Shown here piece by piece: positions 1 to 64,000 of a stretch of 64,000 nt of DNA. The notes below the pieces were generated by a model. The model made no database searches. It was not told where the DNA came from and saw nothing but the letters and a program-made list of their open reading frames with translations. The position numbers and the translations under genes were made by a program. This DNA comes from an uncultured Gammaproteobacteria bacterium (GTDB lineage: Bacteria; Patescibacteriota; Microgenomatia; Levybacterales; UBA12049), in assembly GCA_964474445.1 (NCBI GenBank), contig CAYYSJ010000001.1, positions 14,530 through 78,529 on the forward strand, in the 5' to 3' direction. Numbering within the stretch: the first letter of the stretch is position 1; each line of letters opens with the position of its first letter.

Positions 1-619
1 ATAACCATATCTAATCGAGAAAAAGAAGACAGAGAAATGTTATCTTCAATTTTTCTTGAAATTATTTCCAATAGAAATAACAGATTGCATTACAGTACAG
101 GAGGATTGCCATTTTTGTTATATATATTGATTCTTGTGTCAACGTTTATGGTGATACTGTTATCACTATTTATAGCTGTAGATAATGTTGTTATCGACTA
201 TATGTTTACTTCATCTATTGCCATTCTGGCATTCTTAATAATTACCATAATAGATGATCTCAATCATCCTTTCAGACCGGGTACATGGCATATTTCAGCT
301 AAGAAACATAGTAAGTTATTAGGTAAAGTTAATAGCTTATAAGTTCGATTAACTGATATCTTAAGACTAGATTAATCCTCTAAACACCCGACAAATGAAA
401 TTGGAAGTACAAAGTTATATACGACCTACTGATATAGTTATTAACTTCGTGATAACTTCCCCACTCAGGGTCTACAGGAATTACTTCTATCGTACTTGCT
501 TATAGTAGTTTGAAGACATGCCAGATGCCTCCAAACAAATTAAAAAGTAATATGACCCTCTTCTTTACCAGAAACGACATGAAATCCAACCAGAAGGAAC
601 AGCCCGCTCTCAACATCCT

Positions 620-1327
620 TCAATGTTGATCTAATACGGTGACAAACTGCAAAATATTAATATGAGACCACCTAGTGATGTCTTTTAAACATTGTTTTGT
701 CACTTCTTCTTTTATATCTACAGGAAACTTTGTTGCAAAATAACTTCCATCTGGATAACGGAGAACGGGATTATCGTCCCGTGTTTTTATACGTGCGATA
801 ACTGGAGACATAAGAATTGATCCTTTGACCTTTTCTTGAGGTAAACCAAGTGCCTCTGCAATAAAAAGAGCAGCTGATATAGCAGTGCTATATTCCTCAG
901 CGTATTCTTTTGCACCCTCTGAAGAATCCGTAACTTGAGTAGTTGCAAATCTCGGAAGGCCAATTGTGGGAGGAACAACTATCTCACCTTGGTTAACTAT
1001 CGCAGCAACAACTAATTCACCTAATGTAGTTCCTCTAAAAAAATCCGCTCCATCTTGATAATAAGTACGTCCCCTATCTCTATTTTCTCTCCATAAAAAT
1101 CCTCTTTTAGGATCAGTATAATTTGAAAGTCCTTCCTGTGAAATATCTGTGTGTTCTATTAACTTCATTAATTCGCTGGACCTCCAGGCAATTGACTCTT
1201 TTTTCGTTTGGGTAAAAACTAGAGTAGGTCCCTCAGAATCTAACCCGGGCAAATCTATAGGGACCGTAATAGAACCTACTTCTGTTTTACCAACTCTAGC
1301 AAAAAAACCTGTTCGACGTTTTCTCAT
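620..1327 (-). CDS. hypothetical protein (235 aa)
   Basis: Long ORF in the six-frame track; divergently arranged with 1563..2330; no family motif I can assign from sequence. Confidence 0.35.
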   Translation of the reverse strand: MRKRRTGFFARVGKTEVGSITVPIDLPGLDSEGPTLVFTQTKKESIAWRSSELMKLIEHTDISQEGLSNYTDPKRGFLWRENRDRGRTYYQDGADFFRGTTLGELVVAAIVNQGEIVVPPTIGLPRFATTQVTDSSEGAKEYAEEYSTAISAALFIAEALGLPQEKVKGSILMSPVIARIKTRDDNPVLRYPDGSYFATKFPVDIKEEVTKQCLKDITRWSHINILQFVTVLDQH

Positions 1328-1562
1328 AGAGGGATTATATACATTATTTATCTTTTGCTCAAATTTAGAAGTATATTTCTTCTATGTGAAAAGTGTCCAA
1401 GTAAGGGTTCGAAATAATTTGTATCGCCCGCTCAAGCTAATCTCTCTCAGAGCTTCGAGGTACATTTCTTCAAAATACATAATAAAATCATATGGTGCGA
1501 CTACCTTAATTATAAAATCCTATAGTTGACTATAATGGTTATAGTATGATATACTCCTCCCT

Positions 1563-2330
1563 ATGGTTTTTGAAGCTAATTTTCGACAAAAACTTACAAG
1601 GCAAGAAGCACGTGGTCTAGAAGCTACGAGAATTACTTCTCGAAATGCTCAAGTAGATGGTTACTTCTTTGGAATGCATACAAGATACAGATCTTATGAT
1701 AAAGATGATGAAAGGAGTATAAATCCTCTTGTCCAAGCCCTTTCTTTAAAATCTAGTGCAAATGAAAGCCAGAAAAGGGAAACACGAAGAGTAAGAAGAT
1801 TTAAAAGAAGGTGGAGACATTTAGAAAAGAAAAAAAATGGTTCTATAGTAAGTCAAATTGCTAATATTATAGACAATAATGAGCAAGGTCCTTCTTTTGG
1901 TAAAGGTTTAGTAGGCTTATTTGACGGATATATTTATAAACGAATAGAAAAGTTTCAAATTGGAAATAATTTCAAAATTGATCGGTCTCGATCATTTAAA
2001 GTGGATACAAAAAACAGAAGTGTGACGAAACTCTATGTAGGAACTAAACGTTATGTTAGTCACAGCGACATAAATAATGCAACAGGAGAAGTCACCAGTC
2101 GCTTAGATTCAGGCCATCTTGCAGAGATGAGATTGAGACCTTTTGGAAGAAAAGTCACTGTATTAAAATTAGATAGATACTCATCAGACTATATTACTGG
2201 ACAGTTTACACAGACAGAAATTGATTTTGCAGAAAGAATGTCAAAATTAGATATTGTTGTGATTAGTTCGGAGGGAGAGTTAGTAGAAGCAAATAAACCA
2301 AGAAGAAGGACTTCTGCATACGACTTTTAA
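1563..2330 (+). CDS. hypothetical protein, Arg/Lys-rich central segment (255 aa)
   Basis: Long ORF; basic stretch KRETRRVRRFKRRWRHLEKKK; no recognisable domain. Confidence 0.35.
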   Translation: MVFEANFRQKLTRQEARGLEATRITSRNAQVDGYFFGMHTRYRSYDKDDERSINPLVQALSLKSSANESQKRETRRVRRFKRRWRHLEKKKNGSIVSQIANIIDNNEQGPSFGKGLVGLFDGYIYKRIEKFQIGNNFKIDRSRSFKVDTKNRSVTKLYVGTKRYVSHSDINNATGEVTSRLDSGHLAEMRLRPFGRKVTVLKLDRYSSDYITGQFTQTEIDFAERMSKLDIVVISSEGELVEANKPRRRTSAYDF

Positions 2331-2508
2331 GCATCCTGAATATCCAAAACCATAGTAACAGCAGCTATATTTTTTGAATTCTTTGTCTTGGATATTTCGT
2401 TTTCATATTCTAAGCCTTATTATACATCGATGATCCAAATCTATGAGTATATAAGCAAATAAATTTAAAGGAAGTAGAGCTGCCCTTGTACCAAAAATAC
2501 ATGGCGAT

Positions 2509-4062
2509 TTGTTGTCAAAATTAACAATAATTGAGATAATAAATAAACTCTGTTATATGACATCTGAGCAGTACGGCATACATAGTAAGCCAACAGCCAT
2601 TCCTATTGAATCATATAAAGGAGCACCTCATTCCCCAAACCAGATCAATAGAACATTTTTCAGAAAAATGTGGTCAAGCAGACTTCAACTAGGAGAAAAA
2701 CTCAAAAGAAAAAATGAATTTGGACTTTTTGATGGTGAGCATCCTGCTCATGCTGCTTTGCGAGCTTTGGAATTGAATACAAAACAGCACACCTTGCCTG
2801 ATAAATCAACTCATCTCCAAACGGAAGCGGGCAATAGACACTTTCATGCAACATGGGTCGTGGATCATGCGAAAAGTTGGCCTTCATTGTTGTCTTTAGC
2901 ACAAGGTGAAATTGTTGTAGATGGACAAACACTTACTTCACCCACTATTACAATGGATACGCTTGCTAGTCAGGTAAAAGATCTCAGTCATGTTTCTGAA
3001 AGAAATCCAAAAAAAACAGTATATACAGGAGTATTAAGCAGGGATAGCAAGCATATTGAAGGCGTAAATATCCCCCATGATCGTGCAGACAGCTTGCCTG
3101 CGCTTATTTACAACATTGCTCTTTTACAACAAGAAGGACGGGACTTATTTGCCGAAGTCCCATATTTAATGACAACAGTGAACGATTTTTTGGAAAGTTA
3201 TATCAAAGACTATACGCTTGGAAAAGAAGATGCATATAATCCAAAAGGTGGAGACTGGGTTGATACAGTAAGACGAAAATTTCCGACGTGGAATGTTTTG
3301 TGGCAATTAAAAATGCAGCAAATTATTGAAGGTTGGCAACAAAAAGGGATGGAATTTGATGCACTCAAACATCATCCAGAGTTTAATTCTCAAACAACAA
3401 CGGATTTACTGACTAGAGAATATATCCATGACGAAAGAAATGGTGGGGATGGGCAACGATATCTTATTGATTACGCAGGAAAAGATGTATGTAGTACTGA
3501 TGCGAATGTATTAGCACTCCAGCTTGAGTTATTTGATCCAAAGATGCGCATGGATATAGTCCATGCATTAGAGGGCCGGCCTGAGTTGTTTGCCCTTTAT
3601 CCTATGCTTATGATGCATATTCCCTATACTAAGCATGGTCTTTCTCAATCACTCGTTGCGAGACTCGGTTCTCGACGCTACCACAGTGTTATTTGGCCGC
3701 ACATGGGAGCTATGTACATCCAAGGACTCCTCAAGCTTGCAGAACACGATCCTGAACATAGACAAGAACTATTAGATTATGCAACTCCCCATCTAAAATC
3801 TCTTAACGAGTGTATTGAAAGATTTGGATTTGCAGAAACAATTGATCCAAAGGGAAAGTCATTCAATCCTAAAACAGGAAGATTTGAGCCGGGAGATTAT
3901 TATAAAACGCTATTTATCCGTTCGGAAAATCCACTCACCATGTTTGCTGCGAATTATTTGGGAATTTATGCTATTGCTCAAAAAATGAAAGAACAAGGAA
4001 TAGCAGTCGACATACCTACCATTATGACAGACAAGAAGCTGGAGCATGTCACAGCAGTATAA
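2509..4062 (+). CDS. putative (alpha/alpha)6-barrel glycoside hydrolase-like protein (GDE_C/GH63/GH100-like), 517 aa
   Basis: 517-aa ORF with no signal peptide. Overall resemblance to six-hairpin glycosidases (neutral invertase/debranching C-terminal type), but no diagnostic catalytic motif confirmed. True start may be the internal Met at ~2557. Confidence 0.35.
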   Translation: MLSKLTIIEIINKLCYMTSEQYGIHSKPTAIPIESYKGAPHSPNQINRTFFRKMWSSRLQLGEKLKRKNEFGLFDGEHPAHAALRALELNTKQHTLPDKSTHLQTEAGNRHFHATWVVDHAKSWPSLLSLAQGEIVVDGQTLTSPTITMDTLASQVKDLSHVSERNPKKTVYTGVLSRDSKHIEGVNIPHDRADSLPALIYNIALLQQEGRDLFAEVPYLMTTVNDFLESYIKDYTLGKEDAYNPKGGDWVDTVRRKFPTWNVLWQLKMQQIIEGWQQKGMEFDALKHHPEFNSQTTTDLLTREYIHDERNGGDGQRYLIDYAGKDVCSTDANVLALQLELFDPKMRMDIVHALEGRPELFALYPMLMMHIPYTKHGLSQSLVARLGSRRYHSVIWPHMGAMYIQGLLKLAEHDPEHRQELLDYATPHLKSLNECIERFGFAETIDPKGKSFNPKTGRFEPGDYYKTLFIRSENPLTMFAANYLGIYAIAQKMKEQGIAVDIPTIMTDKKLEHVTAV

Positions 4063-4150
4063 CTACTTTACCGTCATTTATTCATTCAAAGCATTAAGCA
4101 TGCCAAAGCCCAGTGGACAATGAAAAGTAATTGTTATACGCTATCACTAT

Positions 4151-4429
4151 ATGTCTGAGCAACAACCACCGGTTCCCCAATCACCTTCTGTTGATGAATC
4201 TCGCCCAAAACCTGGGAAAGGCGGAAGGTTCACTCTCCGATCATTACCAGAGGAGCCTGCTCCTCACCCTCTTCAAGGTAATCGGTATCACCAAGAAGAA
4301 CCTCAATCTCCAATACGCGAAAAACTTTTTGAGGGCTTAAAGACTGAAATGGAGGGAGATACGGAAGAAGTTGGGGCGTGGGAACTTCCTGGTTTGAAGG
4401 AGCTAGTAAAAGAATACGAAAATAAATAA
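4151..4429 (+). CDS. small acidic Pro/Glu-rich hypothetical protein (92 aa)
   Basis: ORF with low-complexity, likely disordered composition; overlaps an alternative-frame ORF (4131..4340), so coding status is uncertain. Confidence 0.25.
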   Translation: MSEQQPPVPQSPSVDESRPKPGKGGRFTLRSLPEEPAPHPLQGNRYHQEEPQSPIREKLFEGLKTEMEGDTEEVGAWELPGLKELVKEYENK

Positions 4430-4537
4430 AATATTCAGTTGCATTATCCTCTACATATACTGTCTTCAAATAATGAAATTGAGGTTGTTTGTAGATAGTC
4501 TTTATAGAAAAAATAAGGTAAAAGCGATATCATAGTA

Positions 4538-5302
4538 ATGATGAACTTGAAAAAAATACTTACTGCACAGCTTTTACGAAAAGTTCCCGAAGTTATTATT
4601 TTCTTTTGGATTGTCAAACTCCTTACCACTGCAATGGGAGAATCAACTTCTGACTACTTAGTACATCATATTGACCCTGTTATTGCTGTTATTTTAGGTG
4701 CTATAGGGTTTTCAATTGCAATTGTGTTTCAATTTTGGGCAAGAAAGTATATCGCGTGGATTTATTGGCTTGCTGTTACTATGGTTGCAATCTTTGGAAC
4801 TATGGCTGCAGATGTTGTTCATATTGTGTTGGGTATTCCCTATTTCGTTTCAACGATATTTTTTGCTGTTGCTCTTACCGTTATCTTCATTGTTTGGCAC
4901 AAAGTGGAGAAAACACTCTCCATTCATAGTATCTCAACTCCCCGGCGAGAATTGTTTTACTGGTTAACAGTCATAACGACATTCGCCCTTGGTACAGCTG
5001 CAGGAGATATGACTGCTGTTACATTCAATCTAGGTTATCTCACTTCAGGCATACTCTTTGCTATTTTATTTGCAATCCCACTTGTTACATATAAAGTATT
5101 TCGGCTGAATGAAGCATTTGCTTTCTGGGCCTCATATATAGTTACAAGACCACTTGGAGCTTCATTTGCGGATTGGTTTGGGAGGACACCGGACTTAGGT
5201 GGTATTGGTTTTGGAACTGGACGAACAAGCATTATCTTAACTGTTCTTATTATCCTTTTTGTTGGATATCTTTCAATCACACGAAAAGATACCAAACGCT
5301 AG
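4538..5302 (+). CDS. polytopic integral membrane protein (about 6-7 TM), 254 aa
   Basis: Multiple long hydrophobic segments (e.g. VIAVILGAIGFSIAIVFQFW, LAVTMVAIFGTMAADVVHIVLGI); family uncertain. Confidence 0.5.
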   Translation: MMNLKKILTAQLLRKVPEVIIFFWIVKLLTTAMGESTSDYLVHHIDPVIAVILGAIGFSIAIVFQFWARKYIAWIYWLAVTMVAIFGTMAADVVHIVLGIPYFVSTIFFAVALTVIFIVWHKVEKTLSIHSISTPRRELFYWLTVITTFALGTAAGDMTAVTFNLGYLTSGILFAILFAIPLVTYKVFRLNEAFAFWASYIVTRPLGASFADWFGRTPDLGGIGFGTGRTSIILTVLIILFVGYLSITRKDTKR

Positions 5303-5510
5303 TTCTCTATTTTATAAATTTTAGGATGTCCAAAACAAGAAAAGTTTCCCCGTGCCACTAATTTCGAACGCATGTTATTGAGAGTGACAAAGAATATAAA
5401 CCTCATTACCTTTTAGGCATAACTATTCCGAGTAGACTCCAAAAAGAAATGTTTGCATTTGTAATGGTATTTGCTAAAAAATGGTACTAGTATATAAAGG
5501 AATAATTAAA

Positions 5511-5744
5511 ATGCCAAGATTTGGAAGAACTATATTTAACAAGATATTGTCAGCAGGTACACCTATTGTTGTTCATAGTCCAAAATCTCAACAGAGACGT
5601 GATGGTTTGGGTACTGACCCAGGATGGGTAATCGATACTTCAGATACTGCTGTAGACAGAGCACAAAAAAAATTTGAAGCAAAAGAGGCAAGAAGAAATG
5701 GGGGTCGAGGATTCTTAGGATTTCCCAAGCCTTGGAGAGGTTAA
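5511..5744 (+). CDS. small basic hypothetical protein (about 77 aa)
   Basis: Internal ATG at 5511 (MPRFGRT...) preceded by AAAGGAA, a Shine-Dalgarno-like sequence; the track ORF begins at 5481. Confidence 0.3.
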   Translation: MPRFGRTIFNKILSAGTPIVVHSPKSQQRRDGLGTDPGWVIDTSDTAVDRAQKKFEAKEARRNGGRGFLGFPKPWRG

Positions 5745-5837
5745 TTAACCAAATTTGCTAAAATCTCCCAATTTTAATGTAAAGAATACTCGATGTCTAA
5801 GACGAAAACATCTTTGTGGATCCCAAACAGAATGAGA

Positions 5838-6338
5838 TTATTTTAGGTTCCGCACAAATCGTTGTCCGACCAGTTCCATGCCAAAAATTTTTGGTAAATT
5901 TGCTATCATTCGTTGTTGAGCACCCGAGCTCATCTCTGCCACTCCTCCAACATCAATAACCTGTCCCATGGTAAGCCGCTGCCACGGAGCATCTCCACTT
6001 GTTATTATTGGCATAATAGCATCCCGGATTACTTCTGGACTCTTAATGCCAACGTGAATTGATTTACCCCGTCTACCGCCAAAAACTTCTTTCATTTCAA
6101 CAAGCTCGAGTTCTTCTGCATGGCTTATAAAGCGTGCAGTATACCCTGGATGGCCGTGGTATAAAATCGTTACCTGCAAGCACTCTTCCAAAGACGTCTC
6201 ATTTGCTCGGCCAAACTGCATATCAACCGATAAGTCCGGCAAGTTTAAATACTGCCTTTCAGACCCAATTGGACGAAGGTGTTGTTGAAATCGGGATGAC
6301 TCTACCTCTTGTTGAAATAACCGCGCGCGGTCTAACAT
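5838..6338 (-). CDS. hypothetical protein (166 aa)
   Basis: ORF with no signal peptide; weak MOSC-like feel but no motif confirmed. Confidence 0.35.
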   Translation of the reverse strand: MLDRARLFQQEVESSRFQQHLRPIGSERQYLNLPDLSVDMQFGRANETSLEECLQVTILYHGHPGYTARFISHAEELELVEMKEVFGGRRGKSIHVGIKSPEVIRDAIMPIITSGDAPWQRLTMGQVIDVGGVAEMSSGAQQRMIANLPKIFGMELVGQRFVRNLK

Positions 6339-6516
6339 AGGCTTGTAGTTTACAATACCCGTGCTGAGCTGTCAATGGAAGTTGAGTAGTTTTAGAATGG
6401 AATCTTTCCGTTTTTAACATTGGTCATACTTCAGGCGTTTTGACCACCTTGGCTATTCTGCTATATGGTAGAGAGGAAGAAATCATTCTACTTCGCTTGA
6501 TTGAAGGACATTCTAA

Positions 6517-7071
6517 ATGGTGTTATCATTTTGTCTCATGAGTTATTTGGATTCATGGCAGAATTTTTATATCATCACAGGTTCAGCAGCGGCAGGACTT
6601 ACCGGACTCATGTTTGTGGTGATTACTTTGGTCAAAAGTGTTCGAAGTAAAGTCTCGGAGGAGATAATTGCGACATTCACCACCCCCACTGTTGTACATT
6701 TTTCCCTGGCATTTGTCATGTCAGTACTTCTTAGTGCTCCATGGACAACATTTTCATATCTCATCCTTTTACTTTGCCTTGTTAGCATAGGAGGATTTAT
6801 CTATGTCGTTATTGTGGCAAGGCGAATGAAGAGAACAACGGATAACCCAGTAGTTGGAGAGTACACACCAGTTGTTGAAGATTGGGTATGGTACGTTATA
6901 TTCCCACTTATCTTATATACAGCATTTTTTACTGGTGCAATTCTTCTTCCAATGAACCCTTCCCTCATACTATTTGGCATTGGTGCTGTATTAGTACTTT
7001 TAGTATTAGTCAGCATTCATAATGCGTGGGATAGTGTTGTATATATTGTTACGGGAGTGAACAATCAATAA
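6517..7071 (+). CDS. integral membrane protein (about 4-5 TM), 184 aa
   Basis: Hydrophobic helices throughout (GLTGLMFVVITLV, ILLLCLVSIGGFIYVVIV, ILFGIGAVLVLLVLVSI). Confidence 0.45.
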   Translation: MVLSFCLMSYLDSWQNFYIITGSAAAGLTGLMFVVITLVKSVRSKVSEEIIATFTTPTVVHFSLAFVMSVLLSAPWTTFSYLILLLCLVSIGGFIYVVIVARRMKRTTDNPVVGEYTPVVEDWVWYVIFPLILYTAFFTGAILLPMNPSLILFGIGAVLVLLVLVSIHNAWDSVVYIVTGVNNQ

Positions 7072-7219
7072 AAAACGGTAGTATTCTTGGAATACTGTTT
7101 TGCGAAGGTCTAGGATGATAAGTGTTTACTTTTGACAAATATATACACTCCCATCACTTCAGCCACAACAACAATGGAAAGATAGTCTGCCATAGACCGA
7201 TAGAACCCTGAATAAAAAG

Positions 7220-7936
7220 TTGCCCAATAACCCTGCACCTCTCACAAGAGTAGTAAGAATACATATATTAATCACCTTTCACCTAAATTTTACAAAAGAT
7301 AGATATACACAGTATATGGAAGGTAACAGAGTTGAAGGAATCCCAATCGTTACATCTGAAGTTGTTGGGGCTGCGTTACGAAGAAATGCATACTCGCGTG
7401 AAGATCTCCATTGGATAAACAACAAATTGTCTCTCATAGAACCAAATCTTTCAGATTATATATGGAGAAATACGGTTGATGTATTATCTGAAAATTTTGG
7501 TTTTGCTTTAGGTTATGGAATAACAGGCGGATTTGGTAAAAGGCGTGAAAGAAGAATTGCTCAAAATATTGTATTACATACTGTTGCTCTTTTAGCAGAT
7601 CAGGCTGGGTACAATAAAACTGGGAAGTTTAATACTCTTGCCCTTGATGAATTATTGCCAGTCTATTCAATGAGAAAAGACATATTTGCAGTTCTTAGTA
7701 GAGAAAAAGAGGAAGAAAAAAAATATCAAACAGCACGTCTCTCTATCACGGAAAGGTTGACCCGGATTAATAATCCACTTTTGGCAGAAGAAATTGATCA
7801 GATGTCCGGTTATGGTACTCGCTGGCAACGGTGGAGTGAAAGAATAGTACCAAGAGTTCGTCGTTTTCAGGCTGGATATATAACTACTTATGGAGTACTT
7901 GCTGCTATTAGTTTGCAAGCACGGTCACTAGGTTGA
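7220..7936 (+). CDS. hypothetical protein (238 aa; start may be the internal Met at ~7316)
   Basis: Long ORF downstream of the atp operon on the opposite strand; no domain recognised. Confidence 0.3.
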   Translation: MPNNPAPLTRVVRIHILITFHLNFTKDRYTQYMEGNRVEGIPIVTSEVVGAALRRNAYSREDLHWINNKLSLIEPNLSDYIWRNTVDVLSENFGFALGYGITGGFGKRRERRIAQNIVLHTVALLADQAGYNKTGKFNTLALDELLPVYSMRKDIFAVLSREKEEEKKYQTARLSITERLTRINNPLLAEEIDQMSGYGTRWQRWSERIVPRVRRFQAGYITTYGVLAAISLQARSLG

Positions 7937-7958
7937 CGGAAACTTCGCACAGTTTTCA

Positions 7959-8251
7959 TTACTGTTTGTTCTCTGGTTTTGGATTGTCCAGGAGTGCTTG
8001 AACACCTAAGAGAATTGTTACCTTGTCTTCTGTTACTGTCATGACCCCTAAATCAACAGGAAATTTTCTTACATCCGCTCCCATGTGCAGTGTAAGTTCT
8101 TTCGTGATGATTGAAATAAAGTTTTCATGCAGGGGCAGGATATCTAACGGACCAAAAGTGTTAAAGGTTGAAATTGCATCAAGTGTTCCTTCAAACAGTA
8201 TAGAAGAAGGATCTTTTATCAAAACAGTGAGTGTATATGTTGTCTCTGCCA

Positions 8252-8252
<1 letters not shown>
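7959..8252 (-). CDS. atpC: F-type ATP synthase epsilon subunit (short form, N-terminal beta-sandwich only)
   Basis: 97-aa ORF immediately after atpD (start overlaps the atpD stop by 1 nt); beta-sandwich-like sequence and the canonical operon position. Confidence 0.7.
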
Positions 8253-10502
<2,250 letters not shown>

Positions 10503-10512
<10 letters not shown>

Positions 10513-11957
10513 AGTTTTTGTAACTCCTCTTTTCTGCTATCAACGTTTTTCAGAAGCTCTGTAAATGTTTTGGCAGTGATAACGCTTTTTATAACATCAC
10601 GTGTTTCTTGTTGCTCTCTTTTTGCAAGTAGTTTTGCACGATAGTTTTCAATGTCCTCAGGTTTTATGACATCGATCCATAACATCGCAAGCATCAACAA
10701 TTGCACTTCCTGAGGCAGCAACTCTCCAGGAGATTGAGTAAAGAATCGGTAAAATTTCTCTCCACCTTCCATTACCTGTTTCATTTGTTCATTCATCTCA
10801 GCACCAAAGTGTGAGATATTTTGGGTTTTCTCATAGAGTGTGAGCAGTGCAAGTAGTTCTCTATTGAGTGACCTTTCAAGATCACTATGTACTTGCTTTC
10901 CAACACGAGTCACAGAAAGCGTGCTATTGATTGCCGGACGCCTTCCCTGATACAAAATGTTGGTATCAAAGAAAATATGTCCATCGGTCATACTCATAAT
11001 ATTTGTGACAATATACCCGGTTACATCTCCCTCTATTGTTTCAACAACAGGAAGACAGGAAATAGCAACTTCTTTTCCTTTCACCAGAAAATTTCCCGCC
11101 CGCTCAAGCAATTTTGCATGGGTGTAAAAAATATCTCCGGGATATGAATCACGCCCGGGAAAATTCTTTGCAACTAAGGAAATCTCGCGATAAAACTTTG
11201 CATGCGTTGATAAATCATCAAAAATGACCAATGTATCTTTCCCCTGGTCTTTAAAATACTCCGCAATGGTCATTGCTGCGTAGGGTGTAAGAAAAATAAG
11301 GCTTGGGGAGTCATAGGAACTTGTTGCAACCAGAACAACATTGTTTGCGTGCATTTTTTTGAATAAAACGCTTTCTAAATCTTTTAAATCACTTCTTTTT
11401 TTGCCAATTGCTGCATAAATAACAATAGTCCCTTGTTCAATTTGTTGAGTCAATGTATCCAAAAGGAATGATGTTTTCCCGCTTTTCCTATCGCCAATAA
11501 TGAGCTCCCTCTGGCCTTTTCCCATTGGGATAAGCATGTCGACAATGCTTGTCCCTGTATGTAGTGGCTGCTTGATTTTTGCGCGGGCAGAAATCCCTGG
11601 AGGTTCTGTATGAAGAGGTCGAAATTCTTTCGACGTAATTGGTGAATAATCTTTATTCAATAGTTCTCCTAACGGATTTATTGCCTTTCCCAGGAGTGAT
11701 TCACCAACAGGAATGGTAATAATTTCTCCGGTACGGGTCAGTTTCGTTCCCGTGAGTGAGGGCTTTTTTGAGAAACTGAGAATGGTTGTTGTTGTCTCAT
11801 TCATGCTGAATACTTGTCCGACTGCTCCGTCTTCAAAAAGAATCAGCTCGTCCGGTTTAACAGATGGCAACCCTTCAGCAACAACAAGCGGATGGTTAAC
11901 CTCGGTAACAACGCCGTATTCTCCGAGTGAATCTAAGTATTCTTGAAATGTTTTCAT
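10503..11957 (-). CDS. atpA: F-type ATP synthase F1 alpha subunit
   Basis: Walker A GDRKSGKT; alpha-type N-terminal beta-barrel; 484 aa; the canonical operon position. Confidence 0.95.
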
Positions 11958-12418
11958 AGAAATGTTTGCAATGCTTGTTGCGCTTTCTTTCTTGCAGAGT
12001 AATCATAGAATTTACCATTCACTGAAAATGTTATGCCGGCAATAAGTGTTGGGTCCTCTTCATAGGCAAGAAGAAATGGGTTTTTTACTATGTCTTGTAT
12101 CTGCTCATACATACTATCAACTGTTGAAGGAGAAGGAGCAAATGCAATGGTACAGGAAATCACGGGAAGTTGTTCTAAAAATGTTTTTGCCTCTTTTGCA
12201 AAGGAAACAAGCTTTTCTTTTTGTGTCGTATCAACACTATTTGCTTGGCAAACGTTTTGAAAGAGGTGAAGTGTATCAGGAGAAAAAGCAGATTGAAGCG
12301 TTGCAACTGTTTCATGTGTCTTGTATTCCATATTCACGATCTCAGATAACAACAACAGCAGTGCTGCTGCTTGTTCCTGTGTCTTCACATTGTCAAACGA
12401 AATTGGTGTTGAGGTCAT
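11954..12418 (-). CDS. atpH: F-type ATP synthase delta (OSCP) subunit, short (154 aa)
   Basis: Operon position between atpF and atpA (4-nt overlaps on both sides); OSCP-like C-terminus LIAGITFSVNGKFYDYS. Confidence 0.65.
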   Translation of the reverse strand: MTSTPISFDNVKTQEQAAALLLLLSEIVNMEYKTHETVATLQSAFSPDTLHLFQNVCQANSVDTTQKEKLVSFAKEAKTFLEQLPVISCTIAFAPSPSTVDSMYEQIQDIVKNPFLLAYEEDPTLIAGITFSVNGKFYDYSARKKAQQALQTFL

Positions 12419-13044
12419 ACGGTAAAAATAGCATCATGTTTTGCTTGCTCTATCGCTTTTTCAATGATTGCTTCATGGTCTGCAAGAGAGATACTTTTCC
12501 CAAGGACTTCTGCTGCTACTTTTCTTGTCAGTTCTTTGACTGCCTCATCAAATTGTGCTTTTTGTGCTTGCTTGTATTGTTCCAGTTCTCTCTTTGCTTT
12601 TGTGAGTTCATCTGCGAGTTCTTTATCAATCCGCTCTTGAGCACCTGTGAGTGAGGAATGAAGACTATCCGTGTAGATTTCCAATTCTTCTGTTGCTGCT
12701 TTCTCAAGGTTCTCCTCAATCACACTTAATTCTTTTTTATACAAATCAAGCGCAGTAATAGTCTGTTCTCTAAGTTTTTTCTTCACAGCATCCAATTCTT
12801 CTTTCTGGATGAAACTGCCCTTTGCTACTAGATTCTCTGCTCGTCTATTTGCTTTTTTGAGGATTGCAATCGCTTCTGTATGGGCTTTGAGTAATATTTT
12901 TTCATATTCTCTGAGAACATCTGATTCTTTTGTAAAAATTTTTCGCTCTTTGCTATATACAAAAGAGAAAAATGCGACAATACAAAGAAGTATCAGAAGG
13001 ACTCCAAAAGGAAGAAATGTTTGTGTCAAAAACACTAATTGCAT
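12415..13044 (-). CDS. atpF: F-type ATP synthase Fo subunit b
   Basis: One N-terminal TM helix followed by a long charged coiled coil (EELDAVKKKLREQ...); position upstream of atpH. Confidence 0.75.
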   Translation of the reverse strand: MQLVFLTQTFLPFGVLLILLCIVAFFSFVYSKERKIFTKESDVLREYEKILLKAHTEAIAILKKANRRAENLVAKGSFIQKEELDAVKKKLREQTITALDLYKKELSVIEENLEKAATEELEIYTDSLHSSLTGAQERIDKELADELTKAKRELEQYKQAQKAQFDEAVKELTRKVAAEVLGKSISLADHEAIIEKAIEQAKHDAIFTV

Positions 13045-13045
13045 A

Positions 13046-13825
13046 TTATAATCGTATCACAAAGAATGCCATGATAACTCCAGCTGCAATAATGGCAATG
13101 GTGATAGCAACATTTAAAATAATACCCATTTGAATAATTTTTCCAGCTAGTGGATTTCTTCCAATAGCCTCAATCCCCCGGTTTGCCGTTTGGCCAAAAA
13201 ACCAGAATCCAAACAGAAATGAGAGAACAATGATGAGTGCTGCAATAAAGTATTTGAGGACTTTTGTTGGTTCTTCATAAGTTGCTGTTGCTGAAAGCGT
13301 GAGAACATCAAAGATGCTATTGGTGACTGTTACCCTACTGGTGAAGTAATGGATACTTATTGAAACAGGAAGCTGAATAACATCATTTACATTGTTGGGT
13401 GCAAAATCAGTCAGTGCTGTTCCTATGACAAATCCTGAATGGGTTGCTTTCATCCCTACTCCTGGGATCGTTGAAGTTGTAATCAGATCTCCTTTTTTAA
13501 TCTTCCCATTTGAAGCAGAGACAAGAACATACGTATTTCCGGCTGATGCAACTGGATAGCTGTCTTTTTGTGGGATAACGATGGCAACAGCTGGAGCATC
13601 GGTGACAACACCAATGACGAGTGGATCGTATGCACGGGTTGAGAGTTTGTAGCCGGAATCAGTTGCTGAGACGAGTTTTCCTGTACTAATATTGCTCCCA
13701 GTTATTGGGACATATGTTGCAACACTCAAAGAATTTGTTCCAATGTCTGCAAACACACGATTTCCTTTGAGGAAAAAGATTCCGCATACAAAAATAATAA
13801 GGAAAATGGGCAGTAATTTTCTCAT
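13046..13825 (-). CDS. secreted protein with a C-terminal ATP-synthase-c-subunit-like TM hairpin (atypical AtpE fusion; conserved carboxylate absent)
   Basis: N-terminal signal peptide (MRKLLPIFLIIFVCGIFFLKGNRVFA), then a ~190-aa Thr/Ser/Val-rich domain. The last ~70 aa align with AtpE: TANRGIEAIGRNPLAGK vs B. subtilis SRTVEGIARQPEAGK, and MGIILNVAITIAIIAAGVIMAFF vs MGIALVEALPIIAVVIAFLAFF. It sits exactly where atpE sits in canonical operons, 1 nt upstream of atpF. Helix 1 lacks the Gly-rich motif. Confidence 0.5.
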   Translation of the reverse strand: MRKLLPIFLIIFVCGIFFLKGNRVFADIGTNSLSVATYVPITGSNISTGKLVSATDSGYKLSTRAYDPLVIGVVTDAPAVAIVIPQKDSYPVASAGNTYVLVSASNGKIKKGDLITTSTIPGVGMKATHSGFVIGTALTDFAPNNVNDVIQLPVSISIHYFTSRVTVTNSIFDVLTLSATATYEEPTKVLKYFIAALIIVLSFLFGFWFFGQTANRGIEAIGRNPLAGKIIQMGIILNVAITIAIIAAGVIMAFFVIRL

Positions 13826-13831
13826 AGTCTC

Positions 13832-16800
13832 TTACAGTTTATTTTTTACAATAAACCAATCAAAATGGACATCAACTTGTTGAGGTGTACTCACCTGAAT
13901 CACAAACTTCCCATTTCCTTTTTGGGCGATCGATAATGGTGTAGTGATATTTGTTGTGGGGGTAATAAAGACTTTGTCTGATGCTGTCATAGCTGGTGTA
14001 TCAACTTCCACACTGGTAGATCCCTGTGGAATAACTGCAGAACCAATAGAGGTTGTGCCTTTCACAACAAATTGCGTTGCCTGCACCGTTTGTGCTCCAA
14101 TAACACCTTGTGTTGTGATATTCCCTGATGTATCAATCGTAACAAGCCCATTAAGGAAATCAATACCACCAAGTCTTTGGTACTGGAGATATAAACTACC
14201 AGCAAGCGTATCAATCTTTCCTTCTAGACCATGGATAGTGATTAGGCCAGCACTCACGTTGCCGGTAATACCCAAATCTGTCACGGTTGTTCGACCCAAC
14301 ACATTTAACGTCTGTGAAATGGTCGCTGTATCTGCAACGAGTGGAACATTTTGCAGTTGTGAAGAAACTGATGCTGAGATAGGCATATTCAGAGAACTGG
14401 ATGTTGCTCCTGCATAGAAGCCTGGATCATACCATGCAGGTTGAACGGCAACCATAATTTGTCCATAGGTTCCTTGCTGATTGAAAGATTCCATTGCATG
14501 GCCAACAATTTGTCCGGCACTTGTTGCTTTGACTAAAACGCCTGAGTCAGTTGCAATTGTGAGAGGATCACCTATACTGATGTTTCCTTGTGCTGTTGAA
14601 ACTTTTGCTAGTAACTGTCCAACAAGACCAACGAGGGTGAAGTTTGGATCACCAGCATGGTTGCCTCCTCCAACAAATGATGGGTGGGAAGAGATGATGC
14701 CTACAATACTTTTTCCGCTAATGCATTTGGTCACACCGCCAGTTACATCAAGACAAACAGTATCCCCTGGGACTAATGATTCGTTCACATCCTTCTTTGG
14801 GAAGTATTCAGCCATATCCAAGCCATTACCATTGTATGAGACACCGGTTCCTCCATTCGAGTCAATAGACCCTTGTGATTCACCCTTGCCATTTAAGAAT
14901 CTAATAAAGTTATTCCCGTTATTCTGAGTTGTCGGGACAGTACCGTTACCAGTGAAGCCAAGTTTGACGATAAGGCCACCACTATTGGCAGTAGTATTTG
15001 TGTTATAGATTTGGGCAGCTGCTGTTGCTGAAAAGTTTCCTTGCAGATCAAGGTTATACATTGGATTCGTTGTCCCAAGTCCCATATATCCGTTTCGTGT
15101 CAGAACAAATCTGGTCAGACCTGATGAGGAGGCAGTCATCAGATCTCCAACGCCTGACTGATCAACAATAAAAGATGAGAAACTTGTTGACCCAGAAACT
15201 GAAGCAATTGGTAATGTCCCAAAGGCAAAATTCCCGTTAAATCCTTGTGCAGATCTCAGATCAAACGTTGCTTTTGGATTTGATCCTCCAGCGTCATTCA
15301 CTGTTACAAATCCATCGAAAGAATGCTGGGCAGACTGGAAATCAGCGAACCAATTGCTATTGCCTGAGTAGTAGAAATATGGAGCGTTGATACCACCATA
15401 TTGGTTCACAACGAAGTTTCCATCAGCTGCCCGAATTTGATTCACTCCATTCCCATTTGTCCCGACATCCAAAATAGCAAAAGGGTTACTGGTATCAGCG
15501 TTCCTGATACCAACATTTCCATTACGATTAATGGTAAATTTCGCAACTCCAGATAAGGAAGCAGTAAAGATGTCTCCTAGCCCCTGATCATTCACCACAA
15601 GCGCTGCTTTCCCACCACCATTTGGCTGTACAACAACATCCCCAATACCTGTACCTTGCCCAAGAGTGATATTCCCCGTTCCAGAAGAGAGCAGTGTTAA
15701 TCCGGCATTGGAGGAAGTCTGAATTGTAGAACTGGATCCATTACCAATTGTTACTGTTGTGCCTTTAACAGTAAGCCCACCAGCAAGAGTTACATTGCCT
15801 GAACCATCATCAAGAACGTTGTTAAAGGTATCGATCGTGTTGTTCGCGTAAATAGTAAATGCTGTACTACCCAAACCATTTGCTGATTGGGCAGAGTTAA
15901 GAACACCAAAGATTGGATCTGTTGTCCCACTCACACTTCCTCCAATACCAAGTCCTTTGTAGTATCCACCAACAGTAGATGTGCCAGAAGGAGCAGGAAG
16001 TTGCTGGGAAATACCATAATAGAGACTTTGAGTTGGCCAGTAGATACCAAACCAGTCATTTGAATTGCCGCCATTCACACCTGCCGTGTAGGAGTGGACA
16101 AATGCGCCGTTTGTCGTTGGACTTGCCCCTAAGACCACAGTGTAATGTTTCGCTGAAGTATTATTGTTGGGGACATCAACCTGTAACCCAATGTCGGTAT
16201 TGGCAAGTGAATTGCCAGTATCGTTGAGTGAGAGATACCCTCCATATGCAGTATCTGCATTCGTTGCTGGTGTATTTGTGACCGTTTCATAAAGACCATA
16301 GCCTGTTGCAGATGAAGTTGTCGTGGCAATAGTACCTGTACTACTTATACCCTTTCCTCCAGAGGTCGTGATAGTTGGCCAGTTCAGTGTTAGTAAGCCA
16401 TTTGCGGTGATATTGCCATTGTTGGCAATGGTAAATTTAGTTGTTCCAGAAACAGAGGCAGTGAAGAGATCACCCAAGCCAGAGTTATCAATAACAAGTC
16501 CCGCAAAAGAAGTTTTCCCTGATAATGAGGCTATTGGAGTTGTTCCTAAATTGCCTCTGACATCAAGGGTTGCAAGAGGAGAAGTTGTTCCAATCCCTAA
16601 GTTACCACTTGCGTCAATTCTAAAGCGTTCTATATTATTTGTCGCTAAAATAATTGGTCCATTGAGATAGTTCCAAAATCCCAGAGCATTTGTGTAAGGA
16701 GAGGCCCATCCGCTGCTCGCGAGAAAAAGAGATGCTCCTTTAGTACCAGCTCCAACACCGAGGTCATTATATAATGATATTCTTGTTTCTGCACTACTTC

Positions 16801-19800
16801 CATTGTTCGGATTATTAGCAACGATAGTATCAGCTGTGGGGATTCCATTGTTATTGTAATAAATTTCTAAAGGTCCATGTGGTGTCGTTGTTCCAACTCC
16901 CATATTGCCAGAAGAATCAACGGTAACCAAATTTGTTGCTCCGTTAATATTGCCGGTTATGTGGAACTTATTATCCGTCCCAATATTCGTACCAAAGGAA
17001 TATGTGCCGTTTAAAAACCATGTTCCTGCAAGAGTATTGGTGTTTGTACTATAGAATTGTCCAATTGCTCCACTTGCAGCTTGCACGGACAGCAATTGTG
17101 GTGGGGTTGTTACTCCAATTCCTACGTTTCCGTTTTGTGTTATCACAAATCTACTTAAGCCTGATGATGAGGCAGTGAAGAGATCACCCAAGCCAGAGTT
17201 ATCGATAACAAGTCCCGCAAAAGAAGTTTTCCCTGATAATGAGGCTACGGGAGTTGTTCCTAAGTTACCTCTGACATCAAGCGTTGCAAGAGGAGAAGTT
17301 GTTCCAACACCAACAGTTCCACTCCCTGAGAAAGTGAGGTTGAATCCAGAGAGAGGAAGATCCGTATTGCCCGTTAACCCTCCACCCAACTTGATCGTGT
17401 TACTAGTTCTGGTCAAACCATTATTAAAGGTAAGAGGTACCTCATAATCTGTGCCAGATGTTGCAATAGCAAGTGTTCCGTTTCCGCTTGTAGTTTTAAT
17501 AAGACCATTCGTTGAAAGACTGGAGAATTGGATAGTTCCAGAAGAGGTAAGACCGGTTAGACCAGTAAGGGTTCCTGTTGCAACAAGATTTCCGTTATTC
17601 CCAATGGTAAATTTCGTTGTTCCAGAAGCAGAAGCTGAAAAAATATCATTGGCAGATGCCCCTGTTTGGTTAACGATGAATGCTGCGTTCCCACCAGTAT
17701 TCCCTCCTTGGACATGAAGCACTGCTTTTGGAGATGAAAATCCTCGTCCAATGGCCATCCAATTTGGATTAGGATTGATATAAAAAGGAGAAAAGCCATT
17801 TGCATCAAGGAGTGTGAAATCACCTGGTGTATTTGCGTTCAGATTAAACGTCCATTCATACGGTATCCCTCCCGTTGCCTGAGCGAGTGTCAGTAGATTC
17901 GGACCGGTACTATTTTCGATAATCATATTATGATTTGTCGTTGCTGTTACGAAGTGGAAAGGTGCACATGCTTCATTGGCACCTGTTCCTTTACAAGTTC
18001 CACCAGAGTATACAGAAGTTCCTGTCCCGAGTTTAAGAAAGGAATTCGTTGTGTCAAAATTGATAAGCGGAGTTCCTGATGAATTGGCAATCTGAAGACC
18101 AGTTGTACTATCAGAGCTTGGCTTCCACTGACTTCCTGCAGCAGAGGTCAGATTGCCATTAAGCGTGAGTGCGGCAAATGTCGGCGAGGAAGTCGTTAAC
18201 AAATTTTGATTTATACTTGTACTTCCTGTTAATGTCAATGTGTTTCCTCCTCCAGTTAAGGTAATATTAGATCCGGTTACTGTTAATGTTCTGGATGTTG
18301 TACCTCCTGCAACGGTAAAACCATCTGCTGCAGAGGTTAAGGTTAACCCATTGACGGTACTGGATGTCGCAAGCGGACCACTCACGGTTGTTGTCACGCC
18401 TGATCGTCCGATTGTCACACCATTTGCATTTGTTGTCCCAATATTGATTCCTGCTGCTCCTCCTGCATCAAGGGTGAGGGCTGTTGCTCCTCCGGAAGTA
18501 ACTGACAGTGCTCCAGATCCCGTAATATTCCCGCCAGCAGTAAAGGCAGGCAGGGTTAACCCAGTCGTTGTTACTGTTCCATTGATGGCTGGAGCTGTTA
18601 ATGTCTTATTTGTTAATGTCTGGGTTGCTCCGATACCAACAACAGTATCGGTTGCAGTTGGGAATGTCATGGTTGTCCCATCGGTACCTGCTAAGGTTAA
18701 GGTATTGCTCACTGTTAATGTTTTAGATGTTGTTCCACCAGCAATACCAAACCCTGTTGCATTTGCCGTAAGAGTAAGACCATTAATCGCACCGAAACTT
18801 GAAATGGTTGGAGAACCAGACCCAGTAATATTGCCACTGGCAGTAAAGGCAGGCAGCGTTAATCCTGTCGTTGCGACTGTTCCATTGATGGTTGGAGCAG
18901 TTAGTGTTTTATTTGTCAGTGTCTCTGTCCCCGCAAGTGTTGCAAGTGTGCCTGTTGTCGGAAGGTTCACATTGGTTGTTCCGGCAAGTGTCAGCGTTAC
19001 TGCTCCACCGGATGTTGTGAATGATCCTCCTAAGGATGTTGTTTGCCCATTCAATTGGTTTGCATTGATGATGCCTGAGTTTGTGTAGGTAATTGTCCCT
19101 CCTGTTCCAACGGTCATTGTTGCACTAACATTGGTGCCCGTTGTTATTTTATCAAAACTCACCGTAGAAAGAGATGCTGAGGAAACCCAGGAAGGTGCAC
19201 TTCCACTGCCATTTGACTGGAGAAGATATCCTGCAGTTCCTGGGGTAAGCGTTGTTGTCGTTGTTGCGCCTGTTGCATATAACACACCATTTGTTGTCAG
19301 GCCTGAGAGCCCCCCTGATGCATTAAACGTTATTTTTTTATTCGTTGTATCAGTATTTAAGGTAACACCTGTACCCGCTTGCAATGTGAACATATCGTTA
19401 TTTTTCCCGGCAGAAAACGAGTTTGTGCCATCACTTACTGTACCGAAAAAATTCGGGGTTGAAACAGTATTGGTAATTGTTGTTCCACTAATACTGATCC
19501 CACTTCCTGCTGTTAGTGTGACGTCTCCTGTTTGCCCTTGGAGTGAAGTAACCCCAGTATTTGTGATTGTTGGATGTTGTCCTCTTGTTATCCCAATACC
19601 TGTACCAGGGGTAACACTATAGACAATGTTTGAGGCTTTGAGAGATCCGTCAATGACAGTATCTCCGGTAATACTGAGTCCATTGGCAAATGTGACTGTA
19701 TTATTAAATTTTGCGGGAATACTAAACACAATCGTACCGTTTAAACTTTCTGGCACATCCTGTATACCAAGCACATCTTTCACTGAGGTAGGGCTGACAT

Positions 19801-20011
19801 TATGCATTTGCATGAGGACTTGGGTGAGCGGAACAGCACTGAGAAGAATGGCCAAGCCTCCTAACAACGACAAAACAAAAGAACGTCGCTGTTTTCTTCG
19901 TAATGACTCATGATTAGGAAAAGATGGGTTAACATTGGGAGAATTCGTATGAATCGCTTCAGATGAGTGCTGTAACAGCTGTTGAAAATAGGAAAAAAAA
20001 CGCATAAACAA
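13832..20011 (-). CDS. giant (2059 aa) Thr/Gly/Ser/Asn-rich repetitive surface protein
   Basis: Uninterrupted 6.2-kb ORF; N-terminal signal/anchor (SFVLSLLGGLAILLSAVPL); internally repeated modules (GNLGTTPVASLSGKTSFAGLVIDNSGLGDLFTAS x2; TLTNKTLTAP(T/A)INGTV(A/T)TTGLTLPAFTA x2; GNVGIGTT(S/T)P-type beta-helical or fibre-like repeats); ends 6 nt before the next gene. Confidence 0.8.
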   Translation of the reverse strand: MFMRFFSYFQQLLQHSSEAIHTNSPNVNPSFPNHESLRRKQRRSFVLSLLGGLAILLSAVPLTQVLMQMHNVSPTSVKDVLGIQDVPESLNGTIVFSIPAKFNNTVTFANGLSITGDTVIDGSLKASNIVYSVTPGTGIGITRGQHPTITNTGVTSLQGQTGDVTLTAGSGISISGTTITNTVSTPNFFGTVSDGTNSFSAGKNNDMFTLQAGTGVTLNTDTTNKKITFNASGGLSGLTTNGVLYATGATTTTTLTPGTAGYLLQSNGSGSAPSWVSSASLSTVSFDKITTGTNVSATMTVGTGGTITYTNSGIINANQLNGQTTSLGGSFTTSGGAVTLTLAGTTNVNLPTTGTLATLAGTETLTNKTLTAPTINGTVATTGLTLPAFTASGNITGSGSPTISSFGAINGLTLTANATGFGIAGGTTSKTLTVSNTLTLAGTDGTTMTFPTATDTVVGIGATQTLTNKTLTAPAINGTVTTTGLTLPAFTAGGNITGSGALSVTSGGATALTLDAGGAAGINIGTTNANGVTIGRSGVTTTVSGPLATSSTVNGLTLTSAADGFTVAGGTTSRTLTVTGSNITLTGGGNTLTLTGSTSINQNLLTTSSPTFAALTLNGNLTSAAGSQWKPSSDSTTGLQIANSSGTPLINFDTTNSFLKLGTGTSVYSGGTCKGTGANEACAPFHFVTATTNHNMIIENSTGPNLLTLAQATGGIPYEWTFNLNANTPGDFTLLDANGFSPFYINPNPNWMAIGRGFSSPKAVLHVQGGNTGGNAAFIVNQTGASANDIFSASASGTTKFTIGNNGNLVATGTLTGLTGLTSSGTIQFSSLSTNGLIKTTSGNGTLAIATSGTDYEVPLTFNNGLTRTSNTIKLGGGLTGNTDLPLSGFNLTFSGSGTVGVGTTSPLATLDVRGNLGTTPVASLSGKTSFAGLVIDNSGLGDLFTASSSGLSRFVITQNGNVGIGVTTPPQLLSVQAASGAIGQFYSTNTNTLAGTWFLNGTYSFGTNIGTDNKFHITGNINGATNLVTVDSSGNMGVGTTTPHGPLEIYYNNNGIPTADTIVANNPNNGSSAETRISLYNDLGVGAGTKGASLFLASSGWASPYTNALGFWNYLNGPIILATNNIERFRIDASGNLGIGTTSPLATLDVRGNLGTTPIASLSGKTSFAGLVIDNSGLGDLFTASVSGTTKFTIANNGNITANGLLTLNWPTITTSGGKGISSTGTIATTTSSATGYGLYETVTNTPATNADTAYGGYLSLNDTGNSLANTDIGLQVDVPNNNTSAKHYTVVLGASPTTNGAFVHSYTAGVNGGNSNDWFGIYWPTQSLYYGISQQLPAPSGTSTVGGYYKGLGIGGSVSGTTDPIFGVLNSAQSANGLGSTAFTIYANNTIDTFNNVLDDGSGNVTLAGGLTVKGTTVTIGNGSSSTIQTSSNAGLTLLSSGTGNITLGQGTGIGDVVVQPNGGGKAALVVNDQGLGDIFTASLSGVAKFTINRNGNVGIRNADTSNPFAILDVGTNGNGVNQIRAADGNFVVNQYGGINAPYFYYSGNSNWFADFQSAQHSFDGFVTVNDAGGSNPKATFDLRSAQGFNGNFAFGTLPIASVSGSTSFSSFIVDQSGVGDLMTASSSGLTRFVLTRNGYMGLGTTNPMYNLDLQGNFSATAAAQIYNTNTTANSGGLIVKLGFTGNGTVPTTQNNGNNFIRFLNGKGESQGSIDSNGGTGVSYNGNGLDMAEYFPKKDVNESLVPGDTVCLDVTGGVTKCISGKSIVGIISSHPSFVGGGNHAGDPNFTLVGLVGQLLAKVSTAQGNISIGDPLTIATDSGVLVKATSAGQIVGHAMESFNQQGTYGQIMVAVQPAWYDPGFYAGATSSSLNMPISASVSSQLQNVPLVADTATISQTLNVLGRTTVTDLGITGNVSAGLITIHGLEGKIDTLAGSLYLQYQRLGGIDFLNGLVTIDTSGNITTQGVIGAQTVQATQFVVKGTTSIGSAVIPQGSTSVEVDTPAMTASDKVFITPTTNITTPLSIAQKGNGKFVIQVSTPQQVDVHFDWFIVKNKL
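16455..17307 (-). repeat. two ~138-bp direct repeats (~93% identical) inside the giant gene (16455..16593 and 17169..17307)
   Basis: Near-identical DNA segments gaggcagtgaagagatcacccaagccagagttatc...gaagttgttccaa seen at both places; they encode the repeated protein module. Confidence 0.8.
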
Positions 20012-20142
20012 ATGCTAATACTACTTCTTTAGTGTGATAGAAAAAAAGCAAAGAGTCAAGCATTTTTAAATCTCTCCATATATAGTTTTTTGCTTCATTT
20101 CTCCCCTTTTTTCCATGCAGGAAATCGTGATATATAGAAAGT

Positions 20143-20706
20143 ATGAGAAGACCCCTTTTTGCTCTGATCATTATTCTTCTTACAGCGGTCCTTTTTGTAG
20201 CGATTCGTACACTTTCCAAACCTACTCCTATGACAATCCCTAAAAATAGCGGTACAATAGCATCATCTATGCAGATTACGAGTCCAGCGTTTGAGAATAA
20301 TGGATCCATTCCTTCTGTATATACCTGTGATGGAGCAGATGCCAATCCTCCTCTTGCGCTTTCCAGCGTTCCACAAAACGCAAAGAGTTTGGTCCTTATT
20401 CTTGATGATCCTGATGCACCAGGTGGAACATGGGATCATTGGATTGTTTTTAATATCCCACCAACTGTCAAAGAAATTCCAGAGAATAGTACTCCGCAAG
20501 GAGTCGAAGGTATGACAAGTTGGGGTAGGCCAGGGTATGGAGGTCCATGTCCTCCATCAGGGACACATCATTACCATATAAAACTCTACGCACTTGATAC
20601 AATGCTTTCTTTAACAAGATTTGCAACAAAAGCAGATGTAGAAGCCGCAATGAAGGACCATATCCTTGCGCAGTCAGAACTTGTTGGGTTATATAAAAGA
20701 CAATAG
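20143..20706 (+). CDS. PEBP family protein (YbhB/YbcL-like) with N-terminal membrane anchor/signal
   Basis: DDPDAPGGTWDHWIVFNIP and GPCPPSGTHHYHIKLYALD are the PEBP/YbhB signature; N-terminal hydrophobic segment LFALIIILLTAVLFVAI. Confidence 0.8.
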   Translation: MRRPLFALIIILLTAVLFVAIRTLSKPTPMTIPKNSGTIASSMQITSPAFENNGSIPSVYTCDGADANPPLALSSVPQNAKSLVLILDDPDAPGGTWDHWIVFNIPPTVKEIPENSTPQGVEGMTSWGRPGYGGPCPPSGTHHYHIKLYALDTMLSLTRFATKADVEAAMKDHILAQSELVGLYKRQ

Positions 20707-20803
20707 TATCCTCTTTCGTTACTCCTCGCGTTACAACAAAAAAGATACAAAGATAAAATTTCTCATTCCACTTTCATGTAATCTATGGGAAAATAAAGTA
20801 TTC

Positions 20804-21940
20804 ATGTGGAAATTTAAAAACAAGCATACAGGACATTGGCGAACCTATCTCCTCGTTGGTATCCCTCTTTTCATACTTGCTATTGCTAGCCTTTGGGCGT
20901 TCCTGTCTATTACTGTCTCTGCTGAGGTTGCAGACGATATTTTACGGCCTGTCATTGGAGAGAAAAATACCCTTGCTCTTGAAGCAGTGTTTTTTACCAT
21001 CCAAGATAAACTTGACGCAGGAAAATATTTCCTCTTAGGAATAAAGACAGGACCAATCGTAAGACCCGCTCCTTTAAGAATGGTAACAGTGAATACCGTT
21101 GATCAAATGGAATTGAGCACGATTCAACCAGAACCTGGACTTTCTCCACTTCCTGGAGAAGGGGTATGGGGTCCTCTGACACAGGATAATTATCCTGACC
21201 AAGATGTTATTGCAAAAGCATTTATTCGTCCAGATATAACACATCCGTATGCAGTTGTGTCTCTGGTAAAAATGGATATGAGAAAGCTTGGTATTGGAAC
21301 AGAGGCAGGTACCTATTATCCAGGAGGAATACACAAAATCTATGGGCCAGGGATTGTTCCAAAAACGACTCAAGCTTCACAAACTCTCCTTGCTGTTTTT
21401 AATGGTGGATTTCAGGAGAGAGATGGTCATTATGGGATGATTGTTGGAAATAGGACATACGTGCCGTTAAAAATGAATATGCCAACTCTTATGCTATATA
21501 CCAATGGGTCTCTTTCATTCACAACCTATACAGGTCAACCATTTTCTTCTGATGTTGCAGCGCTTCGGCAAAATGGTCCCTATCTTATTGAAAACGGCAT
21601 CATTACCCCATACGTTGAACACGGTATAGATACTTGGGGCAGAACAATTACAAACAGTATGTATACATGGCGTTCAGGACTTGGGATAACAAAAGAAGGA
21701 AATGTTATTTATGCGGCAGGGAATTCCCTTATCCCGCAAACACTTGCAAAAGCACTCCAAAAAGCAGGAGCAGTGAATGCAATTCAGCTGGATATCAATC
21801 CGCCATGGGTACGATTTATCACATATCAGAGTAACGGGAATGGACAATATGCCTTTTCCCCTCTTGTTCCCTCTATGCAGGGAGGAAGAGAATACTTACG
21901 TGGATACAGTAAAGATTTCTTCTATATTTATAGAAAATAA
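20804..21940 (+). CDS. phosphodiester glycosidase family (DUF2233-like) secreted protein
   Basis: Start set at the internal ATG 20804 (MWKFKNK...) to avoid a 41-nt overlap with the upstream gene; N-terminal TM; motifs LAVFNGGF and RSGLGITKEGNVIYAAG...AGAVNAIQLD typical of the NAGPA-like family. Confidence 0.5.
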   Translation: MWKFKNKHTGHWRTYLLVGIPLFILAIASLWAFLSITVSAEVADDILRPVIGEKNTLALEAVFFTIQDKLDAGKYFLLGIKTGPIVRPAPLRMVTVNTVDQMELSTIQPEPGLSPLPGEGVWGPLTQDNYPDQDVIAKAFIRPDITHPYAVVSLVKMDMRKLGIGTEAGTYYPGGIHKIYGPGIVPKTTQASQTLLAVFNGGFQERDGHYGMIVGNRTYVPLKMNMPTLMLYTNGSLSFTTYTGQPFSSDVAALRQNGPYLIENGIITPYVEHGIDTWGRTITNSMYTWRSGLGITKEGNVIYAAGNSLIPQTLAKALQKAGAVNAIQLDINPPWVRFITYQSNGNGQYAFSPLVPSMQGGREYLRGYSKDFFYIYRK

Positions 21941-22078
21941 TCTTCGCAAAGCAAAGAGATTGAGAACGATACATACCGGAAGTACTTACTATGTTTTCTA
22001 TCGTATTCGGAAACATGACGGTTTTTTAAGATAAGAAGATCTTGTCAATGTCATATATGCTACGATTATCTCAAATAC

Positions 22079-22678
22079 ATGAAAACATACTTGTTTCCTA
22101 TTTATCTGACAGTATTATCTATACTATTTAGCATGCTTTCTCACCAGGCTTTTGCTCATTTTCCAGCAACTGATAACTCTATGACAGTAGAATTGCATGT
22201 TGATCCAGATGATAACCCGACCCCTGGGCAGCAAGCATATTTGTACTTTCTTTTTGATGATGCAACAAAAAGGTTTCAATTGTCTCAATGCAACTGTGTT
22301 GTCTCTATTTCAGAACAAGGAAGACAAATTTACCGTCAGAAACTTACCGAGAAAAAAGATACACGCCCTAGTATTTGGGGAGCAAGCCTCCCTTATGTTT
22401 TTCCACAACAAGACGTCTATCATATACAAGTGACAGGTGGTCCAACGGTTCAAAATACCTTTAAGCCATTTGATATCTCCTGGGATTTTCGAGTAGATCC
22501 TGATGGCTCTCCTGGTATTGTGAAAGGAGGCCCTTCTGATATTCAAATTCTTTTAGGAACAGCAATAGGAGGAGTTATCTTTCTAGGACTTTTTGGTTGG
22601 TTTATAAAAAAACAAATTATCGATAGCGAAGACGTAGACAATACAAAAAGTAACCATTACAATAAGAAAAGATCATGA
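22079..22678 (+). CDS. secreted, C-terminally membrane-anchored protein (mature N-terminus His after AFA; possible metal-binding)
   Basis: Signal peptide ending SHQAFA-HF, C-terminal TM (AIGGVIFLGLFGWFI) and a basic tail; 4-nt overlap with the downstream YcnI-like gene. Confidence 0.4.
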   Translation: MKTYLFPIYLTVLSILFSMLSHQAFAHFPATDNSMTVELHVDPDDNPTPGQQAYLYFLFDDATKRFQLSQCNCVVSISEQGRQIYRQKLTEKKDTRPSIWGASLPYVFPQQDVYHIQVTGGPTVQNTFKPFDISWDFRVDPDGSPGIVKGGPSDIQILLGTAIGGVIFLGLFGWFIKKQIIDSEDVDNTKSNHYNKKRS

Positions 22679-23286
22679 TAAAACGTTCATTTGCAAGTAT
22701 TACCCTAGGTCTTACCAGCTTTCTTTTTCTTGCAGCTCCTGCCTTTGCTCATGTAGTCGTTACTCCCAAGCAAGTCGGTATTGCTCAGACACAAGTATTT
22801 GATATGAGTGTCCCAACTGAAAAGAATAATCCCACAGTTGGAGTTAAATTATTAATTCCTGCATGGATTCGTGGTGATGTCATGCCAAATGTGAAACCAG
22901 GATGGACAATCACTGTCGTAAAAGATGGGGACGTTATAAAAGAAATTGACTGGACAGGTGGAACGATTCCTCCAGGACAAAGGGATGATTTTTTCTTTCA
23001 AACACAGGCGCCAAGTACTGAAGTAACCCTCAAGTGGAAAGCGATCCAGATGTATCAAGACGGGAGTACCGTTGAGTGGACTCATGATCCAACAAGTAAT
23101 CCTGAAGATGATTCTGCTCCACCTCCCTATTCAACCACAAAAGTGGTCAATGATCTAAAAGGTCCAAATCTATCACTGAAAGAGAGGATAAAGAATAAAC
23201 TGCCTTTGGCAATCAGTTTTGCTGCTCTTGCATTCTCTGTCTTAGCCTTAGGAATATCGATACAAAAAAAGAGACAACATCAGTAA
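22675..23286 (+). CDS. YcnI-like (DUF1775) copper-binding protein, C-terminally membrane-anchored
   Basis: Signal peptide ...AFA-HVVVTP; motifs VPTEKNNPTVGVKLLIP, GWT..V, FFFQTQAP and YQDGSTVEWTHD match B. subtilis YcnI (AHVSVKP, VPSEKN.PT, YKDGSIVEWTGD); C-terminal TM plus KKRQ tail. Confidence 0.7.
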   Translation: MIKRSFASITLGLTSFLFLAAPAFAHVVVTPKQVGIAQTQVFDMSVPTEKNNPTVGVKLLIPAWIRGDVMPNVKPGWTITVVKDGDVIKEIDWTGGTIPPGQRDDFFFQTQAPSTEVTLKWKAIQMYQDGSTVEWTHDPTSNPEDDSAPPPYSTTKVVNDLKGPNLSLKERIKNKLPLAISFAALAFSVLALGISIQKKRQHQ

Positions 23287-23305
23287 ATGGTCCTTCTTCT
23301 AACTC

Positions 23306-24934
23306 ATGAGAAAGCATCCGCTTATCTATTCACTCTTACTCTTCTTGTTTGGACTGCTTTTTTCTGTGTTTCCTCACATGGTATATGCTGATCCAGGAGG
23401 ACTCAACCCATTTTTAGCCATCAATGGGAGTTATGAACTCCTCTATCCTATTTCAATCTCCTCTCTCCCCTATACAACCTTTCCTGTTCCGCTCTACTCT
23501 GCACATGACAACTACCTTATCAACCAGCCGTTAACATTTTCTCTTGATACAAATCTCATGCCTGTGAGTAAAGAAGATCTTCCCAATGCACAATTTGAAT
23601 GGGATTTTGGTGATGGAACAAAAGGAGAAGGACTTCAGAATACGCATACGTACACAAAAATGGGTTCATACATCATGACTATTCGCATTAAAAATGCACC
23701 TCACTATGTTCCACTTACCTCTGCTGATCAAAGCATCCCTTTTAACGCCGTTCTTATTGCGATTCTTCCTTATCCTTCTTATCAACTGCCCCAAGCAGTT
23801 ATACAACTCAATCAGCAAACACTCCCTGATCCCCTCACAAATTCTCTTACCTTTGATTTTACGAAAGGGTGGCTATTTGATGCTTCTGTATCAAAACAAG
23901 GTTCTGCCCCTCTTGTCTCATATTTTTGGGATTTTGGTGACCAAACATCAAGTACAGAAGCAACAGTGCATCACACATTAAAGCCAAATGACCAAATAGT
24001 CAGTCAAACCTTTCCTGTCCTCAGAGTAGTAGATGCCAATGGGTTTATTTCTGATACCTATGTTACGGTTAATAATACTGCCTACAGTCCACGTGGTCTT
24101 CTTTTTAAACGTGCAGTAAAATCTGCGAATCAACAGCAAAATAATCAAAATGTCCTTGTTACCCTTTCAACGAGGTTCAATGATTTCCTGAAGCGCCTTA
24201 CGGTACAGATTTTTGCGAACAACAAGATAGATTTGGTTCTCTTGGGAGTAGTTGTCTTTTTTGCTTTTTTTGCCGGAAGTTTGCATGCACTTACTCCAGG
24301 TCATGGGAAAAGTATGATGGCAGCATTTCTTATTGGGAGAGGGAAAAGTAGAATTTTTGATGTTCTTATTCTTGCTGCGTCAATCACCTTTGCTCATACA
24401 TTTGTTATTTATCTTCTTGGTTTTACTCTTCTTTTTCTCACAAATCATTTGGTAGTAAATAGAATTCTTCCCTATTTTGATAAAGCAAGTGCTATTGCTG
24501 TTGCGATTCTTGCCCTAAGCCTTATCTATAAGGGATGGAAAAATTACAAACATGCATGGGATCATGCTCATGACCATGAACATTCTCACTCTCACCACCA
24601 TCATGATGATAATAATAAACATCACTACTTAGGAAATAGAATTCTTGAACTTATTTTTGCTGGGGTAAGCGGAGGACTCACTCCCTGTATTGATGCACTT
24701 GCATTACTACTACTTGCCGTCAGTATTAACCAGATAGGCTTTGGACTTTTTATTATTTTTATTTTTAGTCTTGGTCTATCAGGATGTATTATCCTTCTTG
24801 GAACACTTGTTGTGCTGGGTAAAAATACATTACAACTTGAGAAACGGTTTGGAAATACTGCAGATATCTATGGACCACTCCTTGCCGGCATATTTATTCT
24901 TTTTTTGAGTATCAATATCTTTTTGACAAAATAA
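23306..24934 (+). CDS. fusion protein: extracytoplasmic PKD-like domains + RcnA/NicO-type nickel/cobalt efflux permease
   Basis: Signal peptide; two PKD signatures (FEWDFGDGT, YFWDFGDQT). C-terminal half matches E. coli RcnA: HALTPGHGKSMMAAFLIG vs HGLEPGHSKTMMAAFII, His-rich loop HAWDHAHDHEHSHSHHHHDD, and VSGGLTPCIDALALLLLAV vs LTGGLIPCPAAITVLLI. Confidence 0.7.
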   Translation: MRKHPLIYSLLLFLFGLLFSVFPHMVYADPGGLNPFLAINGSYELLYPISISSLPYTTFPVPLYSAHDNYLINQPLTFSLDTNLMPVSKEDLPNAQFEWDFGDGTKGEGLQNTHTYTKMGSYIMTIRIKNAPHYVPLTSADQSIPFNAVLIAILPYPSYQLPQAVIQLNQQTLPDPLTNSLTFDFTKGWLFDASVSKQGSAPLVSYFWDFGDQTSSTEATVHHTLKPNDQIVSQTFPVLRVVDANGFISDTYVTVNNTAYSPRGLLFKRAVKSANQQQNNQNVLVTLSTRFNDFLKRLTVQIFANNKIDLVLLGVVVFFAFFAGSLHALTPGHGKSMMAAFLIGRGKSRIFDVLILAASITFAHTFVIYLLGFTLLFLTNHLVVNRILPYFDKASAIAVAILALSLIYKGWKNYKHAWDHAHDHEHSHSHHHHDDNNKHHYLGNRILELIFAGVSGGLTPCIDALALLLLAVSINQIGFGLFIIFIFSLGLSGCIILLGTLVVLGKNTLQLEKRFGNTADIYGPLLAGIFILFLSINIFLTK

Positions 24935-25039
24935 TTTACGGGTGAAGTGGCACAGTATCTGAAATGTTTTCTTGGTTTGGGTATTCTTTATCGAGTCGCT
25001 CAATCTCTCCCTTGTCTATTTGCCAACCAATTGTCCCAG

Positions 25040-26161
25040 CTATCTCTTACTTTGATTGCGTTTCACGTTTCTTTTTATTATTCTCCAGGGAGTACTTCTC
25101 CATGCTTCTTCAGTATGAGTAGTAGGAATAAATGGTGGAATGGGCATAAGAAAAAAATCAGAAAGAGCTTGCAAATATGGTTCATACAGACTACGAAGCT
25201 CTTTTATCTGCCTGTCTACCTGCATGCCTTGGGCTAGAATAACCCCTTCTCTCCTGAGGATCTCTCGAAGTGTTTTTACATCTCTCTCAGACAATCTCTC
25301 TCTGGGAGAATAATGAGGGGTGAGGCTAAATACTTGTGTTAAGTCAACAACAGCGTGACGTGCTATTGCAAAGGTAAGTTGCGCTTGATGCTTGGGAATT
25401 CCATCAATTCCTATAGAAATAAGTGCTGAGACATCAAGTATCAATGTGATGGCAGAAATCCAAGACTGATGCTCGTGCGGGGAACGGTAATAGCCAAGTA
25501 TTGGATAAGAGAGATGTGTTTCCAACAATTCAGCAGCCCATATCTCCCAGTTTTCAAGTAATTTAATTAGTCCCTGTTTTGTCTCTTTGCCACAATATGT
25601 CCTCAATAATAACAAAGCACTCGGAGGAGATCCTGCGCGTGCATCAAGCAAAGTAACTTGTATTTCTCTGCGGGAAAATGCTTGATAGAGTATTGGTAAA
25701 TATCCAATGATTACTGCTAAAAATGTGAATCCAGTCCCTGCTTCAATAACAAATGACGTTCTCCCAATGTATTTTGCAGGATAGATATCGCCAAGTCCTA
25801 AGGTAAAAAATGTTGTCCCACTTGCATACAAATAGGTTACAAAATCTTTTGTCCCACTCGTTATTATTTCAATGCCTGCTCCATAATTAAAAAGCGCAAA
25901 ACCGATAATAAGGCCAGTTGCCCAAAAGATTAAAAGCAAAATAAGTGAAAGAGGACCGTAAAATGCCAGGTACGTTTCTCGTAGGGTTTCTGAATGAAGA
26001 AATGTTGTAAATCTTGACCAAGGAATCCATGTTATTCTGTAGAATCCCCGTGCCAGGCGAAATCGACGACTAACTCTTCTTGGCAAAACAACTGTTTCGA
26101 AAGCATCCCAGATGATTGCGAAAATAATACCAATACCAAGGAACGCGAGTAGGAACATCAT
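25040..26161 (-). CDS. two-TM potassium-channel-like protein with atypical filter TLGLGD and a cytoplasmic C-terminal domain
   Basis: TM1 - pore helix - GTTFFTLGLGDIYP (T-x-G-x-G-D selectivity-filter pattern) - TM2 architecture; 373 aa. Confidence 0.5.
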   Translation of the reverse strand: MMFLLAFLGIGIIFAIIWDAFETVVLPRRVSRRFRLARGFYRITWIPWSRFTTFLHSETLRETYLAFYGPLSLILLLIFWATGLIIGFALFNYGAGIEIITSGTKDFVTYLYASGTTFFTLGLGDIYPAKYIGRTSFVIEAGTGFTFLAVIIGYLPILYQAFSRREIQVTLLDARAGSPPSALLLLRTYCGKETKQGLIKLLENWEIWAAELLETHLSYPILGYYRSPHEHQSWISAITLILDVSALISIGIDGIPKHQAQLTFAIARHAVVDLTQVFSLTPHYSPRERLSERDVKTLREILRREGVILAQGMQVDRQIKELRSLYEPYLQALSDFFLMPIPPFIPTTHTEEAWRSTPWRIIKRNVKRNQSKR

Positions 26162-26236
26162 AAAAAAGTTAACTGTTTTTCTCCCATTTTATATGTAGTG
26201 TGAAGGTATGTCCAGGAAAGAAAATCACTATATCGA

Positions 26237-27385
26237 CTATTCTTTAGTTTCAATGATAAGCTCTTCGATATTATTGTTTAATCTCTCAAAATCAGTCAGT
26301 AATGCCCCTCGTATAACAAGTTGATTTGTAAACATCGCTGATGACGTTGGTCTTTTTGTTTCAAATGCTTGTGTATCCCCGATCAGGGTTTTCTGGTATA
26401 TCATAATTCTCTTTGTTATTTTTTCTAATGATACAGAAGATTGTTTCGTTTCCTCTGCATCTGTTTTAGCACGTACATTTTTACTGAATGTTGTAACTAT
26501 TGTTGCTAATTCTTTTAATACAACGGCATACTCCGTAACCCATTTCTGCTTGTTACTCATTTCTCCCCAATTTGGTTTTGCTTCACTGACAGTATAGGCA
26601 ATTCTTCTCAATTTTCTCACGATTTTATCTACTGTCAGTAATTTTTCTGGATAGTTATCGATGAGTTCTTTTGCATTCAATGACCAAGGACTTAAATGCG
26701 TACTATCTAATGCGAGTATGAGTTTTTGTTCTGTATTTTTGAGGTCCTTTTCTAATTTTCTTACACCAGCATATACTTCTTTGTTTTTTTCAACATCTTT
26801 TGACTCAATTGCTTTGGCTACTTGATTCATGATATCGGCAACTTGCCGAAGGGATTTACGAAATGCCTCTTGTGCTTTTGATACGTATATAGGAGGAGAG
26901 ATGATGATACTCACAAGGACACCAGTAATAGCACCAATAACTGCTCCTAATGTACGAAGTAATGGATAATTCCCCCTTGTTGTTACTAATATAAGTGCTA
27001 ACCCCGCACTAATTGGCATTTGTGTTGCAAGGTATGGTCCTTTTTCTTTCACAAATATTCCTAAAAATTGCATAAAGAAAATAATTGCAATAACTGTCCA
27101 AACATGGAGTCCAAAAAAGTGGATAGCAAGTACTGCGAAACTTACTCCACATGCAACTGCGATTATTCTCTCAATCCCTTTTCGTAGTGTCTGTCGTGTC
27201 GTCAATTGTGTAATAACAATTGCAGAAACAACGGAAAAAGACGCAGCATCTTGTCCAAAAAATGTCATTGCTATTTCCCAGGCAATACCAGCAGCTAAGG
27301 CACTTTTAACTGCATAAATGAGTGAGGCAGATTTTCCATTAATAAAATCGATAAGTTTTTCTTGTAATGTTTGGAGTATAACCAT
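26237..27385 (-). CDS. FUSC/ArAE (aromatic acid exporter, YgaE/DUF939-like) family membrane protein
   Basis: N-terminal 5-6 TM region (AAGIAWEIAMTFFG..., AVACGVSFAVLAIHFFG...) plus a long C-terminal coiled-coil cytoplasmic domain, typical of this family. Confidence 0.45.
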   Translation of the reverse strand: MVILQTLQEKLIDFINGKSASLIYAVKSALAAGIAWEIAMTFFGQDAASFSVVSAIVITQLTTRQTLRKGIERIIAVACGVSFAVLAIHFFGLHVWTVIAIIFFMQFLGIFVKEKGPYLATQMPISAGLALILVTTRGNYPLLRTLGAVIGAITGVLVSIIISPPIYVSKAQEAFRKSLRQVADIMNQVAKAIESKDVEKNKEVYAGVRKLEKDLKNTEQKLILALDSTHLSPWSLNAKELIDNYPEKLLTVDKIVRKLRRIAYTVSEAKPNWGEMSNKQKWVTEYAVVLKELATIVTTFSKNVRAKTDAEETKQSSVSLEKITKRIMIYQKTLIGDTQAFETKRPTSSAMFTNQLVIRGALLTDFERLNNNIEELIIETKE

Positions 27386-27507
27386 AGTAACAACTTTACT
27401 GACAAAAAGTTTTTTGAGAACTTAACAGAGGGATATAGTAAAAGTATATCATATGGAGCACAATTTGTTGAGATCCTGTATCTGAAACATAAAGGAGATG
27501 TTCTTTT

Positions 27508-28095
27508 TTATACCACTGCTTCTGCCGCATACATTTCATTCCAATACGTTGATGGAACTTTTTCCAAAAGCCTTGGCTCTTGAAATCCAGATTCTTGGGA
27601 TAGTTCAATAAATTTTTCAAATGATACTGGATATGGAACCCATGGATTCCCCGAATTGGTATTATATTCAACCAATATCAATTCCCCTTTTGGTTTGAGA
27701 TAGTTTTTTATCTTTTGTAAAAACACAACTTGGTCTTTTACATAATGGAGAGAATTGGCCATCACAATTCCATCAAGTAGAGGAAGGTTCAAAGCCTTTG
27801 TAAAATCAGCATGAAGAAAATGGATGGTAGTGTCAGGAAACATTGTATCAAAGTTTTCTTTTTGTCTCTGTAGACGGTTGTTGTCTTTATCAACAGAATA
27901 GATTTCACTTTTGTCTCCTGCAAGGTCTCGAAGTGCCAGAGTAAATGCTCCATCTCCAGATCCCAAATCTGCCCAGAGTCCTCCTTTTTTTGTCACTGCT
28001 TTTTTTATCAGGTGTATATGATCGCTATGCTGCACGATGTGTATCATACCCCTCTCTATTCCATAAAACAACAAAAAAGGTACATAAAAATACAT
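27508..28095 (-). CDS. class I SAM-dependent methyltransferase
   Basis: Motif I LWADLGSGDGAFTLAL, then acidic motif II SVDKDNNRL; 195 aa (real start possibly the Met at ~28047). Confidence 0.7.
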   Translation of the reverse strand: MYFYVPFLLFYGIERGMIHIVQHSDHIHLIKKAVTKKGGLWADLGSGDGAFTLALRDLAGDKSEIYSVDKDNNRLQRQKENFDTMFPDTTIHFLHADFTKALNLPLLDGIVMANSLHYVKDQVVFLQKIKNYLKPKGELILVEYNTNSGNPWVPYPVSFEKFIELSQESGFQEPRLLEKVPSTYWNEMYAAEAVV

Positions 28096-28640
28096 GTGAT
28101 TAGGAGTGATATAATAGATCTGATGTTACGAATATTCCTTCTGGTATCGGCAGTACTTGTTCTTCTTGGAGGAGTTGTTGGGATCCAACAATTTTTCACT
28201 GTCAGAAGAGCACATAGTTCATTTGAAAATTATTACGCTTTCAGAGGATGTACGCAACTTCTTCAAAAGACAGCAACATCTGCTACCTGTAAAATTCAAT
28301 CTGGTAAAGTTATCAAAATGGTCAATCTAAAAGGAAAATGGTACTTGGACGGAGATTTGCCTGTTTGCTATTTTACCTTCTGCTTATAATTTTTTAGTAA
28401 TCTCAAAAAATGAAGAAAAATTATCAAATATTCTATTCAACAATCCTTGTCACTTCCTTATAGTAATAGCATTCTCCAGATGAGTGGTTGCTTGGTCGCT
28501 TGTCTTTATATATTTTTATTACAAACAGAAATTACGCAGTATGGTTAAATAGTTATTCACAACTAAAGAGATAATTTTTATTCTGCTTCTTTTGATCTTA
28601 TTCTAATTTTTTATCTGTTCCAGCAGAAAGATTTTATCTG

Positions 28641-30641
28641 ATGATTATTACTCGAGATACTACAACATTGTTGCAGGATAGTGTTCTTATGGGGATACTG
28701 CTTGCATTATCCATTTTCCTTATAAATTTTTACTTTTCTGCAAACTACCTGAATACTAACTATCCTGATTGGATTGTGCATGCGTTTCGAATTAAGGCAC
28801 TGGAAAATGATGGCCTTGCATCCTGGACTCATGTGTGGTCAAATGGCATCAGTCTTTGGAAATCATATCAATTTGTTCCTCATCTTATCACTCTTGGTGT
28901 TATAAAACTGTTTCATCTTTCTATCCCCCGCGGAATGGTTGTCATGACCATAGGATTGTTTATTCTGCTTCGTTTTCTTATTTACGCAACTATGCGATTT
29001 CTTCATTTTTCCCCAACGACTGCATTTATTTCAGCAATCCTTTCTTTTGATATAGCACAGTATTGGGGAGGTGTTGGAGATTTTTCACTGTTATTCGGAT
29101 TTTCATTTTTCCCACTCATTGCTTTTCTCTGGGTAAAATACTATCAAGGCAACATTCAATATCTCTTCCCCTACATTGTTGGAGTATCCTTTTATGTCCA
29201 TCCAATTTTAGGTTATTCCTCTATCGCCCTTTGGCTTACGGCAGTGATTTTTTCTCATAGGAAACTTCTCTCGCTTCCGATCTTGTTGCAAGGAATGATT
29301 ATTCTTGCATCCTCATCAATATTTTGGTTTCCTTTGGTTTTTAAAACGTCCTATTCGTATACCAGTCTTGTTTTTGCAAATAAATATTTTTTGGGATTAG
29401 TTCTTTCTGGATATAAATATTTTGGGTTAAGTATTTTCCTTCTTTTTTGTCTTGCTATTGCTTTTGTTCGCTCTTTTATGCCAATGAAAAGTGAATATCG
29501 GTGGAGTAAACCATTTTATATTTTTGTGTTGTTATATTTTGCACTTATTGTTGTTGGAATAACTATTGACTTACCAACAGCCATTGCACAGCTGCAATTT
29601 ACCAGAGGTGCAGGACTCGTAGGACTCGCAATTATTTATGCATTTGCACCGGTTATTGAGAATGTGACAAGAATTCAAAGCCTTGCACTTAAATCGCTTC
29701 TTCTCTTTGTCTCATCTTTAGCACTCATTGAAGGAATTTGGTTTACCAGTCAGTATTCTCCTGCTGTTGGTAAAACATTCTCTGAGCCAATCACTGCATT
29801 TATGAAAACATATCCAACAAATGATATTGCGAATAGACGAGTCTGGTCAGCAGACATTGGATTATCAAGTTATCTCCCTCCAATTTCTGTCCGTCTTCCT
29901 TACTCTTACATGGGACATTTGGATGCAAACCAAATTTCTCCACGTATATCACCACTCGTGTTATACCAACCATACTTAGACCAAATTCCACAAGCAAATA
30001 TGGCACGACTCACAGACTATTTCAAAATAAGTGGAGTACAATATGCACTCTTTGATGAGAATTCACCCTTCACGAAAACAATCAGTACACAAAACCAAAC
30101 ACAATATAAAGATTTAGGAATGGTGCATGATGCTGGAAGTAATTACCATGCATTTGAAGTACTCTGGCAACCACGAGATGCTGCACTCATTGATTCGTCT
30201 CTGTCACATGGTCTTTCACACTTTCCTTTTAAATTGGAATTAACAGATGTTAATGATCAGATTTCTCTTGATGATTATGTCAAAAAATTTGTCACTGTTG
30301 TCTATGATGATCGGAATAAACCATTACCTATTGCATATCCAAAAGCAACCATGCTTGAAGTTGCAATTCCTTCTTCCCGACAATCAAACCTCGTCTATAT
30401 TGCAGAAAGTTTTGATAGCAACTGGTATGCATATTTTAATAACAAGCCTGTTCCTCTTAAATCAGTCGGCCCAAACTTTATGCTTGCTTCTTTACCGAAT
30501 ATGTCTGAAAAAGGAACACTCCTTCTCACACATCGATGGCCGTTATCTTTCTATATTTCAGTTTTTCTTATTTTCCTTATTCCCCTTGAAATTTTTGTAC
30601 TACAGATGATGAGAAAGAAAGGAGTTTATGAAAAACATTAA
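28641..30641 (+). CDS. large polytopic membrane protein (>=12 TM) with C-terminal extracytoplasmic domain; possible GT-C/YfhO-like polysaccharide-assembly protein
   Basis: 666-aa ORF, highly hydrophobic N-terminal two-thirds; first gene of a 4-gene cluster (14-nt overlap with the GT2 gene). Confidence 0.45.
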   Translation: MIITRDTTTLLQDSVLMGILLALSIFLINFYFSANYLNTNYPDWIVHAFRIKALENDGLASWTHVWSNGISLWKSYQFVPHLITLGVIKLFHLSIPRGMVVMTIGLFILLRFLIYATMRFLHFSPTTAFISAILSFDIAQYWGGVGDFSLLFGFSFFPLIAFLWVKYYQGNIQYLFPYIVGVSFYVHPILGYSSIALWLTAVIFSHRKLLSLPILLQGMIILASSSIFWFPLVFKTSYSYTSLVFANKYFLGLVLSGYKYFGLSIFLLFCLAIAFVRSFMPMKSEYRWSKPFYIFVLLYFALIVVGITIDLPTAIAQLQFTRGAGLVGLAIIYAFAPVIENVTRIQSLALKSLLLFVSSLALIEGIWFTSQYSPAVGKTFSEPITAFMKTYPTNDIANRRVWSADIGLSSYLPPISVRLPYSYMGHLDANQISPRISPLVLYQPYLDQIPQANMARLTDYFKISGVQYALFDENSPFTKTISTQNQTQYKDLGMVHDAGSNYHAFEVLWQPRDAALIDSSLSHGLSHFPFKLELTDVNDQISLDDYVKKFVTVVYDDRNKPLPIAYPKATMLEVAIPSSRQSNLVYIAESFDSNWYAYFNNKPVPLKSVGPNFMLASLPNMSEKGTLLLTHRWPLSFYISVFLIFLIPLEIFVLQMMRKKGVYEKH

Positions 30642-32112
30642 AACAGGACGCATTCAAAATACCGCACTGCTTTTCTTACTCATTGCGCCATTTACCGTTA
30701 CCTATTATGCAACATATATTTTTAATCCTTCACATATAGGAAACATCTGGTTATATGTTTTACTCCTTCTTGCAGATGGCATTGTCATACTCAACGTTGG
30801 GACATTATGGTTAACAATTCTTCTTGATTTAGTCCAGCCTGAGTATCATAAAAGAGAACTGCAGTATCACAAAGAATGGATAGAAAATTACCAGATTTCT
30901 GTTGATGTATTTATTCCTGTATCCCAAGAGCCGGCACATATTATTGAACAAACAGTAAAAGCTGCTGCAACTATGGACTATCCACACCAAACATATGTTT
31001 TGGATGATGGAAGTTCAGAGGAAGTAAAACGATTAACAAAAGAGCTTGGGGCTACCTATCTTTCAAGATCAACTCAAGAAAAAGGGTATGCAAAATCGGG
31101 AAATCTAAATTATGGTCTAAAAGTAGGAAGAGGAGAATTTTTTGCTGTGTTTGACGCTGACCATGCACCTGAGAAATCTTTTCTCCTTGAGTTGTTACCA
31201 TTTTTTGAAAATAGCCAAGTTGCTCTTGTCCAAACTCCTCAAAAGTATGTCAACACAAAAAATTTTATTGCTGCTGGAACTTCTCAGGCACAGGAAATTT
31301 TCTATCGATATGTCCAACCTGCAAAAAATAGTTACAATGCGTCATTTTGTGTTGGGACAAACATGATCTTTCGAAGATCAGCAATTGATCAAATAGGAGG
31401 GATTGCAAAAATGGATCATTCAGAAGATATCTGGACAACGATTACATTACATGAGAAAGGATATGAAAGTGTGTTTTATAATAAAGTCCTTGCACATGGG
31501 CGTGCACCTGAGACAATTCCTTCTTTTTTCCGTCAGCAAAATCGATGGGCTCAGGGAGGATTTTCTTTGTTCTTTTCCCATAATCCCCTCTTTATTCAAG
31601 ATCTAACAATTGACCAAAGACTCCAATATTTTTTCTCAAATATTCATTATTTTACCGCCTTTTCTGTATTGATTTACTTAATTCTTCCATTGATCTATTT
31701 ATTGTTTGGGTATTATCCAATGAATCTTTCTCAAAGTAGTGATTGGCCAATACACTTTATTCCCTATTTCATTACGATTTACTTTTTACCGTTTTTCTTA
31801 TTAAAGAAAATCGCGATAGCAACCATGAGTACTGCATTTGCAAGTTTTTGGCCGTACATAGAAGCATTCTTTGCAACTGTTGTAAAAAGTAGATACACAT
31901 GGGTAGCAACCGAAACAAAGAAAAAAACGCAGGTGATTATTATGCGTTTTATCTGGCCACATGTATTTTTAATTGTTCTTTCTTTTTTAGCAATTTTTAT
32001 TGGGTGGTTGAATGTTGTGGATACAACAACAACATTTATGACAACAGGATGGGTATTAGTAAATACCTATTTACTTTTTGTCTTTATTCGACAGGGGGTG
32101 TCGGTCAGTTAA
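30628..32112 (+). CDS. processive family-2 glycosyltransferase (cellulose/curdlan/chitin-synthase-like beta-glycan synthase)
   Basis: DXD (VLDDGS), FDADH, TED-like HSEDIW and QxxRW (FFRQQNRWAQGGF) motifs; TM helices flank the catalytic domain. Confidence 0.8.
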   Translation: MKNIKTGRIQNTALLFLLIAPFTVTYYATYIFNPSHIGNIWLYVLLLLADGIVILNVGTLWLTILLDLVQPEYHKRELQYHKEWIENYQISVDVFIPVSQEPAHIIEQTVKAAATMDYPHQTYVLDDGSSEEVKRLTKELGATYLSRSTQEKGYAKSGNLNYGLKVGRGEFFAVFDADHAPEKSFLLELLPFFENSQVALVQTPQKYVNTKNFIAAGTSQAQEIFYRYVQPAKNSYNASFCVGTNMIFRRSAIDQIGGIAKMDHSEDIWTTITLHEKGYESVFYNKVLAHGRAPETIPSFFRQQNRWAQGGFSLFFSHNPLFIQDLTIDQRLQYFFSNIHYFTAFSVLIYLILPLIYLLFGYYPMNLSQSSDWPIHFIPYFITIYFLPFFLLKKIAIATMSTAFASFWPYIEAFFATVVKSRYTWVATETKKKTQVIIMRFIWPHVFLIVLSFLAIFIGWLNVVDTTTTFMTTGWVLVNTYLLFVFIRQGVSVS

Positions 32113-32113
32113 T

Positions 32114-32893
32114 ATGAAAAATCTCTTTACCTTATTTTTAAATATTATTTTCTTTTCCGTTGTGGTTATTGCTGCGTTTGCCGTGTCAACCATTGCGCTC
32201 ACAAAAAAAGTCAATGAATACAGAGCACAAACAGCAAAAGGTATTACAGCAACCGTTACCAAACAGCAACTTCCTATTGTTTCTTTCTCCTCAGGGTATG
32301 TCAAAAAAATTTATGTAAAAGAAGGAAAAGAAGTAAAGAAAAATGATTTACTTGTTGTCATTGATAACCCTGTTTTGAAAGGAAAAGTGTTGGCATTGCA
32401 AAATTATCCTGATAACGTATCTGCACAAACTGAAGCAAAAGTAGCAGAGGAAGAAATGAAAGGTTTGAATGTGTATGCACCAGTCGATGGATTTGTGAGT
32501 GATGTTTCCATTACCGAGGGATCCCCTATTGAAAATTTTTCAAAGTTAATGACTGTCTATTCAAATGAAAACGTTGAAGTACTTGCTGATTTAACTGATG
32601 ACCAGTATTTAGCAACACAGCAAATGCACGAAATAAAAGTATATAGCAAACGACTCAATCAAGATTTTGTTGTCGTACCGGATGTCTTACGACCTGACAC
32701 AAAAATGGGAAGTATGCAGACAAAACAAATTGGTCTGTACTTTATTTTCAAAGATCCCATTGCTGCAAAAAGCTTACTGAATAATGAAGATGTGCAACTT
32801 GAGTTGAATAACCAAAGTGACAATACACGAAAACCTATCGATGTCTTTGTTGATTTTTGGAACAGTCTTCTACTTGATAAGAAAAAACAATGA
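32114..32893 (+). CDS. membrane-fusion (HlyD/biotin-lipoyl-like) family protein with N-terminal TM anchor
   Basis: ATG at 32114 immediately after the GT2 stop; TM anchor then beta-rich domain (VKKIYVKEGKEVKKNDLLVVID ... GFVSDVSITEGSPIE), a hybrid-barrel-like pattern; 4-nt overlap with the downstream GH81 gene. Confidence 0.4.
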   Translation: MKNLFTLFLNIIFFSVVVIAAFAVSTIALTKKVNEYRAQTAKGITATVTKQQLPIVSFSSGYVKKIYVKEGKEVKKNDLLVVIDNPVLKGKVLALQNYPDNVSAQTEAKVAEEEMKGLNVYAPVDGFVSDVSITEGSPIENFSKLMTVYSNENVEVLADLTDDQYLATQQMHEIKVYSKRLNQDFVVVPDVLRPDTKMGSMQTKQIGLYFIFKDPIAAKSLLNNEDVQLELNNQSDNTRKPIDVFVDFWNSLLLDKKKQ

Positions 32894-34911
32894 AAGACGT
32901 TTACTCTTTTCTCAAACCATTCCTTATATGCACAGCTCTTGCAGTTGTAAGTGGTATTCTGTTTTTTACAACTGTTGCATATATGAATAGACCACCTCGC
33001 CCTGCACTTTCTCTTTTACACACCTCTCCTGACCCCTCATCTCATTCCCTCTCCCCAGTGCTCTCAAACCAGTGGTATAGTTCTCTTGTCTCACAATTTC
33101 CATCAAGTCCTCTCTATGCGTTGCCTTTAGTGTACAAATTTGATCGTGATGGGATAGGATTTTCCTACCCTGATATTGTAAAGACTCCTGACTCCATTGC
33201 TGCATCGTACAAAAAAGATTTTGTGATTGGTCTTCCTCAGGAGATTTCTAAACCAACACTTGAAGCAGTTGGTGATTGGCATATACGAGGAAACGTAAAG
33301 ACATCGAATGCACAGAGTCTTACCTTTACGATTGGGCACGGGCTGCCCTATGTCCTGCTTACTGCAAAGGCTCAATACCTAACAGTTTCTCTCCCAGCAC
33401 AGACAGATATCTATAACAACAATACCCGTCTTGTTACTAATACAGCATTCCAAACCCAAGGATTTCGCCTTGTAACACAGCATCATACCTATGCATTCTT
33501 TTTTGACAAGTCAGTAAAGGTTTCACCAACTGATACAGGGATCACTATACAAAATCCTGCAAGAATTGTTGTTGCACTCTTGGATAAAAAAGAGCATTTC
33601 ACAGACTTTGCTACACTTATTGACATGGATTTGAAAGATACACAGGTATTCTTTGCCGTTGATGATACAAAACTTGATACGACCTATCAAGTTACGACAA
33701 ATAATAAAACGCCACTTCTTACGCTGTTTCCTCATCAGTATGATGCTCTTTCGGCAAAACCTGATATTCTTGGCGAATATCAGAGTATCAGAGGATCTCT
33801 CAAATTAGTAAGGGCCCAGTCGTTTACTACAACAACTCCTCTTCTTGTCCCGAATGGGACATTTGATAGCGTTGCAACAAATTCTGCAGAAATAACATCC
33901 CAAATAAAAAAAGATGTTGCTGGAGTTTTGCAGGAAGGTTTACCAGATAGCAAAGACTACTATTTAGGAAAATGGTTTGGAAAAGTCAGCAACCTTTTGC
34001 TGTTAGCGGATACCTATAACCTAGAAAATGAAAAGGAAAAACTTCTTGCATACACAACTCCCCTTTTTATAAAAAGTCTTTCAAATTTCTCCTACGATTC
34101 TCAAAAGACAAGTGTTATTGCAAAGTATCCAGAATTTGGTAATGAAAACCTTAATGATCACCATTTCCATTATGGCTATTACATTCGTACAGCTGCTGTG
34201 CTAGCAAACTTTGACCCAACCTTAGTGCAAAAAATGAAAGATCCTATTACCAGTATGGTAAAAGATATTGCAACAACACAACGAGAGTCTTCGCAGTTTC
34301 CTTTCCTTCGCAATTTCGATGTCTATGAAGGCCATTCATGGGCGGATGGGTTTGGCAATACTGCGGATGGGAATAACCAGGAGTCAACATCTGAGGCAAT
34401 TAATGCATGGTATGGAATCTACTTGTGGGGGAAAATTACCAATGATACCCAGATGCAGTCATATGCACTCTATCTGTACAACACAGAAATACAATCTGCT
34501 CAGTATTATTGGTTTGACAAGACAGGTATATACAGTGCTCCATATAATCACAACATTGCATCCATTGTTTGGGGAGGAAAAGTCGATTTTGCAACATGGT
34601 TTAGTGATAAGACAAATATGAAATATGGTATTCAACTTCTGCCTATAACGCCTGCTTCTTTGTATTTAGGCAATCTACCAAGTTTTGCTGGATATAAAAA
34701 AGATTTTGCAAAAAGTGGAGGGAGTGAACAAGATTCCTGGGGAGATTTATTTACCATATGGCGATCGTTTTATGAACCAGATATCACTTTTACACAAAAA
34801 GATAAAACACTCAATTTGGAAGAATCAAACACCAAATCACTTTTTCTTTACATCCTTACATTAAATAAAAGTAACCAGCAAAACGACAAACAGGCTCCTA
34901 GTACCCCATAA
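32890..34911 (+). CDS. glycoside hydrolase family 81 endo-beta-1,3-glucanase (N-terminal TM/signal)
   Basis: GH81 signature NDHHFHYGYY and catalytic E-x-x-S-E block NQESTSEAINAWYG; 673 aa. Confidence 0.7.
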   Translation: MKDVYSFLKPFLICTALAVVSGILFFTTVAYMNRPPRPALSLLHTSPDPSSHSLSPVLSNQWYSSLVSQFPSSPLYALPLVYKFDRDGIGFSYPDIVKTPDSIAASYKKDFVIGLPQEISKPTLEAVGDWHIRGNVKTSNAQSLTFTIGHGLPYVLLTAKAQYLTVSLPAQTDIYNNNTRLVTNTAFQTQGFRLVTQHHTYAFFFDKSVKVSPTDTGITIQNPARIVVALLDKKEHFTDFATLIDMDLKDTQVFFAVDDTKLDTTYQVTTNNKTPLLTLFPHQYDALSAKPDILGEYQSIRGSLKLVRAQSFTTTTPLLVPNGTFDSVATNSAEITSQIKKDVAGVLQEGLPDSKDYYLGKWFGKVSNLLLLADTYNLENEKEKLLAYTTPLFIKSLSNFSYDSQKTSVIAKYPEFGNENLNDHHFHYGYYIRTAAVLANFDPTLVQKMKDPITSMVKDIATTQRESSQFPFLRNFDVYEGHSWADGFGNTADGNNQESTSEAINAWYGIYLWGKITNDTQMQSYALYLYNTEIQSAQYYWFDKTGIYSAPYNHNIASIVWGGKVDFATWFSDKTNMKYGIQLLPITPASLYLGNLPSFAGYKKDFAKSGGSEQDSWGDLFTIWRSFYEPDITFTQKDKTLNLEESNTKSLFLYILTLNKSNQQNDKQAPSTP

Positions 34912-35009
34912 AAAGCTTTAGGTAAAAGTCTCTGACTGGATTTTCTTTAGCTAAATTTGATAAAATATACTTCGAGAAAGATAAAAACAGGTATTTGATA
35001 TCTCTCAAT

Positions 35010-35080
35010 GCGGAGTGGTGTAATGGCAACACGCCTGACTTTGGATCAGCGCGACTCTAGGTTCGAATCCTAGCTCCGCA
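35010..35080 (+). tRNA. tRNA-Gln (anticodon UUG)
   Basis: Cloverleaf: acceptor GCGGAGT/GCTCCGC (one G-U pair), anticodon loop CTTTGGA (anticodon TTG), T-loop GGTTCGAATCC, discriminator A; CCA not encoded. Confidence 0.7.
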
Positions 35081-35159
35081 GCAATTCAGTTTAGACTACC
35101 AGATCATTCTGTATAAAAACACTCGCATTGGACGTTAGAACTTCTGATATACTTCAGGT

Positions 35160-35603
35160 ATGAAACGAGGAATTGATTATATTGGTGTTGGAGTAGGGGC
35201 TGCAATTTTTAATAACAAAGGAAAACTGTTTATAACCTTGCGTGGTAAAGAGGCCAAAAACGAACGAGGAAAATGGGAAATTCCAGGTGGAAGTGTTGAA
35301 TTTGGTGAAACTTTTGAACAAGCAATAAAACGTGAAATTAAGGAAGAACTTGATATAGAGATTGAGATTATAGAGTTATTAGGTATATGTGACCATATTA
35401 TTCCAAATGAACATCAGCATTGGGTATCCCCTACATATATTTGTAAAATCAAAAAAGGTACACCAAGAATAGTTGAGCCTCATAAATGTGCCAATGTTGG
35501 TTGGTTTACTCTTAAGGAAGCAGAAAAGCTTCCTTTATCTATCGTCACTAAATATGATATATCCTTATTGAAAAAGAAATACCCTAAAGGACTAGTTGTA
35601 TAA
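35160..35603 (+). CDS. NUDIX hydrolase
   Basis: NUDIX box GGSVEFGETFEQAIKREIKEELD (G-x5-E-x7-REUxEExGU). Confidence 0.8.
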   Translation: MKRGIDYIGVGVGAAIFNNKGKLFITLRGKEAKNERGKWEIPGGSVEFGETFEQAIKREIKEELDIEIEIIELLGICDHIIPNEHQHWVSPTYICKIKKGTPRIVEPHKCANVGWFTLKEAEKLPLSIVTKYDISLLKKKYPKGLVV

Positions 35604-35712
35604 GGCTAAATTGGTTCTAATGTGCTCTAGTATCCCCAGCAAAATAATCCACCTTGGATTCGAACCTTAAAATTTTCTACCTTAAGAGATGTATCCATGA
35701 TATAATCTCGCC

Positions 35713-36270
35713 ATGTCTACATTTAAAATGATCCGTCTTGGTAATCCAGTACTCAGAACAAAATCAAAATCTGTAACGCTAAAAGAATTAAAGACAAAAA
35801 GATTTCAAAAGTTTTTAGATAAGTTAGTGGCAACCTGTTTGAAAAATGATGGTGTTGGCATAGCAGCTCCTCAAGTAGGAGTAAATAAACGAGTCATTGT
35901 GGTTACTGTTGATCCTAAAAACCCTCGATATGAAAATAAAACTTCATTTCCCATCACCGTTATTATCAACCCTAAAGTTATCTCTCATTCTGAAAAGATA
36001 AAAGATGATTGGGAAGGAGATTTATCAGCAGATTTACGAGGACTTGTACCACGACCAATAGAGTGCATAGTTATAGGATTAGATAAACAAGGAAAAGAAG
36101 TTCGCTATGACTTAATAGATGATTTCCATGCGAGAGTATTTCAGCATGAAATAGATCATCTTGATGGTATTATGTTTTTGGATAAAGTAAAAAGAAAAAA
36201 GAGCTTTAGTGAGTATGAAACATGGAAAATATATTGGAAAGGTAAGGACCTTAAAGAGTTACCTTTTTAA
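35713..36270 (+). CDS. def: peptide deformylase homolog with Cys->Asp substitution in motif 2
   Basis: Motif 1 GIAAPQVG and motif 3 QHEIDHLDG are present. Motif 2 reads WEGDLS instead of EGCLS; it aligns to E. coli EEGCLSIPEQRALVPR as WEGDLSADLRGLVPR. Confidence 0.75.
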   Translation: MSTFKMIRLGNPVLRTKSKSVTLKELKTKRFQKFLDKLVATCLKNDGVGIAAPQVGVNKRVIVVTVDPKNPRYENKTSFPITVIINPKVISHSEKIKDDWEGDLSADLRGLVPRPIECIVIGLDKQGKEVRYDLIDDFHARVFQHEIDHLDGIMFLDKVKRKKSFSEYETWKIYWKGKDLKELPF

Positions 36271-36410
36271 TTAGCACAGTTAGGGATGTAAAAACTTTCA
36301 TTATTTTGCATCCGAAAAGTTCGAATACTGCCTATGTCCACCAGCTTTAATCGTATAGCTGGAATACCTCAATTATACTATGTGGGAACTTTTGATATAC
36401 TAGAGAAAGT

Positions 36411-36725
36411 ATGAAGGTCGTATTTTTATTTAGAGGTGAATTACCACAAGCAGATGCGAATAAATATATTCCACTGTGGGATAAATGGTTTAAAGAGTTA
36501 ACAGATAAAGGTATATTTAGAGGTGGTATACCAATTGCTCCTCAGGGTAAACTTGTAACACAAAATAACGTAGAAACTCTTCAACTAACTGATGATTTAG
36601 TAACAGGTTATGCAGAGTTAGAATTTCCATCTATGGATGAAGCAATCGCTACTGCCAAGCAATGCCCTAATAGATTATATGGTGGGAAAGTTGAGATTCG
36701 CGAGCCAATGAATATGTCAAGGTAA
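36411..36725 (+). CDS. YciI-like (Dabb-fold) small protein
   Basis: 104-aa ORF, size and alternating pattern like the YCII-related domain; weak. Confidence 0.35.
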   Translation: MKVVFLFRGELPQADANKYIPLWDKWFKELTDKGIFRGGIPIAPQGKLVTQNNVETLQLTDDLVTGYAELEFPSMDEAIATAKQCPNRLYGGKVEIREPMNMSR

Positions 36726-36883
36726 TACATGATTCTTTTAAATAGCCATTAATAGTTCTTGAAGAATATTATTTCTATAAAAAGTTCCTACACAATCCAC
36801 TAGTGCCAGCCATTCGACTCGCTTCTCTCGCTCATGGCTATAGCTCTTTTTCTATAAAAGAGATATCCTAACAATAGAATTTT

Positions 36884-37192
36884 ATGGGAAAAGAGTCGAA
36901 TACCCTGAGCGCAGTCGAAGGGAAATTCATCGTTTATATTCTGCGCACATCATCAAATACACTCTATATCGGTCAAACCAATAATCTCAATAAACGCTTA
37001 CAGGAACACAAAGATAAAAAAAGCAAATCTGCTAAATATATGAAATATTTCGACTCCTTTGACCTTGTCTATAAGGAAATTTATCAAACGAGAAGACAAG
37101 CTATGCAAAGAGAATGGCAATTAAAACATTGGACAAAGAAGAAAAAAGAAGCACTCATTGCAGGAAATAAGATTTTATTAAAACAATTTTAA
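36884..37192 (+). CDS. GIY-YIG nuclease superfamily protein (stand-alone, 102 aa)
   Basis: KFIVYILRTSSNTLYIGQTNNLNKRLQEH is the GIY-x10-YIG motif, with R and E downstream. Confidence 0.7.
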   Translation: MGKESNTLSAVEGKFIVYILRTSSNTLYIGQTNNLNKRLQEHKDKKSKSAKYMKYFDSFDLVYKEIYQTRRQAMQREWQLKHWTKKKKEALIAGNKILLKQF

Positions 37193-37300
37193 TGTGCTTT
37201 TGCCTCAACCTAGCCTTAAAAATTTGTAAAAAAATGTCTTAACCAGATTGAATTCGAACTAATAGTTTTCAGTGAATTAAAGTGTGGTAAACTTGTTTAC

Positions 37301-37906
37301 ATGAGGAAAATCATTACTACTACATTCATTACTCTTGACGGTGTTATGCAAGCTCCAGGTGGACCGGAGGAAGATACTTCAAATGGATTTACTTATGGAG
37401 GTTGGCAGTTTGGTTGGGACAAAGTAGCGGACAATATCATGGACACAATAATACAGGCTGTTCCTTTTGATCTACTCTTAGGAAGACGCACCTATGATAT
37501 TTTTGCCTCTTACTGGCCCAATCACAAAGAAGAACCGCATTGGGGAAAGCCATTCGATAGAGCGAAAAAATATGTTGTCTCACATAAACCTTTTGAACTT
37601 ACTTGGGACAATTCAGTGCTTATTACGGGAGACGTAGTGGCAGAAATAAAAAAACTTAAAAATTCAGACGGTCCTAACCTGTTGGTATACGGTAGTGGCA
37701 ATCTTATACAAACGCTTCTTGGAAACAATCTTATAGATAGAATGCATATCTGGACATTTCCCATTACTATCGGCATCGGTAAAAAATTATTCGCCGAAGG
37801 CACACAACCAGAACGCTTTAAACCGATAGATGCAAAAATTTTGTCTACGGGCGTGATATTTGCAACCTACCAACCCTCAAACCCGCTCAAAAGGGGATCA
37901 TTCTAA
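37301..37906 (+). CDS. RibD C-terminal domain / dihydrofolate-reductase-like (YwjB/YyaP family) protein
   Basis: N-terminus MRKIITTTFITLDGVMQAPGGPEEDTSNGFTYGGW, typical of RibD_C/DHFR-like proteins; 201 aa. Confidence 0.75.
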   Translation: MRKIITTTFITLDGVMQAPGGPEEDTSNGFTYGGWQFGWDKVADNIMDTIIQAVPFDLLLGRRTYDIFASYWPNHKEEPHWGKPFDRAKKYVVSHKPFELTWDNSVLITGDVVAEIKKLKNSDGPNLLVYGSGNLIQTLLGNNLIDRMHIWTFPITIGIGKKLFAEGTQPERFKPIDAKILSTGVIFATYQPSNPLKRGSF

Positions 37907-38013
37907 ATTATAGTTAGCAAAAATTATTTTGATAAAAGTTCATACATAGTTCACTAGAGCCAGCCTATTCAATCACACACATTAGCTACATATATGTTAG
38001 AATAGAAATAGGT

Positions 38014-38427
38014 ATGGGAAAAATCACTGTACAAACTATCGTTAATGCTTCTATAGAAAAGGTGTGGGACTATTGGAATAAACCAGAACATATTAAAAAT
38101 TGGGCTTTTGGATCTAATGATTGGGAAGCTCCAAGTGCAGAAAATAATTTACGTGTGGGTGGAAAATTTAAAACAGTTATGGCAGCAAAAGATAAGAGTG
38201 CAAGTTTTGATTTTACTGGTACATATACGGTAGTAAAAGAGAATGAACTTATTGAATACGATATGGATGAGGCTGGTAGACATGTAAAAGTAGAGTTCAT
38301 AAAATTACCAAAAGGCGTAAGAGTTGTGGAAATATTTGATCCTGAAAACGAAAACCCAGAAGAGATGCAAAGAGATGGTTGGCAAACAATTCTAAATAAT
38401 TTCAAAAAGTACGTTGAGAGTATATAA
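38014..38427 (+). CDS. SRPBCC/AHSA1-domain (activator of Hsp90 ATPase homolog-like) protein
   Basis: 137 aa; N-terminal ...IEKVWDYWNKPEHIKNWAF... pattern typical of the Aha1/SRPBCC domain. Confidence 0.6.
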   Translation: MGKITVQTIVNASIEKVWDYWNKPEHIKNWAFGSNDWEAPSAENNLRVGGKFKTVMAAKDKSASFDFTGTYTVVKENELIEYDMDEAGRHVKVEFIKLPKGVRVVEIFDPENENPEEMQRDGWQTILNNFKKYVESI

Positions 38428-38504
38428 AATATCTATAGTTCCTACAAAGTTAACTAACGACAGCACCAATTTCTGCCTCAAATTAGCCTCGAAAATGACT
38501 AGTA

Positions 38505-38885
38505 TTAATGAATGGCACTATTAATCAGATTTGGTATTGCTTTAAAAGGTAGTTCATTAAGATGATGTCTTTCCTTGAAATACTCTGGAGAATTATAGCT
38601 TACCCATACGACTCCTTTTGAATCTTCCCAAACAACTGCCTTTAATGGAAGGTCAATTGCAAGTGGAGGAGTAATATTCATGAGAGGTGTACCTGTTTTC
38701 GGATCACCAAATAATAACAATGTAGTTGGACTCATAGTTAATCCGACTTTTGAGGCTTCTTCCTGTTGATCAATAATGTCAAATATCTTTATCCCTTTTG
38801 ACCGTAATACTGCTTGTAACTTACTAACTGTTTCACCAACTGTATAATTGCTTTTTTCAGTAATAATTCCCATATCTGCTTCCAT
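38505..38885 (-). CDS. DUF302 domain protein
   Basis: 126 aa with DUF302-like pattern (DIIDQQEEASKVGL, LLLFGDPKTGTPLM, LKAVVWED..G.VWVSY). Confidence 0.6.
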   Translation of the reverse strand: MEADMGIITEKSNYTVGETVSKLQAVLRSKGIKIFDIIDQQEEASKVGLTMSPTTLLLFGDPKTGTPLMNITPPLAIDLPLKAVVWEDSKGVVWVSYNSPEYFKERHHLNELPFKAIPNLINSAIH

Positions 38886-39204
38886 GTAAACGAGTATAAG
38901 CTACATTTGTAAATACTTTATTAGAGTTTCGGATTGGCTCAAAGATTTTATAAAGAAGCACTTGAAAGAAAAAGGGAAATCGATCCTAACTCACTGAAGC
39001 TGTATGTGAGAGCTCTTCTAGACAAAATTGATTCATTACAACAGGAGGAAAATGATTCTATTGCAGATGATGCACTTATGTTAAGCACACTTTTGCAAAA
39101 TTACGTTAGAGTATACCCATTATAAAAAGTCGGAATTTCTTAATTTATGCAAATGTTGGATCGAACCACTGGCTCTAAATCAGTACTAGTAGTAGAATAG
39201 AAAT

Positions 39205-39813
39205 ATGAGAAAGATTGTTGTCTTATCTTTTATTACACTAGATGGTGTCATGCAAGCACCAGGTGGGACAGAAGAAGACACTTCAGGTGGGTTTAAGTAT
39301 GGAGGATGGTCTTTCCCCTATTTTGATGAATTCTTAGGTAAGGTCATGGCCGAACAGACAGGACATCCCTTTGATCTGCTTCTTGGCAGAAAAACCTATG
39401 ACATATTTGCCGCTTATTGGCCACATCAGGATGAAAACACGAATCCATTTGCCAGAGAGAGCAACAAGGCAAGAAAATATGTAGTATCACATTCACCAAT
39501 TAAGCTTGAGTGGAATAATTCTGTACTACTGCAAGGAAATATAGTAGAGGAAGTTAAAAAACTTAAGGCACAGGACGGTCCAGAATTGCAAGTTCATGGT
39601 AGTGGTAATCTTATCCAAACACTTTTACAAAACGATCTGATTGATGAATTATGGCTAAAAATTTACCCACTTACACTTGGCTCAGGCAAACGCTTATTTG
39701 CTGAAGGGACTGTCCCTGCATCATTCACTCTTGTTGAATCTAAGACTTCACCACTTGGAGTTATTGTTGCGAATTTCAAACGAGCAGGAGAGATTAAAAC
39801 AGGCTCATTCTAG
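39205..39813 (+). CDS. RibD_C/DHFR-like protein, paralog of 37301..37906
   Basis: MRKIVVLSFITLDGVMQAPGGTEEDTSGGFKYGGW is about 55-60% identical to 37301..37906; shared motifs HKPFELTWDNSVL/HSPIKLEWNNSVL and GSGNLIQTLL in both. Confidence 0.75.
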   Translation: MRKIVVLSFITLDGVMQAPGGTEEDTSGGFKYGGWSFPYFDEFLGKVMAEQTGHPFDLLLGRKTYDIFAAYWPHQDENTNPFARESNKARKYVVSHSPIKLEWNNSVLLQGNIVEEVKKLKAQDGPELQVHGSGNLIQTLLQNDLIDELWLKIYPLTLGSGKRLFAEGTVPASFTLVESKTSPLGVIVANFKRAGEIKTGSF

Positions 39814-40074
39814 ATTTCCACTCGCAAAATATTCTTATAAAAGTTCTGATATAGTCCAGAGAAGAGTGAGTAGACTTCCTACAAAGACAGCCACAAGTGT
39901 TTGATAGATACGTTATACATAAAACACTATTCTCATTGCGGTAGATTTTTTAGTTATTGTTGGGAATAAAAAGTGTTTCCTCATTTTAAAGTCAAGAGTT
40001 AGAATTTTGTTTATGTTTGCCATTTCTCAATCAACACGATACCTAGGACTTGAATCTTTTGGTATAATCTCTGT

Positions 40075-40758
40075 ATGGTGTTTGATATTGAAGAAGTCCT
40101 CCAGCAGATTAGTGAACATCCATATATTCAAAAGACAAAACATGTTTGTGAAGTAAATGCAGCACATACGGAAGATTCAGTTCATACGCACCTTATGCAA
40201 ACACTTGATATGGCAAGAAAATCTATAGATGGGAATTTTATTTCTCATCCTCAGGCAAAACAACTATTTGATAATTTTATGAATAGAAAAATAGAAGGCG
40301 TAGCCTACAAAGATATTGCACTCCTTTTTGCTTTCATTCATGATGTTGGAAAAATTCTTTCGTTTAAGGAAGGTAACGAGGTATTTCCTATGAATATCCA
40401 AAAACCAAATGCTCCATTAGGTAACACATATAATCCAGGGCATGAGTATTGGGGCTCTCAACTGGTTCCAGAGATATTAAAGAACTTACCCATGAATCAA
40501 AAGTTAGTTGAATATATTACAACGATTGTCCGTTTGCATGGACAGGTATTTGATTATCATACTTCCTTTATTCAATTCCCTCTGGAAGATGCGATTCGGG
40601 ATGTTAAGTCGAGAGTTGAGGGATACCATCTAGCGGTACTTTTTAACTCGTATTGTGATGCTGCGTATAATAAGCCTTTACAGCCGTGCCGCGAACTGAT
40701 CGTGCAGATGCTTAACTCGCCCAGTACCTATACCCTTCGTGAATACATCGTCTCTTAA
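40075..40758 (+). CDS. HD-domain phosphohydrolase-like protein
   Basis: H...FIHDVGK (HD motif) plus downstream His/Asp; 227 aa. Confidence 0.55.
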   Translation: MVFDIEEVLQQISEHPYIQKTKHVCEVNAAHTEDSVHTHLMQTLDMARKSIDGNFISHPQAKQLFDNFMNRKIEGVAYKDIALLFAFIHDVGKILSFKEGNEVFPMNIQKPNAPLGNTYNPGHEYWGSQLVPEILKNLPMNQKLVEYITTIVRLHGQVFDYHTSFIQFPLEDAIRDVKSRVEGYHLAVLFNSYCDAAYNKPLQPCRELIVQMLNSPSTYTLREYIVS

Positions 40759-40830
40759 CTACTAATTTCATTTCCTTAGTTTCAATTGACTATCTCAAAC
40801 TATTAGCTTCAAACTGTTATACTTATTTTA

Positions 40831-41364
40831 ATGAAACTCATTCTCCTTTACGGAGCACCAGGAACCGGAAAATTAACTGTAGCAAAAGAACTTACTGTGT
40901 CTACTGGGTTTACCCTCTTTCATAACCACATGATCCTTAACGCATTATGTGAAGTTTTTGGCTATGATCATCCAATTCGTCGAAAACTTGAAAAAGAATT
41001 TCGTTTACGGATTATTGAAGAAGCAGTGAAAAACAATATTTCTATGATCACAACTGGTGTTATTATGCGAGATAATGAAGATTTCTATAAAGAAATGATA
41101 CATACTGTGCGTAAGAGTCAAGGAGAATGTTTGCTTGTTCACTTAACTGCAACAAAAGAAATCTTAGAAAGTCGAATTGGAAATGATTCCAGAAAAGCAT
41201 TGCAAAAAATCAGTAATCCAGAAAAGTTAGCTGAATGGACAGAACGTTATCCAGAATCTTTTGAAAAAATTGAATACGACCAACAACAACTAACGATTGA
41301 CACAGGTAGTCTTTCTCCTCAAGAAATTGTTGAGAAAATAATTGAGCACTACAAACTAGCGTAA
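40831..41364 (+). CDS. P-loop NTPase / small-molecule kinase-like (AAA_33-type) protein
   Basis: Walker A LLYGAPGTGKLTVAKEL at the N-terminus; 177 aa. Confidence 0.55.
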   Translation: MKLILLYGAPGTGKLTVAKELTVSTGFTLFHNHMILNALCEVFGYDHPIRRKLEKEFRLRIIEEAVKNNISMITTGVIMRDNEDFYKEMIHTVRKSQGECLLVHLTATKEILESRIGNDSRKALQKISNPEKLAEWTERYPESFEKIEYDQQQLTIDTGSLSPQEIVEKIIEHYKLA

Positions 41365-41404
41365 AAATTCTCTACCTGCTTCCCTTCTCTGATATAATTA
41401 ATAC

Positions 41405-42037
41405 ATGAGTTATACATGTCCAATGCACCCAGAGATAGAGCAAAATAAACCAGGCCGATGCCCAAAGTGTGGTATGAAACTTGTTGCAAAGGAGAATCTG
41501 ACAAGTGCTTCTTTATCACATGAAACCCATGAAGAAAGCCAGAATACACTGGCATGGAAAAGCTACATTCCACTGATTGTTATTATCGGTTTAATCTTGC
41601 TTACTACACTGGTCCTCTCTTTGAAAGACATGCAAGGAGGAAATTTCAGTATTGCAAACACCATATCGTATTTTATGATTGGATTCTTCCTTGTATTCTC
41701 TGGATTCAAACTGATAGATTTGAAAGGCTTTGCAGAAGGATATGCAACGTATGACCTTCTCGCGCTAAGGTGGTTTGGCTATGGATATATCTATCCATTT
41801 ATTGAATTATTTTTCGGATTAGCAATGCTATTGATACTTCAAACAAAGTGGCTCCTTTGGGCTGAGCTTATTGTGATGGTGTTTAGTGGGATAGGTGTTG
41901 CGCTGAAATTAGCAAGGAACGAAAAATTTCAATGTGCATGTCTTGGGACTTTTCTGAAAGTTCCTCTCACAAAAGTAACCCTTGTTGAAGATTTTGGTAT
42001 GGCCGCTTTAGCACTTATCTTGATTTTGATTCATTAA
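41405..42037 (+). CDS. heavy-metal-binding domain (CPMHP...CPKCGM) fused to MauE/DoxX-like membrane domain
   Basis: N-terminal YTCPMHPEIEQNKPGRCPKCGMKL (the YHYHP/HMBD motif seen on Cu-ATPases and CusB), then 4-5 TM helices resembling the MauE/DoxX family. Confidence 0.6.
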   Translation: MSYTCPMHPEIEQNKPGRCPKCGMKLVAKENLTSASLSHETHEESQNTLAWKSYIPLIVIIGLILLTTLVLSLKDMQGGNFSIANTISYFMIGFFLVFSGFKLIDLKGFAEGYATYDLLALRWFGYGYIYPFIELFFGLAMLLILQTKWLLWAELIVMVFSGIGVALKLARNEKFQCACLGTFLKVPLTKVTLVEDFGMAALALILILIH

Positions 42038-42134
42038 GTGAAAATCTTGTCTTTCATGGAGTCTTTTATTCAGGAACAAGTAAATGAGATTGTAGGAGAA
42101 ACTACGTGTTGCTAATCAATTCTTTTCAAAACTA

Positions 42135-42512
42135 TTACTGATTTGGTTTTGATCTTCTCCCTCGAGGAAAACCCGATTTTCTATTCTCACCTTCTAATGC
42201 ATGTCGTACCTTTTCAACAGTGGATTTTCCTCTCTTTATTCTCTTGGCTACTTCCTCTGCTGTTTCTTCTGTATGTAAATGATATTCAGAAATAAGCTGT
42301 CTTATCTCTTCACTTACTTTACGCCTTGCTCTTATCAATCCTGTTCCACGGGGTTCAAGAATACCTTTAAAATGTCTATTCATGAAGTCCCATGCTCCTT
42401 GTTGGGACATTCCTAGTAACTCTGCAATCTGCGCACTTTTAATAACCTGATCTTGATGTTGATTAAGGTATGCCTTAACAATGTCAATTTTAACTTGAGT
42501 CTCCTTTTTCAT
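42135..42512 (-). CDS. stand-alone double-HTH protein resembling a transposase N-terminal DNA-binding domain (IS630/Tc1-like); no DDE domain
   Basis: Two HTH-like segments (SAQIAELLGMSQQGAWDFMNR; TAEEVAKRIKRGKSTVEKVRHAL) and a basic tail GFPRGRRSKPNQ; 125 aa, with a 320-bp AT-rich region upstream. Confidence 0.4.
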   Translation of the reverse strand: MKKETQVKIDIVKAYLNQHQDQVIKSAQIAELLGMSQQGAWDFMNRHFKGILEPRGTGLIRARRKVSEEIRQLISEYHLHTEETAEEVAKRIKRGKSTVEKVRHALEGENRKSGFPRGRRSKPNQ

Positions 42513-42831
42513 GACCTATATTATAATAAGTTTTAGCACTCTAGTAAACGATTTTTTTTCCAAAATCGTAGTTCTTTCTACGGTAATTTATAGTAAAGGA
42601 CTCTTCCCTTATCTTAATTTTAGTAATTATTCTATGTTCAACAAGGCGATTTCCTAATAGAATCAACGTGTAAAGGTACTTCAAAATGAAATTAAAATAA
42701 AAATAAATTTACCCTAAAGTATTAAATAATTTATGTAGCTAAGAAATTTTTCTTTGAGTTAGAAATACTTTTAAGAAAATAGACCATATTTCTCACGATT
42801 AACATACGGTAAGGTTGTAGAGTGGTAGGAA

Positions 42832-43506
42832 ATGTGTGGACGATATACAGTGACAAATCCAGATGAACTTTATGAGAGGTTTGATATTAAGAACCGAGTC
42901 GAGCTTACCCCTCGGTACAATGCTGCTCCATCTCAAGAACTTCCTGTTATTGATCAACCTCATCATGTTGAGTTAATGGAATGGGGTCTTATCCCTCATT
43001 GGGCAAAAGAAGGGAAAGTAGGCTACAGCATGATTAATGCTCGTGTTGAAGGAATAGAGAAAAAACCATCATATAAGAAGCCGTTATTGTATCAGCGCTG
43101 CATTGTTCCAGCAGATGGATTTTTTGAGTGGAAACAAACGAGAGCTGGTAAGGTCCCCTACTACTTTAGACTCAAAGATGGAGAAATGTTTGGTTTTGCA
43201 GGACTCTACGATGTATGGACAGATAAAAATGGAAGAGAGCTCAAAACCTTCACCATTATAACCGGTGTTCCCAATGAAATAGTTAGTGAAGTACATAATC
43301 GAATGCCGGTTATACTTAAGGAAGAAGACGAGCGAACATGGCTTAACCCTGATATTGTCGAACCAGAAAGGCTTCTTAATCTTCTCAGACCATATCCAGA
43401 TAATGAGATGGAGGATTACATTGTTTCAAAAGCGGTAAATAGTCCAGCACATGATGATCCAGATGTTATTTCTCCTCAGGAAAGTCCATATATACCTCCG
43501 ATATAA
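42832..43506 (+). CDS. SOS-response-associated peptidase (SRAP; YedK/HMCES family)
   Basis: Starts MCGRY (the catalytic Cys2 hallmark) and has NARVE and FFEW... motifs; 224 aa. Confidence 0.85.
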   Translation: MCGRYTVTNPDELYERFDIKNRVELTPRYNAAPSQELPVIDQPHHVELMEWGLIPHWAKEGKVGYSMINARVEGIEKKPSYKKPLLYQRCIVPADGFFEWKQTRAGKVPYYFRLKDGEMFGFAGLYDVWTDKNGRELKTFTIITGVPNEIVSEVHNRMPVILKEEDERTWLNPDIVEPERLLNLLRPYPDNEMEDYIVSKAVNSPAHDDPDVISPQESPYIPPI

Positions 43507-43540
43507 AGCCAACTTAGACGTGAGAGCTTATAAAACCAAA

Positions 43541-43564
43541 AAAATCCCATTTCTGGGATTTTTT
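43541..43564. terminator. bidirectional rho-independent terminator
   Basis: A-run, 7-bp stem AATCCCA/TGGGATT with a 4-nt loop, then a T-run; lies between convergent genes 42832..43506(+) and 43664..43828(-). Confidence 0.7.
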
Positions 43565-43663
43565 GGCAATTGGGAGCTATATTCCAATTGTATTGCGTAA
43601 AATGCCGAGCAAAGGCATTTTGTCTTACCAACTCTAAGGAATTGGTAAGCCAAAGCGTCTTTA

Positions 43664-43828
43664 TTACTTAGCAAGTCGAGCTGCGTCTTCTTTACTTAAG
43701 ATTTTGAACAAATTTGTTCCATTGTAAGATGCTTTTGCTGCCATCTTACCATTTTTCATGGTAACGACAGTTACTTCACTATCTGGAACATCGACACTTT
43801 GTCTTGTTTTAACATTGTAAAACTTCAT
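43664..43828 (-). CDS. unannotated small protein (54 aa) MKFYNVKTRQSVDVPDSEVTVVTMKNGKMAAKASYNGTNLFKILSKEDAARLAK
   Basis: Not in the ORF track (under 60 aa). ATG at 43828 is preceded by a perfect AGGAGGTGA site at 5-nt spacing; translated by hand with no internal stop; terminator hairpins lie downstream; palindrome site A is 52 nt upstream. Confidence 0.45.
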   Translation of the reverse strand: MKFYNVKTRQSVDVPDSEVTVVTMKNGKMAAKASYNGTNLFKILSKEDAARLAK

Positions 43829-43880
43829 GCGATTCACCTCCTTTCAGTTTGACCTCAACATTAACCTTTGGAATATAATA

Positions 43881-43895
43881 TGCAACTTAGTTGCA
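43881..43895. promoter_or_regulatory. perfect 15-bp palindrome TGCAACTTAGTTGCA (site A), candidate operator
   Basis: Exact inverted repeat 7-1-7, 52 nt upstream of the small gene 43664..43828(-), with a TATTAT -10-like hexamer adjacent; one of three identical copies in the window. Confidence 0.6.
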
Positions 43896-43945
43896 CTTTG
43901 TCAAGAGAGGAAACAATATCTTTAAGGAAAGGTCAAAAATGAGAG

Positions 43946-45451
43946 TTATTGATTATCTGCACGTACGGTAGGTAGTTCTTTAAGGAAATTTTGATAGGCT
44001 GCTGGATCTTTACCAGTAACAGCATCAATAACTTTATATACTAGTTCATCTGATATCTTTCTCCATGCCCCTTGAGGAGGATTTTTCCCTACATTTTCTG
44101 GGTCATATTCCAGTTCACCATATTGTAGTGGATATATCATTGCTCGCAATAATTCAAAACTTGGTTTATGCACTAATGCAAGTCCAACAACGCCTAGCTT
44201 ATTATTACTATTTGGTAAACCACTATGAGTATGCACTTGAGCATAGCCTTCTGAAAGTTCAGTTCCTATAACGCTACAATCATCAGGCATTTGTATCCTT
44301 TGGATATTATTTATAAACTCTTGTCTTTTTTCTTCTGGCCATGCAAAAAGAACATTGAATAAAGGTTCTGAGTTTTCACGAACGTGAGAGGTTTCTAATC
44401 CGCTTTTCTCCCAAACATTTTGGATATACTGCATAAGTTCTTCTGATGTTTCAGGAACTTTTAACCCTTCGAATCCAAGTTTTTCAATGTATTGTTGGAT
44501 AAGCGCATTGTTTCGTTCTCCTTCGGGAATGAGATCTGTTATTGGGATATGGATTTCTTGTCTTTCCAGTTCCCCATCTTCGTTTGCTGAAGAAAGTGTT
44601 ACAGAAGGGTTTTGTATTATATCTTCATGAGATTCTGACTGTTGATCAGTATACCCTTTCAAAATAGGAGCTGGTGCTACTGTTCTTCGGGTGGGTCTAG
44701 AAATAGGAGGTGATGTTGTTTCTTGTCCCAGAATGGTAAGATAGCGAGATGATAGGGCATCTGGTTCTTGTGTTATTATTTTTTCTGCAGTTTGAACGAA
44801 GTCATCTTTTTCTGTTTGCAACTTTCTTTCAGTTTCCAGTAAATCGATGATCATATCTGCTGAATCTTTTCCAAAGATGCCTGCAACAAAGCGTATTGTT
44901 TCTTTTCCATCTGTCAGTTCATTAAATTTACCATGATAGGTCACGATCATATCCTTAAGGAATTTTTGAATTCTTGTGCTAGGATCATTTGCTTCAGGAG
45001 TTCCAAAGTAGCGATTATAGAAAGCATCAATAATTTCAGGGGTAACTTTTCTATTAGCAGCAGGAATCGCATGCTCAAGATCTACACCTAAATGATCATG
45101 CCATTTGATAAGATCTCTCACAACTTGTTCATTGTCTGGATTATTAAATGCATTTACGGTGTCTTCTCTCCATTTTTCATATTGTTTATCAAAGCTAGCA
45201 AGTGATGAGTCTTTTTGTACTTGATCGTGCCAATAATCTGCACTCTCTTTTGCAGAAGCAGTAGTGACTGCTTTGTAGGTATTTTCATGAACTCCTGTTG
45301 TGTTTTTAAGATCTTCCACATGATGTAGTGTAAGAGGTTGGTCAAAAACTCCAAGTGCTGCTCGCACTTGAAAGTGGAGTGGGCCTGTCGCAGTTTTTGG
45401 CGATTCCCGTCTTTCTGAAGCTGTTTGTTTTGCTCCTTCTGGATTTGTCAT
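43946..45451 (-). CDS. large orphan hypothetical protein (501 aa), cytoplasmic by sequence
   Basis: Uninterrupted ORF; no signal peptide or TM; no recognisable domain; palindrome site B 36 nt upstream of the start. Confidence 0.5.
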   Translation of the reverse strand: MTNPEGAKQTASERRESPKTATGPLHFQVRAALGVFDQPLTLHHVEDLKNTTGVHENTYKAVTTASAKESADYWHDQVQKDSSLASFDKQYEKWREDTVNAFNNPDNEQVVRDLIKWHDHLGVDLEHAIPAANRKVTPEIIDAFYNRYFGTPEANDPSTRIQKFLKDMIVTYHGKFNELTDGKETIRFVAGIFGKDSADMIIDLLETERKLQTEKDDFVQTAEKIITQEPDALSSRYLTILGQETTSPPISRPTRRTVAPAPILKGYTDQQSESHEDIIQNPSVTLSSANEDGELERQEIHIPITDLIPEGERNNALIQQYIEKLGFEGLKVPETSEELMQYIQNVWEKSGLETSHVRENSEPLFNVLFAWPEEKRQEFINNIQRIQMPDDCSVIGTELSEGYAQVHTHSGLPNSNNKLGVVGLALVHKPSFELLRAMIYPLQYGELEYDPENVGKNPPQGAWRKISDELVYKVIDAVTGKDPAAYQNFLKELPTVRADNQ

Positions 45452-45487
45452 ATTTATAGCCCGTAGGATATCATAAAAAAGTTAAAT

Positions 45488-45502
45488 TTGCAACTAAGTT
45501 GC
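45488..45502. promoter_or_regulatory. perfect 15-bp palindrome TGCAACTAAGTTGCA (site B) in a divergent promoter region
   Basis: Lies between 43946..45451(-) and the ClpB-like gene 45571..47523(+); a TATAAT hexamer sits downstream on the plus side. Confidence 0.6.
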
Positions 45503-45570
45503 AATAATTGTTGTTTTCTTTTATAATTACACAGCCTTATATATAAAGGTAATATAACAAATTTTATTTT

Positions 45571-47523
45571 ATGGATTTATTAACAGTTGTAACGCAGGCA
45601 GAGAGAAAAGCCGGCCAGAATGAGACAGCATTTTATGCAGAGATTGCCCTTGCAATTATCAAAGGCAATGCGCTGTATGAACTTCTTGATGGAAAGGAAA
45701 AACTTGAAGAGGAACTCTCAGCTATTGAAAAAGCTTCTGAGGCACAAACGCCACGACTTTTCAAAGGGCAAGATGTCAGTACCCTTTCCCTCCAAACCAA
45801 ACTTGCCTCGCTATGTAAAAAACAACAAAAGGTACTTTCCTGCTCTCAAGTTGATGAACATGTCCTACTGTTGGGTTGTTTAAAGGGACTGCAAGATAAG
45901 TTACCTCATACATACAATGATGTCCTCAAAGAGATCCTTTCCAAACAATTGCATAAAATTGAACAACCAAGCCATACTGCACACCTTGTTGGACGAAAAA
46001 AAGAGTTAGAGGAAATTATAAAAGTACTTAATCGAACAGAGAGAAATAGTGTGCTACTGGTTGGGCAAAGTGGTGTTGGTAAAACAACCCTTGCATTAGG
46101 TATGCAACAGAAATTACCTGAAAAAAAGATTTTACGACTATTTCCTTCAGATAATTTGTTTGACCAAGTTGTTACTATTCTTTCTTCGAGCGATAAAGAT
46201 ATATTATTTTTCCTTGATGAATTACCTTCTTTTGAAATGGGACAAATTCAGTATCTACTTGAAAATGGACAAGTAATTGCAACAGCAAATGACACTTCAT
46301 TTAAGAAGCTAGCAGGAGACTTCCCTCATATTATTAGTAAATGCGAAGTGATTGAGCTTGAAGAGCCAAGTGATGAGGACCTCAAACATATTTTGTCTGA
46401 TAAAGTACAAACTCTCCAATCACAATACAACGTTAGTTTCGAACAAGGGGTACTTGAAGAAGTTATTCAGCTTACGAAGCAATATATTCACGAACCATCC
46501 TTCCCTGCCAAAGCCCTTACTTTGCTTGAGGAAGGGGCGTTGAGTACTCAGTCTCAAAACCTGCAATTTGTCAGTAAAAATTTTCTTCGCATTCTTATTT
46601 CACAAAAAACAAATATTCCAATTGGTTCACTCACTGAATTTGAGAAAAAAGATTTAGTTAATTTACCTGTCAAATTGAAAGAAAAAGTAAAAGGACAGGA
46701 TCAGGCTGTTGAAAAAGTCGCAGCAACGATTCAGCGGTCTCGACTTGGGTTTAAAAAACCAAATAAACCAATTGGTTCATTCTTATTTGTTGGACCATCA
46801 GGAGTTGGAAAAACAGAACTTGCAAAAGCGTTGGCAAAAGAGGTATTTGGAGATGAAGAAGCAATGGTACGGCTTGATATGAGTGAGTTTGCTGAGGCAC
46901 ATATGGTACAAAGACTTATTGGATCCCCTCCTGGCTATATTGGCTATGAAGAAGGAGGACAACTGACAAATCCTGTCAAAGCAAGACCTTACACGTTGGT
47001 GCTTCTTGATGAAATTGAAAAAGCACATCCTCGTGTGTTTGATATCTTCCTGCAAGTGCTGGATGATGGAAGACTGACTGATGGACAGGGAAAAAAAGTT
47101 GATTTTCGAAACACAATCATTATTGCAACAAGTAATGCAGGTATTGAAGATATGCTTGATATGATTGAGGATGGAAAAACACATGCAGAAATGGAGACAG
47201 AAATTAAAGATATTCTTTCTGATTATTTCAGGCTTGAATTTATTAATAGATTTGATGGTCTCATCCTCTTTAATCCTCTTATCCCTTCAGCTCTTGAAGG
47301 TATTGCGCAAATTCAAATTGCCAAACTCCAAACAGAACTCCAGAAAAGAAATATTCAGCTTGCAGTTGCTCAGGAAACCATTGCAAAGCTTGCGCAAAGC
47401 GCTTACGACCCTCGATATGGTGCAAGAGGACTCCTCAGACTTTTACAAGATACTATAGAAAACAAACTTGCAGAAATGATCCTGAATAATCAGCTTCGTG
47501 AAGGCGAACGAGTGGAATTTTAA
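45571..47523 (+). CDS. ClpB/ClpC-family AAA+ ATPase, atypical (short degenerate D1, no M-domain, no ClpP-binding loop)
   Basis: D1 Walker A LLVGQSGVGKTT, but the region aligning to the ClpB arginine-finger/ERRF block reads ISKCEV. D2 is highly conserved (FLFVGPSGVGKTELAKALA...MVRLDMSEF...GYIGYEEGGQLT...LLDEIEKAHPRVFDIFLQVLDDGRLTDGQGKKVDFRNTIIIATSN); 650 aa. Confidence 0.8.
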   Translation: MDLLTVVTQAERKAGQNETAFYAEIALAIIKGNALYELLDGKEKLEEELSAIEKASEAQTPRLFKGQDVSTLSLQTKLASLCKKQQKVLSCSQVDEHVLLLGCLKGLQDKLPHTYNDVLKEILSKQLHKIEQPSHTAHLVGRKKELEEIIKVLNRTERNSVLLVGQSGVGKTTLALGMQQKLPEKKILRLFPSDNLFDQVVTILSSSDKDILFFLDELPSFEMGQIQYLLENGQVIATANDTSFKKLAGDFPHIISKCEVIELEEPSDEDLKHILSDKVQTLQSQYNVSFEQGVLEEVIQLTKQYIHEPSFPAKALTLLEEGALSTQSQNLQFVSKNFLRILISQKTNIPIGSLTEFEKKDLVNLPVKLKEKVKGQDQAVEKVAATIQRSRLGFKKPNKPIGSFLFVGPSGVGKTELAKALAKEVFGDEEAMVRLDMSEFAEAHMVQRLIGSPPGYIGYEEGGQLTNPVKARPYTLVLLDEIEKAHPRVFDIFLQVLDDGRLTDGQGKKVDFRNTIIIATSNAGIEDMLDMIEDGKTHAEMETEIKDILSDYFRLEFINRFDGLILFNPLIPSALEGIAQIQIAKLQTELQKRNIQLAVAQETIAKLAQSAYDPRYGARGLLRLLQDTIENKLAEMILNNQLREGERVEF

Positions 47524-47590
47524 CATATAACAATTTCGTTTAGATTGCTCTGTAGTACACTTTCCAACTCCCACGAGCATTGAGTTGCAT

Positions 47591-49672
47591 TTATGTGGCA
47601 AGTTGTGCATTATTTTCTACTATCCATACTTCTTCTCCAAATTTCTGACTTTTTTTGAATCGTTGTTTGGCTTCTTTTGTGGTATCTCCTGTTGCAACGA
47701 TCAGCTGGGTTACTCGTTTCCCTTCTACCTTTGTTTTTGTCCATCCAACATAAATGGCCGTTTTCAACAGAGGCTTGGCTGTTTGAAGAACGTCTTCTAA
47801 AAGTGTCGCTGTAATTTCAGGAGGAAGTTTTTTTGGTATGAGTGGTCTGACTACAAGACGAGGCTTTTTTCCTTTTTGTTTTACAGTTGCCAATACCACC
47901 TCACGAATGTGTTGTTGGGAGTCAAGCGACCCAGGAAGTGAAGCGGCAACCGAAAGATTAGAAATAGCTTGTGTTTGATTTTTTTTTGCTTTTCTCTTTA
48001 GTGCGGGATCTGAAGGGGTATTTGGTGTCGGATTATGTTGAACAACGCCTTGTTCAGATAATAAACGCTCGACATCTCCAGTTTCTTGTTTTTCCTGTTT
48101 GACTGCTTTCGTTTGACGTTTTTCTTCTGTGCGTGTTTCCTGTGTTGTTATCTGCACTGCTTGTTTTTTGCTTTCTTGAGCAATTGTCTGGACTAATACT
48201 TCCTCCGCTTCTGCTTGCTCTTGTCTTTGTTGAACAGTCTCAATAGCACGAGCAACAGCTTCACCTGTCTTTACTTTTACTGGTTCTGCAATATTTACTT
48301 CTACTGTTATTTTTTGCTCAGATCCAAATGTTTTTGGTTTTGGATCACCTTTTGGTTTCTCTCCAGGGATGCTGTTTGTTGGAATAGGTTGTCGTCCTCC
48401 CTCTTTCTCTCTTTTCGTGGGAGTAACTGGTTTTTTATCAGGTTGAGGCTCTTTTCCTTTTTCTGAAGGTACTTTTGGGAAAACTTTTGCAACAAGTGAC
48501 ACAGCTACCTTTTTTACTCTCCCTTGTTCACTATTTCCTTTTTTCTCTGCACGTACTGGGGTATCTTTTCCTGACTCTCTTGTTTTAACACCTGTTCTTT
48601 TCCCCGAGTCGGCTTCTTCTTGTTTCCGTTGTTTGTGCTGTCCTCCTTCTGGTTTGTTGACTATCCTTTTTGCAACATCTAGTATTGATCCTCCTGCTTT
48701 TGACTTACTCGGTTGTTTATCTGCAGATGAGCGAGGTGTTGAAGTACCACGTCCTTGCTTCTCACTTGATTTTCCTACAGTCGGAAGAGGCACTTTTGAT
48801 GCAAATGTATCTTTCATTTGATGAGGAAGACCTGGCAAAAGACGTACCTGAGCTTTTATGGAAGTAGCAGGGACAGGGAGAAGCGGACGTTGAGGTAGTG
48901 TAGGACTTATTGGTGGATTTGGTTTCACATTCTGTAGCTGTTCAGCTATACTTTTGAAGTTATTTGCATTCTCATTTGCATGGTTATCGCAGATTTTTTG
49001 ATAAGGACGTCCTTGATTATCAAACGCTTTTTCGACATGAAAAGCACCTGAGGTATGTCCCATTCCAAGCGTAAAATAATATAGATTTTTTTCATTCAAT
49101 GCTTTTGCTTCCTCTTGAATAGTTTTTTCTTTTTCTGCTTGTTCTGGAGTGAAGTTTCCATTTTCTCCTCGTGCTTTTATAACGGCATCATACGCCAGAG
49201 TGGCAGCGGCCCGCATCTTTGGATCTGCATCAGCAGACATAGCTGTATCTAACGATACTATGGAAGGATCTTTTAATTGAGCAAGTGTTAAAGCAAATGC
49301 TTGGGTATCAATAGGGTGGTTTTGTTGTTTTAGTTTTGTCATCTCTTCTTGCAGAGACTTAACAAACACATCTGTTAGCTCTTTTTCATGTGCCATCATC
49401 TTTTCAGAAATTTGTGGTGTATTGGGATCAGGAAGTGTTCCAACAGCTTTATCTTCGATCGCCTTTCTATAGCTTTCATCCACTTGAGGGTTATCAGGAA
49501 GAACAGCTTTTTTGGCAACAATGGTGGCAACAGCTGGCAAAGCCTCTGCGATCGTTTTCACCTCAGGACTTACTCCTCTTTCTTTCTGTAAAGCAGGTTG
49601 TGACTGAGCTTCTTTTTTCGTAACAGACGGTGGTAATGGTCTGTTTCCTCTTTCAATAACGGGTGACACCAT
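47591..49672 (-). CDS. large orphan Lys/Glu/Pro-rich protein (about 693 aa)
   Basis: Uninterrupted 2.1-kb ORF. The track start (49678) is a TTG; the first ATG is at 49670..49672, and palindrome site C begins 2 nt upstream of it. Long low-complexity K/E/P/T-rich central region. Confidence 0.5.
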   Translation of the reverse strand: MVSPVIERGNRPLPPSVTKKEAQSQPALQKERGVSPEVKTIAEALPAVATIVAKKAVLPDNPQVDESYRKAIEDKAVGTLPDPNTPQISEKMMAHEKELTDVFVKSLQEEMTKLKQQNHPIDTQAFALTLAQLKDPSIVSLDTAMSADADPKMRAAATLAYDAVIKARGENGNFTPEQAEKEKTIQEEAKALNEKNLYYFTLGMGHTSGAFHVEKAFDNQGRPYQKICDNHANENANNFKSIAEQLQNVKPNPPISPTLPQRPLLPVPATSIKAQVRLLPGLPHQMKDTFASKVPLPTVGKSSEKQGRGTSTPRSSADKQPSKSKAGGSILDVAKRIVNKPEGGQHKQRKQEEADSGKRTGVKTRESGKDTPVRAEKKGNSEQGRVKKVAVSLVAKVFPKVPSEKGKEPQPDKKPVTPTKREKEGGRQPIPTNSIPGEKPKGDPKPKTFGSEQKITVEVNIAEPVKVKTGEAVARAIETVQQRQEQAEAEEVLVQTIAQESKKQAVQITTQETRTEEKRQTKAVKQEKQETGDVERLLSEQGVVQHNPTPNTPSDPALKRKAKKNQTQAISNLSVAASLPGSLDSQQHIREVVLATVKQKGKKPRLVVRPLIPKKLPPEITATLLEDVLQTAKPLLKTAIYVGWTKTKVEGKRVTQLIVATGDTTKEAKQRFKKSQKFGEEVWIVENNAQLAT

Positions 49673-49673
49673 A

Positions 49674-49688
49674 TGCAACTAAGTTGCA
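49674..49688. promoter_or_regulatory. perfect 15-bp palindrome TGCAACTAAGTTGCA (site C) abutting the start of the 695-aa gene
   Basis: Exact copy; on the gene strand it reads TGCAACTTAGTTGCAtATG, so the ATG follows 1 nt later (leaderless configuration or an operator overlapping the TSS). Confidence 0.6.
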
Positions 49689-49821
49689 TTTTATCATATA
49701 ACAGATATTTATAGCAAGGCGACGTGCCTGGAGGGCTGAAATAGTGAAATCTGAGTGCTGTCATACATGTTTATTTCACCTATCTTTCCCTAGATCCTAA
49801 GAAGTTCATTATGTTTGAGTT

Positions 49822-50202
49822 ATGGAGCCACGAAGTGCTGCTGACTTTGCTTTTTCATTTTTTTCACACAATCGTGTTGCAGCAAATGAAACATTGTTTA
49901 CCCTGCAGAAAAAGGCAGACAGTAAGCTAAATAGCACCCCAATTTTTGGAAAAATGAGGCAAAGAAGAATAGAAGGTAAGTTAAGGGGCGTTCAAGAGCG
50001 TATTACTGAATATGAAACAGTAGAGCATGGTTTATTAACAAAAGATTACACACCTGCTATTACGATCTTAGAACGTGAAGCACAACATCTCGAACAATCA
50101 AAATCATCACTCGATGCAATAAAGCGGGTCTCACGAAGACAAGGAAGGCAAGAAGCAATTAGAATGAGAGTAATGGCACAACAACTGAGGTCATCACAAT
50201 AG
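49822..50202 (+). CDS. hypothetical protein (126 aa)
   Basis: ORF only; no motif. Confidence 0.3.
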   Translation: MEPRSAADFAFSFFSHNRVAANETLFTLQKKADSKLNSTPIFGKMRQRRIEGKLRGVQERITEYETVEHGLLTKDYTPAITILEREAQHLEQSKSSLDAIKRVSRRQGRQEAIRMRVMAQQLRSSQ

Positions 50203-50279
50203 CTGATACTAATCAATCCAACGTTTTACTCTCAAGGATGAACCCAGAACAAGCACCAATGGGAGCTTACTGCTTTTTC

Positions 50280-51005
50280 TTATAGATCTAGTTGGTTAAT
50301 AAGATCCATTCTCTTTACATTTACTTTTTTATCTCTGGTTAACATAAAAAGAATTGCTTCAACAGATTCTTGAGGAGAAAACATCCATGGTTCATGTTCT
50401 TTATATTCATTACCAGCTTTTTTGAACAAGTTTGTTTCCATACCACCTGGATAATATCCCATGACACGGATATTTCTACTGTAAAATTCCTTTGCCAACG
50501 CTTCACTAAATCCTTGTAAACCAAATTTAACAGCTGAGTATATCGTATGGTAATACCCTGCGGGGATCTCAACACCAGCAATACTGACAATATTGAGTAT
50601 TTGAGCAAAGTCCGATTTTAGCAATGAAGGCAATACTGTTCGTGTTATCAGAAGAGGGGCAAGTAAGTTAACATGTGTTAACTCAATTATTTTTTCAGAT
50701 TGAGCCTCAAGAGTGTTCCCTTCCAGCCATACCCCGGCATTATTAATAAGGACGTCTACGTTTTGTATGGTAGAAAAATGTTCTGTAATTTTTTCTGGTT
50801 TATTGAGATCACAAACAATATGTTGTACATTGATTGATGCATTAACTTCTTTAAGATGAGAAACAGTTTGTTGTACTTTTTCTTCGTTCCTTCCATGAAT
50901 GATAAGATGTGTTCCTTGTTGTGCTAATGCTGATGCAATGTGTTTTCCCAGACCGTCAGTTGCTCCGGTAATCAGTACAGTCTTGTTCGCGAGTGAAAGT
51001 GCCAT
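50280..51005 (-). CDS. short-chain dehydrogenase/reductase (SDR)
   Basis: TGATDGLGKHIA (TGxxxGxG), NNAG, and catalytic YSAVK (YxxxK). Confidence 0.8.
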   Translation of the reverse strand: MALSLANKTVLITGATDGLGKHIASALAQQGTHLIIHGRNEEKVQQTVSHLKEVNASINVQHIVCDLNKPEKITEHFSTIQNVDVLINNAGVWLEGNTLEAQSEKIIELTHVNLLAPLLITRTVLPSLLKSDFAQILNIVSIAGVEIPAGYYHTIYSAVKFGLQGFSEALAKEFYSRNIRVMGYYPGGMETNLFKKAGNEYKEHEPWMFSPQESVEAILFMLTRDKKVNVKRMDLINQLDL

Positions 51006-51098
51006 ACCATATTGTATACCACAAAAAAGAAAGAATGGTAAAGAGCTTTTTTATTAAAAATTTACATTATTTTTGCCTCTTTTTGTTGTTCCTAGAAA

Positions 51099-52379
51099 AT
51101 GTATCTGGTACAATTTTTTTGTTTCATGGAAAATGATATAGCAAAAAAGAACAAACCATTTTACACAAACATATGGTTTTTCACTACTCTTTTCTGTTTT
51201 ATCACAATGGTACTTGTCTTACTTGGACTTTGGATAGAACTTCAAGCTCGTTATCCAACAACTTCTCCTCTTAATACGCTTTCCTATATTGTATACAGTA
51301 AACAACATTTGCACATACCTATGAGCAAACAGACGATCGCGTTTTTACCTTACTGGAAGCTATCTGACGCAAAATATACACGGTTTGATTTACTCTCAGA
51401 TATTAGTTATTTTTCATTAACAATTGATGAGAAGGGGAACTTTATACAGAAAAAAGAAAATCATAGTGAGCCGGGATGGCAAGCCTGGAATAGTCAAACG
51501 GTAAAAGATTTAATAGCAAAAACACAAATTACGGGAAATACATTTTCACTAACGCTTGCGAATCAAAAGAATAAGACAATTGAAACTTTTTTACAGGATA
51601 AAACTGCCCAACAACATCTCATTAATAACACCCTCAAGCAAATTACTTCCAGGCACTTGAATGGTGTTACTCTTGACTTTGAATATGAGGGTCAACCTGA
51701 TGGCACATACAGTAATGCTTTTACCCAGTTTGCTTCGAATTTTGCAACAACACTCCATAAAAAAGCACCAGGGGTAAGGCTGAACCTCACACTTCTTCCT
51801 CTTTCAGGAAGAGAAAAGGGATTATTTGATTTGCCAGCAATTGTGCCATTATTTGATCGATTTATTGGGATGAGTTATGACTATTATGCGCTTGGATCAG
51901 ATGTTGCTGGCCCAATTGCACCTATGAATGGTTTTAAAGAGAATAAATTTTTCTTTGATGTGACAACAACCTATGAGGACTATATGAAATATATTCCAAA
52001 AGAGAAAATTGTGATGGGTATTCCTTACTATGGCTATGATTGGGCAGTTACTGATGGGAAAAAGATCCAAAGCGCAACATTCCCCCAAAGTGATCCAAAT
52101 AATTACGTTGCTGCCATTTCCTATGCAAAGGTAAAAGATGATACTGATATCAAACAAGATCAATGCATGTGGGATGACTATGCAAAAGAACCGTGGTGTT
52201 GGTATACAGATAGTCATCAGGTTGATCATCAGGTATGGTTTGAAAATAATGAATCAATAAAAATCAAATATCGCTTTGCACGTCAAAGTAACTTTGCAGG
52301 AGTTGCTATTTGGACATTGGGATACGATAAAAATTATCCTGACTTATGGAATGTTATGAAAAGCACATTAAAAAAGTAA
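51099..52379 (+). CDS. glycoside hydrolase family 18-like protein (membrane-anchored), chitinase/lectin-like
   Basis: N-terminal TM; GH18-like block LNGVTLDFEYE with the catalytic Glu but degenerate upstream Asp residues; GIPYYGYDW and AGVAIWTLGYD motifs. Confidence 0.6.
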   Translation: MYLVQFFCFMENDIAKKNKPFYTNIWFFTTLFCFITMVLVLLGLWIELQARYPTTSPLNTLSYIVYSKQHLHIPMSKQTIAFLPYWKLSDAKYTRFDLLSDISYFSLTIDEKGNFIQKKENHSEPGWQAWNSQTVKDLIAKTQITGNTFSLTLANQKNKTIETFLQDKTAQQHLINNTLKQITSRHLNGVTLDFEYEGQPDGTYSNAFTQFASNFATTLHKKAPGVRLNLTLLPLSGREKGLFDLPAIVPLFDRFIGMSYDYYALGSDVAGPIAPMNGFKENKFFFDVTTTYEDYMKYIPKEKIVMGIPYYGYDWAVTDGKKIQSATFPQSDPNNYVAAISYAKVKDDTDIKQDQCMWDDYAKEPWCWYTDSHQVDHQVWFENNESIKIKYRFARQSNFAGVAIWTLGYDKNYPDLWNVMKSTLKK

Positions 52380-52397
52380 AAGCCTTAATTCCTTTGA

Positions 52398-54098
52398 TTA
52401 GGAAGCAGTGTTTTCTTTGGAGATTGGAAGGGTAAAATAAAACGTAGAACCTTTCCCTTTTTCACTTTTTACCCACATTTTTCCTCCATGTATTTTGATA
52501 ATCTCTGATGAAATATATAACCCAAGTCCTAAACCAGGAAACGTTTTATGTTGAGCTGCTTGATAAAATCGTCCAAAAATTTTTTTTACCTCCTCTTTTG
52601 CAATACCCATACCAAAGTCTTGTACATACATCTCTATATAATCGCCTCTCTTGTGAGATCCAACAAGTATCTTATCTCCTTCAGGTGAATATTTAATTGC
52701 ATTAGTAACAAGATTAATGATAACTTGCCGTATTCGTTCTTTATCTGCATGTACTGGTAGATTTGTATGCCAGTCTAGTATAAGTTTCTGTTGTGTGAGT
52801 GGTTGTAAAGTTTCAATGACTTCTTCAGCAAGTTCTTTGACAAAAAACTGTTGTGTATATAATGCTAATTTTCCTCGTTGCATTCGTGTTACATCAAGCA
52901 GTTCATTAATCAGTCCTGATAACATATCAATTTGTATATTAATTTTTTCAATGAATTTTTTCATGTCAAGATCTTTATTTTTTGCAAGTTTCTTATCGAG
53001 CACTTGCGCAAAAACTTTCAAACTGGTAAGGGGAGTTTTTAACTCATGGGATGCCATAGAAATAAGATCATTTTTCTGTTTTTCCAACTGCTTTCTCTTT
53101 TCCAATTCTTTTTGAGATGCTTCATAAAGTTTTGCATTCTCCATGGCAAGTGACGCTCGATTTGCAAGTTCTTCTGCCATTGTCAGATCAGCATCTGAAT
53201 ACTGTTTTCCTGATTCTGCTGTTACAAAGGTAATAGCCCCCAAGGGTTTCCCAGAAACAATAAGCGGGACAATCATTGCAGAAGTAAAACCTATTTTTCT
53301 CATAATTTTTAACTGTTCCTCGTCTCGTGCATTTGTAACAAGCATATCGTCAGTGATCACTGAGTATATCTCAGATTTTCCTGTACGCATCACTTGAGGT
53401 ATTCCTGCGGTATGATTGATATCAATAGGATATTTTTCTCGTAACTTTTTCGCCCATATCGTTTTTTCTGGATCTTTATGAGCAATTGCTACAGACTCGA
53501 AATCACTCTTTTTGTTTAGCAATTCAACAGTACACCAATCAGCAATATGTGGTACTGCAAGCTTTGTCACATTTGCCAATGTTGTTTTATAATTAAGAGA
53601 AGATGAAAGAATTTTACTCGCCTCAGATAAAAATTTTAAATTTCCTTTTAACCGTTTTCGATCAGTAATTTGTCGAGTGATTTTTGCAGCTCCGACAATT
53701 TCTCCTTCTGCATTTCGAATTGGAGATACTGATAAGGAAACATCAATAGAAGCACCTAACTTTGTTAGTCTGACTGTTTCATAATGGTTAATGTGTTTTC
53801 CTTTTTTTATATTTTTCAGAATTGCTGATTCTTCTTCTTGTATCTCTTGAGGAATAACTGAGGACATGTGCTTTCCAAGTACTTCATTTGCAGTATATCC
53901 GTACATTTCTTCAGCTGCTTTGTTCCAACTAAGGATATACCCATCGACTGTTTCACCAATAATGGCATCGTCAGAAAATTCAACGATTGCTGCGAGAAAG
54001 GCTACTTCAGGGAATGGTTTCTCTCGAATTTTTTCTCCCCAACTCTCATGGAGTAATTCCATTAATTTTTCATCCATTTGCCATTTACAATATAGCAA
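52398..54098 (-). CDS. sensor histidine kinase with PAS and GAF domains
   Basis: HisKA box MASHELKTPLTSL; HATPase_c N/G boxes (LVTNAIKYS, DFGMGI, GLGLGLYIS); N-terminal PAS-like and GAF-like regions; likely cytoplasmic. Confidence 0.8.
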   Translation of the reverse strand: MLYCKWQMDEKLMELLHESWGEKIREKPFPEVAFLAAIVEFSDDAIIGETVDGYILSWNKAAEEMYGYTANEVLGKHMSSVIPQEIQEEESAILKNIKKGKHINHYETVRLTKLGASIDVSLSVSPIRNAEGEIVGAAKITRQITDRKRLKGNLKFLSEASKILSSSLNYKTTLANVTKLAVPHIADWCTVELLNKKSDFESVAIAHKDPEKTIWAKKLREKYPIDINHTAGIPQVMRTGKSEIYSVITDDMLVTNARDEEQLKIMRKIGFTSAMIVPLIVSGKPLGAITFVTAESGKQYSDADLTMAEELANRASLAMENAKLYEASQKELEKRKQLEKQKNDLISMASHELKTPLTSLKVFAQVLDKKLAKNKDLDMKKFIEKINIQIDMLSGLINELLDVTRMQRGKLALYTQQFFVKELAEEVIETLQPLTQQKLILDWHTNLPVHADKERIRQVIINLVTNAIKYSPEGDKILVGSHKRGDYIEMYVQDFGMGIAKEEVKKIFGRFYQAAQHKTFPGLGLGLYISSEIIKIHGGKMWVKSEKGKGSTFYFTLPISKENTAS

Positions 54099-54330
54099 AT
54101 ATTACAAGCATATAAGCAGAATATAGTATATCCTTACCAGTTTATTACAGAAACATTACTCTATATGAATGTTCTCATGATTCATGGTTGAAGCCTCTGT
54201 CTCATACGCTGCTTGGCTATAGGTATACTTCTTCCCTATAGTTCTTCTAACCCCTCGTTCCTTTGTTCCATACATTTCTTACAGAGGAATATCCTATTTT
54301 CAAGATATTTCTTACATATTTCTTACTTGC

Positions 54331-55563
54331 TTGCATTTTTGCTCTTACCTCTCTTTCGTACACTTCTTACAAATAGTTATAGGTTTTCCTATGATCTCAC
54401 CACAACAATTGAAAAAGTTACATGAGGCAGGACAGCGCTTTCTTGCGCCTCTTACCCCGTATGAGACGTATGTTGCACTTGTTGAAGAAGGTATACGACT
54501 AAGTAAAGCAACATGGGGGTCAGTATTCATTCCTGACAAACAGAGTTTTAAAAAAGTATATGCCTCCCTCCCCTCTCTTATTGCTGTAAGACCTCGTAAA
54601 AAAGGGACAGTATATAAAGCATTTTCCACACGAAAGTCGGTTATTTATACAAAGAAACAAGTTTATTTTTTAAAAAAGTATCATCCTGAATTTCACGATC
54701 TACCGGTAAAATCAGCTGTTATGATTCCTATTTCCTATGGAAGAGAAGCTATGGGTGTTTTGTGCTTACAAGCAACAAAGGAAAATCATTTTTCAAAAGA
54801 GCTCATACAGATTCTTGAAATTTTCGGGTCTATGGCATTTATCTGCATAAGAAAGACACATCTTTACGAGCAGGTACAAAAAGCACTTGAGTTGCGGGAT
54901 CTCTTTATCTCGATTGCTTCTCACGAGCTAAAGACTCCATTAACCGCTGCTACGTTATACAGTGATTTACTCAAGAGTAAACTGCAGGCAAAAGCTTTGC
55001 CTGAAATGAAGCTTTCAGAGTCGCTCTCTCATGAAATTTCACGTCTCAAGCGTCTTATTAATGATCTTCTCCAGATAGAACACATTAAGAAAGGTAGTCT
55101 GCATTACGAGTGGGAGAAATGCAGTATGCAACACGTTATTAAGGAGGCAGTTGAGGAGTTTACTCATCTGTATCCTTTTTATAAAGTATCTATTAAATAT
55201 CACTTATATAAAGGACTTGATACGATTGTTGGTGACTTTGACAAGCTGCTTCAGGTCATTACTAATCTTTTGACCAATGCAGCTAGATATTCAACTCCAG
55301 AGGATTCGATAACAGTTGTATTGGAAGAACAAGACAACACGATTGTTATCCACGTTATCGATAAAGGGAAAGGTATTCCTCAATCAGATATTCCAAACAT
55401 TTTTGAAAAGTTTTATAAAGGTGAAAATAGTTCCCATGAAGGAATGGGACTTGGGCTCTATCTTACTAAAAACATCGTTGATAATCATGGTGGAGCAATT
55501 ACTGTTGATTCAAAATTACATAAAGGAACAACTTTCTCAGTAAAACTTCCAAAATATCTATGA
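54331..55563 (+). CDS. sensor histidine kinase with GAF domain (start possibly at the Met at 54391)
   Basis: HisKA IASHELKTPLTAA; HATPase_c (LLTNAARYS, DKGKGI, GMGLGLYLTKN). Confidence 0.8.
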   Translation: MHFCSYLSFVHFLQIVIGFPMISPQQLKKLHEAGQRFLAPLTPYETYVALVEEGIRLSKATWGSVFIPDKQSFKKVYASLPSLIAVRPRKKGTVYKAFSTRKSVIYTKKQVYFLKKYHPEFHDLPVKSAVMIPISYGREAMGVLCLQATKENHFSKELIQILEIFGSMAFICIRKTHLYEQVQKALELRDLFISIASHELKTPLTAATLYSDLLKSKLQAKALPEMKLSESLSHEISRLKRLINDLLQIEHIKKGSLHYEWEKCSMQHVIKEAVEEFTHLYPFYKVSIKYHLYKGLDTIVGDFDKLLQVITNLLTNAARYSTPEDSITVVLEEQDNTIVIHVIDKGKGIPQSDIPNIFEKFYKGENSSHEGMGLGLYLTKNIVDNHGGAITVDSKLHKGTTFSVKLPKYL

Positions 55564-56510
55564 GAGGATTTGAAACACAACGAGTCCCAACGCCTTCAGA
55601 AATGGTTCATAACATTGTAAGTGGTTATGTTCGTCATCATCCATTCCTTAGAAATTTTGATACTGCTATTCATGAGAAGAAAAGAAGAAAGAAAAAAGCT
55701 GTTGAACGAATGATTCTTGATATTCTCCGTCCTCATTCACAAGTTTCATTTCTTTTATATATAGGACTTCCCGGTACTGGGAAAACGACACTTGCTGATG
55801 CAGTAGCTGATGCAGTTGAAGGTGCATCACTGAGAATGGTAGAGGTTCAGCGGTGGTATTTTAGTGATTATAGAACTCGTGCTATTGAACAATTACATTC
55901 ACAAGGAAAGGAACCAACAAAAGAAGCAGAAACGGAATTAGCAACTCAGATGATGACACGGGATGCGTTACGCATTATTGATGAAGGACCATATAATGCT
56001 CAAAGAAGACGTGTTGTCATTGCTGAAATGCCTGTCTATCCAGTCGATCATAGACAACGAGGACTTGATTTAGTGAGGGCTATCGGTGAAAAAGAAAGAG
56101 GTGTTCCCTATAGAGAAAGAAGAGCACGAGTAAATGGGATAAAGCCGGATTTGGCAGTTATTAAAAATGGTATTGTAACAAGACTTTTAAAAATGTCTTC
56201 TGGAGGTTCTCCAGAAATGCTCATGGAGATTGCATATAAGGCGTATGGGGGAGCACTTCTCTTTCGGTTACTGGAACCAAAGTTATTTGTGATGCTAAAT
56301 CGCTTAGTAAAAGACACACACGGATTTCAAGTCTGGCGAAGAAATTCTCCGGAAGAGCAAGCAGCAAAGGTGATTACGCTAAGAATGTTAGCAATTTTGC
56401 GGAATGCAGGGTTATATGGCCCCCTTAGTACGATTCTCATGAATCCTGCTCGAATGGGTTTGGAACGATTATCTCGAGTTACTCCTCAGAAACACGTTGT
56501 AGAACAATAA
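55560..56510 (+). CDS. P-loop NTPase (zeta-toxin/AAA_33-like kinase fold?) translationally coupled to the histidine kinase
   Basis: Walker A LLYIGLPGTGKTTLADAV; 4-nt overlap (ATGA) with the kinase stop; 316 aa. Confidence 0.5.
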   Translation: MRGFETQRVPTPSEMVHNIVSGYVRHHPFLRNFDTAIHEKKRRKKKAVERMILDILRPHSQVSFLLYIGLPGTGKTTLADAVADAVEGASLRMVEVQRWYFSDYRTRAIEQLHSQGKEPTKEAETELATQMMTRDALRIIDEGPYNAQRRRVVIAEMPVYPVDHRQRGLDLVRAIGEKERGVPYRERRARVNGIKPDLAVIKNGIVTRLLKMSSGGSPEMLMEIAYKAYGGALLFRLLEPKLFVMLNRLVKDTHGFQVWRRNSPEEQAAKVITLRMLAILRNAGLYGPLSTILMNPARMGLERLSRVTPQKHVVEQ

Positions 56511-56557
56511 TTTGCTTATTGCTTTTTTGTCTCCTTGATTGCTATAGTAGAATTCCT

Positions 56558-57022
56558 ATGGATGATCAAACACCAGAACAAGAAGTCGTAGATGCTGAAA
56601 TTGTTGCTACGCAAACTCCTACACCTGCTGCAGATCAAGTAACAGTTCTGTTAAGTCTTGAACAACTTATTAAAAGTCATATTGCAAGTATTGATAAACT
56701 GAGAGAAGAATCCCGAAAGCATAAACAAATGCTTGAGGATGCTTTCCTGAATGATCCTGTTTACCAAGAACATTTAAAAATAGCAAAAGAAGCAACCAAA
56801 CAAAAATCAACAACCAAACAAAATATTATGCATCAACCTGCAAATGTACAGCTTTCAAATAAGATAAAAGAAATGTCTGCAGAATTAAAAGATAAACAAA
56901 TGGCATTGTCTGATTACTTGCTTGAATATCAACGAATGACAGGAGTCAATGAAATTGAAGGAGAAGATGGTGAAGTACGAGAAATAGTCAATACTGCACG
57001 GGTAGTAAAAAAGACCAAATAA
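56558..57022 (+). CDS. coiled-coil hypothetical protein
   Basis: ATG at 56558 (MDDQTPEQ...); heptad-like charged sequence. Confidence 0.35.
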   Translation: MDDQTPEQEVVDAEIVATQTPTPAADQVTVLLSLEQLIKSHIASIDKLREESRKHKQMLEDAFLNDPVYQEHLKIAKEATKQKSTTKQNIMHQPANVQLSNKIKEMSAELKDKQMALSDYLLEYQRMTGVNEIEGEDGEVREIVNTARVVKKTK

Positions 57023-57154
57023 GCAATATCCATATACTTCATATACCAGATAAGCCAATACAATAAAAATTAACCAAAAGACTTGTATGCCTCTTGCCTA
57101 GTTCTTACTGCTTTTTAAGTGCGTATTGTTAATCCTTTGGTAGATTTCGTGAGT

Positions 57155-57718
57155 ATGAGAGTAGCTTTTGTAGCAGTACTCCTTGTTCCAGTTGCAATCA
57201 TAGGAGGGCTACTTGGCTATTATCTTGGATACCAACATTTGCTACCCCGAATTTCATTTGTTCCCATTGTATCACCCACCCCTGTCCCCTCTCGAGTTGG
57301 GGGTGCAGCAGCAACCCCAGAAGCAACTGTATCTGCTACACTGAGCCCTTCTGTTTCACCAACTCCATCAGTTGCTCCTGCAACAGTTGTGGACTCTTTT
57401 ATGAAAAGTTTTACGCAAATAAAAACAACAACGGCAAATGATCCAAATGCGCAAAATGCAGTACAATTCTTAACAAAAGATGCACAAAAAGTTGTGGCGC
57501 AAGAATCAACAAATAACAGTCTTGCATCTGGTCTTGCAAAATTTGCAGGGGTACAAAGTCTTCCAGATGGAGGTTATACTATTGGAAAACCAACCGTTAC
57601 AGATAATACAATTGTTATTGCAACAACATGGAATTATTTGAGTGGGCCGGTCACAAAAGTCTTTTATTTAATACAGGAAAATGGCCAATGGAAAATTGAT
57701 ACGATTCGAGATCGATAG
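57155..57718 (+). CDS. membrane-anchored/secreted hypothetical protein
   Basis: ATG at 57155 (MRVAFVAVLLVPVAIIGGLLGYYLGY...); signal-anchor then a Pro/Thr/Ser/Val linker and a globular domain. Confidence 0.4.
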   Translation: MRVAFVAVLLVPVAIIGGLLGYYLGYQHLLPRISFVPIVSPTPVPSRVGGAAATPEATVSATLSPSVSPTPSVAPATVVDSFMKSFTQIKTTTANDPNAQNAVQFLTKDAQKVVAQESTNNSLASGLAKFAGVQSLPDGGYTIGKPTVTDNTIVIATTWNYLSGPVTKVFYLIQENGQWKIDTIRDR

Positions 57719-57808
57719 TATTTCATAGAAATAAGCTCTCCCTCGTTCTATTCTTTCAACTCTCTCACTTCCCTTTGTCTACACTCTCAAGTACTACCAT
57801 TACTCTCA

Positions 57809-58528
57809 ATGTCGGAAAGTGGGGTGATAAATGTGCAAAAAACAGTTATTGGCATTTTCTCCTCTGAAGAAGATGCACAGACGGCTGTGGAAGATTTAGA
57901 GACAGCAGGATACGAAACAAAAGACATTTCTATCATGATGAAAAACAGAACCAGCGCTGAAAGATTTGCAAATGACACAGGCACAAACGTTGCAAACAGT
58001 GCAGTATCTGGTGCAGTCACAGGAGGTGTGATTGGAGGAATAGCAGGACTTCTTATTGGCATTGGAGCGATTGCTGTCCCAGGCATTGGAGCACTTCTTA
58101 TTGGTGGTCCTATTGCAACCGCGTTAGGTGTAACAGGTGCTGCTGCAACAACCGTGTCTGGTGCGACAACCGGTATCCTTGCAGGTGGTCTTATTGGTGC
58201 ACTAATGGGGCTTGGTGTGCCTCGTGAAGATGCAGCAGTCTATGAGGAACGTATAAAACAGGGAGGCATTCTTGTAGCAATTCCCGCTCAAGAAGGAAGA
58301 GAAGAGGATGTAATGGCTATTCTTGAAGATAATGGTGCTGACCAAATTCGTGCAATTGAAGCATCGATTCCCTCTGAAAGTGCTCGCGAAGAAGTCTATG
58401 AAGACCCGGTCTCTTCTCAAAATGGGTCATATGAGTACACACAATTAGGCATAAAAGGTGGTAAAAGCAGGGCAGCTTCGAAAAAGACTTCTCCAGAGAG
58501 AAAAACACGTGTAAGAAAAAAAACATAA
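57809..58528 (+). CDS. general stress protein 17M/YflT-like with Gly-zipper membrane segment
   Basis: N-terminal YflT-like domain (SEEDAQTAVEDLETAGYETKDISIMMKN) and Gly-rich helices (GGVIGGIAGLLIGIGAIAVPGIGALLIGG). Confidence 0.55.
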   Translation: MSESGVINVQKTVIGIFSSEEDAQTAVEDLETAGYETKDISIMMKNRTSAERFANDTGTNVANSAVSGAVTGGVIGGIAGLLIGIGAIAVPGIGALLIGGPIATALGVTGAAATTVSGATTGILAGGLIGALMGLGVPREDAAVYEERIKQGGILVAIPAQEGREEDVMAILEDNGADQIRAIEASIPSESAREEVYEDPVSSQNGSYEYTQLGIKGGKSRAASKKTSPERKTRVRKKT

Positions 58529-58684
58529 GGGAAAATCTTTCAACGTTTCCCCTACCCAAGCCCCTACTTGGGGTTTTTCTACCTTGGGACCTTTACCTTT
58601 CTTACACTTCTCTTACATTTTTATACTCGATCTTTTACTTTAAGCATTTAGAATCGGAAATAACGTAAAGGGGGTGAATGATAT

Positions 58685-58840
58685 ATGGCAAAAGGAAAAA
58701 GAGGTTTGGCGTCAGCAGATGAAAAGACTCGTAAAAGAGTTGGACATTTAGGGGGTATCGCAAAGCACTCTCTGCGAGGTTTACAAGCAGCACCAAAACA
58801 CGTTAGACAGCGAGTAGCACGAATGGGCGGAAAGGCATAA
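58685..58840 (+). CDS. unannotated small KGG-repeat-like stress protein (51 aa) MAKGKRGLASADEKTRKRVGHLGGIAKHSLRGLQAAPKHVRQRVARMGGKA
   Basis: Not in the ORF track; ATG at 58685 preceded by AAAGGGGGTGA (Shine-Dalgarno); followed by a rho-independent terminator; resembles KGG/YciG-type small stress proteins. Confidence 0.45.
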   Translation: MAKGKRGLASADEKTRKRVGHLGGIAKHSLRGLQAAPKHVRQRVARMGGKA

Positions 58841-58859
58841 GCTTTCTGGATTCAAGACT

Positions 58860-59390
58860 TTAAAGAGGCAGAGTAACGGCTGCCTCTTTTTTGTTCACTG
58901 ATGCTATGGAAGAACTGTTTTGCATATGCTTTTCCATAATCAATTTAAAGAGTGTTGCTGTCCTATAAAAAGCTTCAGGAAAAATATCCAAATCTTCTTT
59001 TCCAACAGATATACTAATTTGAAATGTTCCTCGTGGATATTTGTTCCAATTCCAATCAGTTGTTCCGCTAAACATCACTTCTTTGTGTCCTTTGGATAGT
59101 TTTAATTGGCATAAATACTCAAGAAGAATATGTTCAAACAGATGTCCAAGTTCTGTTCGCATGACCTCAACTTTGAAAGGAATATTTCCTTCATTAAAGC
59201 ACGTTGATTTTAAAATAGTTGGAAGGAGTTGTTTTAACAGCGGAAGCGTATAAAGCATTTTCCCTGTATGAACATCTTTGGTAAATACTCTCATGATGAT
59301 AAGGGTTTTTGTTTTTGTATGACGGACATGAGAGGAGAAATAGTCTGTGGAAAAAACTGTATAATCTTGGTGAACAGAGAGTCTTGGCAT
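58860..59390 (-). CDS. hypothetical protein (176 aa)
   Basis: ORF only. Confidence 0.35.
   Translation of the reverse strand: MPRLSVHQDYTVFSTDYFSSHVRHTKTKTLIIMRVFTKDVHTGKMLYTLPLLKQLLPTILKSTCFNEGNIPFKVEVMRTELGHLFEHILLEYLCQLKLSKGHKEVMFSGTTDWNWNKYPRGTFQISISVGKEDLDIFPEAFYRTATLFKLIMEKHMQNSSSIASVNKKEAAVTLPL
58864..58892 (+). terminator. rho-independent terminator
   Basis: Stem AGAGGCAG/CTGCCTCT with an 8-nt loop, then TTTTTT; 24 nt after the small gene stop; overlaps the last codons of the convergent gene 58860..59390. Confidence 0.7.
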
Positions 59391-59527
59391 ATTCTTGTTC
59401 TTACAAATAATTGCTATTTCTTTGCAAATTTCTTACCAAGAATATACAGAAAACCCCTTTTTGTCAAGCAAAGCGAGCAATAAAAAACACAAGAAATTCG
59501 ACATTTCTCTTTGTTTATCGTGAAGCG

Positions 59528-59872
59528 TTACGTGTTTGAAGATGATTTATTTCCCTGGCGTGCCTGTCCTCCAAGTTTACCAATTCTACTGTAGTGACTT
59601 GGTCCAAATTGTTTTTTTGTGGCATTACCACCTTTTCTTCCTAGGCTTCTATAACCATCTTTTCCAAGCATACTTTTTCTGGATTGACCCCCTTTCTGAC
59701 CAATCCGTTGGTAAAATTCACGTCCATACTCTTTTTTTGTAGCAGTTCCCCCTTGTTTTCCAATATTCTGGTAGAATCTCTTGTCATGAGTACTGGCAGT
59801 TTGTTTACCACCTTTTCTCCCTGCATCCGCTGTTGTCATTTGTCCCTTCTGGGAAGTATTGTTATTGGGCAT
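59528..59872 (-). CDS. KGG-repeat general stress protein (YciG/Con-10-like)
   Basis: Repeated GxKGGxxxxKK units (GRKGGKQTAS, GKQGGTATKK, GQKGGQSRKS, GRKGGNATKK, GKLGGQARQG). Confidence 0.55.
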   Translation of the reverse strand: MPNNNTSQKGQMTTADAGRKGGKQTASTHDKRFYQNIGKQGGTATKKEYGREFYQRIGQKGGQSRKSMLGKDGYRSLGRKGGNATKKQFGPSHYSRIGKLGGQARQGNKSSSNT

Positions 59873-59956
59873 AGGTCACCCCCTTTCACTACTCAAGTAT
59901 GAAAAATTGTATTCAAAGGAAAATGAAAAGTGCGTAACGATTATGCAAGAGGGAGA

Positions 59957-60328
59957 TTACTCGGATTGAGGGGTAATCGTCTGACTTACGAGTGTTAATA
60001 GAGATGACACATCAAATGGTTTAGGTAAAAATGCTGTGGCACCTGCTTCTTCTGCAGCTTTTTGTGCTGTTGGATGTGCTGAAATAATAATGACAGGAAT
60101 ATGAGATGTTTTGGTATCTTTCTTTAATTCTCTTGTTATCTCTCTGCCATCTTTTCCTGATAACAGAAGATCCAAGATAATGAGTTGGGGAGAAAATTTC
60201 TTTGCTGTCTCAAGAGCATCATCTCCTTTTACCAGTGTTTTGACATCATAATTTTCTGAGGAAAGAATAAGCTCTATTGCTTCAAGAATATGGGGATTAT
60301 CATCAACGACAAGAACTCTTTTGACCAT
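59957..60328 (-). CDS. single-domain response regulator (CheY-like receiver)
   Basis: VLVVDDNPHILEAIE (DD pair), phospho-acceptor D in IILDLLLSGKDG, and conserved T/S and K (KPF) positions; 123 aa. Confidence 0.8.
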   Translation of the reverse strand: MVKRVLVVDDNPHILEAIELILSSENYDVKTLVKGDDALETAKKFSPQLIILDLLLSGKDGREITRELKKDTKTSHIPVIIISAHPTAQKAAEEAGATAFLPKPFDVSSLLTLVSQTITPQSE

Positions 60329-60369
60329 ATGCTAATGTGTATACTATAGTATACGACAAATCTTCCTAA

Positions 60370-62034
60370 TTACAAGGTTTTGCGAATTTTTCTTACAAAT
60401 GATAAATGTGATATGGTAATGCCAATAAGTAGCAACAAAGAAAAACATGACACAAGCAAAGAGAGATTTTCAATCGAGGTAGAGCCAACGGATATGGTAA
60501 TATGAAGTATGCCTTTTGGCACAAAAACGTGCAGCAACCCATTAGCATTTTGTGGGCTTAATACGCGATTATTTGCAGTAACAATCCATGATGGGTAATA
60601 GCCTTTGGAAAAGGTTATTTCTGCAGGAGATGTTATCTCAGCGAGGAACACTTCTTTGGTTGTGTCTTTTTTTATAACAGAAATCCTTCCCTCACCGTTT
60701 GTTATAAATGCGTCCTGTTTTGCTTTTTCAGAAAAGACTGGTGTCCATATTGTACGAAACTCATTTCCTGGACTATTAGTTCCATCCATAAAATTTGATC
60801 GTGTTGTGTAATACATGTCATTTCGAAGATGATAAAAAGCAGGATGAGCATAATCATATGTTGATACAAAAAGAATCCCTAAAAATAGAATAGTCCAAAG
60901 GACAGAACGGTTTTTGTAGAAGAAACTTCCAGCAAGAAAAGAACAGATAAGAATCATGAGACTCAGCAGTCTCCAAGGAAATTGAAAATAATGAAGCAGT
61001 GGAACATGTTGCCAAATACCAGAAGAAAATGGTGTCAGCAAAAAAAACGTCACAGTACATGCATAGAGAAAAAAAAGGATCAGTGCCTTGTTTGGATAAC
61101 TTCTCTTAACATATTTTATATAAACAACACAAGCCATACACACTCCAAACAAATTTGCCACGCCAATTTGTACAGACATTTGATTTGTCAGATTATTATC
61201 AAAAAATCCTGACCCCCATGATGGGAAAAGAAGTTGAAAAAGATCAGGGAAGTTCTTTTGTATAGTATAGATTTGCAATCCCTCAACATAGCTTGTTTGA
61301 AACAGTGCTGGAAGCCAAAAGATTGCAGAAAGACCAAGACTAACAAGTATGATATAAAAAGAAGAGAGAAGTATATGCAGCTTTTGTTTGGATTGTAGAA
61401 TAAAAAAAGACATATAAAAAAATGCAAAAATAAAGAACATGAGTGCGAGGATATTATGGGAAAAAATAATAAATGCTAAACTTATGGTTGCATACAAAAA
61501 ATGAGGTATTTTTTGTGAACGAACAAATTTAGTGTATGACCACAACCAAAGAGGAAATAACGCAAGTGCCCATACTTCTCCAACAGAACCTCTAATGTAT
61601 ATGTCAACAAAATGATACGGAGAGAATGAATAAAAGGCCGAAGCAATGCATCCTGCTTGTTCTCCAAAAAAATCTTTTACAAAAAGATAGAAAAAAAATC
61701 CTCCTATAAGCGTTGCAAGGAACATTTCCCCTTTTAAGCTATCAATGGAATTGAAACCAAACGTATGAAATAAAGAAGCGAAGTAATTAGGAAGTGGATA
61801 AACAAATGTAAAAAGTGGAACACCATATCCAAAATTAAAATCTGGGGCCCAGCGAGGATAGACATTCCCTGCTCGTAGCACTTTATCAAACTCGTAAAAG
61901 CGTAAAACATGGTATTCACCATCATGAGTTGGTGGTAATCCTGGATGTAGCAATGCAAAACCTGCGAGAAAAGCAATAAAAAGAGAAAGTAATGCATATT
62001 TTCTCTTTACTATAGTTATAAAAAAAGACCTCAT
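60370..62034 (-). CDS. large polytopic membrane protein, GT-C-like (YfhO/PMT/ArnT-type?) glycosyltransferase candidate
   Basis: 554 aa, more than 10 TM segments plus a C-terminal extracytoplasmic region. Confidence 0.45.
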   Translation of the reverse strand: MRSFFITIVKRKYALLSLFIAFLAGFALLHPGLPPTHDGEYHVLRFYEFDKVLRAGNVYPRWAPDFNFGYGVPLFTFVYPLPNYFASLFHTFGFNSIDSLKGEMFLATLIGGFFFYLFVKDFFGEQAGCIASAFYSFSPYHFVDIYIRGSVGEVWALALFPLWLWSYTKFVRSQKIPHFLYATISLAFIIFSHNILALMFFIFAFFYMSFFILQSKQKLHILLSSFYIILVSLGLSAIFWLPALFQTSYVEGLQIYTIQKNFPDLFQLLFPSWGSGFFDNNLTNQMSVQIGVANLFGVCMACVVYIKYVKRSYPNKALILFFLYACTVTFFLLTPFSSGIWQHVPLLHYFQFPWRLLSLMILICSFLAGSFFYKNRSVLWTILFLGILFVSTYDYAHPAFYHLRNDMYYTTRSNFMDGTNSPGNEFRTIWTPVFSEKAKQDAFITNGEGRISVIKKDTTKEVFLAEITSPAEITFSKGYYPSWIVTANNRVLSPQNANGLLHVFVPKGILHITISVGSTSIENLSLLVSCFSLLLLIGITISHLSFVRKIRKTL

Positions 62035-62043
62035 GGAAGTGTG

Positions 62044-63162
62044 TCAATGCTTATTAAGTGAATTAGTGTAAATCTTTTTCACACCTATTCCTCCAACAAG
62101 AATCATGGCAGGAAGAAACATCAACACTATTTTCAGAAGTGGTGTTGGACCAAAGTATGTTCCAAGGAACATAAAAGGAATATATCGGAGGAGAAGTCCA
62201 CCGGTGAAACTGATAAGAAGAGAGGCAAAAAATGTATTATCAACCAAAAATGTTCCAGGTACTAAAAACCAAAGTGCATACCATGGGTATATCTCTTCAC
62301 GAAAAGATGACAGGAAAAAAATGATACCCATGCACAATGTTACCCAGATAAACAGTTGTTGTTTTCCCCACTTTTTTAGCCATGAGATAAAAAATACTGG
62401 AAGAAGAATGAGTGTTGCGTATTTGATACCAATTGAACAGAGATAAAAAAACAAACTCTTTCCGCTATTTTTATGAGTAAAAAAGTATATCGATAAAAGA
62501 AGGAAAAACATCATCACAATATCATTATGTCCACTCACCAAACATTCAATGACTACAAGAGGGTTGAGTGCAAAAAACACCACTTTGTAAATACTTTTTG
62601 TCATTTTCCAAAGAAGAAATGTGGTAAGGAAATAAAACGTTATTGCAAGCAATTTGAAATGAAAAAGAATAAGAAGAACATTCCCAAACCCCAACAAGAA
62701 CGGTACTCCTGTCAGGAATATCCAAAATGGTGCATAGAGAGCCGTCTTATTTGCTGCATGCATAAAAAGAAGAAGTGGATCACGAAGAAATTCTATTGGC
62801 ATTACAATATAGGGATTTTCATGGTAGAGAAATGTAACTTTTGCTGTTGCAACATAATTAAACACATCAAATGAAAGCATTGCAGGATAAGAAAACAGAA
62901 GAATGAGAGCAGTTACTCCGATAAGAGAAAACATCTGCGTGTTGGATAATTTTTTTTGTTTTGATGCATGTAAAAAGAAAAGATAACACGTGTAAAAAAT
63001 ACTCAAGGATACAATAAACAGAAGTGTAGTAATAGGTCGTTGTGCTTGGGCAATATTGGTAAAAAGAAATCGTAAATAGAAAAAATTTGGATCAATAAAA
63101 AGATAAGAAAAGATAGCAAAAAGCAAAAGAAAGAGTGCATAAAAAACAGCAAGTTTTTTCAT
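62044..63162 (-). CDS. polytopic membrane protein (GT-C / DUF2029-like?)
   Basis: 372 aa, 9-11 TM segments; 4-nt overlap with the upstream gene 63159..63785. Confidence 0.45.
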   Translation of the reverse strand: MKKLAVFYALFLLLFAIFSYLFIDPNFFYLRFLFTNIAQAQRPITTLLFIVSLSIFYTCYLFFLHASKQKKLSNTQMFSLIGVTALILLFSYPAMLSFDVFNYVATAKVTFLYHENPYIVMPIEFLRDPLLLFMHAANKTALYAPFWIFLTGVPFLLGFGNVLLILFHFKLLAITFYFLTTFLLWKMTKSIYKVVFFALNPLVVIECLVSGHNDIVMMFFLLLSIYFFTHKNSGKSLFFYLCSIGIKYATLILLPVFFISWLKKWGKQQLFIWVTLCMGIIFFLSSFREEIYPWYALWFLVPGTFLVDNTFFASLLISFTGGLLLRYIPFMFLGTYFGPTPLLKIVLMFLPAMILVGGIGVKKIYTNSLNKH

Positions 63163-63785
63163 AAATATTTTTCTCTTTGTGTGAGAGATTGTTGTATATG
63201 GGCATGAATGTACAAGGTCGAAGCAGGACTTTTCTCAGGAGACCAGATGAATGTTGCAGGAGTGACACTTAGTATTATTTCCAAAACGTCTTTATGCTTG
63301 AGAACTGCTTCGTGAAGGAGTGCTCTTTTTTCGCTTATATCTTTCCCTTCGCTCTTGGCTTGTTGCAAATATGGCAATGTTTTAGAAAAATACATGTTTG
63401 ATTTCTCAAGCGCTTTGTCTCCTAATAGGTATTGTTGGTATTCAAAAAGCGTTTTTGCCTCAACTAGATATTTATCTGCCTGTTTCAGATTATAGTCAAA
63501 CTGGCCAAAAGACCCAAAATACCAGTATTTCATGAATACTTCCCATACAAGGTGTATTTTGTAGCTCACACTTCCAGGCATAGCTGATGGATACGGTAAA
63601 ACGTATGATGAAGCAAAAAGTGGCTTGAGGAAAACAACAAACAGCATCGTAAACGTCACAAAAGACATAAACAACCGTTGCATAATATATATGCATTGTA
63701 ATTGCTTCCTTTCTTTAGAGCAAGATATATTCTTGCTTCTCTCTAACATTTCTTTGGTTGTTTTCTCCCAATGCCTACCTAGCAT
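63159..63785 (-). CDS. membrane-anchored hypothetical protein
   Basis: ORF with an internal hydrophobic segment (FVTFTMLFVVFLKPLFA); the real start is probably an internal Met. Confidence 0.3.
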   Translation of the reverse strand: MLGRHWEKTTKEMLERSKNISCSKERKQLQCIYIMQRLFMSFVTFTMLFVVFLKPLFASSYVLPYPSAMPGSVSYKIHLVWEVFMKYWYFGSFGQFDYNLKQADKYLVEAKTLFEYQQYLLGDKALEKSNMYFSKTLPYLQQAKSEGKDISEKRALLHEAVLKHKDVLEIILSVTPATFIWSPEKSPASTLYIHAHIQQSLTQREKYL

Positions 63786-63831
63786 GTATCTTAGACAAAC
63801 AATCTATCGGTAAAAAAGGAGGTGAGAGTTA

Positions 63832-64000
63832 TGGCATATCAATACACGAATAAAAAGGGAACAACATATTACTTACATCAGACAAATGTCCAGTTACGAG
63901 GTGGTAATAGAAATCAAACAATTTACTATTTCTCTCGACAAGTCGGAGAGAAGGCGATTGATGCTGTCCCAGAAGGATTTGAAGTCGTAGAAAACCAGAG
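63832..64000 (+). CDS. hypothetical protein, 5' partial at the window end (MAYQYTNKKGTTYYLHQ...)
   Basis: ATG at 63832 preceded by AAAGGAGGTGAG (strong Shine-Dalgarno); runs off the window. Confidence 0.35.

Follow-up and report, generated by a model that had tools for sequence, protein, structure and literature searches.

Among the described systems closest to the locus analysed here are F1-like ATPases of Mycoplasma that are coupled to surface machinery and not to ion flow. The Type 3 F1-like X0 ATPase (MMCAP2_0575-0581) joins F1-type alpha, beta, gamma and epsilon subunits to a non-canonical membrane sector, and its ATP hydrolysis is needed for the surface MIB-MIP system, to which it is tied both genetically and functionally (PMC3369863, PMC12994834). 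The cluster has no a or c subunit in the usual sense and is without b and delta, the N-terminal helix of its alpha subunit is missing or shortened, and it includes a 12-TM protein and coexists with a canonical Type 1 operon. In one of its products, MMCAP2_0577, a signal peptide at the N-terminus is combined with extracellular globular domains and, at the C-terminus, two TM helices. The gliding motor of M. mobile (MMOB1660/1670), too, is an ATPase derived from F1 that performs mechanical work on giant surface proteins and does not transport ions, albeit as a twin motor that forms a dimeric chain in the cytoplasm and lacks a c-like ring (PMC11864180). The Mycoplasma papers were the only useful analogues in the literature, and a full-text search found no description of an N-extended, carboxylate-less c subunit or of an a-less F-ATPase in the CPR. 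Meanwhile, metabolic models of the CPR assume an F-type ATP synthase that either draws on an ion gradient to make ATP or generates one, even though respiratory chains are absent, a puzzle noted in reviews (PMC11665869).

The window, i.e. the whole 64-kb stretch of DNA that was analysed, contains a divergent F-type ATPase operon that includes a fusion gene, here called cfus (Table 1). The operon has several traits of the Mycoplasma Type 3 cluster: a non-canonical membrane sector beside F1-type alpha, beta, gamma and epsilon, a shortened alpha N-terminus, an association with surface proteins and, in cfus itself, an architecture like that of MMCAP2_0577. It differs in that the hairpin is recognisably c-derived, b and delta are usually kept and the 12-TM neighbour is absent. 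The F1 subunits stay below the Mycoplasma family models (MSC_0618, NF045934, 398.7 bits vs 570; MSC_0619, NF045936, 252.3 vs 520), which are outscored on beta and alpha by the canonical atpD and atpA models, respectively, and the NCBIfam gliding models are not reached either (glide_MMOB1660 360 vs 600; glide_MMOB1670 353 vs 850). On these scores and on the parallels of architecture, the cfus system is best read as analogous to the Mycoplasma F1-like X0 ATPases and is not a member of them.

Table 1. Features of the cfus operon and the adjoining surface-protein gene, in window coordinates.
Feature	Coordinates	Strand	Description or basis
cfus gene	13046..13825	-	259-aa fusion of signal peptide, beta domain and c-type hairpin; ORF, family, AF2 model
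Signal peptide, aa 1-26 (MRKLLPIFLIIFVCGIFFLKGNRVFA)	13748..13825	-	Positive n-region, hydrophobic core, VFA c-region
Extracytoplasmic beta domain, aa 33-157	13355..13729	-	Phage autochaperone / capsid-decoration-like fold
Linker and short helix, aa 158-185	13271..13354	-	Domain-to-membrane; AF2 model and alignment
Hairpin helix 1, aa 186-221	13163..13270	-	No GxGxGxG; AF2 model, profile alignment
Cytoplasmic polar loop, aa 217-229 (GIEAIGRNPLAGK)	13139..13177	-	Most conserved part of cfus
Hairpin helix 2, aa 226-258	13052..13150	-	AF2 model, ungapped alignment to PDB c subunits, hhalign
Asn238 codon	13112-13114	-	R+15 position
Ile243 codon	13097-13099	-	R223+20, canonical carboxylate column
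b-like peripheral-stalk protein, 209 aa	12415..13044	-	One N-terminal TM helix, then coiled coil; position and architecture
delta/OSCP-like subunit, 154 aa	11954..12418	-	PF00213, E 2.7e-5, 24.7 bits (cut-off 22.3)
F1 alpha, 484 aa	10503..11957	-	TIGR00962, 383.5 bits (cut-off 484.45)
F1 gamma, 295 aa	9625..10512	-	Very divergent; TIGR01146, 55 bits (cut-off 194)
F1 beta, 464 aa	8252..9646	-	TIGR01039, 459.4 bits (cut-off 462.85)
epsilon, 97 aa	7959..8252	-	N-terminal beta-sandwich only; NCBIfam models matched at positions 3-78 of 130
Giant surface protein, 2059 aa	13832..20011	-	ORF; 6 nt upstream of cfus
Giant-protein module, aa 1703-1860	14432..14905	-	Homologous to cfus N-domain; BLASTP, tblastn

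The sequence-only reading of this stretch had described a c-like hairpin fused behind a signal peptide and an extracytoplasmic domain, and had allowed for a frameshift or an assembly join as its source. The fusion is real: four independent runs assembled an identical cfus protein with unchanged neighbours, and the full-length architecture is kept in all 270 listed homologues (120 + 150). Complete or near-complete genomes with a cfus gene include OY970292.1 (Levybacteria, 1.14 Mb) and CAWJTN010000001.1 (Roizmanbacteria, a 1.23-Mb contig). Relatives are encoded by 437 species-level genomes, in a search seeded with a 12-sequence alignment; the family comprises at least 127 clusters at 90% identity, and 772 clusters (50% identity) match at E<=1e-30. 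A codon scan found no ATG, GTG or TTG in aa 150-232, so no stand-alone c subunit can be obtained from cfus, which upholds the earlier statement that no internal ATG would yield a separate AtpE and extends it to the other start codons. That a frameshift, mis-assembly or pseudogene joined an upstream surface-protein gene to a normal atpE thus has a negligible probability; the conservation data refute it, no member has a carboxylate at the canonical column of its hairpin, and no point in its support was found. Judged by its homologues, cfus represents a large conserved family of the ultra-small CPR bacteria, of Microgenomates type, which had no place in the earlier account. Its members are named inconsistently across pipelines, from "hypothetical" to "ATP synthase F0 subunit C", several having been given COG0636 names independently by JGI, and pathway-completeness tools may consequently misjudge the complex.

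The C-terminal part of cfus has the helical hairpin and cytoplasmic R-[QN]-P loop of a c subunit. The earlier alignment of the last ~70 aa with AtpE gained support from profiles, hhalign and fold, although PF00137 itself falls short of its gathering score (15.2 bits vs 24 for the C-terminal 79 aa, E 0.027, profile positions 2-58 of 60) and neither full-length cfus against PF00137 nor cfus against NCBIfam gave a match. When a profile of 39 cfus hairpins was compared with the PDB, F-type c subunits made up seven of the best eight matches (best E 0.0024), with no gap from the loop to the C-terminus, and hhalign against nine canonical c subunits gave E 6.9e-5 over 69 columns at a probability of 63%. 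Among 3,038 stop-to-stop ORFs, each 80 aa or longer, a canonical-c HMM selected only those of cfus. The PROSITE PS00605 pattern, applied by hand, fits at every position except the final [DE], where cfus has Ile.

The loop aligns with the canonical E-x-x-x-R-Q/N-P loop in profile alignments, its GRNPLA core is present in 236/262 members, and G217, A220, G222, R223, N224, P225 and A227 are invariant across 27 sequences; as the most conserved segment of the protein, it implies a conserved cytoplasmic partner. The gene also holds the atpE slot, with the order cfus-b-delta-alpha-gamma-beta-epsilon in 70/80 related loci and the same slot in divergent members. The resemblance is weak in each single sequence test and consistent across tests, and homology to c rests on the profile, fold and synteny evidence combined. 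An unrelated membrane-anchored surface protein that lies beside ATPase genes and resembles c by chance or convergence would account for the low PF00137 score, the lack of an NCBIfam match and the modest hhalign probability. It would leave unexplained the seven F-type c subunits among the eight best PDB matches, the selectivity of the canonical-c HMM, the match of both loop and hydrophobic spacing, the conserved atpE position and the independent COG0636 names, and such an origin is unlikely, indeed very improbable as an account of cfus.

Like AtpE (PF00137/PS00605), then, cfus has a two-helix hairpin with both termini outside, the E-x-x-x-R-[QN]-P loop, the same hydrophobic spacing in helix 2 and the operon slot directly before atpF. 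The topology argued for earlier, which like that of canonical c puts both termini outside and the R-N-P loop inside, was judged sound. Unlike AtpE, it carries ~185 additional N-terminal residues (the signal peptide and exported beta domain), stays under the Pfam and NCBIfam thresholds, has no a-subunit gene alongside and lacks both GxGxGxG and the D/E of helix 2. Absence of the glycine motif holds family-wide: helix 1 (YFIAALIIVLSFLFGFWFFG) has a 6-residue deletion at its site relative to canonical c in profile alignments, while S, G and F positions are conserved. The missing Glu/Asp of helix 2, also claimed from the sequence, was borne out, as R+20 is I/V/L/A/F and D/E occurs there in 0/262 members; helix 2 contains any acidic residue in only 3/262 and is acid-free in the other 259. 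The residue aligned with the carboxylate had been misassigned, being Ile243 and not Val/Asn since the register had been shifted by 4-5 residues, and no register yields an acid.

The conserved polar residue of helix 2 lies at R+15, where 262 members have N (234), H (22), S (5) or D (1). Asn can be neither protonated nor deprotonated, and the position was counted as no ion site. Asn238 was considered as a substitute for the carboxylate and judged unlikely, since it cannot lose a proton and is displaced from the canonical site by five residues towards the cytoplasm; in 22/262 members His takes its place. Single carboxylate-less hairpins do occur within functional rings, as in c1 of Acetobacterium woodii (PDB 4bem) and in V-type and some archaeal c subunits. 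Such mixed or duplicated rings have other hairpins that retain the carboxylate, and they work with an a subunit, whereas near cfus neither partner was found, and none of these carboxylate-poor c subunits has an exported domain.

The genes from cfus to epsilon are closely packed, and a single nucleotide of the window separates the cfus stop codon from the b start codon. The b-like protein had no significant match in Pfam or NCBIfam; across 66 orthologues its C-terminus is conserved, while the TM helix is poorly conserved and in some cases missing. None of alpha, beta, gamma, delta and epsilon reaches its NCBIfam equivalog cut-off (delta 17 vs 57.5; epsilon 21 vs 67), although the catalytic motifs are intact, with GDRKSGKT and the arginine finger SVTRVG in alpha and LFFIDNIFR in beta. 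Because divergence is common among CPR proteins in general, low family scores say little on their own. PF00231 and PF02823 are recorded on orthologues of gamma and epsilon, respectively, and the F1 part is predicted from its motifs to be catalytically competent. The stator is degenerate: the TM helix of b is unconserved or absent, b and delta are missing at loci L028, L081 and L086 and kept in most operons, alpha has a short N-terminus and epsilon no C-terminal domain. Gamma and epsilon are kept in essentially all operons. Three orphan cfus copies (L009, L078 and L079) have no adjoining ATPase genes, and in MAGs with two copies both are of the cfus type. Assignment to the N-ATPases (alt_F1F0, atpDCQRBEFAG) was rejected on NCBIfam scores (beta 416 vs 752, alpha 332 vs 750); these are also a divergent F-type operon variant, but they retain a and a Na+-binding c. 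Membership of the T3SS ATPases was rejected on the same kind of score, alpha and beta being far closer to F1; both also score on T3SS ATPase models, as any F1 does.

The canonical operon, atpBEFHAGDC, encodes a (PF00119) with the other subunits, and the cfus operon does not. No a-subunit gene was found within +/-10 kb at about 90 loci or in the 64-kb window, and no a or canonical c gene in the about 1.3 Mb around about 90 operons. No 5-6-TM ORF adjoins the operon in an ORF and TM survey, and PF00119 matched none of the multi-TM neighbours of cfus or multi-TM ORFs of the window, those near cfus being a prepilin peptidase, an EamA transporter, HisKA_7TM proteins and unknowns; the precomputed Pfam annotation of the neighbours lists neither PF00119 nor PF00137. 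Searches by tblastn with E. coli AtpB and, among the 3,038 ORFs, with a 3-sequence a-subunit HMM returned only noise, including one weak tblastn match in a single locus (L037) with no ORF behind it. The sequence-only reading had not noticed that the operon lacks this gene.

The presence of a signal peptide and an extracytoplasmic beta domain ahead of the hairpin, also proposed from the sequence alone, holds family-wide. In the AlphaFold2 model (mean pLDDT 83.6) the signal-peptide helix spans aa 5-18, and cleavage is likely after VFA26, where the family alignment shows a conserved Ala-Gln boundary. The beta domain is predicted at pLDDT >90, and behind it a low-confidence linker (aa 158-170, with pLDDT <50 at aa 163-170) and a short helix (aa 171-181) lead to the hairpin, near whose start P186 and Y192 are invariant or nearly so across 27 sequences. 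By sequence and model, cfus is a Sec-exported fusion whose beta domain is predicted to lie outside the membrane, tethered to a c-type hairpin. At the level of the fold, the N-domain resembles phage IMC and decoration proteins, its counterparts being the phi29 gp12 C-terminal autochaperone (PDB 3gqh/3suc; Peptidase_G2, PF11962) and the cement or decoration proteins of HFTV1, Sf11 (gp40), TW1, Pam3 and BB1. Phage domains of this kind typically trimerise. Unlike them, the cfus domain is joined to an ATPase membrane hairpin, its sequence similarity is sub-threshold (PF23982, XM1_gp53, 15.9 bits vs 27; PF09956, Phage_cement_2, 13.2 vs 24) and, in contrast to phi29-type autochaperones, there is no evidence of autoproteolysis. 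A PHROGs search with the N-domain and the C-terminus of the neighbouring giant protein gave no relevant match.

This giant protein, whose gene appears to belong to the same transcription unit as cfus, has an N-terminal TM segment (aa 44-66) and a C-terminal tail-fibre/IMC-like module with a weak PF11962 Peptidase_G2 match at aa 1703-1782; PF13884 (Peptidase_S74) is found on an orthologous neighbour of cfus. BLASTP aligned cfus aa 102-141 with about aa 1804-1843 of the giant protein (43% identity, E 4e-5), and the cfus N-domain and the giant module gave reciprocal tblastn matches in many loci. Large ORFs are enriched beside cfus (36/64 loci, about 56%, vs about 12% background), a statistical association in which orientation varies and giant genes are common in CPR genomes. 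The phage autochaperone/decoration fold shared by the two proteins had been missed earlier.

The reading that best accounts for these data, to which we give an even chance as a whole, is that cfus is the rotor-ring (c) subunit of a divergent F-type ATPase with an F1-driven, non-ion role. With no carboxylate in the ring hairpin and no a gene near the operon, the cfus-type machine probably moves no ions in the conventional manner, and it may instead drive something at the cell surface. The hairpins would still assemble into a ring, with gamma and epsilon docked via the conserved loop; such a ring, lacking the carboxylate and probably an a subunit, would be unable to carry H+ or Na+, and the complex would for that reason work as an F1 motor that hydrolyses ATP. 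The central stalk would rotate or twist, and the ring could pass this motion through the membrane to an extracellular crown of beta domains, which might act on, anchor or help to assemble the neighbouring giant fibre proteins. The working mode would be that of the Mycoplasma F1-like X0 ATPases, the origin independent of them and the membrane element a retained derivative of c. A more specific version, in which the F1 motor spins a carboxylate-free c-ring and a phage-type trimerisation crown holds or turns giant tail-fibre-like adhesins, is decidedly speculative. Retention of b and delta in most operons is hard to explain without a membrane stator and counts against the F1-driven, non-ion role.

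The same retention speaks for an ion-translocating F1Fo, as a peripheral stalk normally implies such a stator. The a subunit, and perhaps a canonical c too, would then be encoded elsewhere, and cfus would be either the sole c, with an unconventional polar site formed by Asn/His238, Thr242 and Ser202, or a minority component in a mixed ring, as with the carboxylate-poor c1 of A. woodii; its outer domain would be an accessory, e.g. a cell-wall tether. In other bacteria the atp genes can be split between operons, there are known rings that include carboxylate-less hairpins among others (4bem chains are among the PDB matches), and one face of the helix strongly conserves polar residues, with N/H at R+15 and T/S at R+19. 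However, Asn does not shuttle protons and we know of no carboxylate-free F- or V-type c-ring. The atpE slot is occupied by cfus, the two-copy MAGs have only copies of the cfus type, the 1.3 Mb around the operons and the window hold no a or canonical c, and the stalk itself is eroded, with the b TM helix unconserved or missing and b and delta absent in some lineages. We regard ion translocation as unlikely. A purely static role, without rotary transmission, is doubtful to a similar degree. Here cfus would tether an F1-like ATPase at the cytoplasmic face under a surface structure, where the ATPase might, e.g., export or assemble the giant fibre proteins, by analogy with FliI/FliJ/FliH, the type III secretion homologues of alpha-beta, gamma and b-delta; or cfus would be a membrane-bound extracellular chaperone for the C-terminal domains of fibres. 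The Peptidase_S74/G2-type modules on neighbouring fibres, the orphan cfus copies and the scores of alpha and beta on T3SS models fit this role, but alpha and beta are far nearer to F1, the rotor components in contact with the c-ring, gamma and epsilon, persist in essentially all operons, and the most conserved part of cfus is the loop that canonically contacts them. The giant proteins also have a hydrophobic segment of their own at the N-terminus, predicted to be a TM helix or signal anchor, and so may not require a dedicated ATPase.

If the Microgenomates-type enzyme lacks an ion-binding ring site and an a subunit, the ion-gradient assumption of CPR metabolic models fails for hundreds of species, and the purpose of this ATPase becomes directly testable. 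Its c-ring would be a natural example of one released from ion transport and given an outward-facing domain, a candidate device for passing ATP-driven motion across the membrane, and the enzyme would represent a second independent exaptation of F1 beside that of Mycoplasma and the first to keep a recognisable c element. Were the spinning-crown version true, the annotated "ATP synthase" of a major CPR clade would neither make ATP nor build membrane potential, and would be a previously unrecognised ATP-powered transmembrane rotary device that evolved independently of the Mycoplasma systems. Episymbiotic CPR would then possess a surface motor that derives from an F-ATPase and serves attachment, motility or host manipulation.

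The 259-aa ORF cfus joins a signal peptide, an extracytoplasmic beta domain and a c-type helical hairpin, and this fusion, proposed from the sequence-only reading, is seen in both the ORF and an AlphaFold2 model built from 27 homologues (mean pLDDT 83.6). In the model, an N-terminal hydrophobic helix (aa 5-18, inside MRKLLPIFLIIFVCGIFFLKGNRVFA) precedes a beta domain (aa 33-157, pLDDT >90), after which come a flexible linker, a short helix and finally the hairpin itself (helices at aa 186-221 and aa 226-258). Assemblies from four separate sequencing runs contain this protein unchanged and beside the same neighbouring genes, which disposes of the earlier concern over a frameshift or assembly join. 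Among 5.8 billion proteins searched, at least 127 clusters match cfus, with sources in the Patescibacteria, Microgenomates and WWE3; among the listed clusters lengths range from 165 to 385 aa, nearly all about 230-340 aa, and several relatives carry the annotation 'F0F1-type ATP synthase membrane subunit c' (JGI) or 'ATP synthase F0 subunit C' (NCBI). When 1.84 billion representatives were searched with a profile, 772 clusters matched at E<=1e-30; all of the top 150 are full-length, so that the fused architecture recurs in relatives. A relative is encoded in 437 species-representative genomes. cfus is a member of a large family, and an artefact is effectively excluded, its probability being close to nil.

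The C-terminal 79 aa match PF00137 below the gathering score of 24 (15.2 bits, E 0.027), although the match covers model positions 2-58 of 60. Stronger, independent tests agree with this weak match: a family profile of 39 hairpins, compared with all PDB sequences, found F-type c subunits in seven of its first eight matches, the best being A. woodii c2 (E 0.0024, with no gap between the loop and the C-terminus); hhalign against nine canonical c subunits gave E 6.9e-5 and a probability of 63% over 69 columns; and a canonical-c HMM selected cfus ORFs alone among the 3,038 ORFs of the window and all fetched loci. A chance resemblance to the c subunit is likewise effectively excluded, at a very low probability. 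The PROSITE c-subunit pattern, R-[NQ]-P-x(10)-[hydrophobic](2)-x(3)-[hydrophobic]-x-[DE], was applied by hand, and cfus fits it everywhere but at the final [DE], where Ile243 stands.

The carboxylate reported as missing is indeed missing, as no register puts an acid in helix 2, but the register used for that report, with the 'MGI' strings aligned, was off by 4-5 residues. The canonical carboxylate column, R+20 when counted from the conserved loop Arg (R223), holds I, V, L, A or F and never D or E (0/262 members), and helix 2 is without any acidic residue in 259 of the 262. R+15, which is Asn238 in cfus, is always polar (234 members have Asn, 22 have His, 5 have Ser and 1 has Asp); Asn238 lies five residues cytoplasmic of the lost carboxylate position and shares a helix face with the conserved Thr/Ser242, Gly249 and Ala253. 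The cytoplasmic loop is the best-conserved segment of the entire protein, reading GRNPLA in 236/262 members. The noted lack of the GxGxGxG motif also holds, with a six-residue gap in helix 1 in the profile alignment, as does the claimed lack of an internal start: there are no ATG, GTG or TTG codons between residues 150 and 232, so a stand-alone c subunit cannot be made. The predicted topology, with the exported domain and both termini outside and the R-N-P loop inside, fits the positive-inside rule and the topology of canonical c.

cfus belongs to a tightly packed unit whose junctions are overlaps or gaps of at most 6 nt, and this, together with the gene order, places it in the exact atpE slot of a bacterial atp operon; the unit contains no atpB-like gene.

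Features of the window, with bit scores and NCBIfam equivalog cut-offs for the five scored subunits
Feature	Coordinates	Strand	Description	Score (bits)	Cut-off (bits)
Giant protein	13832-20011	-	1st gene of unit, upstream of cfus; 2059 aa
cfus	13046-13825	-	2nd gene of unit
Asn238 codon of cfus	13112-13114	-
b-like protein	12415-13044	-	3rd gene of unit
delta/OSCP	11954-12418	-	4th gene of unit	17	57.5
alpha	10503-11957	-	5th gene of unit	383.5	484
gamma	9625-10512	-	6th gene of unit	55	194
beta	8252-9646	-	7th gene of unit	459.4	462.85
Short epsilon	7959-8252	-	8th and last gene of unit; 97 aa	21	67
DUF1775 and PKD-domain proteins	22675-24934	+	DUF1775 protein, then PKD-domain protein with DsbD-like membrane region
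MauE protein	41405-42037	+	Heavy-metal-binding domain plus MauE
Bestrophin-like ORF	37-342	+	101 aa; matches C-terminal part of domain only (positions 147-222 of 232)

Elsewhere in the window, the DUF1775, PKD-domain and MauE proteins may have roles in the envelope that involve copper or thiol redox and have no connection with cfus, and the Bestrophin-like ORF may be a fragment or pseudogene.

The order cfus, b, delta, alpha, gamma, beta, epsilon is found in 70 of the 80 best loci, on a 1.23-Mb Roizmanbacteria contig and in three divergent members. Six of the ten remaining loci end at a contig edge, one has gamma and epsilon straight after cfus, and three have a lone cfus (a WWE3 genome, and loci L078 and L079, for both of which another cfus, accompanied by all the ATPase genes, is present in the same MAG). 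Two distinct paralogues per MAG were observed for the locus pairs L012 and L074, L008 and L061, L017 and L078, L015 and L079, and L060 and L068; in some MAGs each copy has a full ATPase gene set, and in others the second copy is an orphan of a 'GRNPAAS' subtype beside ~800-aa single-TM and ~330-aa proteins. Such pairs could represent mixed or alternative rings, or bin contamination. Many MAGs bearing this CPR-type operon (loci L005, L007, L008, L010-L012 and many more) are labelled 'uncultured Gammaproteobacteria bacterium' and one 'Candidatus Methylomirabilota', which are probably taxonomic mislabels in public records.

All five scored subunits fall below their cut-offs. The F1 catalytic machinery nevertheless looks intact from its motifs: beta has the 15-residue catalytic motif and LFFIDNIFR, and alpha has GDRKSGKT and an arginine finger within SVTRVG. 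Alpha begins at atpA model position 24, so its N-terminal delta-binding helix is shortened, and epsilon consists of the N-terminal beta-sandwich alone, without the regulatory C-terminal helices. Across 66 orthologues the b-like proteins are conserved at the C-terminal, F1-proximal end, while their TM helix is barely conserved and is missing from several. Operons from a Daviesbacteria MAG and others (L028 10001-14780, L081 1285-3245 and L086 10001-15006) lack both b and delta, alpha coming directly after cfus, so a peripheral stalk may be wholly absent in those lineages. Together these features point to a degenerate membrane stator side, whereas the rotor-facing loop of cfus appears to be under the strongest constraint.

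No gene for the a subunit was found within about +/-10 kb of each operon or in the 64-kb window. A hydrophobicity survey detected no 5-6-TM ORF of suitable size adjoining an operon, the few multi-TM neighbours are other proteins, and none of the multi-TM ORFs of the window is ATP-synt_A. Searches of the window and fetched loci by tblastn with E. coli AtpB and with a three-sequence a-subunit HMM returned noise only, and PF00119 and PF00137 are absent from the precomputed Pfam lists of neighbouring genes on the Roizmanbacteria contig and in the divergent members.

In the giant protein, a TM helix near the N-terminus (aa 44-66) is accompanied by a long Gly/Thr/Ser-rich fibre-like sequence with internal ~60-aa repeats (LATLDVRGNLGTTP at aa 908 and again at aa 1146; a third, degenerate copy is found around aa 1600) and by a tail-fibre chaperone-like module at the C-terminal end. 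The protein appears to be a counterpart of phage tail fibres or tail spikes that serves as a cell-surface fibre. Directly after a weak match to Peptidase_G2, an intramolecular chaperone (aa 1703-1782), a 40-aa stretch is 43% identical to cfus residues 102-141 (E 4e-5). Reciprocal matches between cfus N-domains and adjacent giant ORFs occur in many loci, and the giant neighbour of P0114, a separately looked-up family member, carries Peptidase_S74, a tail-fibre chaperone domain. These alignments are evidence that cfus and the giant protein have a module in common. Thirty-six of 64 loci have an ORF of at least 500 aa no further than 1.6 kb upstream of cfus (7 on the same strand, 29 divergent), against a background of about 12% in distant parts of the same loci, and ORFs of at least 1500 aa lie upstream of cfus in 13/64 loci versus downstream of epsilon in 2/47. 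IMG/VR viral contigs (L088-L094) contain segments like cfus aa ~60-160 at 33-50% identity but never the hairpin, and viruses share the outer-domain module; one of these contigs is labelled a giant-virus MAG (GVMAG).

We rate the cfus system as an F-type ATPase whose membrane sector has been re-purposed. In the proposed mechanism, to which we give an even chance, cfus hairpins would still build a ring that binds gamma and epsilon via the invariant loop; transport of H+ or Na+ by this carboxylate-free ring would not be possible, so F1 ATP hydrolysis would be uncoupled from ion flow and coupled instead to motion of the ring together with its outer crown; the crown would act on or hold the giant fibres. 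It seems unlikely that the enzyme is an ordinary ion-coupled one, with an a subunit and perhaps a normal c encoded elsewhere and cfus as an odd or minor ring member: A. woodii c1, which lacks one carboxylate, is comparable, and the retention of b and delta speaks for this reading, but helix 2 is wholly without acid, the b anchor is unconserved, some operons dispense with b and delta, and where a MAG has two copies each is of the cfus type. Nor do we favour a static anchor or chaperone without rotary transmission, an equally improbable reading that would suit the autochaperone fold of the outer domain and the orphan copies, given that gamma and epsilon are retained in essentially all operons and that the loop is invariant.

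For the proposed fibre-coupled ring, the closest functional precedent is the Mycoplasma Type 3 F1-like X0 ATPase, whose ATPase activity is required by the surface MIB-MIP system and in one of whose membrane proteins, as in cfus, a signal peptide and extracellular domains precede two TM helices at the C-terminus (PMC12994834, PMC3369863). The M. mobile gliding motor is another case in which F1 drives giant surface proteins (PMC11864180). Family-specific models for both Mycoplasma systems scored below the canonical F1 models and far below their own cut-offs, and the likeness would be one of mode of action, not membership.

Reviews take the enzyme of Patescibacteria to be a normal F-type ATP synthase whose purpose is puzzling (PMC11665869), and complete clusters with H+-type c subunits have been shown in Saccharibacteria (bioRxiv 10.1101/2022.02.13.480300); full-text literature searches yielded no account, for CPR bacteria, of an N-terminally extended carboxylate-less c subunit or of an F-type operon that lacks the a gene. 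The finding bears directly on the role of the 'ATP synthase' in a major CPR clade, and the cfus system may be a new means of passing motor output across the membrane.

Follow-up and report, generated by a model that had tools for sequence, protein, structure and literature searches.

Three exact palindromes overlapping core promoters of an uncultivated small-genome bacterium are probable operators of a Fur-family metalloregulator, most likely Zur

The stretch of DNA analyzed here, a window of 64 kb from an uncultivated small-genome bacterium, contains three exact copies of the 15-mer TGCAACTWAGTTGCA, situated among short and long genes that are partly conserved and partly lineage-specific (Table 1). 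The motif (TGCAACTNAGTTGCA) is a perfect 7-1-7 palindrome of 15 bp. Box A reads TGCAACTTAGTTGCA, boxes B and C both read TGCAACTAAGTTGCA, and with its flanking T and A box B extends to a palindrome of 17 bp. A first-pass annotation made from the letters alone had called the three copies highly non-random, and this holds: across 100 dinucleotide-preserving shuffles 0.01 exact matches were expected per shuffle versus three observed, and 0/100 shuffles gave three. Its positions for boxes A and C are correct, whereas box B was placed one base too far to the left. A scan for near-variants (up to two mismatches across the 64-kb window) retrieved no further copy. Scored with an external weight matrix built from sites of other genomes only, with the window sites left out, boxes A, B and C reach 21.4, 22.5 and 25.7 bits, respectively, while the next best window position has 13.0 bits; the 57 related sites yield the consensus aATGCAAnTwAnTTGCATt. 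The half-site AGTTGCA is present nine times in the window (about four expected), three of the nine being inside boxes. The lone half-site previously reported at 47580..47586 actually lies at 47583-47589 and is unremarkable.

Table 1. Coordinates of the palindromes, promoter elements and genes in the 64-kb window.
Feature	Position	Strand	Remark
54-aa protein gene	43664..43828	-	conserved target of the box
54-aa gene promoter	43875..43904	-	scan 11/12 matches
Box A TGCAACTTAGTTGCA	43881..43895	.	exact match; fills promoter spacer of 54-aa gene
501-aa protein gene	43946..45451	-	box B in promoter region
Candidate -10 TATGAT of 501-aa gene	45470..45475	-	read from sequence
Box B TGCAACTAAGTTGCA	45489..45503	.	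exact match; divergent region of 501-aa/ClpB-like genes
ClpB-like gene promoter	45499..45527	+	scan 10/12 matches
ClpB-like AAA+ ATPase gene, 650 aa	45571..47523	+	Pfam AAA_2, ClpB_D2-small
693-aa Lys/Pro-rich protein gene	47591..49672	-	only C-terminal ~85 aa (~47594-47850) conserved
Box C TGCAACTAAGTTGCA	49674..49688	.	exact match
Candidate 693-aa gene promoter	49688..49717	-	scan 9/12 + extended -10 TG
126-aa protein gene	49822..50202	+	divergent from box C; position only

In a promoter scan of the window all three boxes overlap sigma-70-like core promoter elements, the hexamers being matches to the sigma-70 consensus and not mapped start sites. Box A is located 52 nt from the ATG (43828) of the 54-aa gene and, preceded by aag, fills the 18-nt spacer between a -35 TTGACA (43904-43899) and a -10 TATTAT (43880-43875). 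The same architecture recurs in 37 promoter instances of other genomes; in the closest relative (L099) the promoter of the small gene reads TTGACAtaaTGCAACTAAGTTGCATATTAT. Box B is found 37 nt from the ATG (45451) of the 501-aa gene and 67 nt from that of the divergent ClpB-like gene (45571). Its right arm forms the -35 element (TTGCAA) of the latter, followed by a 17-nt spacer and a -10 TATAAT, and it would cover the expected -35 place of the 501-aa gene, where no good -35 is visible. Box C is separated by 1 nt from the annotated ATG (49672) of the 693-aa gene. It begins at the last base of the candidate -10 of this gene (-35 TTGCTA, 18 nt, TGnTAAAAT) and covers the predicted start site; an alternative reading, aTGATAaaa-box-TATGGT, would likewise put box C in the spacer. 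The 126-aa gene on its other side is a possible additional target of box C, with no convincing plus-strand promoter overlapping box C in that direction. Since no copy lies clear of a sigma-70-like core promoter, the earlier idea of an operator-controlled regulon is supported, and strongly so for a palindromic operator of a dimeric repressor, for which position and comparative genomics both speak.

The most constant of the putative targets is the 54-aa protein. It was thought to be an orphan, but 148 homologues from several named phyla match it at 70-98% identity. The only source on record for it is a Logan assembly and not NCBI, hence its gene is apparently unannotated in the NCBI record. The protein has no cysteine and is matched directly by no Pfam family, even with E values of up to 10 allowed, and no 4-Cys zinc ribbon occurs among the 148 homologues. 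The profile of the family, in contrast, reaches 4-Cys proteins with E = 1e-4 to 2e-7, which Pfam assigns to DUF5679 (PF18930). With neither two CxxC pairs nor a Pfam score that passes the gathering threshold, the 54-aa protein is, through this profile link only, a relative of the DUF5679 zinc ribbon and not a member. A cysteine-containing DUF5679 partner was not found in the 64-kb window. The AF2 model (pLDDT 91) has five strands and a C-terminal helix.

The remaining targets are more heterogeneous. The orphan label fits the 501-aa protein, a singleton that matches only itself among 5.8 billion clusters, with no Pfam or NCBIfam match and no homologue across the fetched loci. It fits the 693-aa protein in part: there is no family match, but phmmer and jackhmmer align the C-terminus, at 39-42% identity, to proteins of 90-102 aa whose genes are convergent with the ClpB-like gene in loci L024 and L058. 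The ClpB-like ATPase is atypical, with an intact second ATPase module and a short first one lacking the middle domain. It scores below both the ClpB and ClpA cut-offs (TIGR03346, 446 bits versus a cut-off of 1232), PDB alignments to ClpB cover mainly residues ~330-649, and Clp_N is not among the best 25 of 51 Pfam matches. By sequence reading, the Walker A and Walker B motifs of the first module lie close together, with no recognizable KYRG-type pore loop between them. By its length, its score and the domains among these matches, the protein is not a ClpB disaggregase, which would have an N-domain and two complete AAA+ modules, the first of them with an inserted coiled-coil middle domain. Its orthologues in L024, L027, L030 and L058 are encoded directly 3' of the small gene, behind the box, whereas in the window the ClpB-like gene stands apart from the small gene and has its own box. 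In other genomes this cluster is accompanied by the short ATPase and by the domain that forms the C-terminus of the 693-aa protein. The genes therefore do not simply form an accessory set, as had been supposed, since the 54-aa and ClpB-like genes are conserved cluster members elsewhere.

Related loci, which were fetched by homology to the 54-aa protein and not by the motif, contain the same box/promoter module. The arrangement TTGACA-(2-3 nt)-TGCAAnnnnnTTGCA-TATAMT was recovered as 38 unique promoter instances on independent contigs, each with TGCAA-N5-TTGCA occupying the spacer. Of the 44 non-redundant loci, 17 have the box no more than 150 nt upstream of the small gene, and ~12 others have it where the operon starts. 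At these places it reaches 3.64/kb, compared with 0.18/kb elsewhere, and no exact box was found in the control loci (L002-L016 and L069-L096). A Fur-family gene (PF01475) adjoins the box in 17 metagenome loci as well as in L097, L098, L099 and L101, and carries the box in its own promoter in L019, L022, L023, L026, L028, L032, L097, L099 and L101. In L019, L023, L060 and L101 the genes after it encode ZnuA (PF01297), an ABC ATPase and a permease, ZnuA-like neighbors are also present in L017, L026, L028 and L032, and it lies beside ZIP transporters in L062, L059 and L097. A ZIP gene directly follows the small gene in L031, L035 and L040, and L097 has a NAS/CntL-like (nicotianamine-synthase) gene with a perfect box upstream. 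Among the box-linked ZnuAs, a His-rich loop is found in one, and the third ligand position is a His in two; the subgroup of L017, L026, L028 and L032 has no obvious third His. In the 64-kb window itself, neither a Fur-family gene nor a zinc transporter is present.

We propose that the three palindromes are probably operators of a homodimeric Fur-family metalloregulator, most probably Zur, whose gene would lie elsewhere in the genome. An operator of this kind would be a palindrome of about 15-19 bp, suited to a homodimer, and would overlap the core promoter; a perfect 7-1-7 repeat occurs three times, and the overlap is seen both in the window scan and in the 38 TTGACA-box-TATAMT modules. From the relatives we infer the regulator of the window boxes, a Fur-family protein that would bind these sites in this genome, respond to zinc and repress by binding. 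The metal-loaded dimer would block RNA polymerase by occupying TGCAA-N5-TTGCA, which lies within the core promoter or across it, at the -35/-10 spacer (box A), at a -35 (box B) or at the -10 and start site (box C). When zinc drops, the repressor would leave and the 54-aa gene, the divergent 501-aa/ClpB-like pair and the 693-aa gene would be expressed jointly, possibly along with the 126-aa gene. The 54-aa, ClpB-like, 501-aa and 693-aa proteins thus probably belong to one zinc-starvation regulon of this uncultivated small-genome bacterium. Zinc-independent paralogs are described as a common feature of Zur regulons (PMC5912738). The Cys-free 54-aa family with its 4-Cys DUF5679 relatives has this property, and the 54-aa protein may be such a counterpart, de-repressed through Zur.

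The same operator and a Fur-family regulator could also serve another signal, manganese (Mur), iron (Fur), nickel (Nur) or peroxide (PerR), and the genes would then answer to another metal or to oxidative stress; we consider this rather unlikely. The Fur-like proteins of the related loci leave room for it: they score about alike against Fur, PerR and Zur models, at 24-94 bits in NCBIfam versus cut-offs of 146-250, and their best PDB matches are mixed. Mn, Fe or Ni can likewise be handled by proteins of the ZnuA, ZIP and NAS/CntL families, ZnuA-family and ZIP proteins are not confined to zinc, and a clear third His is missing in one ZnuA subgroup. Moreover, the box fits the Nur consensus (PMC2691836). 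Against these points stand the exact match of both arms to the Desulfovibrio Zur consensus, the box-linked ZnuA with a His-rich loop and those with a third-ligand His, and the most constant target being a Cys-free relative of a zinc ribbon. Genes for iron uptake, nickel uptake, catalase or peroxidase were not seen beside any box in the related loci. A stress signal would agree with a Clp/Hsp100-type ATPase and with the surrounding YflT, KGG/LEA and AHSA1 stress genes, yet no box accompanies the other stress genes in the window.

That a protein outside the Fur family binds the palindrome is very improbable. The first-pass annotation had named two candidates, the 54-aa protein, which would be an autoregulator, and the 125-aa double-HTH protein encoded at 42135..42512. 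The 54-aa gene is indeed the most constant neighbor of the box and its model weakly resembles the DNA-binding Sac7d/Sso7d, but these fold matches (E at least 0.06, TM about 0.5) are not significant, and the protein has no HTH and appears as a conserved target. The double-HTH gene is 1.4 kb from box A; in about 85 related loci, no box has a homologue of its product as a neighbor, and the product itself resembles a transposase-type HTH protein, such models being matched only below threshold. Boxes also precede Fur-family genes, the NAS-like gene and other operons in which the small gene is not first, and in two further lineages this sequence is described as a Fur-family box. Neither candidate is thus supported; the gene that accompanies the box in related loci, and has a copy in its own promoter, belongs to the Fur family. 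A non-regulatory origin of the copies, as REP-like dispersed repeats, mobile-element ends, recombination sites or short terminator hairpins, is essentially refuted. A terminator scan does flag the 7-bp stems, and all three copies fall inside 5.8 kb holding lineage-specific genes. However, no T-tract follows the stems, there is no GC anomaly, an Rfam search finds nothing, and the boxes are at gene promoters instead of 3' ends. The REP-like or mobile-element scenario, which the first-pass annotation itself had raised, is rejected by the presence of only three copies in 64 kb, all at promoters and with a shared sequence that ends at about 18-26 nt; their place relative to -35 and -10 is fixed, with the same layout in the 38 instances on unrelated contigs.

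Within the Zur reading, we likewise infer the roles of the ClpB-like, 501-aa and 693-aa proteins. We know of no role of a ClpB-like ATPase in zinc homeostasis, and none of the papers searched links the two. A possible but doubtful extension is a zinc-starvation module shared by part of the candidate phyla radiation, in which the Cys-free DUF5679-related protein, the Clp/Hsp100-type ATPase with its reduced first ATPase module and the ~85-aa partner domain would cooperate. Such a module might replace or dismantle zinc-ribbon proteins, sparing or recycling zinc, with the fast-evolving, lineage-specific 501-aa and 693-aa genes recruited into the same regulon. If true, it would provide a first function for DUF5679 and a new physiological role for an AAA+ unfoldase.

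The closest known counterpart is the predicted Zur box of Desulfovibrio (ZUR_D), a 17-bp sequence ATGCAACNNNGTTGCAT (ATGCAAC-N3-GTTGCAT) upstream of znuABC-zur (Rodionov et al., 2004, PMC545781). With its flanks, box C reads ATGCAACtaaGTTGCAT, both arms being identical to that consensus, while in boxes A and B the outermost base is the sole difference. As in Desulfovibrio, a Fur-family gene and ZnuABC are linked to the box in the related loci; the likeness is one of box sequence and gene linkage, and ZUR_D itself is only a computational prediction. The lineage differs, the present relatives being named Levyibacteria, Daviesbacteria and Woesebacteria, and the window targets are a mini-protein, a Clp-type ATPase and lineage-specific proteins instead of transporters. 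An experimentally footprinted example of a Fur-family dimer is Nur of Streptomyces coelicolor, with the box tTGCaa-N5-ttGCAA (An et al., 2009, PMC2691836). Its 6-5-6 palindrome has the same TGCAA/TTGCA ends, and box B can be written as TTGCAA-ctaag-TTGCAA, but the present sites also conserve the inner bases (C-T-W-A-G). Nur senses nickel and controls sodF and nik, whereas the present box is linked to neither nickel nor superoxide dismutase genes. On the side of the targets, Panina and colleagues are said to have described in 2003 Zur-regulated, zinc-independent (C-) paralogs of the zinc-ribbon ribosomal proteins L31, L33, L36 and S14. The 54-aa protein similarly has lost all four Cys of its zinc-binding relatives and is encoded behind a Zur-type operator; in contrast, its relative DUF5679 is no known ribosomal protein, and conservation of the Cys-free form is very strong, with 70-98% identity between named phyla. 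The boxes of Fur, PerR and Zur in Bacillus subtilis are classical 7-1-7 repeats, TGATAAT-N-ATTATCA and variants. The sequence is different here, TGCAACT-N-AGTTGCA, but the organization is shared: a 15-bp 7-1-7 inverted repeat over core promoter elements and, in the related loci, a regulator gene that is probably autoregulated through its own box.

The palindrome TGCAACTNAGTTGCA is present in exactly three copies in the window (boxes A, B and C; see the table), where 0.01 exact matches are expected and none of 100 dinucleotide-preserving shuffles reached three. The exact search thus bears out the three copies claimed by the first-pass annotation, which had placed boxes A and C correctly and box B one base off. 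There is no fourth copy in the window even when up to two mismatches are allowed, and the likeness among the three copies ends within 18-26 nt. A lone half-site, previously put at 47580..47586, actually lies at 47583-47589 and has a frequency compatible with composition.

Boxes A, B and C and the genes around them in the window
Feature	Position	Strand
125-aa protein, sub-threshold HTH_23/HTH_17 matches	42135-42512	-
SRAP peptidase	42832-43506	+
54-aa protein	43664-43828	-
Box A	43881-43895	
501-aa protein, no family	43946-45451	-
Box B	45489-45503	
ClpB-like ATPase, 650-aa	45571-47523	+
Lys/Pro-rich protein, 693-aa, no family	47591-49672	-
Box C	49674-49688	
126-aa protein	49822-50202	+

All three boxes coincide with promoters predicted by a consensus scan. 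In the promoter 5' of the 54-aa gene, TTGACA (43904) and TATTAT (43875) have a spacer of 18 nt, and box A fills it. The right arm of box B is the -35 element of the predicted promoter of the ClpB-like gene (TTGCAA-17-TATAAT), and the same box also lies over the -35 position for a candidate -10, TATGAT, of the divergent 501-aa gene. In the case of the 693-aa gene, the predicted promoter is TTGCTA-18-TAAAAT; box C starts at the last base of its extended -10 (TGnTAAAAT) and therefore covers the predicted start site. On these predicted promoters, each box is placed such that a repressor would compete with RNA polymerase.

Several other readings of the palindrome were considered and set aside. TGCAAC might serve as the -35 of an ECF-sigma promoter, but the three sites share no CGT-type -10 at 16-17 nt downstream on either strand. 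The palindrome resembles neither the known heat-shock operators CIRCE, HAIR and CtsR box nor LexA boxes. Its stems are flagged as terminator hairpins by a scan, yet a T-tract is absent and the sites are located at the 5' ends of genes; no known RNA family was found. A genomic island or mobile element is disfavored by the absence of both a GC shift and extended repeats: the window has a G+C content of 38%, with no compositional break around the boxes.

The ClpB-like gene proved unsuitable as comparative anchor in reference genomes, retrieving only distant Clp ATPases and no motif. Using a family alignment (A1) of homologues of the 54-aa protein, 80 metagenome loci were fetched by protein homology, so that the DNA motif itself was not selected for. 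In these loci the sequence CTTGACAaaTGCAAnnnnnTTGCATATAMT recurs 5' of the small gene (the homologue of the 54-aa gene) or, where another gene leads the operon, 5' of that gene. The palindrome takes up the spacer of this near-consensus promoter, the very arrangement of box A in the window, and a second copy often follows 24 bp downstream, directly past the -10. Of the 38 unique instances of this module, one is in the window and 37 come from elsewhere. Among 44 non-redundant loci, 17 have a box, with no more than one mismatch, in the 150 nt preceding the small gene; in about 12 more the box is at the start of the operon, 230-530 nt upstream. The box density is 3.64 per kb within 150 nt upstream vs. 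0.18 per kb elsewhere, and most of the matches elsewhere themselves sit at promoters. Exact TGCAA-N5-TTGCA does not occur in the control loci, which comprise distant Clp relatives (L002-L016) and a more distant small-protein branch (L069-L096). A symmetrised weight matrix built from 57 external sites (consensus aATGCAAnTwAnTTGCATt) assigns 21-26 bits to the window sites and 13 to the next best window position. In L099, the closest relative with context (small protein 87% identical), the small gene is preceded by TTGACAtaaTGCAACTAAGTTGCATATTAT, a near base-for-base copy of the window arrangement, and a Fur-family gene with its own box is located just downstream. With the boxes on predicted core promoters and the module recurring in this way, the operator interpretation in the first-pass annotation was right in kind.

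Its suggestion of the 125-aa HTH protein as a candidate regulator is not supported: this protein has no homologue in any related locus. In locus L027 the box separates a DsrE-like/small/ClpB-like operon from a divergent gene whose 129-aa product belongs to the Fur family (PF01475, E = 7e-27). Fur-family genes are present in 17 metagenome loci according to a local phmmer search, and in four more (L097, L098, L099, L101) according to an exact protein look-up with precomputed Pfam assignments. Such a gene has a box in its own promoter in L019, L022, L023, L026, L028, L032, L097, L099 and L101. Its neighbors are ZnuA (PF01297), an ABC ATPase and a permease in L019, L023, L060 and L101, ZnuA-like genes in L017, L026, L028 and L032, and ZIP transporters (PF02535) in L062, L059 and L097; a ZIP gene is also found directly 3' of the small gene in L031, L035 and L040. 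The boxes are most likely bound by a Fur-family regulator, probably Zur, whose gene lies outside the window.

The complete 841-kb genome CP129472.1 (L097, 7886-11255) carries an array FUR-ZIP-NAS/CntL-like-small gene-YibE_F with three boxes, before FUR, the nicotianamine-synthase-like (NAS-like) gene and the small gene, a hint that even a very small genome may encode the synthesis of an opine-type metallophore. Three loci encode His-rich proteins of 400-560 aa with hydrophobic segments and 33-40% mutual identity (L101 6295-7977, L026 3312-4541, L034 1418-3010). In L101 and L026 their genes separate the small gene from the Fur-ZnuABC genes; the L034 contig ends before the latter. A Pfam scan gave no match for the L026 protein and none is on record for that of L101; these proteins may constitute a new zinc-related membrane protein family. 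In L027 the first gene behind the box, followed by the small gene and then the ClpB-like gene, encodes a 127-aa protein (2538-2921) with several cysteines and a sub-threshold DsrE/DsrF-like match, and it occupies the same position in L038, L041, L043, L045 and L061.

The 54-aa protein has 148 homologues with 70-98% identity, nearly all of 53-58 aa; for a few of them the named source is, e.g., Levyibacteriota, Daviesbacteria or Dehalococcoidia. The earlier label of orphan thus fits the 501-aa protein, a singleton matching only itself among 5.8 billion clusters, and not the 54-aa protein. The latter is recorded from a Logan assembly only, whereas its neighbors are also listed from NCBI; the NCBI record thus apparently lacks an annotation for it. 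None of the 148 homologues has a zinc-ribbon cysteine pattern. When compared with 1.84 billion representatives, the profile of this cysteine-free family matches proteins with two CxxC pairs (E = 1e-4 to 2e-7), which Pfam assigns to DUF5679 (PF18930, E down to 1e-17); the 54-aa protein itself has no match to the DUF5679 Pfam model. The segments VTMKNG and G-x-K-[LM]-F-[KR]-I are conserved and common to both families. Since its profile reaches Pfam-assigned DUF5679 proteins, the 54-aa family is a cysteine-free relative of a 4-Cys zinc ribbon. Panina and co-workers reportedly described Zur-regulated zinc-independent paralogs of ribosomal proteins in 2003. Another source presents such paralogs as a known pattern (PMC5912738), and a cysteine-free relative of a 4-Cys zinc ribbon follows the same pattern.

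The AF2 model of the 54-aa protein (pLDDT 91) has five strands and a C-terminal helix. A fold search with this model produced nothing significant: its matches, the LysW zinc ribbon and Sac7d/Sso7d, were weak (E of at least 0.06). A gene for a 4-Cys DUF5679 partner is absent from the window, and in a full-text search DUF5679 is mentioned only in papers on virus-like elements that do not address its function. Two fetched genes, L076 197-340 and L035 556-720, are identical over their first 90 nt and divergent afterwards, L035 continuing with the cysteine-free C-terminal half and L076 with the DUF5679 zinc-ribbon half (...GRCPVCGTSMFKIGG); the pair is explained by a chimeric assembly or else by natural recombination between both forms. 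The more distant branch in L069-L096 (MPTIKFYSVKSRK...) is about 50% identical and also cysteine-free. Its gene lies directly 3' of a membrane-protein gene, with neither a box nor a recognisable promoter of the stereotyped type in these loci.

The ClpB-like protein combines a strong second AAA+ module and D2-small domain with a short first module, lacks a middle domain and scores far under the cut-offs for ClpB and ClpA. In L024, L027, L030 and L058 an orthologue (E down to 1e-239) is encoded after the small gene, behind a box. In the window the gene is separated from the small gene yet has its own box, which argues that its membership in the regulon is under selection. In L004 (Woesebacteria UBA925, ~1640-1670) a CIRCE-like HrcA site, TTgGCAgTC-N9-GAGTGCTAA, overlaps TTGACA and precedes a conventional 724-aa Clp ATPase; conventional and short Clp ATPases may thus have different regulators.

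At the C-terminus of the 693-aa protein, ~85 residues share 39-42% identity with proteins of 90-102 aa from L024 and L058, whose genes are convergent and placed after the ClpB-like gene, the same relative position as in the window. An iterated local search with the 501-aa, 693-aa and 126-aa proteins over all fetched loci gave a match for this C-terminal domain only, leaving the rest of the 693-aa protein with no detectable relatives there. A word-indexed search with its C-terminal 120 aa gave no match, and a single-sequence model of the domain (pLDDT 60) was not good enough to be searched for its fold. The 501-aa protein is unrelated to the 693-aa protein. That the target proteins replace or dismantle zinc proteins under metal limitation is speculation. 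The window also contains stress-type genes (AHSA1-like, YflT heat-induced stress protein, KGG/LEA_5-type; 38014-38427, 57809-58528, 59528-59872) and two PAS/GAF histidine kinases (52398-54098, 54331-55563), none of which has a box, as well as a 2059-aa ORF without Pfam match (13832-20011, minus strand), where G+C is 0.43-0.46 vs. 0.38 overall.

Candidate phyla radiation bacteria have few transcription factors and, to our knowledge, their gene regulation is little documented; a full-text literature search found nothing on a Zur regulon in this group. The stereotyped promoter-operator module, present in many such genomes, offers a handle for predicting metal regulons from sequence alone. Zinc limitation becomes a testable condition for the 54-aa protein, the short ClpB-like ATPase and two proteins without recognisable relatives. 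If a Clp-type ATPase indeed belongs to the zinc response, metal homeostasis would be connected with protein unfolding in an unexpected way.

The linked Fur-like regulators cannot be subclassified by sequence: their NCBIfam scores are far under all cut-offs and spread over Fur, PerR and Zur models, and the PDB sequence matches are mixed as well. Given a Fur-family binder, zinc is nevertheless the likely metal, because of the identity with the Desulfovibrio Zur box consensus, the ZnuABC, ZIP and CntL-like neighbors, the ZnuA features (a His-rich loop in L060 and, in L019 and L060, a histidine as third ligand), the His-rich membrane proteins encoded in L101, L026 and L034 between the small gene and the Fur-ZnuABC region, and the nature of the small protein. 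This consensus was predicted upstream of znuABC-zur (Rodionov et al., 2004; PMC545781), and box C with its flanks, ATGCAACtaaGTTGCAT, is identical with it in both arms. Box B, TTGCAA-ctaag-TTGCAA, corresponds to the footprint-derived Nur box of Streptomyces coelicolor, tTGCaa-N5-ttGCAA (PMC2691836). The Zur and Nur boxes are both operators of Fur-family dimers. The system described here is most likely an instance of a familiar arrangement, in which a Fur-family repressor acts at an operator that overlaps the promoter. Its novelty lies in the lineage and in the members of the probable regulon, namely a highly conserved cysteine-free relative of DUF5679, a reduced Clp/Hsp100 ATPase with its small partner domain, and two lineage-specific proteins.
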